Positions 1-46,103 of a stretch of 46,103 bases of DNA are shown piece by piece. The stretch lies in the NCBI GenBank assembly GCA_002104905.1, contig MCFE01000683.1:1-46103 (forward strand). Direction: 5' to 3'. Source of the DNA: Basidiobolus meristosporus CBS 931.73 (Eukaryota; Fungi; Basidiobolomycota). Each line of letters begins with the position of its first letter. Positions within the stretch are counted from its first letter, which is position 1. Both the position numbers and the translations under genes were made by a program. The notes below the pieces were generated by a model. That model was not told the DNA's origin. It did no database searches and saw nothing but the letters and a program-made list of their open reading frames with translations.

Positions 1-2343
1 AGTTACAGGTACTACCATATCCCAATCTCATCAAGAATATTACCTTCAGGTCTGTCATGGATGCATGTTGTACATCAACATTTAAAACTAAGCCTATTTT
101 ACTCCGTTAGAAAATCTGGTACCCTAACTGATTTTCCCTAACTCAAACATAGCTAATCCCAGTTATGGTATATTTTATCACTTCTCAGAATCTACTTTCA
201 GCTGTCACACCTGATTAACTTTCATGTGGACATTACATCCTCAACTGATCTGCAAAGCCTTTCCAAGTGATTAGTCATCTGTGATCTATCCAACCACTTA
301 GCAGTTGCCAGGACATCCACTGCTTAATGATGTAATTTCTCATTTATCTTATGCACCTATGAACACCCCAGCAGATTTCAATTAGTCCAGTCCCTTGGCG
401 CTTACTAATTCAACTTGATCAGAAAAATATAAATAAAGTTTACTGAACCTTTTGGTTTAGTGTGTGTCTCAACAACACTAAGATTGTGCCTCAGCAAAAT
501 TATGAATTCAACATATCCATTCTAGTTTCTACCCAAGCCTAGCATATCTAGCACTCCCAAGAACACCAAGCCTAGCCTGCATAGCAAACCATCTCTGCTG
601 CCTTTATAGCCCAACTCAGCTATGTACAAGACCAATATTAGACCAGAACTTCTCTGCTAATATTTCTGTCACTCTTGACAGTTCTAAGATTCTGCATTTA
701 GTTGTTACTTAGGTTCAGTTAACTCATTTGAGAGTTTATTGCACTTTTCACTTGGATACAATAATGTGATGAGTTATCATATGGAGGACAGCCAGGAAGA
801 GTTAGAAAGTAGTGAGGACAGATGTGCACATGGAGACACCTATGCCTATGGTATTAAGAAGTTAAGCAGCCCTAATGCATGAGTAATCAGTTAAGTAATG
901 CAAAGTTGGGTTGGGAGCAACTAGCAACTAATTTTTATTAGGAAAACTCTTCCAATGTATGCTGGATTTCTCTCAGTCACCAGCCAATTTCAACACCATT
1001 CAGTACAGAATTCATACAAACAAGAGCCAGGGTGCACCTATAAGGGGGACTAGAATCCAGCTGGGAGAAGGAATATACTGGCTAAATACCAAAATATTCT
1101 TTGCAGATATTCTGGAGGTATACATGGCAGAAGTGGTGGCAATCAAGCATATGTTTGCAAGATGTATATGTTAGCAGCAGTACAAGGTATATGGCAACTT
1201 TGCAAGTAATACACTAAAAAGCTGTAAAGTTAATGCGATACATGTATCTCAATTGCTGAAGGTGTGTGTGCTTGTAGAGGTTAGTAAGCAGGAGGTCATA
1301 GTATTTTTTGATTTAGAGTATATGTGGAATACTCAAGGCAGTAGTAGGTAAGAAAGTAAGGAGGGGTGATTCTACAGTGGAATATACAAATTGCACAAGG
1401 GGAGGTAGAAAAAGAAAATACCATCTGGTAAATTGGTACAGTAGCATTATACAGAACTAGCTGTAGGCTGCCATACTGCTGTGATAATGCCATAAGAGGC
1501 TTGCAATGAGGCCATCAAAACACTGTCAAGTTTTTGCCATATAAGGCAACTGGACTTACTGTCTGATGAGATCCAATCACATAGTTATATAGCGCACTGA
1601 GACCACAACAATGCCATGTCATCCTTGGCAAAATGCTGTACAAACACTGTTTTGTTTTTAACTTTGTTTGGCTTTAAAATTAGCCAAACACTGTTGGGAT
1701 CCCATCATAAGAATGTGTAGATGTTCAATAAATCCAAGCTGCTGATATTATTGTGGTCTCCTGACAGGATCTTGACAGCTGATCTTGATTGGATCCACCC
1801 ACAGGACCAAGTTATTTTTCATAGGGATAAGAATCAATCAATTACAGGCAATCCATGATTGTTTGAGACCATAATGATATATTCAAGCTTGTAGACCAAA
1901 AGGGGATATCTTGGTCAGTAAACCCATCAGGTAGGTCTGTATACTTGTCCTCACTTTGTTCCCACTCAAGAATGTAGCTTTTACATCCACTTGAGGAGTA
2001 ATGAAGTGCTATATGGCAATATTAGCCAGTATTAGCTGGATGGGATTAAACTTTGCTACTGGTGCAAAGGCTTCAGTGAAGTCCAGACCTTGGTTTGATA
2101 GTATCCTTTGGCTGCAGGTCTTACTTTGTATCTTTCAACTGTATCATCAGCCTTATGTCTAGTCCTAAAGACCCATCTGAATACAACTGACTTTTGATTG
2201 AATGATAATTTTCCAAGTCCAGTTTACCTTCAAGGCCTATTACTCCCCAGTCATTACAGATCTCCAGAGCTTTGTCTGTGGGACATTTAGGGCCTCCTTT
2301 ACTCTCTGGGGCTCATCAATATGGACTGAATAAGCCAGGTATG

Positions 2344-2689
2344 GGTTAAAAATTTGTATTACACCTAGGTTTTCACCTGATTTAGTCACTAAGACTATTA
2401 CCTAGAGATCCTAGATAACACTTACAAGATTCCTTGTTGGGATTCACTTAGAACATTCTCATCAAAATGTCAGATATGCAGAACATGAGAGTTCTCAAAG
2501 TTATCTAAACAACCCCAAACTTTGCACACATGTTCTTGGAACCTTTCTAAGCATATTCAATGTGTTTACCTTGCCAAGACTTTGTAAAGGTACAAATACT
2601 ATTTTTACCTTGAATAAGTCATGAAGTGGGGACCCAATAATCTGCTTGCTTTCCTGTTAAATGCCAATTTCTCCAAAACTTATACAACA
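2344..2689 (+). mobile_element. Degenerate solo LTR inserted in the IN/RT linker of the old element
   Basis: Colinear with the 349-bp family LTR; ends ...tatacaaca; GTATG direct repeat at 2339-2343 and 2690-2694 (putative TSD). Confidence 0.7.
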
Positions 2690-4469
2690 GTATGTACCAG
2701 CACTGATTTAGTAATTAGGGTAATTTGTAATCCAGTTGAATAATATGTTCTGTGGAACAGGAATGGCCACTTCTTGGATAAACCTGTGCACTTGTTGAGG
2801 CTGAACCATGGTCTTAGAGCCCTCTGGAGTGAAAAAGTCTTCATTGTTTGGCTGTAATTCAGCCCTGATTATTAGTAGACTGGACATTAGACTTGCGTCA
2901 TTGTCTGACACACTTATTGGTAAAATCTTGAGTTTACATCAAACTGCACACACTTGGACCTGATCAGCTTCTTTGCTTTGGTAATTTAGAGCTTATTTGT
3001 ATTATGCATATAGCAGCAGCCTAGAGTATGCATCTTACGCTTTTTAGCTCATGTTTTAATGGAACTCCAGGAAGTTTCTGGGCATATGCTGTACACCCGT
3101 ATATTCTTGGTGTACAGCATTTGATGTATATCCACACCATACTTCAGATGGAGTAGAATCATGAAGTAGTTGGCTACAACACCTATTGTCAAGACATACA
3201 GTAGCAGCAATTGGTACTGCCCAAAAATTATAAGAAATATTTGATCATGGAATGTAGATCTAGCCATATGATGTATTCATCTGTTTGCTTGTTCTGACAC
3301 TCTGTACTGATGTAGAAGGTATGGTGCAGTGGTCACCTGCTTCATGCATCTGTATTGAAAAGTGGATGAAGAGTCTAAAGGTATATTATCCACCATTTTC
3401 AGATCACACTGTCTTGATTTTCTCACTAGTTGCTCTAGCCTCCATGGTTTGGAACTCTCCAAGCTTAGACAGAGCTTTTGCTTTTCTTCTCATTGAGTGA
3501 GCCCATGTGTATCTTGCATAATCACCATTGAATATGATTAAATACTTTTCTCCACCATCAGATAAAACTTGTGCAGCACTTCTATGCTTGGGTAGTTTAT
3601 ATTTAATATCTGATGAGCTTCAATCAAACCGGTTTTGTTGAACAGCTCTCTAGCTGGTCTCTGGTAGATGTAGGCTTCACAGGGGCTTAAATTAGCCAGG
3701 TAATCAGATCTTACTCCTGAAATTAGCTGATATTCAATCATTATGCTCAAATAATGAAAATTGATGTAACCAAATTTTCTGTGTTAACAACTTGGTGTTT
3801 GTTCATTCATAGGATTTTACTAGCTTCCAGATATGATACATTATAAGTCTGCTTGTGTAGACTCTGATCTCCAATATCCAAGGCATTTTGAATGCCATTT
3901 TGATTGGTGAATCTGCACTCAGAATTATCAAAACTAACACTGAGTCCTTTTGGTGTGTCCTTGATTACTGATAACAAATATTTAGCTACTTCTGGTATAT
4001 AAAGTACTTCTTGAGGGTTGGTGTATTGCCTCTTCCACTACCTCTGATCTTTATTTCAGTAATTTCATATCCAATTGAATAAAGTGCTCTGTTGTCTCCT
4101 ATGAAAACCTTCCTAACTGCATTTATTGATATGGAGTAAAAAATTCTTTTTGGTGCTCAAAGAGTTCAGTTGCTGCAAAGTCTATATATTACTCCTGAGA
4201 GTCTTTATTTGCTGTCACACTGAGTTCAGATATGAATATTTTATCCTCCATAACTGCAGCACTTCCATATTCACACTTTTTCTGCCAGTTTTCTCACTTT
4301 TCAAGACACTGGTCTGATATATATTATATCCCATCACAGTAGCTGAAAAATCATTGCAGTTCCCTGTAAAAGGTCTTGAGTGCCTCCTTCAGTGGTTGGC
4401 CTTGCTTGTAAAAGCTTTTCCTTATTCCTTCCTACTGGCACTTAATCCTTCATTTAGATGCCTGCCATA

Positions 4470-4816
4470 TTCTGTAAGAGTTTTGAAGATATTGGAAGGG
4501 ATTGGAAAAATATGTAGATTATATGGCTTAAACCTATTAAATTATACAATGTGAAAGTGGTATTTAGAGTTTTACATGGTCTTGGCAAACAAACATGTGA
4601 CATATGCTTAGGAAGGCTCTGAGAGCATGTGTGTAAGGTTTGGGCTTATTTGGACAACTTTGAAATATTTCATGTTTTGAGTACCAGATGTTGTGGTGAA
4701 TCTATGCCAAATAAGTCCGAGTCAAGAACTTAGTCAGAGCTCTATAAGACTTGTAGACTGTAGTTTTGGTGACTAAGTTAGGTGAATATCTAGGTGTAGC
4801 TACAAAGCTTACAATC
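4470..4816 (-). mobile_element. Degenerate solo LTR inserted in gag of the old element
   Basis: 347 bp, colinear with the family LTR; CCATA TSD at 4465-4469 and 4817-4821; the flanks rejoin into contiguous gag sequence. Confidence 0.8.
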
Positions 4817-5375
4817 CCATATACATAACTCAAGGTAAAGTCTTCAGTTCTGGACTCTGAGACTAGCATAAGGCCCTATGAATTCTCTGTCAGGCTAATT
4901 TGATTGGTACCAATTGCATCTTCATCAGTTGCTTGTAACTCTGCTGATTCAGTCTCCTTGAATAATAGAGTAACTCTGTTGATCAGATTTTTCATATCTT
5001 TGTCATATACAATTTTTGTTTAAGTTACATCTCCTTATCAGCTGAACAGAACTGATAGGCATCTTCTAATGCCTTCTAGGCATTCTTTGCTGTTTTGCTC
5101 TTGAGAATGGAACTGTAACTAGACTTAAATATTGAGGTAAATGCAGGTAAAGGCACCTTGTACTTTCATCTGGCACTTGAAGGCTTCTGCTCCTACACCT
5201 TTAGGAGGCCATCCCTTTCCCACAACAATAACCCAAAGGCCCCTCATTTAGCAGCATCTTCATATTCACCATCCATACTTGGTATGTAGATCCCTCCCAC
5301 TACTCACCAGGGGGAGATGCTCCACTATTAGCAGTAGTTCACCTTCCAGAGAGTGCCAACTCAGAGCTCAAGGCC

Positions 5376-6077
5376 AGTGGTAAGAGTTTTGGAGATATTC
5401 TAAATGACTGGTGAAAACAGGCAGATGAGGTGATTTTCATTCAATGATTTATTCAATAAAACAGTGGTGTTTATAGTTGTACATGGCCTTTGCAAAGCAA
5501 GCATATGAAATATGCTTAGAAAGGTCACAAGAGCATGATTGTCAAGTTTGGGGCTGTTTGATAGGCATTAAGATTTCTAATATTCTGTGTACCTGATACT
5601 TTAGTTAAAATATTCCAAGAATATCTGAACAAGGATTTTGGCCAGAATTCTCCAATATTGGTAGACAATGATTTGTTGTAAAAGTTTGTAATTCCACCTA
5701 AATATTCACCTAACTTGGCCACTTAGATCATTACTTACAAATCTTAGCAAATACTGACCAAATTTCTTGTATGGATTTACTTGGAATATTTTCACCAAAA
5801 TAACAGGTACCCATAACATGAAAATTAGATAAGCTGTCCAAACAGCCCCAACCTTTGCATACATGCTCTTGGGACCTTTCTAAGCCTATTCTATGTGTTT
5901 TTTATGCCAGGATCATGTAAAAGTACAAATACTACTTTTACATTCAATAAGCATTGAGTGAAAACTACATAATCTAATTGTTCTCCCAATGATTTCCAAT
6001 ATCTCCAAGACTCCTACAACATGATTGAAGTGACTAAGTTAAGTGAACATTTAGGTGTAAATACAAAATCTACAACA
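5376..6077 (-). repeat. 5' LTR of the old element, split by a solo LTR
   Basis: Family LTR sequence from agtggtaagag (5376) to tacaaca (6077); degenerate PBS (gagctcaaggcc) immediately to the left. Confidence 0.75.
5674..6021 (+). mobile_element. Solo LTR (348 bp) inserted inside another LTR of the same family
   Basis: TGTTGTA...TACAACA termini; TGATT TSD at 5669-5673 and 6022-6026. Confidence 0.9.
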
Positions 6078-6939
6078 TGAATTATGTCAGAGTATAGATA
6101 CCACTTTTCCATTCCATAAATCATACATGAAAGCCACATGGTTGGAGTAGCCATTGAAATACACAATATGAAGTTATCACAGTGCATACTGCAGTAGTAG
6201 TTATATTCTATAAAAAAATCCCTGGGGTTGTGAATGAGTTGCAAAGAGCGCTCATCTAAAGTAATCTAGTGGTTGAATTTTCGTAAAGAGTTAGGTTTGT
6301 ATGGTACTCACTAATCTGTTATGAACAAATTTCCATGCTAATTTCCAATAGATGTCACTATTCAATATCCAGTGTAAACAGATGCATGCAAGTTACTGGA
6401 GTTTAGCCGATCCAAACTCAATTAGGTAGTGTAGTTGAGCTATGGATGTTAGGGTTCAATCCATATAGCAGTTTATCAACATGCGCTGTAATTCATCATC
6501 CTATTATTATTCATGATGATCAAATGTAGTTTGCAAACAACATCCGCCAACTTTTAATACATGTAGTCATACAGGTGACGGTCAAGAAATCACGTATCAT
6601 ACATGGTTGGAGTGAGGTATTCGAGAATTATTAGATCTTTCAATCGGAATAGTCCACACCGGCTGGTTCTGAGCATTCAGTATATAGTTTTACCTGTAAT
6701 TCAGCAGAGTAATGCCTTAACATAATTGACATTCAACAATGGTGTTCGTTTCCCGACATCAGACCCGCTATTAGCAATAAGATTCGTATATTGGATTTCA
6801 TTTGGATTGTCGAAAGTGGATTTGCACTCGGGACATGTATTTGCTCATGGATATAGGAAATGGAATCTAGTGAGATTTCGGATTTGTACAGGATAGCCAC
6901 AACTGGAGATAGGGAAAGTCTCTACACTACGTGTGTTGT

Positions 6940-8393
6940 CTAAGTGAAGGAAAATTGTGGGAAGCAACGGGTCTTCCATCTAGACGAGCCATTGTCGGGA
7001 CGTGGTGCGATGGCTGGAGTGTGAGCCTTCTCGTTGATTTCTTTTTCGCGGGATCCCTTGAGGTCAGTGACAAGGATTCCTCCTATCGTATTACGTACAC
7101 GAGTCCTCATACGGCGCAATTTACCACGTAGCTTGTCTGATGCTTGCTTAGACTGCATTAGGATGCTCTGATGGCGTTTGAGGGGTGAGTCGTTACTGGA
7201 GCTAGGTGCTACTTCAGTCGCTACGTCTGATTCTGAAGTCTGGATCGCGGTAGAAGATTCGTTCCCGAAACCGTTGGGGTCCGTCGACTTCGCTTGTTTG
7301 CTGTCGGCTACCTTCTCACTTGCCATGACAAGGGTGGAGCCGGTACTGACGGAGGTGCTTCTTATGAAGCCGGACGAGCTTCGAGATTTTTGGTTCTTGC
7401 TATGCAGGAGGAAGGAGGATATGATGGAGATCCTCGACTTGTTGTTACCCTTTGATTTTGCGCTCAGGTTTAAGATGCTGGAGCGCAGGCTCGAAAGGAG
7501 GGGCGAGCGGGGGGAAGGTTTGTGATCAGTCAAGCGGTTCAGATTCGAGACAAGTTTGTACTCTATGGGCGGCATGGCTCCTAAAGAGGTGCTCAGATTT
7601 CTCAGGGACAGTGGCATAGCGTTGGTGGCAACTAGGGCAAAGGTCAGGGTTAGCTGGTTCCTCTAGGGTCGGGGCTGATGCGAAAGTCTTACCAAATTTA
7701 ACAATGTTCTTGGGCACCCATCCTTTTGGATCCCCATCGGCAACAAACACCACGCGGCATTTGCTGTCATCTTCCGGCTCGGCAAAGACACACATCCCCA
7801 AGAAACTGACATCCATGCGAAGCACACCCTTCTTCACCGGGCATTTCTTGTGATCCATACTCTTCCCAACTAGAATATATTTCCCGTCCTCCAATTTTTT
7901 CATCGTTGAAAACAGAAGAACGTCCCTGGCCGATATGGGCCAGATTGGCTTGGTTCGGATATATTGGAATCGAGTGACCGGGTCTACCTCGTCGATGATC
8001 TCTGCGCAATCACAGAGATCGTCGTACTCCTTCCACCTTTCCACATCTAGCATATACTCGAATGCCAATTCCGGCTTGCAGTCGAGGCGAGCAATCACCT
8101 TGTAGCCGTAGCTGACTTTGGGGTCCTGGAAGATTTGAATGTAGGGCTCCTCGGTACGATGCAGCACCTTCTGGAACCGGTCACTCTCCATGGAGCTGTC
8201 TAGCGACTTGACAAACTGTGATAGCATCTTCTCGCATTCTTCCGAGTACTGATGGCTAGAACCTGAGAGCAATGCAATTGAGCGTCTACAACCCATGCAC
8301 TTGGAAGTGACGCTAACACTAACCTGCTTCGTGCTCCCGGTTTGAGGTTGGCGTCGCTGGAGAGCCAGTCAAGTTTTTGGTAGCGGCAGGCAT
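6940..8393 (-). CDS. START-domain lipid-transfer protein with long Ser-rich C-terminal tail; exons 8393-8324, 8262-7693, 7631-6940
   Basis: START fold motifs (FEYMLDVERWKEYD, YIRTKPIWPISARD, DPKGWVPKNIV). Two 61-nt GT-AG introns (8323-8263, 7692-7632) restore MPAATK... and ...IVKF-VATNAMPLSL. Confidence 0.8.
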
Positions 8394-9744
8394 GGCACGT
8401 AACGGATGAGCTATGTAAGGTGTCGGCGAGTTGTATGAGATCAGGGGCTGTAGCAGACGCGACTGTTCAGGTATGCGAGAAGAAGGGCCAGATAGAAGGT
8501 GTATTGGCTATCCAGGAGGGAAAGCACAGAGGATCAAGAGGATTGCTGGCAATGGCTAATGGGTACAAGTGTAGCAAGCGAGAGGCCCCGAAAACTCCAG
8601 TGATAGACAGGAACTATGTGGTGGGGATGGCGCCACGCATGCCTTATAAAGGCGAGGCAGAAACACCATGTCAAGCGACATTATATTGGCAACGCAATGA
8701 TGCACGAGGAGATTTCCCTCCGGAGCCCTATTCCAGGCGCGACGAGGGAACAATGGGATGATCGGTGGTGCAGCAGGGTTGCAATCCAATAATCTAGGTA
8801 ACATCAAGGGATGCCTGTGGCATGATCTTATTGCAATCATCCGAGTTGCTCTGGATTCATACCTAGGTCGGATTCGACACAATCTCTTGGGATAATGAAT
8901 TTGGAACATTATGAAGAAACGGCAGCTTATGGGGCTTGCATAAATCTTCCAGATAATAGCTTAGCCACAGCCCATTTACGGAGCCTAGGTTGACCACTTG
9001 TCATCTACGAACTCGAATCAGCCCGCGTGTAGGAGCCACTTGGCACGCGAAGCGAGCTAAAATCCGTCATGAATCATACATGAGAAGGCCGGTTTTAGCA
9101 GCAAACGGAGCTATTCAATGGTCAATCAGCATTCCAGAGTGCGTATTTTACAGAGGCACATCAGCCACAGTTACCAAAGTCTGCTCAAAATAATAACTTA
9201 ATCTCTTGCTAACCGGAGAAGAGTGCAAAAATACCATTTCTCGGCCAATTGTGGTTAATAATAGCTATTCTACGATCATCCTCAACACCGCTTACAAATC
9301 CCTATCGGCCAAGAAGGGTGACTTTGATTCCTGAATACCCAGTCAACTATGCTGGCTGTGCTAGTGACTGATTTGATGGGGGCCAATATCTATCATTGCT
9401 CTATCTCATGTTTGTTATTGGCAACTGGGATCATGGAGGTCAAGATAGTGGTTCTTCTAAAAATACTGCACATTCTTTCCGGTTGGTCGAGGAACGTTTG
9501 TTACTCTTTTATTTGGGATGGCCTCGTATTTTTACATATGGCTACTTGCAACTATTTCCTCCTTGTATATAAGGAAGTGCTCCTTCCGAACGAGCTTCCG
9601 TCTAGTAAATATTCCCCTTGCTTTTTAAATCCTCCTAATTTGTTTGTAATCACCTTCGATACATCAGGGGAATTCAGTATATAATATCCATTTGCCCGCG
9701 AGATCTTCCAATTCCAAACAGTGTAAGATATATTTAGGAGCACG

Positions 9745-12089
9745 ATGGACACTTCCAAACCGCTGGCAACAGATGCGCATAGCCCTCAGACCTCTAACAC
9801 CTCTTATTCAACAACGCTGCCACCCATCTTGTCAACCACTCGTCAACCCACCGCTTCCACACCACCTGTTCTTCCTTCCCCGTCCACACTCTCAATAGTA
9901 CCCCCAAACTTCCCAATTAATTCCTCCAATCCAACCTCCGAGCCCCAGTTTACTTCCACCTCACCCGGAAGTGACACTACAGCCACGTTTCAAGAGAAAT
10001 TCGGCGAGGACACCGGGCAAAAGAGCGAATCGGGTAGACACCACTCGGACACTGAGGGCTCAGAACCTGAAGGGGAATCCGCTCAACAAAAGCCTTCAGG
10101 TGTCAACCTGAGCATCTCCAACACAAACGAACTTCGCAGACTTGCATTAGAATCCAGAGAGAGCCTTGAAGCGTTGGCCGCGAAGACTCACGAGACAACG
10201 CCAGGGTCAGCGGATAAAGCGCGCTCCATTCTGATCAGCACTTGGTAACCAGGCCAGTTGATTTTGCTCAAGCTGTCTACTGAAATTGATTCGACCGCAA
10301 CTAGGCTAATTGATAACTACGAGTCAGCCGACGACCAGAGCGTCTCCAGGGAAGCCCTATATAATCATTACACTTCATTTTGCGAGAAGATAGGCGTCCA
10401 TCACGTCAACTCGGCAAGCTTTGGCAAAATCGTACGCTCCGTATTCTCTAATATTACGACTAGAAGACTCGGAACCAGAGGACAGTCCAAATATCTTTTT
10501 TGATACCCGATAGAAGCTCATATTTCGGCTTCCAATTGAATTGTTGAATAGCCATAACTCTCAGACTATACGTATCATTACTGGGGTATCCGAGCGAAAC
10601 CAACTTCGGACACTTTTTCCTCCGCAACTTCCCTATCAAGAAGGTTCGTACGTGAACGACGTTTCGCTGCGGTGTACATCGGCTAATTCTTTCCCATCAG
10701 AAACGACATCCAGGAATCCTCCACTACAGAGCCGAGCCCTGGTAGTGAGATGTGGCACACCATAGAATTCGACGCGCTAAGCGAGAAAGGGGTGTCCTCT
10801 GGTTTGCCGCCTGCTGCAATCACCAATTTTATGTCGCTGTATAGAGCTCATTGTCAAAAAGTGTACGATCTGGTGGGTCGGCAAAACTTCCTCAATGTTA
10901 GTAACCCGGGCTTCAGTGTTTCTTCAAGTTTGGATGGCTCACCTTGTAGACAATAGATCTCCACATTGGTCAAGCAATTCTGGCAGGAGTTGGCGCCTCA
11001 TTACAAAAGTATAGCTAACAGCCCCGAGGTTATTCAGCTCATCACCAGAGACGACACGTTGCTTTATGATGTTCGTTGGCTCATAGCTCTAGTGAGACCT
11101 CTGCTTGTCAACTAATCGAATCATCCAACAGAACATTTCTAGACTGTTATTTACCACCGTCCTAACTCCTCTCCCTCTGGCGACTATTCAATCTATCCAA
11201 GATTTTGCCAAGCAATACGAGGGTTGGATTGTCATTTCGCTATACGGTCATTCCCAGCAACTGTACTCGAAAAAGCTTGAAGGTGGGTTGGCATATGGGC
11301 AGTTCGATATCCCGGACTCCTTAAGTAACCCCTGCCATTGCTCTTTTAGTCGCTCGCACTTTCACTGGGGTCTTGACCAAGCTTTGTTCGTTGAACCACC
11401 TGAGCCAGTCGGCAGCATCCATTATACAGAGCAAAGACCAAACCACGCAAATGGTGGTTGACTGGGCCAAAGTGGACTTTGAATCTCTGCGCGAGCAAGC
11501 AGCAATCATATGCCAATGCGGCAAGACTGATCTAGTTCAAATCAGTAAGTTGATCAGGTATTATTTAGGAACCTTTGGCTAACCATTTTGCTTAGTGGAA
11601 ATCGACATCAAGCAGTTACTCCAGACCTCGGCTCAGCTTGACCAGTGGGCCAGCTGGGTCGAATCAATCTGCGATAAGTTCATAGGAGAGGTAGTCCATG
11701 GATCCCTCAAGTCGGCGTAGGTTTGGAGCAATTTGATAACGCTTATTCCTCTAGAATCTCAATCCAGAAGGGATCGCCAATGCCCAAGCCTTTGTACTAA
11801 AATGGTCGTACTTTGGCTCACTCGTCGTTCGTGATCTCTCTATTCGGAGCGCACAAAGCTTTGGTACGTCTCACTTCACCCCTGGAAAAATAGCTAACGT
11901 AGCACTGACATTCGTTTCTGTCCAGGTTCTTTCCAAATTCTAAAACTGTTTATCGACGATTATGTTTATCATTTGGCGCAGAAGCAAATTGCTCAAGCGA
12001 CAAGTGGGAACATACCTCCGCCTACTCAAACTCCTCTGTTACCACATCCTGCCCCACCTTCCTCCAACCTTCCCTCTAGAATATCATAG
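9745..12089 (+). CDS. RFX1: RFX-family winged-helix transcription factor with DNA-binding and dimerisation domains; multi-exon
   Basis: DBD W-LIDNYE...NSASFGKIVRSVF..ITTRRLGTRGQSKYHYWGIR after splicing; C-terminal RDLSIRSAQSFGSFQILKLFIDDY matches the RFX dimerisation region; stop TAG at 12087-12089. Confidence 0.9.
10491..10571 (+). other. AT-AC (U12-type, minor spliceosome) intron, 81 nt
   Basis: 5' end ATATCTTT, 3' end ...TATAC, branch-like GCCATAAC 13 nt upstream. Removal gives TCC AA|G TAT CAT TAC TGG = SKYHYW and stays in frame with downstream exons. Confidence 0.85.
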
Positions 12090-12886
12090 CCAGTTCATTA
12101 AGCAGTAGTAGGAATTCGTTCGAGTCAGCAATAAACTGATAGATAAACTCCCATATGATGGACCAGGCAGCTCGGGTTAATTGGGGAGAAGGACTCCAAC
12201 AGAACAGATAGGACCAGGGTTTGGGTCGTTGGGGAAACCCTATTTCTCAAGTGACCGTAGGTCCATATCTTGTAGGCTCAATTGTCAATAGATTCTGGAG
12301 ATAACGTTCATATGAAAACGGAGCGAATTTGGAACCACAATTCACTCCTGTTATAGATTGGGCACTTTTTGGTCTATCTAGGCTGGTAGCTAACGAGAAG
12401 CCATTAGGTATGTCAGGAACCTTGTTGATATCAATCCGAGAATGCCTACACTTCTTCTCTTGCTATTGTTTTAGGATAGGGTAAGAGGGATAGCTGCAGT
12501 GCTATGAACTACAAACGTGGAAGACACCCTCAGTTCCGGTTCATCCTTTCTGTCCATCGGTGAGCGATGGTAGAGAGGATATTTAACTTATGTATTCAAT
12601 GTATGCGGCAGTGCATCCATTGTTCGCGATTGGGATGTCTTACCGACTGAATAGGTTACTAATGTAGCTAAACAGTTTACAGGAATCTAGGTACATTTCG
12701 ACGCACCAATGGAGATTCATGCGTCGGGGATATCACTCATTAGTAAATCCACACTGGCAGAAAAAAAAAAGCGGCTCATGAATGGATTACTAAAGTAAAA
12801 TGGTCAAGAATGACGGTAAACTAGTTTAGCGCTTGAACTGGTATCTTCGCTGAAGTCCTTGTCTCCACCCCCACATATAGCTCAAA

Positions 12887-14575
12887 ATGGATTACAACCC
12901 AGTCGCCCAACAACAACTAATGTAAGTCCTGAATCTAGCTTTTTTTCCATAATTTCTAGCGGAACGTGCTGACATGACCCGTCAACGCAGTTTATGTTGT
13001 TCTTGCGGTACCCCCATCCCGCCGAACCCGGCAAACATGTGCCTCAACTGCATTCGTAACGAAGTCGACATCACTGAGGGAATACCCAAGCAAGCCACTT
13101 TGCATTTTTGCCGCAACTGTGAGAGGTACCATCAACCACCAAATCTTTGGGTTAGCTGTCAACTCGAATCCAGGGAACTTTTGGCACTGTGCTTGAAGAA
13201 ACTCAAGGGCCTGAATAAAGTTCGACTTGTTGACGCCGGGTTTATCTGGACCGAACCTCACTCGCGTAGAATCAAGGTTAAACTCACTATTCAGAAAGAG
13301 GTACAGTTGATGATTTAAATCACCCGCTAAACAGCTCTTCTGACACGTCTTGGCTGCTCCCTTCAAGGTGTTCGCTTCTACAATCCTTCAACAAATCTTT
13401 GAGGTTGAATTTGTGGTTTCTACCCAGCAATGTGAAGAATGTACCCGTGTGGCTGCTCAGAACACCTGGAAAGCCACAGTACAAGTGAGACAGAAGGTAG
13501 GAGTCAATCATGGTAACGATGATTTCCGCAAGGTTATTCACGAGTCTTTGTTTAAACCTAGGTCAACCACAAGCGCACTTTTATGTATTTGGAGCAGCTT
13601 ATCCTCAAGCATAACGCTCACAAAGACACAATCAACATCAAGGAGGTTAGAGACGGACTTGATTTCTTCTACGCGCAACGTAGTCACGCCGTAAAAATGG
13701 TGGAGTTCCTGAGCGCGGTCACACCTGTTCGCTCCAAAACTTCCGAGCAGCTCATTTCTAGCGATATTCATAGTGGCACCTCGAATTACAAATTCACTTA
13801 CTCTGTCGAGATTGTGCCCGTCTGCAAGGATGATTTGGTTTGCTTGCCTGTCAAACTCGCCAGATCCCTCGGCAACATCCAGCCCTTGGTACTCTGCACC
13901 CGTATCGGAAACTCCATTCATGTTTTGGACCCCAACACCTTGGAGTCGGCCGATATCACCAACTCGGTTTATTGGAGAAATCCATTCGATTCCCTGGGTA
14001 CGGTCAAAGACATGGTGGAATACTACGTTTTGGATGTTGAAGTGTTGGGCGTGGTTCGTGGGAAGCATGTTTTGGCTGATGTCATGGTTGCTCGTAGCAG
14101 CGACTACGGCAAGAATGACACCACTTTCTTTGCCCGCTCCCATCTCGGAGGTATATTGAATATGGGGGATACCGTCATGGGATATGATCTCACAAGGGCC
14201 AACTTCAACAACAATGACTTCGATTCCCTAAACAGAAACGCCCTTCCCGACGTCATTCTGGTCAAGAAGAGTTATCCTAACCGCAAGAAGAAGAACAAGC
14301 GTCAATGGAAGCTCAAGAACTTGAACAAAGAGGAAGAGGAAATGCTACCAAGAAAGCAAGACCAGGAGAAGCTCGAGCAAGACTTTGAGCTGTTTCTGCG
14401 TGATCTGGAGGAGGATCCTGAGCTTCGTTCTACCATCAACCTTTACCGCTCGGATCAAAAGCCAGATGTTAATGCCATGGAGACCGACGGAGAAATGACC
14501 GACATGGAGGATGAAAACGCACCGGAGATTCCTTTGGAAGAGCTTCTTGAGGATTTGGATATCAATGATGACTAG
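12887..14575 (+). CDS. NMD3: 60S ribosomal export adaptor Nmd3; multi-exon
   Basis: CCSCGTPIPPNPANMCLNC, FIWTEPHSRRIKVKL, LYLEQLILKH, PDVILVKKSY, LRDLEEDPELRSTINLY; canonical GT-AG introns. Confidence 0.97.
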
Positions 14576-15125
14576 AGTTTTAGATGCAACTTGCATGTCT
14601 TATATATATGTATCGAATGGTATTATGAACTGGTTGTTTGTTCTTGTTTCTTCACGGCATCGTTTGCCGGCCACCCTTTGTCTGTAATTCATATTTCCCG
14701 TTTGCTCTGCGGCACTGTATCTTGATCTGGTACGCAGCAACCTAATCACCATATAATAATAGATCCAATAAATCCCCAAACCATCAAGATGTGCCTTGCC
14801 ATCTCGCATCTGAAATCCAGAACCTCCCCGCTGCTACTCTAGACAGCCCCATAAATCTCGGTTACTCCACGGCAGAGGGATCCCAGCTATTCTGTGTGCG
14901 CCATTATCCACAAAATTTACGAGCTGGCGAAACCAATCATTGCCGCCGAAGCATCCACTTCGAGTTGAAAAGTACGCTCCCCAATTTGTTCTCAACAAAA
15001 AGGTATGGGGAAGTCACGTGAAACTCCCTTGATCCATTACAAAAAAGTGGGGTTAATACATCAGTTTATGTACACACAAGTTGCAGCGAAGAGAGAGTGC
15101 TTTTATCGACTTCACTATTCGCACG

Positions 15126-16097
15126 ATGTTCGCTCATGTCGGTTTAAACCTTGTTGCCAAGACCTCTACTGGTTAGTATTCACGCCCAGGCCTGGGAACA
15201 ATCCTGTAATAAAGCCTGGCAAACTTGTTACACATGCTCACTAACAAATTTCCCAGCTTCCGCTATCCGCACGTTGGCAGTTAGAGCCCCCATTGCCAGT
15301 CAGAAGCAGAGACTTTTCCACTCCACCTCCAAAGATGAAAGCGAGAATGGTAAGTGCTTCACTAAGGAGACCGTTCCCTGACCTGCCATGGTGGCCTACA
15401 GCATCTTGGGCAAGACCGGTCAGCCTCGCATACCCCAGAAAAGTAACCCAACTTCCTCTTCCCCAGCCGTCGCTGCCCCTAAATTCACAACCGTTGGCGA
15501 ACCCAACAGCGTTGCCCGTAAGTAACCCGTTGTAGTTGAGGCTGTTTTCCTTCTTGCTCAAATCTATCCCTTCAGAAATCGCACTTTCCACCGTTGATAA
15601 ATTGGTCAATTGGGGTCGTACCAGTTCTATCTGGCCCATGACTTTCGGTCTCGCTTGTTGCGCCGTAGAGATGATGCACATGGCCGCCGCTCGTTACGAT
15701 CAGGATCGTATTGGTATCGTCTTCCGTGCCTCCCCTCGTCAATCCGATGTCATGATTGTCGCCGGCACGCTTACCAACAAGATGGCTCCCGCATTGAGAA
15801 AGGTTTACGATCAGGTATTGGCTTGGAAATGGAATTTTCATATCGCGGACGCTCGGTTAACCCGAATTCACCTAGATGCCTGAACCTCGTTGGGTCATCT
15901 CCATGGGATCATGTGCCAACGGCGGTGGTTATTACCATTATTCCTACGCTGTTGTTCGTGGCTGCGATCGCATCGTGCCCGTTGACATTTATGTCCCAGG
16001 CTGTCCTCCCACCGCCGAGGCTCTGATGTACGGTGTGATGCAGTTGCAAAAGAAAATGAGAAGAGGACGTGTAGCCACCATGTGGTATAGAAAGTAA
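15126..16097 (+). CDS. NDUFS7: NADH:ubiquinone oxidoreductase PSST (20 kDa) subunit with mitochondrial presequence; multi-exon
   Basis: [78 protein letters not shown]; N-terminal exons encode [25 protein letters not shown]. Confidence 0.97.
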
Positions 16098-16384
16098 AGC
16101 CCCATTTGCATCCAGCCAAAGTGTTCAATCATATCATTTCTTTCCAATATCTTCCGTCATCACCAACGCGGCTTGATATGGAACAGATCCACCTTCACAC
16201 TTTCTCTCATTTTCACTCCCCCGAACCCTAACTCCCAGCCCCAACTGCCTCGTCCATCGGACCAAGGTGGCCCTGGGGCATTTAAAGTTCAATAAAATAT
16301 GCTGTATATTTATAATATGGAACTGAATCGCGGTCAAGGGAAGGTTTATTTTTCAATCGGTTCTATAAAACAAATGTGTATCGA

Positions 16385-18335
<1,951 letters not shown>

Positions 18336-19462
18336 GAAGTATACTACAAGGTGGGGATTTCGGTTATGAATGAACTTCTACCGGACATGGTTGCGTTTAT
18401 ATTTTTGACTGGACCATGCCAACAAATTTGGGAACCGGTGGTTGATTGGACCAGGACAGATGGGCCTCGTGTCTGGACAGTAGGGAGGAGCCTATTTTGG
18501 GCGACGTCAGTAACTGGATATTTCGGTTGCATTTGTGATTTGAAATTGTTCAAAAGAGTCGTACATTCTACAGTGATAGAAGGCAAAGAGGCTAGAATGT
18601 AGAGATAAACAAATATCGCAAATCTTGGCTTATTCGCCATCTTGGAGATGTTCTAGACAGGGAAATTAAATTAGGTGGAGCTCCTCCAAGTCTTGGCTCG
18701 CGGAATAATTCGGCCATTCCTTACACTATCGAACCAGGGATAAAATGGTACAGTGGGGAGGGTGGCAGTGAAAAGTGCTCCTCATGACAAGACTCGCTCG
18801 AATGCCCCGTCTCATTGCAGAGAATCTAGATTCAGTAAAAGCTTGAGCGTTTCTTTGATTTCTTGTACACGATTTTGAAATGATAAGTCGTCACCTTGAC
18901 CACCGATCCTAGATCAATTTGAAATCTTCACGTAATTCCATTACTGCACTTCACCAGTAGCTAGGAAGCCAGCAAGCCGTGTCAAATGCACATGTCTTTT
19001 TCTAACCTTATCGATCAACCAGTCTTCCCCAATCCAGTAATATGTCGGTTACCGACATTCTGAATTTAGACTGCTTTGCTTGGTATCCATCTGGTGTTAC
19101 TTTGAACCATTATGCTTGGTTTATTGAAAATGTTGGGCCATAAATCCAGGCATTACTCTGCACTCACATATTTGGTCTACTGTTACAGCGATTTGATTAG
19201 GAATAACGAAACCAAGTCACCTCAAGCTGGCCTAGAAAGATCACTTGAACAAATGCCGGATAATCGCATATGGTCGATGGCAGCATATTCCTGGGATAAA
19301 TCAGTGCAAATCAATCAGGAATTTAAACAGGATTATTGAAGCACCGACCTGATACGTTTGGCTTTCCGGAAACTTCAATCCTGCCGTAAATAAATCACTT
19401 ACTATTCACCTAACATTATTCATTTATTCTCTAATGATCTTGCATTTTTCCATGTTTTCCTT

Positions 19463-21449
19463 ATGTCTTTCTTTCGCTCAGTGAACAGCGACTCCGAGGA
19501 GACATGCTCCGATATCGAGGATTCTCCTTCCTACTCAGACAGTGAGACAGAGCCTCAATCTGTGGAGTTCGAGGACGACAGCCAGCTTCTCTCGGAAGTT
19601 ACCTTTGATTTGCCGGACAGGCATAGCATTTTAGAGGAGCTGAGGAAGGATAATAAAAATGTATATAATCGTCTGAAATCGGTCCTGACAGATGCAGAGT
19701 TCGTAGAGAAGGTTGCCGAGGCGTTTCCCAAACTTCCACTCGTCGGTAAGGATCTCTTTATACGTAGCGGGTGGAGCCTCCGAACTTGATTTCCAGAAGC
19801 CGCATGCCCCGAGAAACTAACGTAAACCAATTGTTCATTTATTAGCAAACGAAAGGTGCGGTACTTGGTACGTTCGACCCCAAAAGGTAAGTGATCTGGG
19901 CAGAGTTTGCACTACTCCAATGCTGTGAATGTTGTCTAATTCGGATATATCTGGACCCGCCAACCTCAGTTATACTATCAAACGGTATACTTCAAGTCAA
20001 CTGACGGACACACCGGGAAGTGGAACTTCAATCTAAGGCGGATGAATCTTCACCTGCTCGATATCATCGAAAAACATAACGGCTGTATTCTGGTAGATTC
20101 TACCAGGCGTGGTAAGCGTGTTCCCGACTCACTGTCCAAAACAGTTCCCATTTGGTGCTGTGTGGTGAACAACGCGATTCATCGCTGGCGCCAGGAACAG
20201 CTCATGAATGGCGGGCCAGACTCGAGGGAGGTTCCCTCCGACTGGGATCTGGAATTCCACTCTCTGCCGTCGGTCATCTCAGCTTCAGAGCATAGCCAGA
20301 TTTGCGAAAGAATCCCATCTTTTGTCGACAAGCTTATGGTAGTTCCAACAGTGTGAATCCTCCCTTGAATTTCATCTAATCTTCCTGACCGTCCCAGTCT
20401 TCCGGAATCGATTTATCCAAATTGTCCTCTCTTTTGCAAAAGCCACTACGCCCTTTGTGGTTTACTCCACAGTCGCAAATTCCAGCAAATCCATGGGTTG
20501 AAAGTGAGACGTTTCATCCAGTGCTATGCCTAAGCGCTTCTCGTCAAATCAAGTCTGCCATGGAGCCTCAACCCGGTTATATGTACATCCAAGGGGCTGC
20601 CGATGATCATGAATGTTGGGCAATGGTAATATAGCTGCACCGATCCGAACAAAGTCCATTGTATGTTGACCCATATGCACCCTCCTTATAGGGCCTAACA
20701 CCCTCACTATTCTGGGAGCATCATGAAGAAATACTTACCGATGGTGCGGCCACATGTGAACGTCGGGTACAAGAGATTGTGGCCAGTGCTAAGAATACAC
20801 TGAACAACGAAGGCGAACAGTGGCTCAACAAGGCCGGAAAGCCGATACAGCCTCCATACGATTTCATCAAGGGGACCGTTATAGCCATTGGGAGTCGTAC
20901 CAGCGGTATACCAACCTGAATTATGTCAAGCTAATCGCATCTAACAACATTGAGTTTAGGGCGCCCTCCTCAATGCTGGAGTGCCTTCAATAGCATCATC
21001 AATTGCTGTGAGCTCGAGTATACAGAGAATCTAGATGCCACTCACCAGAATACCTATTTACACCTGAACATACCTGAAGGGAAAAAAGGCCAAGCCACCT
21101 TATTGGAATTGATACCAAAGGCACTGGAGTTTGCTAAGCAAAAGTTGGCAGAAAACCAGTCAATTCTCGTGCATTGTGCCCAAGGTAAAGATCGTTCAGT
21201 TGGAATCGCCCTTGCCATTATGGTCCATTATTACGATAGGGCAGGTAATGTTGTTCTGGAGGGCGTTCCGAAATCCCAAGTGACAAAGGAGTTGATCCAA
21301 AGGAAGCTCCTTCAGATCATTGAATCGCATCCTACGGTAAGTTTGCTCCATGGGTCCAGCTTTGAGAGCGAGTTACTGATGATCAATGTTAGGCGTCACC
21401 TTCTCGAGCAACGCTTAAAAAAATCAACACCTTCTTCATGTGTTCGTAA
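19463..21449 (+). CDS. RIT1: Initiator tRNA phosphoribosyl transferase Rit1; multi-exon
   Basis: ANERCGTWY, YFKSTDGHTGKWNFNLRRMNLHL, LVDSTRRGKRVPDSLSKTVPIWCCV, YIQGAADDHECWA; C-terminal DUSP-like domain; last exon ASPSRATLKKINTFFMCS*. Confidence 0.93.
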
Positions 21450-22155
21450 ACTTTGGTCCGTGGGGTATAGATTAGATATATATAAAGATTCTACAATAGT
21501 AATATAGATTTCAAGTGGGAATATTTGAAGTAGTTGTTGGATATGGTTTTTCTGCTGATCCTCAGCGCATGATTGATTTGGATAAAGCGAATAAATCTTG
21601 GTACCATAGTGTCTCCTACGGCTCCTGTGAGCTTCCTTATTGTGCTACCTCGGATGCACTGCAGCTGTGTACCCCATAAGCCCATATTTGGTTGGGCATT
21701 TCAAGTCGCTCCAGTCCATTCGTTTCTTCCTTGGATTGTGTCCTGGAACGCTCCTGAAAGCCTGATTTCTCTACCTTGGCCAATCTGCCTTTAGCATAGG
21801 AAGTCCCGATGATTAGCGCTGATCATATTCAGGAGCAGGCTACGTTGCTCAGCCTCCTCAACCAGTGGGTGCAAAATCACCCACCTTTCTCATCTCAATA
21901 TTCACCATGCTCTTCGTAAGGGATCTGGATACGCATCTCCGTTTATTGACTAGCGCTCGGAATACGTCACAGCGTGCAGTAATATGCTTCTAATCAATGG
22001 TTGGCTCGCGAGCATACTCCATAGATTTGATCCGGGTATCTTCAAGCGCATTAATTCAAGGTAGCACCATATATTCATTAGTGATCCATCACGTAGAGAC
22101 CATGGAGGGGGCAGCGGGTAGAAAAGGAGTGGTGCTTCACATGACGCTCCCACTG

Positions 22156-22163
22156 TATAAATA
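22156..22163 (+). promoter_or_regulatory. Candidate TATA box of the alpha-amylase gene
   Basis: TATAAATA ~80 nt upstream of the ATG at 22241. Confidence 0.4.
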
Positions 22164-22240
22164 CTCAGCCTGGCAGATGTGGAGAGAGCACCAGCTTTCA
22201 TATTAGCTTACCGACATCTCTTCAGCCTACAGACATCAAC

Positions 22241-23698
22241 ATGGGTAACGAAACTATGATCCAGTTCTTCGAATGGCATCTTCCTGTTGACCACAAGCAC
22301 TGGCAACGTCTCCAGGAGCGCGCGGAAGAGCTGGCAGGTCTGGGGATCACTGGGGTTTGGATCCCCCCTCCCACCAAAGGCCAAACGAAGGATGATGTGG
22401 GGTACGGGGTGTATGACTTGTGGGATCTCGGAGAGTTCAATCAGAAAAACACTGTCGCCACCAAGTACGGGACCAAGGAGGAGCTCGTCAATGCTATCAA
22501 CAAGTGCAAAGAGCACGGGCTGCAGGTGTATTGTGACGTAGTACTGAACCACAAGGCTGCTGCGGACGAGACAGAGAAATTTCAAGCGATTGAGGTGGAT
22601 CAAGAGGACCGTGAAAATGAAATCTCCGAACCACATGACATTGTGGCTTGGACAAAGTTCACTTTCCCGGGCCGCGAGGATAAATACTCGGCGTTCAAGT
22701 GGAATTTCAACCATTTCACTGGCACCGACTGGGATGAGGAGAGCAAGAGGAAGGGAGTCTTCCGGATTGTAGGCGAGAACAAGTCATGGGCCGAGGGGGT
22801 CGATGACGAGTTTGGAAACTACGATTACTTGATGTTTGCCAACATCGACTACAGCCACCCCGATGTACAAGAGGAAACCAAGAAGTGGGCGGTTTGGGTT
22901 TCCAAGGAGCTTCAGCTCTCGGGATTCCGCATTGATGCAGCCAAGCATATTGACGGAAACTTCATCTACGAGTTGATGAAGCATGTGCGCCAGGAATTAG
23001 GCAACGACAAATTCTACGCTGTTGGCGAGTTCTGGAAGAGTAGCATTGAGGCGGTGGACGCCCATCTGGAGAATGTCAACTACTCGATTGACCTGTTCGA
23101 TGTCCCCTTGCACTACAATCTCAGCGAGGCCTCGAACAAAGGTAACGAGTACGATCTCCGGCAATTGTTTGATGGCACCATTGTCGCCAAGCACCCAACC
23201 CACGCTGTCACCTTCGTCGACAACCACGACTCACAGCCTGGTGAGTCACTTGAGTCTTGGGTTCAGGATTGGTTCAAGTCTCATGCGTATGCAATCATCT
23301 TGCTACGCGATCAGGGATACCCATGCGTGTTCTACGGTGATATGTACGGAATAGGAGGTGAAGAGCCAGTGCCACCCAAATACGATTCAATCAAGCAGCT
23401 TCTCTTAGCGCGTAAAGAGTATGCGATAGGCGAGACTCGGGATTATTGGGACCATGCCAACACTGTTGGTTGGGTGCGTATGGGCCAAGAGGATGACAAG
23501 AGTAAGGCATGCGCCGTGGTGCTAACCAACGGAGAAGCTGGCGAGAAGCGAATGGAGGTTGGCCAGGACCGTGCAGGACAGAAATGGCGTGACTTCCTTG
23601 GCAACTGTGAAGAAGAGGTGGTGATCGAGGAGGATGGGTGGGCCAACTTTAAGGTAAATGACGGCTCTGTTTCGGTCTGGGTGCCAACCGAGGCTTAA
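22241..23698 (+). CDS. Intronless cytoplasmic alpha-amylase, GH13 subfamily 5 (bacterial liquefying type), 485 aa
   Basis: TMIQFFEW, GYGVYDLWDLGEFNQK, DVVLNHK, NYDYLMFANIDY, catalytic GFRIDAAKH / VGEFW / FVDNHD, GYPCVFYGD; no signal peptide, no introns. Confidence 0.95.
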   Translation: MGNETMIQFFEWHLPVDHKHWQRLQERAEELAGLGITGVWIPPPTKGQTKDDVGYGVYDLWDLGEFNQKNTVATKYGTKEELVNAINKCKEHGLQVYCDVVLNHKAAADETEKFQAIEVDQEDRENEISEPHDIVAWTKFTFPGREDKYSAFKWNFNHFTGTDWDEESKRKGVFRIVGENKSWAEGVDDEFGNYDYLMFANIDYSHPDVQEETKKWAVWVSKELQLSGFRIDAAKHIDGNFIYELMKHVRQELGNDKFYAVGEFWKSSIEAVDAHLENVNYSIDLFDVPLHYNLSEASNKGNEYDLRQLFDGTIVAKHPTHAVTFVDNHDSQPGESLESWVQDWFKSHAYAIILLRDQGYPCVFYGDMYGIGGEEPVPPKYDSIKQLLLARKEYAIGETRDYWDHANTVGWVRMGQEDDKSKACAVVLTNGEAGEKRMEVGQDRAGQKWRDFLGNCEEEVVIEEDGWANFKVNDGSVSVWVPTEA

Positions 23699-24545
23699 TA
23701 CGGCACGAATCAAAATGGTGGCATGAGGCTTGTTATTCCCAACCTAGAATGGTACCCCTCGAAAGCAAATGGAATGTTAATGACGTGTACCTTCAAGACT
23801 ATAGTTTAAATAAATTACGTTGTGCCTTGGAGCCCCTAATGATCCCAATCCCGATGACATTTGGCTGTGATTGACTCCTAGACTACTCAGACATAGACGG
23901 CTCTTAGCAGGTGCACTCGAATGTCAACACCATTCTGTAGCGCACCAAGCTTCTTTGTCTGAGACAAGAATGTGGTTTAGAGTGTGTTGCTGATGATGGT
24001 CTCACCACAGTGTGTGGGCAGGTTGTAGGTTCCCTCGCTGGCGATTCTCTCCCGTCAGTTAGACTCCATTTGGCCGAGGAGGTGCCACCTTTGGTCTCCA
24101 GCCAATCAACCCACTCAGCCGTAGATATTAATTTCGAAACGACTGAAACTGACTCTTGATAGCATGCCATTCAGCGATGCTCGGATCTGGCCTACGCATT
24201 CTGGGAGTATCCAAGGAACTCGGTCACACTACCAGATTAGCTGCCTAGTCCATGATCACTTGATCCTCAACGACTGGGGTCGGAGGTGGAATATCTGTCA
24301 TTGTAGATCATGCCAATCAATTTAGCCACTGGACCACTTGCACATACACTTGGCACGGCGGTTGAAGGCAGCCTGGATATCCAAATGAGCCAACTCGCTG
24401 AGTCAAATGAAAAATTAAGGGGTTGCCCACTACCATTGAATGGGTGTTACCGCGGAGATTTCGGCGGATTGCCTAGAATCACCCCCATTGAAAAGCCACA
24501 GCTGGGCAGCCCATCGTATGGTTCGAACAGACTCAAAAACGGAGT

Positions 24546-25068
24546 TCAACAGCAGCATTTTTCAGCTGAAAATGGACTATAAGATCCGCCGGTCCGATAA
24601 AATCTGTTTGACATTGGGCTTGCATCTAATGTAGACTTTTCCGCGTTGAAACTCTCCGAGTGATTCGGTGCTAGGTTGTTTCTGAAGAGTGCATCTTTAA
24701 GGAAATCATCGATTTTCACCACAACATTGAAGAGCCGGTCATGTAAGCAATCGCCTGTCAGGACGTTCTCTTCGTGGTGTTCCACCTGGAACAGCTATGG
24801 GGTTGAAATTGCCCCATGATTCCGAGAGCGCTTGGAAAGGTCCCATCACCCTTGGTGCGAGATTGGAGTAGCCACTACCGATTTGGTATTTGTCGCTCTC
24901 TGGGTTCTCAGGCAGGTTAAAATGGTTTCGATACCTGTGCGAATGAAGGGTTGACGTCTCGCGGGGATTTTGGCTGCCCGCTATCCTTGGTGTAGAGCTT
25001 CTGTTGCCCCCATTGAATTGGTTGGCAAGTTTCTGCTTGGTTTCACATTTAGGAGTGATGTGGACCAT
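24546..25068 (-). CDS. Hypothetical two-exon gene (3' extent uncertain; may continue towards 23904)
   Basis: ORFs 24739-25077 and 24546-24785 can be joined by a ~60-nt GT...CCAG intron; no recognisable domain. Confidence 0.25.
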
Positions 25069-25473
25069 AATGCTCAAGGGGTATCGACCAAACTAAAATT
25101 AGATAGATTACTAACGCGATATGGAATCAACTGAATCTTCGTAAATATCGTTCTACGCTTGTTCTCACAAGTCTCTTTACCGCTACCGCTGAATGTTTTA
25201 GTATCTGGGACAAATACTTGAATTTAGCCTCGAATATGCATCCTCTCAGGAGAACGGAATAATATCATTGATTGCGGATCTCACTGTTGACAAGCGTACT
25301 GGTTACCCGTCAACAACCACCCTGTATCTGACTATAAAACCAACCTTCGTCGCTGAAATCTATATTCATAATTCGGAGCTCAACACACCCCAGACAGCAG
25401 TGTCTTATCAACACTATCCAGTGCCTCGTAACCCTGCAGCCCTCTGCTTGTCTAATAACAACGTAAACTCAGA

Positions 25474-26623
25474 ATGTCAGGTTCGTACTCTCAAAGCAGT
25501 GGTTGGCGGAGCCTATGTTGATTTCCCTTTCTTGATAGATCACGACACAACCTCTTGGGTAATGATGGTGGCCGATGTGTTCATTTCTATGTCTTACATG
25601 GCAATCCCGATCGAAATCTTCTTCTTCCAGCGTACCCTCACTCTGCCGCTGCCCATGCTCTACAAGAGTGTCCTGCTTCTTTTCGAAGCTTTCATCACTG
25701 CTTGCGGAGCCACCCACTTGGTGACCGTCTGGAAACCTTTTGCTAACACTGAGGTGGCCCTATGTGTTGTGAAGGTTGTCACAGCAGTCATCTCGACGCT
25801 CACGGCGATTCTGCTGATCCAGGTATTCCCCAAGGCGTTCTCGCTACCCGCGAGAGCCGCCTGGTTGGAGGAGGAGTTGGGATCTCACATGCGGCACGAG
25901 CAATCGCTTCGAATGGCCAACGACCTGCTGCTCAAGTTCCGCAAAGTCACCCAGCATATTCGCAGGACACTCGACACCAACTCCGTCTGCCAGACATCGG
26001 TGTTTGAGCTCTCTGTGACCCTGGGGGTGGGTTGTGCGATCTACATGAAAGAGGGAGACACCTATGTGTGCACCCACGAGGACTACAGACATGTCAATGA
26101 TCATTCACTCCGCCACTCGGACAAGAACATCTTCTGGCAGAAGATCAGGATATCCAAGGAGAACAAGATGATCACCAGGATGGCCACCCTCTCATACGCC
26201 TGTTGCCTTAACAAGAGAGATCTCAGTGACATGGTGGGGGAGGGGGTGAACCTGCCATTCAAAGCGGCCATGGGGGTCCGCTTCAAGATCGATGGGAAGG
26301 ATTCCGGGTTCGTGCTGATCTACTCGAGTGAGGAGACATGGAGCTTACCGGAGCAGGAGGTGGAGCTGTTTGAAGATATAGTAGGCCAAATTGAGATCGC
26401 TCTTCAACAATCTTCGCAGCTATCGAAGGAACATGGATGGAAATCCCCCAGTTCAAAGCTTACCCAGAGTATAGAAACTCCGGGACATGCTGATGAGCGA
26501 GGACTAGGATCATTACGACAAAGTGCAGCGGAAGCAACGCTGCCTTCTTCATCACCTCCACCATTTTCGAACCATGGTCAAGAGTACGAGGTATATGATA
26601 TTGAGCCTAAATACTGGCATTAA
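25474..26623 (+). CDS. Ethylene-receptor-like membrane protein A (ETR1-type ethylene-binding domain + GAF, no kinase), 363 aa; exons 25474-25480, 25539-26623
   Basis: ADVFISMSYMAIP...LFEAFITACGATHL...VKVVTAVIS aligns with Arabidopsis ETR1 (SDFFIAIAYFSIP...QFGAFIVLCGATHL...AKVLTAVVS). IRRTLDTNSVCQTSVFEL resembles the ETR1 GAF start IRSTLDRHTILKTTLVEL. 58-nt GT-AG intron after ATGTCAG. Confidence 0.9.
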
Positions 26624-28413
26624 TACTCACCATTAGTCTGTCACGATTTTGATCACTGGTGCGGGCAATGAAATGGTTGCCATTATTGACTTCAAATGAC
26701 AGAACTGTCCTTGGAAAAGCGCTAATGAAATTTCGAAATCTTGTAAATGTATAATCAATAAATACTACAAACCTGGTCTAATCAATACTTTGTGGATCTT
26801 CAGTCATGAGAACTGGAGCTGTTTCTCATCCAGATTTGTTCAACCCTTGTCAGACATGCTATTTTGTAATTTACAGAAACCTAAACAAGATCTGTTGCTC
26901 TGTAACGAGATTGAGGACGAGAGCATTGCTCTGTCAATATATCTATATTGCACATCCAAACTCAAATTCGATCTGAGTAATGTAACCTATACTTGGCATG
27001 TTAACGCACCGAAGGATCCAGAAAAGTTCAGGATAGCGGATACAATTGTACACAAAGCATTACTCCAAATATTTGGGGTCATTTGGGCATGATCTGAATA
27101 TGACCATCAACATTATTGGGCTCCTATAACAAAAGGTGAACGCTACGCTACAGCCCTGCATTTTCAGAGTCAAGTAATTAGATTTTAAAGGTTGTTAATC
27201 CATGATACTATAGTAGATCTCAGTTGGCTCAAATTACTTTCCAGAGTGATTTACTTTATTCCGTTGAAATATGAGATTAGATTAGATGGAATTGCTATTG
27301 TAATTAGGAGTTCATAGGGCTACAAGAATAAAAGATGTGGTGCTTATATTATGGCCAGTTGAGGGGCTTCATGTCATATGCCTCCCCATCTTTTCCTTCA
27401 TCATGATACGAGAAAGGTGGTGGTGGCGGTAAAGAAATAGAGGTGTTGTGGTGGAGATTGGACAATCGGAATTTAGCCTCTTCCTCATCAGGCTTACCAG
27501 CTTCAAGGAGCTTCCCATGGCTGGATTTTCCACTTGCCTCGTTTTTCAATTGAGCAGATTGCTGAAGAGCGATCTCAATTTGGCCTACTATATCTTCAAA
27601 CAGCTCCACCTCCTGCTCCGGTAAGCTCCATGTCTCCTCACTCGAGTAGATCAGCACGAACCCGGAATCCTTCCCATCGATCTTGAAGCGGACCCCCATG
27701 GCCGCTTTGAATGGCAGGTTCACCCCCTCCCCCACCATGTCACTGAGATCTCTCTTGTTAAGGCAACAGGCGTATGAGAGGGTGGCCATCCTGGTGATCA
27801 TCTTGTTCTCCTTGGATATCCTGATCTTCTGCCAGAAGATGTTCTTGTCCGAGTGGCGGAGTGAATGATCATTGACATGTCTGTAGTCCTCGTGGGTGCA
27901 CACATAGGTGTCTCCCTCTTTCATGTAGATCGCACAACCCACCCCCAGGGTCACAGAGAGCTCAAACACCGATGTCTGGCAGACGGAGTTGGTGTCGAGC
28001 GTCCTGCGAATGTGCTGGGTGACTTTGCGGAACTTGAGCAGCAGGTCGTTGGCCATTCGAAGCGATTGCTCGTGCCGCATGTGAGATCCCAACTCCTCCT
28101 CCAACCAGGCGGCTCTCGCGGGTAGCGAGAACGCCTTGGGGAATACCTGGATCAGCAGAATCGCCGTGAGCGTCGAGATGACTGCTGTGACAACCTTCAC
28201 AACACATAGGGCCACCTCGGTGTTGGAGAACGGCTTCCAGACGGTCACCAAGTGGGTGGCTCCGCAAGCAGTGATGAAAGCTTCGAAAAGAAGCAGGACA
28301 CTCTTGTAGAGCATGGGCAGCGGCAGAGTGAGGGTACGCTGGAAGAAGAAGATTTCGATCGGGATTGCCATGTAAGACATAGAAATGAACACATCGGCCA
28401 CCATCGTTACCCA
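25556..28413. repeat. Inverted repeat: arms 25556-26406 and 27563-28413 (851 bp each), 1156-bp spacer
   Basis: Hand alignment finds 9 mismatches and no indels across 851 bp. Confidence 0.95.
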
Positions 28414-28500
28414 GGAGACTGGATTATCTTCCACAACTGGTAATACAAAAGGTTAATAACTGTCATCAGCGGTTCTGTAAGAATTGTACATACTTTGCAT
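27349..28500 (-). CDS. Ethylene-receptor-like membrane protein B (ETR1-type EBD + GAF, no kinase), 364 aa; exons 28500-28494, 28436-27349
   Basis: Same domains as gene A; 57-nt GT-AG intron after ATGCAAA at the same phase-1 position. Confidence 0.9.
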
Positions 28501-29310
28501 TTTGCTAAGGTATTGATCACTCGATAGTGTTTTGGTGGGACTTGATTAGGATTTCATGTGCTTTATAGAAATCTCAGCAATACAGGAGTAGCCTTGGACG
28601 GCGCTTTCGTATCATGAAATAGATGAAATACATTTCATAAAAAGAAAACTGGCTACCCAGCTGGTTACAATTGAAACTATTCCCCTGAGATTCTTGCTAA
28701 TGCCATTGGCATAGCTGACATCTTGCAATGGATGTACCGAGCTGGCCGACTACCCATTAAGATCTGGATCTCTGAGAGAAGAAATCTCCGAGTCTCAATT
28801 CCTCGATTTTCTCATAATCCTCAGAGTTGGCATGGTGAATTGAAAACGACCATATTAAAATGGAGACAGGGTCCGATCTCAGTTGATGAGGCTTGCTATA
28901 TACAATTAAAAATAGGAGCATTCGATGGTCTAGATTCTGACCAACCTGTTGACCGGTTGATTGGGCTAACTTGTTTTGTTTAGCTTAGGTTTGGCTCCCT
29001 CCTGGCCAAGCGCAAATGAAATATTCCAGTTAATTAGTTAATCTCCGGAATCATTTAACACTTGATTAAAAGGGGCACTTCATCTGTTGACAGAAACACC
29101 ATAACTGTATTTGGTTCAAATTGAAGTGCAAGCCTCTTGAGTTTGGTCAGACTTTCCCCGTGTCATTTGACTGGGAATTGGCGATTGATTCACCTTGCAT
29201 AAGAGCAGCACTGTCTGATATCGGCGGAAGGCTGACTGTATAACCCTCCTCATAGCAACAGACCTACCAATTTAACGCATTTGCAAAAACTGCCGTTGCG
29301 TGCACCTTAA

Positions 29311-29607
29311 TCAATGTTTCTCACCCAAAAATCGCTTCCCAAGCGTATGCCACCATTGGCCTATCAGCTGTGCCAGAAAATATTGCCACCGACGCTGGTG
29401 GTTAAGGAGAATTAAGCGTGTTGCTATGGCCTTGAAGAGCATGACCACTTCCTCATGATACGCAATATAGCCCATTAATGCTGCGTACAACGGCGACAAT
29501 ATCCAAATCGTGTAGTATATCTCCGACTGACACGATTCTTTGGCTGCACAAACGTTCACTTGATTACTCGATTGTCTAGGAATGCTTTCCGTAGTGGTCT
29601 GAACCAT
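29311..29607 (-). CDS. Hypothetical small membrane protein
   Basis: ORF with one hydrophobic stretch (IYYTIWILSPLYAALMGYIAY); no homology recognised. Confidence 0.2.
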   Translation of the reverse strand: MVQTTTESIPRQSSNQVNVCAAKESCQSEIYYTIWILSPLYAALMGYIAYHEEVVMLFKAIATRLILLNHQRRWQYFLAQLIGQWWHTLGKRFLGEKH

Positions 29608-29895
29608 GGCGGCAATCAAACTCTATGTACACACATATGAACCCCTCCTCTACGATGATTGAATCAACACCTGACACCCACCCCTCCACTACGCTCTACA
29701 TGTTGGGAAAGCATAGACCAGGAATGCGCCTCTGGGTAGCAATGATCAGTGTATTAAATTCTGAAAAAGGCTGATTAGAGTGAAATTAGCATTCGAGCCA
29801 TACTAATATGAATCGTGGTTCTAGGATTGTATTGCAATAAGCAGAAAGAATCGAAAACCACCAGTGGGAACTCTAGTTGAATGAGGTTTTACTTC

Positions 29896-30937
29896 TTAAT
29901 AACGATATTTTGAGCGGGGTTCGTCGTTGGACTCGCCAGTACGTTTAGGAGTTCTGGAGCGAGATCTAGTGCGTGAGCGATCCCGTCGACGAGAGGAATT
30001 GGAATGAGTGTATCGGGGTGAGGGGGAGCGAGATCGCGAACGGCCATGGCGCCTGGAATGGGGGCCGGCGTGTCTACTCGAGTATGGAGAGCGGGACCGG
30101 GACCGGGACCGACTATGGCGGCGTCGGTGGGAATACCTGGAATGGGAACGAGGGGAATACTTGGACCTGTGAGAAACCGACTCTCGAGAACTCCTTTTAC
30201 TTGATTGTGGTGAACGAGAACGACTACGATGTCGACGTGGGGATGTTGAACGAGACCGGGAGCGGGAGCGATAATGAGATCTCGACTTTTTGCTTTGCGG
30301 ATCAGCATCTCGAGAGTGCTGAATACTCCCTTTAGCCGGAGAAGCAGCTGGCGAGCCCTTCTTAGTTGGTTCGTTCGTTTTCTCCTCTCCCAAAATATCG
30401 TTCCAGGCATCCCAACGACCATCATCTTCTTCATCCTCGTCATTATCTTCTTTGTCTACAGCCTTGGCCTTCTCGCTTTCAGAAGTAGAAAGCTGCTTTT
30501 TCTTACGTCTTCCAAAGTCATCCCATTCAGAATTGTCCCGACTACTTCTATATTCTATTTTTTCTTGTCGCTCCATGTAGCCGCCACCGCGTCCCTCACG
30601 CGACCCACCACTTTGGGTGAAGCCTGGCTTACTTGCATTACATAAGTTGCAATGAGAGCGCTTGGCCCAGTTGATGTTACCGCACCTGCAAGTTGGAGAG
30701 AAAATATTAGCAAAGAGGACATGGACAAGAGATGGTTTACAGATGCTCAAGTATAATACGCGTCAACATACAAGTTACACTTCCAATCTTTCTCTGAAAA
30801 AAGTCCCTAAACGATAGATATGCACCATAAGAACACCAATCGAAAATCTGTGAAAAGGGGCTCGATACAACACGTCAGGAGACACTTACATTGGACTTGG
30901 TGTCCGAATCGTCTTTCCTCGTGCTTCGGGAAGACAT
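29896..30937 (-). CDS. ZRANB2: ZRANB2-like RanBP2-type zinc finger / RS-domain splicing factor; three exons
   Basis: Spliced GLFSEKDWKCNL-CGNINWAKRSHCNLC, then REGRGGGYMER..IEY...EWDDFGRRKKK as in ZRANB2, then an acidic stretch and a long RS domain. Confidence 0.85.
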
Positions 30938-33900
30938 GAAAAACGCACTGGTTCAAGTGAAGTTACGATAACTTGGTTATCAGTTAACACTCATTACCAA
31001 TCGCACCATATAATAAATATCATCTTTATGGAGCTCAATAGCATTCATGAACTCTTTCGTAATTGGATCCAGGATATTGTTTAATATAGTAGCCTATTGC
31101 ATCCATCATCAGTTAGAATAATCAAACTTGTACAGCATCAAAAGAAAATTTTCCACTAGAAATTCGCTTTGTAACGCCATCATGGGTTAGCTTTGGCTCT
31201 GGGTATATATCCATTCCCCATGGCTGGAGGTCTCTACGGGTTTGGAAGTTGATGATATTAGGACCCCAGGCAGCTGTATTGGTGTTATTCGTGTTCAGAA
31301 GCGGTGTTGATCTCATTCAACTTCAGGCTGTAAGCTTTCAGAATTCAAAAGGAGATAAATTTTAGGCGCCACTTGAACCGGGCCTGGCTTTCGTTGGCGA
31401 GAGATACTGGATCAAGAATTCACCAAGCGATGAAAGCGGTGGTTGCGGTGTGAGTGTGTTTCGTGGATCAAGTAAGGATACGGCCGGGCTCTTTACAATA
31501 TAGATATACGACGGAGAGAGACAGAAGGATGAAGCTATGTTTATCCGGTCGTTACGGAAGAGAACATGCCGAAGTGCCAGGTGGCACAGTGATGAGATAG
31601 ATCCTGTATTAGGGCTTTGAAGATTGTTGGACCTAGGAAAGATTCAGCTGTGCAATGTCCTAGCTGGCAAAAGAAAATCACTAGTGTTAAAAAAAGTAAT
31701 GAGGGCACCAACAACTGGAAGTCTAAAAATGACTAGTCCCTCAGGATTTTGATCATGATAGAGAATTCCTACACGCATAAGTGGCGTAGGCAATCCTCGC
31801 ATCACTATATTGAATAGTCGAAACCCGAGGTTTACCAAACGTAATCAACTGGGCCAGATTCGGCATATTGAAAACTCTGACATCGGTCCAGTAGACGCCT
31901 ATTACAAGCGATTCTAAATGCATATTCTAAAGCCACCCTGTAACCATTTACCGTATTAAGCTCTTACATTGGTACAATTAGTCTCTCGCATCTCCATCAA
32001 CTGTGCCAGGTATTCCAGGTTTCATGGCAAGAGCTCGCAAATTTGCTGGCCTAGATCATTCTTTCTGAAGGCACGCAGAGAAGCAAAGCTCTTGTTTACG
32101 CCATCAATCTGTGCAAAGGTAAACCACGAAGCTGTTTTGAGGCAGTGAAGAAGGAACTTGGGCTGTATAGGAGCATGTGTAAAGAACGTGCTTGCTTGTT
32201 CCCAATAGAAGGAATGTTGCTAAAAATTACACGGAATTTCGGCATCTCTATCCATGTTTGGAGCTCAGCCAAGCAGTGGAAAGATATTTCTAAAGCGACA
32301 TCAATTTAAAAGTTGGAAGGACAATGGCATATCGAAGGATACAAATAGGAATTCGAAAAGGGTCAATCTCCATTGTGGCAATGTAGAGCCGGCATTGTCT
32401 TTCACATGCAAACAAGCATTAACCACCTATCGCATCCTCGTCTATTTGCAGCTAATACCACTACCACCGTTTACGTATTCCTATCTCTTTAGACAACACA
32501 CTTTCATCACCTATTGAGCTAACTCCATAAAGCCTGAGGATTATTCAACACGAGCACGCTGTCTCATCACTTTCCAAATTAGTTTGATGCAAATGGTTGA
32601 TTTGTTCAGCGTAAATCTCCCCTATGTCATAGCACGCAACGCCCAACCTTTGTACACAATGATCGAGAATGGGCATTATAAATCTATTCAAGTATAGCGG
32701 AAATACAAATACCTAGACAAATCTCCCCTTGAACAAGCCTACATCATATGAGCAGCTTTTGTGCCATGCTTAATGTGAAAAGGCGCCAGTAGGCATTCAA
32801 AGATGACGTTGTTGGGGATAACGTTAGTGTGGAAACCGCAACACAGACACACTATCAAAAGGTCGACAAAGATATGTGGCACAGATGAGCCCCATTGGCT
32901 CTGTAAATAGCTCAGATAAGCGACTTGTCATCTGGATTACTCGATTGGTTGGATGCTCGTGATCTAGCACAAGCACCCTAGATGTACTAGTCCCATCAGC
33001 CTATAAATATTCCCCGAGATCATCCTCGTTGACGTAAAGTTGAGAGCCTTGACACCCATCGTAACATTCAGGTAACAACGTGGCTTCGTCATGAGGTGAG
33101 ACAAAAATGGCCCAATCCAGATTAGGATATTGGTTCTAGAGCCGAGTCATCGAGGCAGCTTTTCAATGAGGGAAGACTCTATTGTACTGTGTGTCGAAGC
33201 CTTCCCTCACCAAAACCGCCCCTACAATTCGATTCGTATTTGATAGGCGTATAGCTTAAAGTTGTCAAGATGTACCAATAGAGGGCTAGCGGATGAGAGG
33301 AAACTCGCATCATAGCTCCTTTCGGGTACAGACATTCGATTCCGCCAACATTATATAGCTTTCTTACACTGACAGTCAGCTAATAGCGCTGATGTTACAG
33401 ATTATGTAATCATTGGTGCTGCCTGATGGTTATCCCAATGGCGACTGTTTGCAAAACTAGGTTTAGTTGGTTAGGTGCTAATCATAATTTTAACAGGTTT
33501 ATTTATCAAGATTAAATGACTTCAAGTACGTAAACCTGAACTACTGGGAGCTCCTTCCCACGTTACGATATTGTGTTCACGATGTCTCAAACCATGCCTA
33601 GAGACAGTTCATTCTCAGAGTGCTGAATTGGTCCAATTATTTCGGCTCAGCTGGGCTCTTTTGATTGCTCCAAACCCTGGAATTCTCTAAATATAGCGCT
33701 AGCCATTATTTATTACCTATTTCCTGAATGAACAGGCTCATTTACATTTTCAGGGAAAACATAAATACAGGTAAATTTGGAACTGGATTCAGTGAAATTA
33801 CCCAAAATGGACAGCATGCCACAAAAGTATACAAGTCCAGGAAGGGTTACCAGGCCTTGGCAAAACGCGAGTGAGGTTAATTTTAAGAGAACTAAAAATC

Positions 33901-34112
33901 AGATAGCCTTATTTTCTATTTATATACAGGGTTTCAGCCAACGACTGGCACAGGGAAGATGTGTGAAAATGGTAGGAAAGAATCAATAACAGTATTAAAT
34001 TATAATGCGAGAAAGCAGTTGCTGAACAATCGAACGGAGTAAAATATCAGGCAAAGAATGATCTATCAAGGTGTTGTATACATAGAGGGGGATCAGCCGC
34101 GTACGAATCATT

Positions 34113-34523
34113 TCAGCGGACTGTGTGAAGCCACGGCTTACTGGCTTTTCGGAGTAGTTCACGACTATTCTTGCGAGGAGTGGTTGAATGTTTGGCTTGA
34201 TAAAACGGACTAGCTAGCATGAGGATGGATTCAACAGTTGGATATGACCTGCCGACCATCTCTTTGACGACAGTAAGGTAATGGTAGCGAGTCTGGTTGC
34301 GAACTTTCGTAAATAATCCAACTTGTCCAACTGTGAATCCCCGGTTGCTAACTTCAATGGTCAATCGGATTCCATCAAGTGTGCAAAAAGAAAAGATGGA
34401 CCAGGGAATGAAGGGGTCGGTTGGGTAATTCATACGGTGTACTTCCAATGTATCCTCGAGCATTTCTGGGCGAAGATTACGAAGCAAGTTAACGACATCT
34501 TCACGAGGCACGCTGGCTTTCAT
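34113..34523 (-). CDS. Possible GSKIP (DUF727)-domain protein
   Basis: FSFCTLDGIRLTIEVSNRGFTV...GRSYPTVESILMLASPFY resembles the GSKIP pattern (TLEG..l.iel..rGf...yeT..sLL..lSP); termini uncertain. Confidence 0.5.
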   Translation of the reverse strand: MKASVPREDVVNLLRNLRPEMLEDTLEVHRMNYPTDPFIPWSIFSFCTLDGIRLTIEVSNRGFTVGQVGLFTKVRNQTRYHYLTVVKEMVGRSYPTVESILMLASPFYQAKHSTTPRKNSRELLRKASKPWLHTVR

Positions 34524-36948
34524 TGATATACGGAGAGTGGATGTAAAATATAGCCTTGCGTTAGGTAGTAGCAAGAACAAGGACGTAATGAATAGAAAGT
34601 CGGAAGAAATTTGCGTAGTGCCAGTGAATCTGGAGATCTGCTGGTGAACTGACTGAGAGTAGAGGAATGATGGTCATCAGTGGGCGATCAGTGAGATTAT
34701 ATAAACATGATCTCAGTCCTGGGTAAAGTCATTGCCGAATATGGTGCGTGATACCAGCTGAATTCTTGTCGACAATCTCTTTAGAAATTTTCACACCTGT
34801 TACATTAGCTTTCTATACTGATTCTCGAATTGCAGCGATAGGCCAATAACAAAGCATACACCATTTGAGAATAATCTGACAAAGTGCTGTGCCGACTGCG
34901 ATCTGATGGGAATTAGCTGAATGCGGCGGTGATGATTGAGCCGCTTGAGATCCAGTCAATTGGAACGAAGTCCACCAGTGAAAGTCTATTTGCCACAGAT
35001 CACTGACTGGGCTTGGGTTGAAGGAGACCTTATTAATCTTTTTTACGTCAGCGAGAACAATTCGGGGAATTGTCATGGCTGCCTACAAGAGTGGTAAGTA
35101 TCCAGTGACTAATGATATGCGGCCTGTCCATCAATTGGGTATCTTTATCGACGCAAAACTTCTGTAAATATTCCTTAAATTTCTAAAACTAGGCGCCAGG
35201 GCTATTCTTGGTAATCCGAGTGGCTAGATGGCCCACTCTAGATCACTTACGGTTTGGGCATAGTGCTCATCTAGATTTGATAGCTATGTGATCGAAAACC
35301 TATACAACTATGGAATCCACTTCCCATTTCCGGATCGATCATTCTTACGCCATTGGCAAATGGCAACTCTTCTGTACGGAAGTAATTTTTGTATGCCCCG
35401 CAGCTGGGGTAGAGTTCTTTTGTACCAATATGGGCGATATTAAGCGTATATTGTATAGGATGTGCTTGCCGTTATTTCCGATTTGATGCGCGTAGCCCGA
35501 TTTGAATGGCCACTTCGAACCTCGCCATTGTAATAGCAGAGGCAATGCTCAGTAATCGTACAGTTTCATTTTGTCAGATGCGCTGCGCAGCAGAGTTAAT
35601 GCAATGCTCTGCGCATTGACTACGGTCTGGTGGTCGCCAAGCCTACACACTAAGCCCAGGGGAATGTTTCTTCGCCAGTGGTCGTAACAACGTCAGCTAT
35701 GGTGAGTAAAGGCTGTATATTCTAATCCAAGTCCTCTATTCAACTGATTGGTCGAACTCGATGTTGTAGTAACGCACGACTTGAAGCACACATATATGAT
35801 ATAAACGACAAACATGGAATGGTTCCTATGTTTAGCAGAATGTCGAAAAAAGCCGGGTAAATTGGCAACTCGGGTTGTGGATTACCCAAATTGGTTTGGT
35901 ACATATTGTCGCTATGCATGGCATTTAGACCAAAGAATACCCAATTGTTACAAACTCGGTAATCGCTAACTTCTCTACGTTGCTTGCTTTGTTCTGGGAG
36001 CATATAGGTTAAATGTGTGTATTGCTTGATTAAGCGAAGACACCCATTGACTGAATGTTTCATCGGCCAGAACTAGGAAGCCATGGCTTGGTCCACTGCC
36101 ACTCAGTTTTTTCAATGACCCCATACAATTTCATATACGGAGCCTGCTTAATAACACCAAGCTGATTATTTTTGAAGTTCCGTATTTCATAGCAGTATCT
36201 ACCATTAGTCATTACAAGTGTCCGATGCCTTCAAATAGAGCTTCGTCACATTAATTAGTAAAAACCACTCTCAATCACAAGATGAAACTCAAAATTCATT
36301 TGTGCATACATATACGCACCTTTGGATATCGAGAATGCATTATACCTTTATCTGAGCTCAGGATCGCTTGAATTCTACCTGATAACCGTTACTTTGTGAT
36401 GACAAAATCGAATTTCTACAACTAACGTTTTATCCCTCTTCAACTGGGCCAAATTTCTGAAATATTAGCAAAGCATCTAATCAATTTTATATTTGTTAGA
36501 TAAATATCAACGAGATATTATCATATAAGATCTGATCGAATCTACCTATTAAGTAAGCGATATTTTTCCTGAAAAAATTCAATTTCTACAGTGATGTAGT
36601 ATTATAAGGTATGATATTACCATTGACTAATACTGCGCTTGAATTCCGTGTATGAGGATTCTGTACTTCTTCTACATGCCCTTCCAAGGGAATGAAAAGC
36701 TTGATTATTTCTATCCAAATGGACTTCAGAGCAGCTTAAGTGACGTCTCTGGAGAGTTGAGTATGTTTCATAATCTCGAAGCATCCTAAAGTGTCTATGC
36801 AATCTAAAGAATTTTGGATCAATTCAGTTATTGTACCCAGAGCGCGCCACAGTATACCAGAGGTACTGATAGAGCATCCAGGTGAGCCTGGGGTAAGGGA
36901 GGTAAGAATGCAAACTCAATAGTATCATAGTCAAATTGGTGTAGTTCT

Positions 36949-37103
36949 TGTTGTAAGAGTCTTGGGGATATTGCAAGTGATTCAGAGAATAAGATGATAA
37001 TGTACTTTTCACATGTTGATTTATTGAATGTAAAAGTAGTATCCGTACCTTGACATGGACCTGGGAAGCAAAACATGTAGGATATGCTAATAAAGGTCCC
37101 AAG
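36949..37103 (-). repeat. Copia LTR fragment (element A), cut by element B
   Basis: Starts TGTTGTAAGAG; colinear with the first ~155 nt of the family LTR, more diverged than later copies. Confidence 0.8.
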
Positions 37104-37697
37104 TGTTGTAAGAGAATTGGAGATATTGGAAGTGATTGGGAGAACAAGTAGATTATGTGGTTTTCACTTAATGATTTGTTGAATGTAAAAGAAGTTTTTA
37201 TACTTTTACATGATCTTGGCCTAGCAATTGCGTAGATTAGGTTTTGAAAGATCCCAAGTACATGTGTGCAAAGTTTGGGGCTGTTGGACAACTTATCTAA
37301 TTTTCATGTTCTAGGTACCTGATATTTTAGTAAAATATTTGAAGTAAATCCTGACAAGGAATTTGGTCAGTATTCTCTAGGATTTGAAGATAATGATCTC
37401 AGTGACTAAGTTAGGTGAATATTATGGTAGAACTACAAGTCTTTACAACACTCCCACTCAGCTAAATGTTTATACTGACTAGTCCTAATTTTGACCTAAG
37501 ATATTCAAACTTGTCTCTAGTTAATGGTTTGGTGAATATGTCTGCAATCATTTCATCTGTAGAATAGGAAGCTAAGCTAACTAATTTATTTGCTATAGCT
37601 TCATGTATGAAGTGATATCTGATATCTATGTGCTTAGTTCAAGCATGAAAAGTTGGATTTCTACCTAATTGTATAAATATCCTTATTATCTTAAAAC
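37104..37697 (-). mobile_element. Copia element B: 3' LTR (37104-37450), PPT (37451-37460), RNase H remnant; cut by element C
   Basis: TG...CA 347-bp LTR followed by ctcccactca and sequence matching the RH end of element E. Confidence 0.88.
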
Positions 37698-39008
37698 TGT
37701 TGTAAAAATTTGTAATTCCACCTTAATATACTCCTAACTTAGTGACTTAAATCATTACCTTCAAATCCTAGGGAATACTGACCAAATTTCTTGTTGGGAT
37801 TTATTTAGAATATTTTCACCAAATTACCTGGTACCCATAACATGAAAGTTAGATAAGTTGGCCAAACACCCCAAACTTTGCACACTTGTTCTTAGAATCT
37901 TCCTTAGCCTATTCTACATGTTTGCTATGCCAAGACCATGTAAAAGTATAAATACTACTTTAACATTCAATAAATCATTAAGTGAAAACCACATAATCTA
38001 CTTGTCCTCTCAATCACTTCCAATATCTTCTAGACTCTTACAATAGGTTATGAGCCCTAAGCTGTCACTCTCTGCAATGTCCACTACTGCTATTACTGGA
38101 ATTTTTTCCTCTGCTGAAAAGTTGGACAGATCTAACTACCAAGTGTGGAAGGTGACAATGAAGATGCTGCTACAAGAAAGAAGCCTTTGGGATTGCCATG
38201 GGAGAAGAATGCCCTCCTAAAAACATGGGAGAGGAAGCCTTAGAGTACCAGAAGAAAGACTAAAGTGCCTTTAACTGCATTTGCCTTAAAGTCAAAGACA
38301 AATTGCTAATTCAATGCTCTAGAGCATAAATGACTAAGAATGCCTGAAAGGCATTATAAGACACCTACCAGTCATGTTTTGCTGCTAAGAAAATGTATCT
38401 GAGACAAAAATTCTTTGCTACAAAGTTGCAGCCAGGAGTAGAAATGAGAAATCTAATTCACAAAACTACCATACTGGTAGATGAGATGGAATCTGTGGGT
38501 GTACCAACTAATGATGTGGATGTGATGGTAACCATCTTGAATAGCCTGACAGACAGGTTTCAGGACCTTGTATCAGCCCTAGAGTCCAGAACTGAAGATT
38601 TGACCTTAAATTATATATATGGAAGGCTCCTGGATGAAGAATTAAGAAAATCAAGCACCAATAAGAAGGAAGAAGAAAATGCTTTAATTAGCAATGATAA
38701 CCAATAAAGGAGGTACCCAAGACCCTACAAAGGCAACAGCTACCTGTTTGCAACTACTGCAAAAGGAAAGGACACACATCAGACCAGTGTCCCAAAAGGA
38801 GAGATAATCAGCAAAAGAAGCCTGAATATGGAAATACTACAACAACTGAAGATAGACTATTCATATCTGCACTAAATATGACCACAAACAAGGATTCTCA
38901 GATGTGGTTTATTGACTCTGGAGCATCTCAACACTTAACACACCAAAAAGAACTTTTTACCCAATACCAAGAGATTCCAATCAAGAAGGTTTTCATGGGT
39001 GACAATAG
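37698..39008 (+). mobile_element. Copia element C: 5' LTR (37698-38045), PBS, decayed gag and start of protease; cut by element D
   Basis: 348-bp LTR, GGTTATGAGCCC at 38046-38057, gag with stops, WFIDSGASQH protease motif, breaks at ...GGTGACAATAG. Confidence 0.9.
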
Positions 39009-42000
39009 TGTTGTAAGAGTCTTGGAGATATTGGAAGTGAATGGTGTTGTAAGAGTCTTGGAGATATTGGAAGTGATTTGGAGAACAAGTAGATTATGTG
39101 GTTTTCACTTAATGATTTATTGAATGTAAAAGTAGTATTTATACTTTTACCTGGTCTAGGCATTACAAACATGTAGAATAGGTTAAGGAAGGTCCAAAGA
39201 ACATGTGTGCAAAGTTTGGGGCTGTTTGGACAACTTTGAGAATTCTCATGTTCTGGGTACCTGGTATTTTGGTGAAAATATTCTAAGTAAATCCCAACAA
39301 GGAATTTGGTCAGTATTCTCTAGGATTTGAAGGTGATGATCTAAGTGACTAAGTTAGGTGAATATTTAGGTGGAAATACAAATTTTTACAACACTCCCAC
39401 TCAGCCAAATGTTCATACTGACTAGTCCTAATTTTGACCTAAGATATTCAAACTTGTCTCTAGCTAATGGTTTGGTGAATATGTTCGCAATCATTTCATC
39501 TGTAGAACAGTAAGCTAAGCTAACTAAGTTATTCTCTATAGCTTCACATATGAAATGATGTCTAATATCTATGTGCTTGGTTCTAGCATGAAAAGTTGGA
39601 TTTCTACCTAATTGTATACATCCTTGATTATCTTGAAATAAAGTAATAGGCGTTTTTTGACATAGGCCTAAATCTGTAAAGAGCTTTCTTAACCACATTG
39701 CTTCTTTTGTAGCTTCACAGGCTGCCATATACTCTGCCTCTGTAGTAGAAAGTGCTACGGTTGGTTGCTTTCTTGAATTCCATGAAATTGCTCCTTTACA
39801 GTAAAGAAAGGTGTATCCTGTGGTGGATCTTCTGTCTTCCAAATTTTGTCCCCAATCAGCATCAGAGTATCCCACAAGATCCTGTTCTGAGTCCTTATAA
39901 GTGTATCTTAAGCAGATATCAGCAGTTCCTTTTAGGTATCTAAAAATCCGCTTAACTGCTGCAATATGATCAGATCCATAATTCTGATTATGTTGGCTGA
40001 CAACTCCCACTGAATATGAGATATCTGGACGTGATCCAAGCATGATATACATCAGACTGCCGGCCATAGATTGATAAGGAATGTCAGGGCTTTCAGATGG
40101 CACCAAGCTCTCTTGATTTGGTTGAGTTTTGACCAAGTTAAGGTTTGTCTCCATTGGGGTAGCTGCAGGTTCACAGTCTTCCATTTTGTACTTCTTTAGT
40201 ATATCTTGAATATACTTGGATTGGCTTAGGGTAATAGTCTGGGTACTTCTGTCTATGGAGAACGTAATCCCTAAGTAGTAACTAAGTTCTCCTAGATTGG
40301 ACATCTTGAACTCTTTAGATAGGCTGGATTTAGTTTCTTTCAATGTTTCTAGGTTATTGGCGGCTATAATAAGATCATTCACATGCAGAGCTAATAGAAC
40401 TGGATTTGCTCTATCTGGCCTATAGTATATACTATAGTCAGCATTACTTCTTTTGAAACTCAAGGATTCCAAATAGAATCTATCTTGCAATTCCAGGCTC
40501 TTGGTGATTGTTTGAGACCATATAGTGACTTTTTAAGCTTGCAGACCAAATGGGGGTTATCTTGGTCAGCAAACCCATCAGGCTGGTCCATATACATGTC
40601 CTCATCAAGTTCTGCATTTGAAAATGCAGTTTTTACATCCATTTGATGAATAAGAAACTTATATTGGGCTGCAGTAGCCAATATTAATCTGATGGAATTA
40701 AACTTGGCTACTGGTGCAAAGGTCTCAGTATAGTCAAGTCCTTTTGTTTGAGAGTATCCTTTGGCTACAAGTCTTGCTTTGAATCTTTCAATTGTACCAT
40801 CAGCCTTGTATTTTGTCTTGAAGACCCATCTGCATCCAATTGACTTTTGGTTGATTGGTAACTTGACTAAGTCCCAAGTTTGAATTTCCATCAGGGCCTG
40901 ATATTCCTCAGTCATTGCAGATCTCCAAAACTTTGTCTCAGGGCTATTTAGGGCCTCTTTTACAGTCTGGGGTTCATCAATATGGACTGAATGGGCATAG
41001 GCTAAGTTTGTACCCTCATTAATATAGTAATTTGGACTATTTCTTGTCCAATTGGATCTCCAGGCATTTGATACTGGAATGATCACTTCTGGGATATTCC
41101 TGGGCACTGATTCTGGCTGAACCACGGTTGTAGAGTCCTCTGGAGTGGAATATTTTCATTGTTTTGCTCTGATTCGATCCTGACAATTGGTGGACTTGAG
41201 ATCAAATTTTTGTCATCATCTGATGTCATTTTTTGTGAAAATTTTGCATTTTCATCAAACAAAACACCCCTGGACTTGATCAGCTTCTTTGCTTTGGTAT
41301 TGTAGAGTCTGTATGCCTTACTCTCATTGCAGTAGCCCAAAAATATGCATTTTACACTTTTTGGCTCAAGTTTTGACTGATTTCCGGCCAGTTTTTTGGC
41401 ATATGCTGTACACCCAAATATTCTTAGATGTTCTGCTCTTGGTCTGTATCCATACCATGCTTCAAATGGAGTAGAATCACAAAGTATTCTGTTATAACTC
41501 CTATTTTTAAGGTATACAGCAGTGGCAACTGATTCCGCCCAAAAATCATAGGATAATTTTTGATCATGGATCATAGATCTTGCCATATCAATTATTGATC
41601 TGTTAGCTTGTTCTGCTACTCCATTTTGCTGTGGGGAGTATGGTACAGTAGTCTCTTGCTTTATCCCATGAATTTTGCAGAAGTGGATGAAGAGTTTTGA
41701 GGTATATTCTCCACCTTTGTCAGAGCATATTTTCTTGATTTTTTCACCAGTTTCTCTCTCCACCATGGCTTTAAACTCCCTGAGCTTAGACAAAGCTTCT
41801 TCCTTACTCTCCATGAAGTAGACCCATGTGTATCTTGTAAAATCATCAATAAAAGTGATTAAATACTTCATCCCGCCTAGGATAAATTTTGCATAGGTCC
41901 ACACAGATCTGAGTGAATTAGATCTAACTTTTCCTTAGTTTTGATTAACCCAGAGCTCTTGAACAGTTGTCTGGCTTGTTTCCCATATATGCAGGCGTCA

Positions 42001-43807
42001 CAGTGCTCCAAATTAGCTGGTGGATCAATTTTCACTTCAGAAATTAGCTGATCTTTGTTCATTTTGCACAAATAATCAAAATTGATGTGCCCAAATCTCC
42101 TGTGCCAAAGTATTGGTGTTTCTTCATTTAAGTTACTTATATTGGCTTCCAGATATGATGGAATATAAGTCAACTAGTATAGATTCTGAACTCTGATGCC
42201 CAAAGCAATATGAGCACCATTTTGATCGGTGATCCTGCATCCAGAATTGTCAATACAGAAACTGAGTCCTTCTGCTTTGGCCTTGCTTACAGAGAGTAGG
42301 TTCTTGGCTATTTCTGGTACATAGAGTACTTCTTTAAAGGTCAGTGTATGGCTTCCTTCACTGCTTCTAAGGTTTACTTGGATAGTTCCTTCTCCCACTG
42401 CATCAAGTGCTCTATTGTCACCCATGAAAACCTTCTTAATTGGAATTTCTTGATATTGGGTAAAAAGTTCTTTTTGGTGTGTAAAGTGTTGAGATGCTCC
42501 AGAGTCAATATACCACATCTGAGAATCCTTGTTTGTGGTCATATTTAGTGCAGATATGAATAGTCTATCTTCAGTTGTTGCAGCATTTCCATATTCAGGC
42601 TTCTTTTGCTGATTATCTTTCTTTTTGAGACACCGGTCTGATGTGTGTCCTTTCCTTTTGCAGTAGTTACAAAACAGGTTGCTGTTGCCTTTGTAGGGTC
42701 TTTGGTACCTCCTTTGTTGGTTATCATTGCTTATTAAAGCATTTTCTTCTTCCTTCTTATTGGCGCTTGATTTTCTTAATTCTTCATCCAGGAGCCTTCC
42801 ATATATGTAATTTAAGGTCAAATCTTTAGTTCTGGACTCTGGGGCTGAAACAAGGCCCTGAAACTTGTCTGTCAGGCTATTCAGGATGGTAACTATCACA
42901 TCCTCATCAGTAGTTGGTACACCCACAGATTCCATCTCATCTACCAGCAGGTTAATTCTGTTAATTAGATTTTTCATTTCTTCTCCTGACAGCATCTTTG
43001 TAGTAAAGAATATTTGTCTCAGATATATTTTCTTAGCAGCTGAGCATGACTGGTAGGTGTCCTCTAATGCTTTCCAGGCATTCTTTGCTGTTTTTGCTCT
43101 TGAGCATTGAATTAGCAATTTGTCCTTGACATTAAGGCATATGCAGTTAAAGGCACTTTGTTCTTTCTTCTGGTACTTTAAGGCTTCCTCTCCCACGTTT
43201 TTAGGAGGGCATTCTTCTCCCATGACAATATCCCACAGGCCTCTTTCTTGTAGCAGCATCTTCATCTTCACCTTCCACACTTGGTAGTTAGATCCATCCA
43301 ACTTTTCAGCAGAGGGAAAAATTCCAGTAATAGCAGTAGTAGACATTGCAGAGAGTGACAGCTTGGGGCTCATAACCTGTTGTAAGAGTCTTGGAGATAT
43401 TGGAAGTGATTTGGAGAACAAGTAGATTATGTGGTTTTCACTTAATGATTTATTGAATGTTAAAGTAGTATTTATACTTTTACCTGGTCTTGGCATTACA
43501 AACATGTAGAATAGGTTAAGGAAGGTCCAAAGAACATGTGTGCAAAGTTTGGGGCTGTTTGGACAACTTTGAGAATTCTCATGTTCTGGGTACCTGGTAT
43601 TTTGGTGAAAATATTCTAAGTAAATCCCGACAAGGAATTTGGTCAGTATTCTCTAGGATTTGAAGGTGATGATCCAAGTGACTAAGTTAGGTGAATATTT
43701 AGGTGGAAATACAAATTTTTACAACAAATGGGAGGACAAGTAGATTATGTGGTGTTCTCTTATGATCTATTAAATGTAAAAGTAGTATTTATACTTTTAC
43801 ATGATCT
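39009..43807 (-). repeat. Split LTR of element D (pieces 39009-39044 and 43727-43807), target of elements E and F
   Basis: Removing E rejoins tgttgtaagag...ggaagtg-AATGG-gaggacaagtagattatg..., a variant family LTR. Confidence 0.85.
39045..43726 (-). mobile_element. Full-length (4682 bp) Ty1/copia element E with LTRs 39045-39393 and 43378-43726; gag-pol disrupted
   Basis: 349-bp LTRs differing at 4 positions; AATGG TSD (39040-39044, 43727-43731); PBS 43366-43377; PPT 39394-39403; gag CCHC knuckle (CNYCKRKGHTSDRC), protease DSGAS, integrase HHCC and DDE, RT, RH. One stop, three frameshifts, RT YVDD changed to HVND. Confidence 0.97.
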
Positions 43808-46103
43808 TGTTGTAAAAGTTAGTATTTCCACCTAAATATTCACCTAGCTTAATCACTTAGATCATCACCTTCAAATCCTAGAGAATACTGACCAAACTCC
43901 TTGTTGGGATTCACTTGGAATATTTTCACCAAAATACCAGGTACCCAGAACATGAGAATTCTCAAAGTTGTCCAAACAGCCCCAAACTTTGCACACATGT
44001 TCTTCAGACCTTCCTTAACCTATTCTACATGTTTGTAATGCCAAGACCAGGTAAAAGTATAAATACTACTTTAACATTCAATAAATCATTAAGTGAAAAC
44101 CACATAATCTACTTGTTCTCCAAATCACTTCCAATATCTCCAAGACTCTTACAACAGGTTATGAGCCCCAAGCTGTCACTCTCTACAATGTCTACTACTG
44201 CTATCACTGGAATTTTTCCCTCTGCTGAAAAGTTGGATGGATCTAACTACCAAGTGTGGAAGGTGAAGATGGAGATGCTGCTACAAGAAAGAGGGCTTTG
44301 GGATATTGTCATGGGAGAAGAATGCCCTCCTAAAAACATGGGAGAGGAAGCCTTAAAGTACTAGAAGAAAGAACAAAGTGCCTTTAACTGCATTTGCCTT
44401 AATGTCAAGGACAAATTGCTAATTCCATGCTCAAGAGCAAAAACGGCAAAGAATGCCTGGAAAGCATTGGAAGACACCTACTAGTCATGTTCAGCCGCCA
44501 AGAAGATGTATCTGAGACAAAAATTCTTTACTACAAAGATGCTGTCAGGAGAAGAAATGAAAATCTAATTAATAAAATTACCCTGCTGGTAAATGAGATG
44601 GAATCTGTGGGTGTACCAACTACTGATGAGGATGTGATAGTTACCATCCTGAATAGCCTGACAGACAAGTTTCAGGGCCTTGTTTCAGCCCCAGAGTCCA
44701 GAACTAAAGATTTGACCTTAAATTACATATATGGAAGGCTCCTGGATGAAGAATTAAGAAAATCAAGCGCCAATAAGAAGGAAGAAGAAAATGCTTTAAT
44801 AAGCAATGATAACCAACAAAGGAGGTACCAAAGACCCTACAAAGGCAACAGCAACCTGTTTTGTAACTACTGCAAAAGGAAAGGACACACATCAGACCGG
44901 TGTCTCAAAAAGAAAGATAATCAGCAAAAGAAGCCTGAATATGGAAATGCTGCAACAACTGAAGATAGACTATTCATATCTGCACTAAATATGACCACAA
45001 ACAAGGATTCTCAGATGTGGTATATTGACTCTGGAGCATCTCAACACTTTACACACCAAAAAGAACTTTTTACCCAATATCAAGAAATTCCAATTAAGAA
45101 GGTTTTCATGGGTGACAATAGAGCACTTGATGCAGTGGGAGAAGGAACTATCCAAGTAAACCTTAGAAGCAGTGAAGGAAGCCATACACTGACCTTTAAA
45201 GAAGTACTCTATGTACCAGAAATAGCCAAGAACCTACTCTCTGTAAGCAAGGCCAAAGCAGAAGGACTCAGTTTCTGTATTGACAATTCTGGATGCAGGA
45301 TCACCGATCAAAATGGTGCTCATATTGCTTTGGGCATCAGAGTTCAGAATCTATACTAGTTGACTTATATTCCATCATATCTGGAAGCCAATATAAGTAA
45401 CTTAAATGAAGAAACACCAATGCTTTGGCACAGGAGATTTGGGCACATCAATTTTGATTATTTGTGCAAAATGAACAAAGATCAGCTAATTTCTGAAGTG
45501 AAAATTGATCCACCAGCTAATTTGGAGCACTGTGACGCCTGCATATATGGGAAACAAGCCAGACAACCGTTCAAGAGCTCTGGGTTAATCAAAACTAAGG
45601 AAAAGTTAGATCTAATTCACTCAGATCTGTGTGGACCTATGCAAAATTTATCCTAGGCAGGATGAAGTATTTAATCACTTTTATTGATGATTATACAAGA
45701 TACACATGGGTCTACTTCATGGAGAGTAAGGAAGAAGCTTTGTCTAAGCTCAGGGAGTTTAAAGCCATGGTGGAGAGAGAAACTGGTGAAAAAATCAAGA
45801 AAATATGCTCTGACAATGGTGGGAGAATATACCTCAAAACTCTTCATCCACTTCTGCAAAATTCATGGGATAAAGCAAGAGACTACTGTACCATACTCCC
45901 CACAGCAAAATGGAGTAGCAGAACAAGCTAACAGATCAATAATTGATATGGCAAGATCTATGATCCATGATCAAAAATTATCCTATGATTTTTGGGCGGA
46001 ATCAGTTGCCACTGCTGTATACCTTAAAAATAGGAGTTATAACAGAATACTTTGTGATTCTACTCCATTTGAAGCATGGTATGGAAACAGACCAAGAGCA
46101 GAA
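43808..46103 (+). mobile_element. Copia element F (5' LTR 43808-44156, PBS 44157-44168, gag-PR-IN pseudogene), runs off the window
   Basis: 349-bp LTR, GGTTATGAGCCC, near-identical to E in reverse orientation, with extra stops and indels. Confidence 0.95.

What the first reader, a model, noticed from the sequence alone, without database searches (positions are those of the whole stretch)
25474..28500. Pair of kinase-less ethylene-receptor homologs in a fungus
Seen: both proteins retain the ETR1 ethylene/Cu-binding residues (equivalents of D25, Y32, I35, P36, I62, C65, H69 in A-D-VF...S-Y-MA-IP...F-I-TA-C-GAT-H) and a GAF domain, then end in a ~70-aa tail. No HisKA, HATPase or receiver domain is present, and the 725 bp between the two stop codons holds no kinase-like ORF. 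Known: ETR-like receptors reported in early-diverging fungi are generally hybrid histidine kinases. Inference: these are intact, spliced, stand-alone EBD-GAF sensors that may signal in trans by GAF-mediated heterodimerisation with a full-length HK, act as decoys, or use a kinase-independent output. This would be a little-described fungal gas-sensing module.
Basis: partly seen in the sequence, partly recalled or inferred. Interest (0 to 1): 0.85.

Follow-up and report, generated by a model that had tools for sequence, protein, structure and literature searches.

The report
Kinase-less ethylene-receptor gene pair, Basidiobolus
Two facing genes in the fungus Basidiobolus meristosporus encode membrane proteins that keep the ethylene-binding and GAF parts of a plant-type ethylene receptor but have no kinase; the genes are real and under selection, but one of them was already published in 2017.

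Summary
The window is contig MCFE01000683.1 of Basidiobolus meristosporus CBS 931.73. It carries two convergent genes: A at 25474-26623 (+) and B at 27349-28500 (-). Each encodes about 363 aa: a three-helix ETR1-type ethylene-binding domain (Pfam ETR1_N, E about 1e-21) with all seven ETR1 ethylene-binding residues, a GAF fold, and a 68-aa tail.

No kinase or receiver sequence exists in the genes, in the 725-bp spacer or anywhere in the 46-kb window. A transcript contig confirms gene A's 58-nt intron and stops 8 nt after the stop codon. Gene B's unique parts were not seen in that run.

The core is under strong purifying selection: synonymous sites are saturated, while non-synonymous differences are 0.02-0.15 per site.

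It is not new. Gene A is Bm|388937| of Hérivaux et al. 2017, who called it "gene erosion". A 2023 preprint described receptors with only these two domains in Ancylistes and proposed output through the GAF domain.

Apparently unreported:
- five intact paralogs in this genome;
- pairs that usually flank a FANCM-like helicase;
- gene conversion of the cores;
- two conserved tail classes shared with B. ranarum.

The scan also noted kinase-less copies at two other loci of this genome (s1-227396, s1-233623) and read this same stretch again as s1-222174.

The parts
25474..25480 (+). Gene A, exon 1 (ATG plus 4 nt)
   Evidence: First ATG in the transcript contig that starts at 25307. Gives the N-terminus MSDHD..., the same as the published model Bm|388937|.
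25481..25538 (+). Gene A intron, 58 nt, GT..AG
   Evidence: A contig of run X3 skips 58 nt with GT..AG ends at this position (table 5).
25539..26623 (+). Gene A, exon 2 including the TAA stop (363-aa product)
   Evidence: ORF. The annotated product is 363 aa. Transcript contigs cover 25537-26631.
25553..25843 (+). Gene A ethylene-binding domain (three transmembrane helices)
   Evidence: Pfam ETR1_N, E 2.2e-21. The seven binding residues are conserved.
25976..26404 (+). Gene A GAF domain
   Evidence: Pfam GAF below threshold. The fold is confirmed on the 99%-identical gene B model.
26417..26620 (+). Gene A tail, class A (ends ...PPPFS...QEYE.YD.EPKYW.)
   Evidence: Alignment A3. Shared with P0004 and with B. 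ranarum P0006 and P0017. No Pfam hit.
26624..27348 (.). 725-bp spacer between the two stop codons
   Evidence: No kinase-like or helicase-like sequence. Its 100-aa ORF has no Pfam hit. No transcript coverage in X3.
27349..28436 (-). Gene B, exon 2 including the stop (product about 364 aa)
   Evidence: ORF. The annotation calls only 351 aa from an internal Met (P0001). The upstream frame is conserved in paralogs.
28437..28493 (-). Gene B predicted intron, 57 nt, GTATGT..CAG
   Evidence: Read from the sequence. Not confirmed by transcripts.
28494..28500 (-). Gene B predicted exon 1 (ATG plus 4 nt)
   Evidence: Read from the sequence, by analogy with gene A.
28123..28416 (-). Gene B ethylene-binding domain
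   Evidence: Pfam ETR1_N, E 6.5e-22. AlphaFold2 helices 5-34, 41-65 and 73 onward.
27565..27993 (-). Gene B GAF domain
   Evidence: AlphaFold2 model plus Foldseek matches to solved GAF domains and to AtETR1 residues 12-329.
27352..27555 (-). Gene B tail, class B (F.LSNLHHNT.SLPPPPPFS...YDMKPLNW.)
   Evidence: Alignment A3. Shared with P0002 and with the B. ranarum copies P0003 and L005:5954-6637. Modelled as mostly disordered.
25552..26418 (.). Left arm of the 867-nt, 99% inverted repeat (covers the ethylene-binding and GAF coding core of gene A)
   Evidence: The two cores differ by 8 synonymous and 1 non-synonymous changes.
27551..28417 (.). Right arm of the inverted repeat (core of gene B)
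   Evidence: DNA runs X1 and X2 collapse both arms into one 843-nt contig joined to unique flanks.

Best explanation
Genes A and B are functional, selected members of a five-copy Basidiobolus family descended from fungal ethylene-receptor hybrid histidine kinases. The family has lost the whole transmitter and receiver.

Each product is a membrane protein with three transmembrane helices that keep every residue known to be needed for Cu(I)-dependent ethylene binding in Arabidopsis ETR1. A long helix leads from the third transmembrane helix to a cytosolic GAF domain, which is followed by a short, mostly disordered tail.

The most likely working is as follows. The protein still binds ethylene. 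Having no kinase of its own, it passes the signal on through protein contacts made by the GAF domain with its flanking helices and by the conserved tail motifs (a proline run followed by an acidic and aromatic end). The family keeps two tail classes, usually one of each per gene pair, so mixed A/B oligomers are plausible.

Shown: domain content, absence of a kinase, transcription and splicing of gene A, purifying selection, paired arrangement, gene conversion, two tail classes.

Inferred: ethylene binding, output by protein contacts, A/B oligomers.
For: - Domains and binding residues. Fold.
- No kinase in the proteins, spacer or window.
- Gene A is expressed and spliced, and its transcript contig ends 8 nt past the stop.
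- Selection: among copies not homogenised by conversion, the proportion of synonymous differences is 0.62-1.0 (saturated), while non-synonymous differences are 0.02-0.20 per site in the ethylene-binding and GAF parts (Jukes-Cantor estimates give omega about 0.03-0.07).
- Contrast with a decaying copy: at locus L002 an unconstrained partner has shrunk to a 41-aa remnant.
- Tails: they fall into two classes shared by B. meristosporus and B. ranarum. Non-synonymous differences are 0.16-0.33 within a class and 0.44-0.62 between classes, leaving aside Bm_5, whose class-B tail has degenerated (0.41-0.46 against the other class-B tails).
- Stepwise loss: the nearest relatives (Neoconidiobolus, Conidiobolus, Entomophthora, Massospora) lack a receiver, score weakly or not at all for HisKA and HATPase_c, and have Lys or Gln in place of the phospho-accepting His. 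Kinase-independent working therefore came before the loss of the domain.
- From established knowledge: Arabidopsis ETR1 does not need kinase activity to signal, and its 1-349 fragment can signal.
Against: - No ethylene binding or response has been measured for any Basidiobolus protein.
- No partner is known, and the tail matches no known domain or motif family.
- The N-terminal Cys pair that links plant receptor dimers is absent.
- Gene B's unique parts have no coverage in the one transcript-like run. That argues against obligate co-expression of A and B, although contigs show presence, not absence.
- Gene conversion of the cores may be a neutral by-product of the inverted arrangement rather than a sign of joint function.
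Confidence: 0.5

Rival explanations
1. The proteins modulate other histidine kinases. They bind, through the GAF domain, unrelated hybrid histidine kinases of the fungus and tune their phosphorelay, as rice OsERS2 does with MHZ1/OsHK1.
For: The Ancylistes preprint proposes this for fungal receptors with only these two domains. The GAF domain is the most strongly conserved cytosolic part. Other windows of this genome were noted to hold many hybrid histidine kinases (unchecked notes).
Against: No interaction data exist. No full-length ethylene-receptor kinase was found in Basidiobolus. This reading does not explain the two conserved tail classes.
Confidence: 0.2
2. Gene erosion. The genes are remnants of a receptor on its way to being lost and have no present sensing role. 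This is the published reading of Hérivaux et al. 2017.
For: The series full kinase, then His-less kinase without receiver, then no kinase fits progressive loss. One partner copy at L002 is reduced to a 41-aa remnant, and P0005 has a degenerate tail.
Against: There are five intact copies in one genome and more in B. ranarum. Synonymous sites are saturated while amino-acid change in the core is 2-20%. All binding residues are kept. Gene A is transcribed.
Confidence: 0.07
3. The transmembrane domain serves another purpose than ethylene sensing, such as copper handling or cation conduction, as recently claimed for rice OsERS1/2.
For: Rice receptors were reported to conduct Ca2+ independently of Cys65 (PMC13261662). 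A protein made mostly of the membrane domain would suit such a role.
Against: The rice channel activity depended on Cys4 and Cys6, which these proteins lack. The strict conservation of the seven ethylene-binding residues and of the GAF domain is not explained by this reading.
Confidence: 0.1

Closest known systems
Bm|388937| of Basidiobolus meristosporus CBS 931.73 (Hérivaux et al. 2017, mBio, PMC5285503)
   Same: It is gene A itself. The sequence printed in the paper's supplement starts MSDHDTTSW, carries gene A's KPFANTE variant and ends EPKYWH. The window is a contig of the same assembly.
   Different: The paper lists one gene and reads it as erosion. It does not mention gene B, the three other paralogs, the paired layout, the tails or selection.
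Entomophthoromycotina ethylene-receptor homologs (Conidiobolus coronatus CcHHK3 = P0155/P0008, Neoconidiobolus P0007, Entomophthora P0009, Massospora P0169)
   Same: They are the closest relatives outside the genus, at 37-42% identity over the ethylene-binding and GAF parts. They have no receiver domain.
   Different: They are 576-626 aa and keep a degenerate transmitter domain in which the phospho-accepting His is Lys or Gln. Basidiobolus has no transmitter at all.
Kinase-less putative ethylene receptors of Ancylistes closterii (preprint 10.1101/2023.12.22.573025)
   Same: They are described as three transmembrane regions with the binding residues plus one GAF domain, with no histidine-kinase region.
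Arabidopsis ETR1 and its signalling-competent N-terminal fragment etr1(1-349)
   Same: The fold is the same over ETR1 residues 12-329, and all seven ethylene-binding residues are shared. That a natural protein could work like the 1-349 fragment rests on established plant genetics, not on a test made here.
   Different: Sequence identity is only 23-25%. The proteins lack Cys4 and Cys6 and lack the kinase and receiver. They carry a two-residue insertion in the loop between helices 1 and 2 and a proline-rich tail that plants lack.
Rice OsERS2 GAF domain acting on MHZ1/OsHK1
   Same: It is a precedent for an ethylene receptor's GAF domain regulating another histidine kinase (cited).
   Different: OsERS2 keeps a kinase domain. 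No such partner is known in Basidiobolus.

Membership tests
ETR1-type ethylene-binding domain (Pfam PF25487, ETR1_N) | Match to the family profile above the curated threshold | tested here: met
   76.4 and 78.1 bits against a cut-off of 27.
ETR1-type ethylene-binding domain (Pfam PF25487, ETR1_N) | Three N-terminal transmembrane helices | tested here: met
   AlphaFold2 helices 5-34, 41-65 and 73 onward, with block-mean pLDDT 82-96 over this region. The model superposes on AtETR1 residues 12-329.
ETR1-type ethylene-binding domain (Pfam PF25487, ETR1_N) | Residues needed for ethylene and Cu(I) binding in AtETR1 (D25, Y32, I35, P36, I62, C65, H69) | tested here: met
   All seven are present in genes A and B and in every full-length Basidiobolus copy aligned (P0003, P0004, P0005). 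The annotated P0002 model starts after D25 and Y32 but keeps the other five. Alignment A1 with a plant ETR1 ortholog.
ETR1-type ethylene-binding domain (Pfam PF25487, ETR1_N) | Saturable, copper-dependent ethylene binding | not testable with these tools
   This needs a 14C-ethylene binding assay on the expressed protein.
GAF domain (PF01590) | Profile match above threshold | tested here: not met
   14.0 and 14.7 bits against a cut-off of 22.4.
GAF domain (PF01590) | GAF fold | tested here: met
   Foldseek against solved structures gives probability 1.00 and E about 1e-6 to phytochrome and stand-alone GAF domains (3ci6, 3p01, 6ozb; TM by target 0.63-0.73).
Ethylene-receptor histidine kinases (plant ETR/ERS and fungal ethylene-receptor hybrid kinases) | HisKA (DHp) domain with a phospho-accepting His | tested here: not met
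   No HisKA hit in the whole proteins or in the tails at E up to 10. No kinase-like sequence in the window.
Ethylene-receptor histidine kinases (plant ETR/ERS and fungal ethylene-receptor hybrid kinases) | HATPase_c catalytic domain | tested here: not met
Ethylene-receptor histidine kinases (plant ETR/ERS and fungal ethylene-receptor hybrid kinases) | Receiver domain (ETR-type and fungal hybrid kinases) | tested here: not met
Ethylene-receptor histidine kinases (plant ETR/ERS and fungal ethylene-receptor hybrid kinases) | Common descent of the sensor half | tested here: met
   The best matches outside the genus are fungal ethylene-receptor homologs, then plant receptors.
Plant ethylene receptors | N-terminal Cys4/Cys6 disulfide-linked dimer | tested here: not met
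   There is no Cys ahead of helix 1 in either protein.

The most novel reading that the evidence does not exclude
Basidiobolus has turned a former two-component ethylene receptor into a new kind of kinase-free gas sensor. Paired genes supply two subunit types with identical, conversion-homogenised sensor and GAF cores but different, separately conserved C-terminal docking tails. The mixed complex would signal by recruiting cytosolic partners through those tails.
Probability: 0.2. Interest if true: 0.65.

Novelty: already known. Interest (0 to 1): 0.33.

Why it matters
The basic fact, a truncated ethylene-receptor homolog in Basidiobolus, has been in print since 2017, so the finding adds no new kind of system.

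The follow-up does change the accepted reading. The published view is that these genes are eroding. The data here instead show a family of five intact copies with saturated synonymous change and a nearly frozen sensor and GAF core. One copy is transcribed, and two tail classes are conserved between species. That is the signature of a working protein.

If these proteins do sense ethylene, they would be a natural experiment on a long-standing question in plant biology: how an ethylene receptor signals without kinase activity. They would also point to ethylene sensing in a fungus that lives in amphibian and reptile guts and on decaying plant matter.

Tried and rejected
- Distant kinase exon: rejected. 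The transcript contig of gene A ends 8 nt after the stop, and its only joint is the 58-nt intron. No kinase-like sequence lies in the 46-kb window.
- Tail as a vestigial H-box: by eye, F.LSNLHH resembles the FLA.MSHE motif. Pfam finds no HisKA signal in any of six tails even at E 10, so the idea is dropped as unsupported.
- Bacterial origin by horizontal transfer: Basidiobolus is known for this. It is not supported here, because the nearest relatives are fungal and the genes carry spliceosomal introns.
- Orthologs mistaken for paralogs: I first treated P0002, P0004 and P0005 as orthologs from another species. One search showed they are paralogs in the same assembly. The selection argument still holds, and true cross-species comparisons with B. 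ranarum were added.
- Searches that gave nothing: the genome-contig scan, as expected because it holds prokaryotes only; solved structures by sequence; an RNA run search over 4.1 kb; a look-up of the B. ranarum P0003 coding DNA by exact protein (the locus was reached through P0017 instead).
- Helicase relic: no remnant of the FANCM-like helicase lies in the window's spacer.
- Full-length ethylene-receptor kinase in Basidiobolus: none was found in the length ranges 200-630, 344-1095 and 571-1818 aa. These searches depend on shared 5-residue words, so absence is likely but not proven.
Full report
**What is there**

The window is the whole 46,103-bp contig MCFE01000683.1 of Basidiobolus meristosporus CBS 931.73, assembly GCA_002104905.1.

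Two long ORFs face each other at 25268-26623 (+) and 27349-28434 (-). Both match the Pfam family ETR1_N, the ethylene-binding membrane domain of plant ETR1. The scores are 76.4 and 78.1 bits against a cut-off of 27. Both match GAF only weakly, at 14.0 and 14.7 bits against a cut-off of 22.4.

The coding cores are the arms of an 867-nt inverted repeat that is 99% complementary: 25552-26418 and 27551-28417. The two proteins are 85% identical overall. There is one substitution in the core, and the last 68 residues have diverged.

**Gene models**

Gene A starts at ATG 25474. It has a 7-nt first exon, a 58-nt GT..AG intron (25481-25538) and a second exon that ends with TAA at 26621-26623. The product is 363 aa, the length the assembly's annotation gives.

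Run X3 is listed as "DNA?" but behaves like a transcriptome. It covers only 24909-25119 and 25307-26631, and one of its contigs skips exactly those 58 nt. No ATG lies between 25307 and 25474.

The last X3 contig ends at 26631, 8 nt past the stop. There is no other joint and no coverage from 26693 to 29400.

Gene B has the same layout by sequence: ATG at 28500, intron 28437-28493. Its unique parts are not covered in X3, so its expression is unconfirmed. Contigs show presence, not absence.

DNA runs X1 and X2 confirm the inverted-repeat layout. Each collapses the two arms into one 843-nt contig joined to unique flanks.

- Binding residues: an alignment with a plant ETR1 ortholog (P0030) shows the equivalents of D25, Y32, I35, P36, I62, C65 and H69 in both proteins. 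They are also present in every full-length Basidiobolus copy aligned and in the Entomophthoromycotina and Rozella relatives; the truncated P0002 model begins after the first two.
- Structure: an AlphaFold2 model of gene B (mean pLDDT 86.1) has three N-terminal helices. The third runs on as a long helix to a mixed alpha/beta domain at residues 148-312. The tail is mostly low-confidence.
- GAF fold: Foldseek matches that domain to solved GAF domains at E about 1e-6.
- Overall fold: the whole model matches residues 12-329 of the Arabidopsis ETR1 model at E 9e-18 with TM by query 0.69.
- No kinase: no HisKA, HATPase_c or receiver signal is found in the proteins or the tails. The kinase halves of seven relatives find nothing below E 0.5 anywhere in the window, while the positive control hits both genes at E 4e-40.
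- Spacer: it is 725 bp, as stated.
- Dimer cysteines: the N-terminal Cys pair of plant receptors is absent.

**Relatives and history**

A search of 1.8 billion representative proteins ranks the relatives as follows:

- After the Basidiobolus copies come Neoconidiobolus (626 aa), Conidiobolus CcHHK3 (621 aa), Entomophthora (576 aa) and Massospora (585 aa), at 37-42% identity over the ethylene-binding and GAF parts.
- Next come full hybrid kinases of Blastocladiomycota, Rozella and others.
- Plant receptors follow.

The Entomophthoromycotina proteins have no receiver, and their transmitter domain scores weakly or not at all. The phospho-accepting His is replaced by Lys or Gln. The series therefore runs from full hybrid kinase, to His-less kinase without receiver, to no kinase. 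This suggests that signalling stopped depending on phosphotransfer before the domain was lost.

**The family in Basidiobolus**

The same assembly holds three more intact copies:

- P0004 and P0005 are convergent around a FANCM-like helicase on MCFE01000106 (locus L001).
- P0002 lies next to a paralogous helicase on MCFE01000010 (locus L002). Only a 41-aa remnant of its partner lies beyond that helicase.

B. ranarum shows the same unit of receptor, helicase and receptor twice (loci L004 and L005). Locus L005 is a 6.6-kb contig whose two ends both stop inside a receptor gene, as expected if the assembler broke at identical inverted cores. The window's pair is the only one seen without a helicase between the genes, and no helicase remnant remains.

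**Selection and conversion** (Nei-Gojobori counts)

- Among copies that are not partners, synonymous differences are 0.62-1.0 per site, which is saturated. Non-synonymous differences are 0.02-0.20 in the ethylene-binding and GAF parts. This is strong purifying selection. One search gives omega of about 0.03-0.07 where dS could be estimated.
- Partners at one locus have low synonymous divergence over part or all of the core. The values are 0.03-0.06 for A/B, 0.08 in the ethylene-binding part of P0004/P0005, and 0.27 for the last third of the GAF domain in the L004 pair. This indicates repeated gene conversion.
- The tails are never homogenised. They fall into two classes found in both species.
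  - Class A comprises gene A, P0004, P0006 and P0017.
  - Class B comprises gene B, P0002, P0003 and the second L005 copy. P0005 is a degenerate member.
- Non-synonymous differences in the tails are 0.16-0.33 within a class and 0.44-0.62 between classes. P0005 (Bm_5) is left out of these ranges; it differs from the other class-B tails by 0.41-0.46.
- Both classes share a Leu-Ser-x-Leu element, a PPPFS proline run and a C-terminal Y-D-x-x-P-x-x-W element. None matches a Pfam family.

**What is already known**

The supplement of Hérivaux et al. 2017 (PMC5285503) prints Bm|388937|, which is gene A's protein. The paper calls the Conidiobolus and Basidiobolus proteins "striking truncated structures" that illustrate "gene erosion".

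The Ancylistes preprint (10.1101/2023.12.22.573025) reports receptors made of the transmembrane regions and a GAF domain with no kinase region. It suggests an OsERS2/MHZ1-like role for the GAF domain.

I did not find the following in those papers: the partner gene B, the five-copy family, the link to the helicase, the conversion, the tail classes and the selection result. The selection result argues against erosion.

**Most likely working**

These are membrane proteins that still bind ethylene through Cu(I) and signal without a kinase of their own. Output would run through GAF and helix-mediated oligomers and through the tail motifs. Mixed A/B complexes are possible.

Only the anatomy, the expression of gene A and the selection are shown. 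Ethylene binding and the output route are inferred. The rivals are modulation of other histidine kinases, a channel or copper role (a report on rice receptors is, but it depends on Cys4 and Cys6, which are absent here) and pure erosion. They are weighed in their own sections of this report.

**Earlier notes of this scan**

- s1-222174 reads the same stretch as a conversion-homogenised inverted repeat. My counts agree with that reading.
- s1-227396 and s1-233623 note kinase-less copies at two other places in this genome. Their sizes fit loci L001 and L002.
- s1-227312 named the species, which I then confirmed.

Noticed in passing
L001:8001-14941; L002:7941-13224; L004:2-6962; L005:2-6637: In B. 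meristosporus and B. ranarum the receptor genes usually sit as a convergent pair around a FANCM-like DEAD/Helicase_C gene. The helicase paralogs are 56-67% identical to one another, so the three-gene unit seems to have been copied as a block.
   Followed up: partly
L002:13102-13224: A 41-aa remnant of a receptor gene (63% identical to residues 216-256 of the gene A translation used as query) lies where the class-A partner of P0002 would be expected. One partner of that pair has decayed.
   Followed up: partly
L005:1-6638: Both ends of this B. ranarum contig stop inside receptor genes at the same residue (135). This is probably an assembly break at identical inverted cores.
   Followed up: no
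window 39366-45359: Frameshifted Copia-type LTR retrotransposon pieces (gag, integrase, RVT_2) lie on both strands in the AT-rich right end of the contig. A second partial gag and Pol_BBD copy is at 43915-45359.
   Followed up: partly
window 8-24 kb and L001:281-3249: The window and L001 share neighbouring genes (an RFX-type gene, a cytochrome P450, then the receptor pair). The two loci therefore look like old paralogous segments.
   Followed up: partly
window 24909-25119: A separate 211-nt transcript contig of run X3 lies about 190 nt upstream of the gene A contig. It could be a long 5' leader or an unannotated transcript.
   Followed up: no
window 27349-28434 (P0001) and L002:7941-9017 (P0002): The public annotation starts gene B, P0002, P0004 and P0005 at internal Met codons. 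In P0002 this removes part of helix 1, including the D25 and Y32 equivalents. The conserved upstream frame and the confirmed gene A model suggest that all have a tiny first exon plus a short intron.
   Followed up: partly
P0009 and P0157 (Entomophthora muscae): E. muscae does encode a receptor homolog of 576 aa, although the Ancylistes preprint says this species lacks one.
   Followed up: no

Follow-up and report, generated by a model that had tools for sequence, protein, structure and literature searches.

The window analysed here, the whole of contig MCFE01000683.1 of Basidiobolus meristosporus CBS 931.73 (46,103 nt), carries two genes, winL and winR, that face one another tail to tail and share the arms of an inverted repeat (Table 1). 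The winL protein lacks a kinase; it opens with an L-type head (MSD...), and its ETR1_N membrane domain is followed by a GAF-like domain and then the L-type tail. In winR, both head and tail are of the R type. The first exons of both genes are 7 nt long and are followed by introns of 58 nt (winL) and 57 nt (winR) at the same phase-1 position. The first exon of winR, ATGCAAA, is proposed here, as the deposited model (P0001) begins at an internal methionine at 28404; the proposal is based on an R-type exon 1, ATGC(A/T)(A/G)A followed by GT, that is kept in p106R and p10R, the R-type genes on scaffolds 106 and 10. The spacer between the two stop codons presumably holds the 3' UTRs of both genes. 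Searches with tblastx and blastn found no helicase gene or relic in the window spacer, unlike at the paralogous loci, and the window can therefore be scored for head-tail association only, not for spacer orientation.

Table 1. The convergent receptor-like gene pair of the window and its parts.
Feature	Position	Strand	Details and basis
winL gene (K493DRAFT_388937; Bm|388937|; protein P0013)	25474..26623	+	Exon 1 25474-25480, intron 25481-25538, exon 2 25539-26623 including stop; gene call, sequence, Pfam
Left arm, probable conversion tract	25556..26406	+	Conserved Trp before TM1 to end of GAF-like domain; core dS 0.04
Patch with six of the nine arm differences	25735..25750	+	Ala in winL, Ser in winR; codon comparison
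L-type C-terminal tail, coding	26407..26623	+	...SLRQSA...SSSPPPFS...EYEVYDIEPKYWH; alignment and tail tree
Intergenic spacer between both stop codons	26624..27348	.	725 nt
R-type C-terminal tail, coding	27349..27562	-	...FRLSNLHHNTSISLPPPPPFS...AYDMKPLNWP; alignment and tail tree
Right arm, probable conversion tract	27563..28413	-	Repeat search, base-by-base comparison, dS
winR gene	27349..28500	-	Exon 1 (proposed) 28500-28494, intron 28493-28437, exon 2 28436-27349 including stop; gene call and sequence

Both genes encode kinase-less homologues of ethylene receptors. ETR1_N (PF25487) was matched in each, with E-values of 1.5e-21 and 6.5e-22 (77-78 bits, cut-off 27), and the GAF profile (PF01590) matched weakly (E 0.045; 14.7 bits, where the cut-off is 22.4) and was covered from position 2 to 133 of 133. 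There was no Pfam match to HisKA, HATPase_c or receiver domains at E up to 1 in winL or winR, and the proteins finish about 70 residues past the GAF-like domain. The core protein is strongly conserved over all family members, with many invariant alignment columns; both genes have the motif ACGATH, of which C58 and H62 are invariant across all six family members in the alignment. These two residues are what we take to be the equivalents of Cys65 and His69 of ETR1, the copper/ethylene site in TM2 (cf. Fig. 3B of PMC5285503). winL itself was published in 2017, as Bm|388937|, among truncated ethylene-receptor homologues (Herivaux et al., PMC5285503). In the passages on such Entomophthoromycotina homologues in that paper and in a preprint on Ancylistes (10.1101/2023.12.22.573025), the same combination of a transmembrane ethylene-binding domain and GAF without kinase or receiver domains is described, the truncation is read as gene erosion, and neither a partner gene nor paralogous pairs, concerted evolution or inversion are mentioned. 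That the Basidiobolus homologue is an eroding remnant is argued against by at least five intact members, which are paired and have conserved tails.

A repeat search returned a single inverted repeat, with arms at 25552-26418 and 27551-28417 (867 nt, 99% complementary) and 1132 nt between them. The first-pass annotation had counted nine mismatches over 851 nt of these arms, and a base-by-base comparison found the same number, at 25563, 25735, 25738, 25741, 25742, 25744, 25750, 25957 and 25969; the clustering of six of them in one patch was also recovered, as were the codons that it had quoted for that patch, AAA CCT TTT GCT AAC ACT in one gene and AAG CCG TTC TCC AAC ACC in the other. The ends of the arms are sharp, with identity dropping to background within about 10 nt on both sides, and the boundaries are in register with the codons. 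The divergence claimed for the flanking parts was likewise seen: the N-termini MSDHDTTSW and MQIVEDNPVSW derive from the 7-nt first exons and phase-1 introns, the first introns have diverged in sequence, and the C-terminal tails are homologous yet far diverged (pN 0.42 and pS 0.84 between winL and winR). Set against these tails, the core has 8 synonymous differences over 193 sites. Third codon positions are identical at 276 of 284 core codons versus 22 of 68 tail codons (binomial P ~1e-122), and chance is therefore excluded as the source of the core identity.

Tails and cores were compared across three paralogous B. meristosporus loci (the window and scaffolds 106 and 10) and B. ranarum, and the two parts of the genes gave discordant trees. 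The tail tree clusters by type, with winL, p106L and BrB on one side and winR, p10R, p106R and BrA on the other (bootstrap 100), whereas the core tree clusters by locus, joining p106L with p106R (bootstrap 100) and BrA with BrB (78). Synonymous divergence was saturated in the tails and in every between-locus comparison. The scaffold-106 pair has a separate tract of its own, with dS 0.01 over codons 25-176 and 1.6 over codons 177-284, and homogenisation of the B. ranarum pair is partial, with dS 0.35 across 50 visible core codons and a saturated tail. Together, the discordant trees, the dS contrast and the tracts at these two other loci bear out the earlier idea of old tail-to-tail paralogues with a recently converted core, and homogenisation of the winL and winR cores by gene conversion is strongly supported by the sequence comparisons. 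GC3 is raised in the converted tracts only, at 0.72 compared with 0.54 over codons 177-284 (Fisher p 0.007). This pattern suggests that conversion has recurred and is GC-biased. The tails are under purifying constraint, since those of p106L and BrB differ with dN 0.20 versus dS 1.66. Because synonymous sites are saturated between loci, neither the direction of conversion nor the number of events is recoverable, and the S2 tree is too weakly supported to show which arm was the donor.

The patch within the arms had been interpreted as an unconverted relic of the old duplication, and this fits, since its Ala/Ser difference recurs at other loci: the Ala of winL is common to the scaffold-106 pair, and the Ser of winR is common to p10R and BrA. 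A relic is the likely explanation; alternatively, patchy mismatch repair, or two tracts that abut here, may have left a gap. Conversion from another locus was considered as a source of the 16 nt and rejected, as neither patch sequence occurs exactly in other family members.

In B. ranarum, the orthologous contig (JASJQH010007171.1; 17.7 kb, without N runs) is collinear in flank and core with its B. meristosporus orthologue, and its positions 12786-15601 and 16667-17047 are reversed. The inverted block is made up of the L tail, a helicase and the R tail, and the breakpoints fall within the receptor cores. BrA, the p450-proximal gene, has an L-type first exon (ATGTCAG), an L-type head and an R-type tail, and its distal partner has an L-type tail. 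This L head with R tail, in one contig, is what was predicted from the geometry of the window, namely that a crossover in the arms flips the spacer and exchanges the tails. The p450 phylogeny has the topology ((Br,Bm106),(window,Bm10)) with bootstrap 100, which makes the B. ranarum locus orthologous to scaffold 106 and the inversion therefore derived in B. ranarum. The contig stops inside the core of the partner, its final 24 nt are identical to BrA, and the visible 163 nt of the arms hold 12 mismatches, so that the repeat is not exact there; a word search with winR residues 1-150 gave no match for the 5' part of the partner, and neither this part nor the partner's distal flank was recovered. 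No paper describing the JASJQH assembly was found, and the inversion rests on one contig for which the assembly technology is not established. The inverted inter-arm block is, on the strength of this one assembly, reported as new here, and the sequences suggest that the inversion was likely a rare evolutionary event. For the B. ranarum orthologue the annotation lists two isoforms, P0003 and P0012, which may reflect transcript evidence; the contig was reached through P0012.

Two other accounts of the near-identical arms were weighed against conversion. One holds that the identity is an assembly or polishing artefact and the B. ranarum inversion the product of an arbitrary choice of path by the assembler, since assemblies err at repeats. 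Both the identity of the arms in CBS 931.73 and their single orientation are as given by the assembly; this was built from PacBio data (PMC7466969), and the 851-nt repeat with its 1.1-kb spacer should therefore fall within one long read of typical length. The nine distinct arm differences, with a clustered patch whose two states are both present at other loci, the sharp boundaries in codon register, and the like homogenisation with other boundaries on scaffold 106 and in the B. ranarum assembly also argue that the window is sound. For B. ranarum, a mis-chosen path through the homogenised arm is conceivable, because the contig terminates in the second arm on a stretch shared with BrA, but the unbroken contig and the mismatches in its visible arms speak against it, and as a whole we regard an artefact as extremely improbable. 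The other account has the identity arising from selection on the sequence itself, or from a very recent partial duplication, and draws on the high conservation of the core protein across the family. Protein selection fails to explain the identical third positions, because cores under equal protein constraint at orthologous and paralogous loci are synonymous-saturated. A recent duplication would leave aside the flanking heads, introns and tails, which are old homologues still in register and which pair with L or R types elsewhere, and copying only the core anew onto an existing partner would amount to gene conversion. The tail tree and the dS contrast refute both versions in practice, leaving them a probability close to nil.

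We therefore favour, as very probable, an ancient convergent pair whose core has been converted repeatedly, with occasional crossover inversion as a rare by-product. The pair would consist of two kinase-less ethylene-receptor-like genes, in each of which a short tail follows a putative ethylene/copper-binding ETR1_N domain and a GAF-like domain, and the duplication that gave rise to L and R would be older than both the split between B. meristosporus and B. ranarum and the event that triplicated the entire region. Each gene would have retained its own promoter, its 8-10-residue head and a C-terminal tail on which purifying selection acts, while the 284-codon sensor core would have been overwritten repeatedly by intrachromosomal gene conversion between the inverted copies. 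The most likely route is the repair of breaks with the partner arm as template, ending without crossover. On the side of intron 1 and the head, and again where the tail begins, the tract would end where homology does, and the 16-nt patch would be a stretch spared by the last conversion event or events. Occasional resolution as a crossover would flip the DNA between the arms and exchange the tails between the two promoters; the orthologous locus of B. ranarum apparently records one such event in that lineage.

The first-pass annotation, whose ancient paralogues and conversion are supported and whose inversion geometry matches the B. ranarum contig, had gone on to liken the pair to the MAT flip-flop of methylotrophic yeasts, and this last step is not supported. 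A working flip-flop would entail frequent or induced crossovers between the arms, coexisting orientations, and an exchange of tails between differently regulated promoters that is put to use. The geometry of the repeat allows it, homogenisation keeps the arms competent for recombination, there is one apparent inversion between species, and the window spacer, at about 1.1 kb, is the shortest in the family. However, the three B. meristosporus loci, though synonymous-saturated apart, all keep the L head with the L tail and the R head with the R tail, and the helicase has the same orientation on scaffolds 106 and 10. The CBS 931.73 assembly and proteome hold no chimeric copy with an L head and an R tail (the P0001 cluster consists of winL and winR only), and no second orientation of the locus was found in that assembly. 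Promoters would stand at both genes in either state, so that nothing is turned off and only the promoter and the head of 8-10 residues are re-paired, and the sequence gives no sign of a silencing neighbourhood. The closest fungal parallel is also orientation-stable on laboratory timescales (PMC9731477). A programmed flip-flop is thus unsupported, nothing in the sequences of winL and winR shows a working switch or indicates expression that depends on orientation, and we consider such a switch very improbable. One assembly per species was compared, and searches of metagenome contigs with a single protein and with the family alignment yielded no further Basidiobolus loci. A less demanding proposal is that the pair is a natural tail-shuffling inversion, in which the homogenised arms can cross over, orientations recur and segregate among strains and species, here and at the sister loci, and each flip reassigns the C-terminal tail, and hence the downstream partner, of each promoter; this intragenic counterpart of the Saccharomyces flip/flop strikes us as unlikely, though less so than a switch. 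The pair could conceivably also yield hairpin RNA, as a function or as a burden: read-through of either gene over the 725-nt spacer would fold an 851-bp stem that could feed RNA interference. This is compatible with conversion and is suggested by the geometry, in which two genes converge on a short spacer and the arms are 99% complementary. Both genes are intact, however, and subject to purifying selection; the two isoforms of the B. ranarum orthologue, possibly transcript evidence, also tell against a hairpin, which is very improbable.

Several known systems resemble the conversion and rare inversion proposed here. The G segment of Mu with Gin and the shufflon of R64 with Rci are invertible segments that exchange C-terminal gene parts, and as in Basidiobolus a constant 5' gene part is joined to alternative 3' coding tails. 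Those systems use a dedicated site-specific recombinase, short sites and one promoter, whereas the Basidiobolus pair has two promoters and long homologous arms, without a recombinase or specific site. In Ogataea and Komagataella, mating type is reported to flip-flop by inversion, and there too homologous recombination between inverted repeats flips the intervening segment; its orientation sets which MAT locus falls in a silencing region, switching is inducible and both states exist in one culture, none of which is shown or suggested in Basidiobolus. The arms of sex-chromosome palindromes are reportedly kept more than 99% identical through intrachromosomal conversion, and FLNA-EMD on the eutherian X is reported to have undergone recurrent repeat-flanked inversions; the likeness lies in converted arms of more than 99% identity around spacers that diverge and can invert. 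The mammalian arms span tens of kilobases to megabases and hold whole genes, in contrast to an 851-nt coding piece on either side of which the same genes have diverged.

The flip/flop region of Saccharomyces chromosome XIV (Salzberg et al. 2022, PMC9731477) combines homogenised inverted paralogues, as here, with an evolutionary inversion of the DNA between them, as the B. ranarum contig suggests for Basidiobolus. Its paralogous inverted repeat is continually homogenised within each genome, and the segment has inverted in evolution via homologous recombination, is stable in the laboratory and has no known switch function (PMC9731477). There, 4-kb arms hold whole genes around a 24-kb spacer with 15 genes, so that a flip creates no chimeras, and the segment is documented to have re-inverted repeatedly within species (PMC9731477). 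In Basidiobolus, one between-species difference is seen. The Basidiobolus arms lie inside the genes, so that a flip exchanges 3' tails, and the spacer is 1.1 kb, or about 5 kb with the helicase at the sister loci.

The winL and winR pair provides a clean and datable case of concerted evolution restricted to a single block of domains that the two genes share. Although their duplication predates both the regional triplication and speciation, the sensor core differs by 1%, while the heads and tails are distinct and constrained. Should orientations prove to recur and segregate among strains, orientation would amount to a polymorphism, heritable and reversible, in the regulation of a putative ethylene sensor. 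Confirmation of the arrangement in B. ranarum would make it the second fungal homogenised inverted repeat known to have inverted and, within the literature searched, the first whose flip exchanged coding tails between two genes.

Two receptor-like genes lie tail to tail in the window, the complete contig MCFE01000683.1 of Basidiobolus meristosporus CBS 931.73, with winL on the forward strand and winR on the reverse. Both arms of the inverted repeat are internal to these genes, whose products carry Pfam ETR1_N, the N-terminal membrane domain of ethylene receptors (E about 1e-21). In both proteins this domain is followed by a weak, full-length GAF match and a tail of about 70 residues, and no kinase or receiver domain was found among their Pfam matches. 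winL is K493DRAFT_388937, which in Herivaux et al. 2017 (PMC5285503) is "Bm|388937|", a truncated ethylene-receptor homologue. Both genes begin with a first exon of 7 nt followed, at matching positions, by an intron of 57-58 nt in phase 1; homologue searches were made with exon 2 and database proteins as queries. The arms are the sole long inverted repeat of that region. The first-pass annotation had described near-identical arms between diverged gene ends, and this was confirmed in every detail: a base-by-base count gave exactly nine differences, six of which fall in one short patch, ungapped identity is at background immediately beyond the arms, and in gapped alignments the 5' ends (first exon, intron and N-terminal head) and the C-terminal tails are homologous yet strongly diverged. 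The homogenised inverted receptor pair is a real feature.

Features of the window and of related Basidiobolus loci
Feature	Locus	Coordinates	Strand	Remarks
Inverted repeat arms, full extent	window	25552-26418 vs 27551-28417		99% complementary
Inverted repeat arms, as counted	window	25556-26406 vs 27563-28413
Likely relic patch	window	25735-25750		cluster of arm differences
Gene order	window			p450, two inserted genes, L-type gene, R-type gene
Gene order	scaffold 106 (L001)			p450, L-type gene (+), FANCM-like helicase (+), R-type gene (-)
Gene order	scaffold 10 (L002, reverse reading)			p450, L-type relic, helicase, intact R-type gene
FANCM-like helicase between the receptor genes	L001; L002; B. 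ranarum contig (L004)	L001:11873-14637; L002:12523-14211; L004:11865-15588		Pfam DEAD, ResIII, Helicase_C, FANCM-MHF_bd
Decayed L-type partner	scaffold 10	L002:15102-15224	-	41-residue relic
R-type gene P0005	scaffold 106	L001:15886-16941	-
Helicase, reversed match	L004 vs L001	12786-15601 vs 14637-11873
L-type tail, reversed match	L004 vs L001	16667-17047 vs 11070-10693
R-type tail of BrA	L004	11100-11189
Right-end palindrome	window	41431-46103 (41431-43727 vs 43807-46103)		nested, near-perfect; 96-100% complementary; 79-nt centre
AT-rich ends	window	1-7000; 36000-46103		GC 0.32-0.39 vs 0.43-0.51 mid-contig

The right-end palindrome extends to the last base of the contig; a fold-back element is one possible source, an artefact of a missed adapter in the long reads another. 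Several repeat families, probably transposon remains, are common to both AT-rich ends at 60-86% identity.

A word search for relatives returned five clusters, all in Basidiobolus, and the arrangement of their loci shows the receptor pair to be part of an anciently triplicated region. Between loci, nucleotide identity is only 68-73% for the p450 gene and about 73-78% for the receptor core, the 284-codon sensor part inside the arms. Neither a helicase gene nor a relic of one is present in the window locus or its spacer. The decay of the L-type partner on scaffold 10 left its R-type gene (P0004) alone, without a conversion partner. Heads and tails can be assigned to an L or an R type from sequence. 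L heads have a first exon ATG(T/C)CAG and a protein start M[S/P]D...W, and R heads ATGC(A/T)(A/G)A and M[Q/L]..E[N/D]..SW; L tails end ...SLRQSA...PPPFS...EY.xYDxEPKYW, and R tails read ...F.LSN.H.NT..S...PPPFS...YDMKPLNWP. The tails are under purifying selection (dN 0.20, dS 1.66 between the L-type gene of scaffold 106, p106L, and BrB, the distal B. ranarum partner). P0005 lies on a long branch and is the only gene whose tail is without the terminal YDxxPxxW motif, both of which may reflect relaxed constraint.

The earlier interpretation held that gene conversion homogenises the cores of old paralogues, and this half of it is right and well supported. Core trees cluster by locus, winL with winR and p106L with its R-type partner p106R (bootstrap 100), whereas the tail tree separates winL, p106L and BrB from winR, the scaffold-10 R-type gene, p106R and BrA, the p450-proximal B. 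ranarum gene (bootstrap 100). Third positions of winL and winR are identical at 276 of 284 codons in the core and 22 of 68 in the tail, and along the alignment dS (Nei-Gojobori) is low within the tract (core 0.04) and saturated in the tail, as in every between-locus comparison. Selection on the protein cannot explain the identity of the arms, as it leaves the identical synonymous sites unaccounted for. An assembly artefact is unlikely, since the window assembly is long-read (PacBio was used to sequence the CBS 931.73 genome; PMC7466969), the nine arm differences were retained, and other loci, including one from another species' assembly, show a like pattern. On scaffold 106 the pair has a separate tract whose limits are unlike those in the window (dS 0.01 over codons 25-176 and 1.6 over codons 177-284), and the B. 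ranarum partners have a dS of 0.35 over 50 visible core codons, one derived residue in common, and tails saturated for dS. At the relic patch, winL shares Ala with the scaffold-106 genes, and Ser is common to winR, the scaffold-10 R-type gene and BrA; as both recur at other loci, both states are old. Over codons 177-284, GC3 is 0.72-0.73 in the converted window genes versus 0.54-0.55 in the unconverted scaffold-106 pair and scaffold-10 gene (Fisher p 0.007), and on scaffold 106 it is 0.70 within the tract versus 0.54 beyond. GC3 is raised only within converted tracts (window arms; scaffold 106 codons 25-176), at 0.70-0.77 versus 0.54-0.58. Such a rise would be expected from GC-biased conversion acting many times, and the pattern is possibly a footprint of that process in an early-diverging fungus.

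A p450 tree of the form ((B. ranarum, scaffold 106), (window, scaffold 10)), with bootstrap 100 and a concordant helicase, makes the B. ranarum locus (contig JASJQH010007171.1) the orthologue of scaffold 106. The two are collinear from the p450 gene across the flank that follows and into the receptor core, and the helicase and L-type tail then match in reverse. BrA has an L-type head and first exon (ATGTCAG, the same as winL) but an R-type tail, and the tail of its distal partner, a gene truncated where the contig stops, is L-type. The BrA tail ends ...EPLNGVVDRNSPFH instead of ...KPLNWP, its last residues altered and extended. Since the internal order of L tail, helicase and R tail is unchanged, the block was inverted as a unit with breakpoints within both cores, exactly as a crossover between the arms would leave it. 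The inverted state is the derived one and arose on the B. ranarum side, because the three B. meristosporus loci have the other state. A wrong assembler path through the homogenised stretch would look no different, and the contig does stop inside the second arm, its last 24 nt being equal to BrA; against this, it is gap-free, and 12 differences separate the arms over the 163 nt that are visible. The inversion is probably real, and the geometry foreseen in the first-pass annotation is matched by one candidate between-species difference, seen on a single contig.

The further analogy with a flip-flop switch went unsupported, and a used, frequent switch is very improbable. All five intact B. meristosporus genes join L head to L tail or R head to R tail, an association kept although their loci have diverged to synonymous saturation; the helicase has the same orientation on scaffolds 106 and 10, and no chimeric version of either window gene is present in the proteome. 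Both genes would have their own promoter in either orientation, so a flip would silence neither; its sole effect would be to give each promoter and short head the other tail. Among fungi, the nearest counterpart is the Saccharomyces chromosome XIV flip/flop region, which also consists of paralogous genes in a homogenised inverted repeat. That region re-inverts on evolutionary timescales, and it is stable in the laboratory with no known switch role (PMC9731477). On these grounds the inversion is best read as a rare side effect of the arm-homogenising recombination. The window pair is a case of a known kind, in which inverted paralogues evolve in concert and the repeat occasionally mediates an inversion; particular to it is that the arms are intragenic, and hence a flip swaps coding tails.
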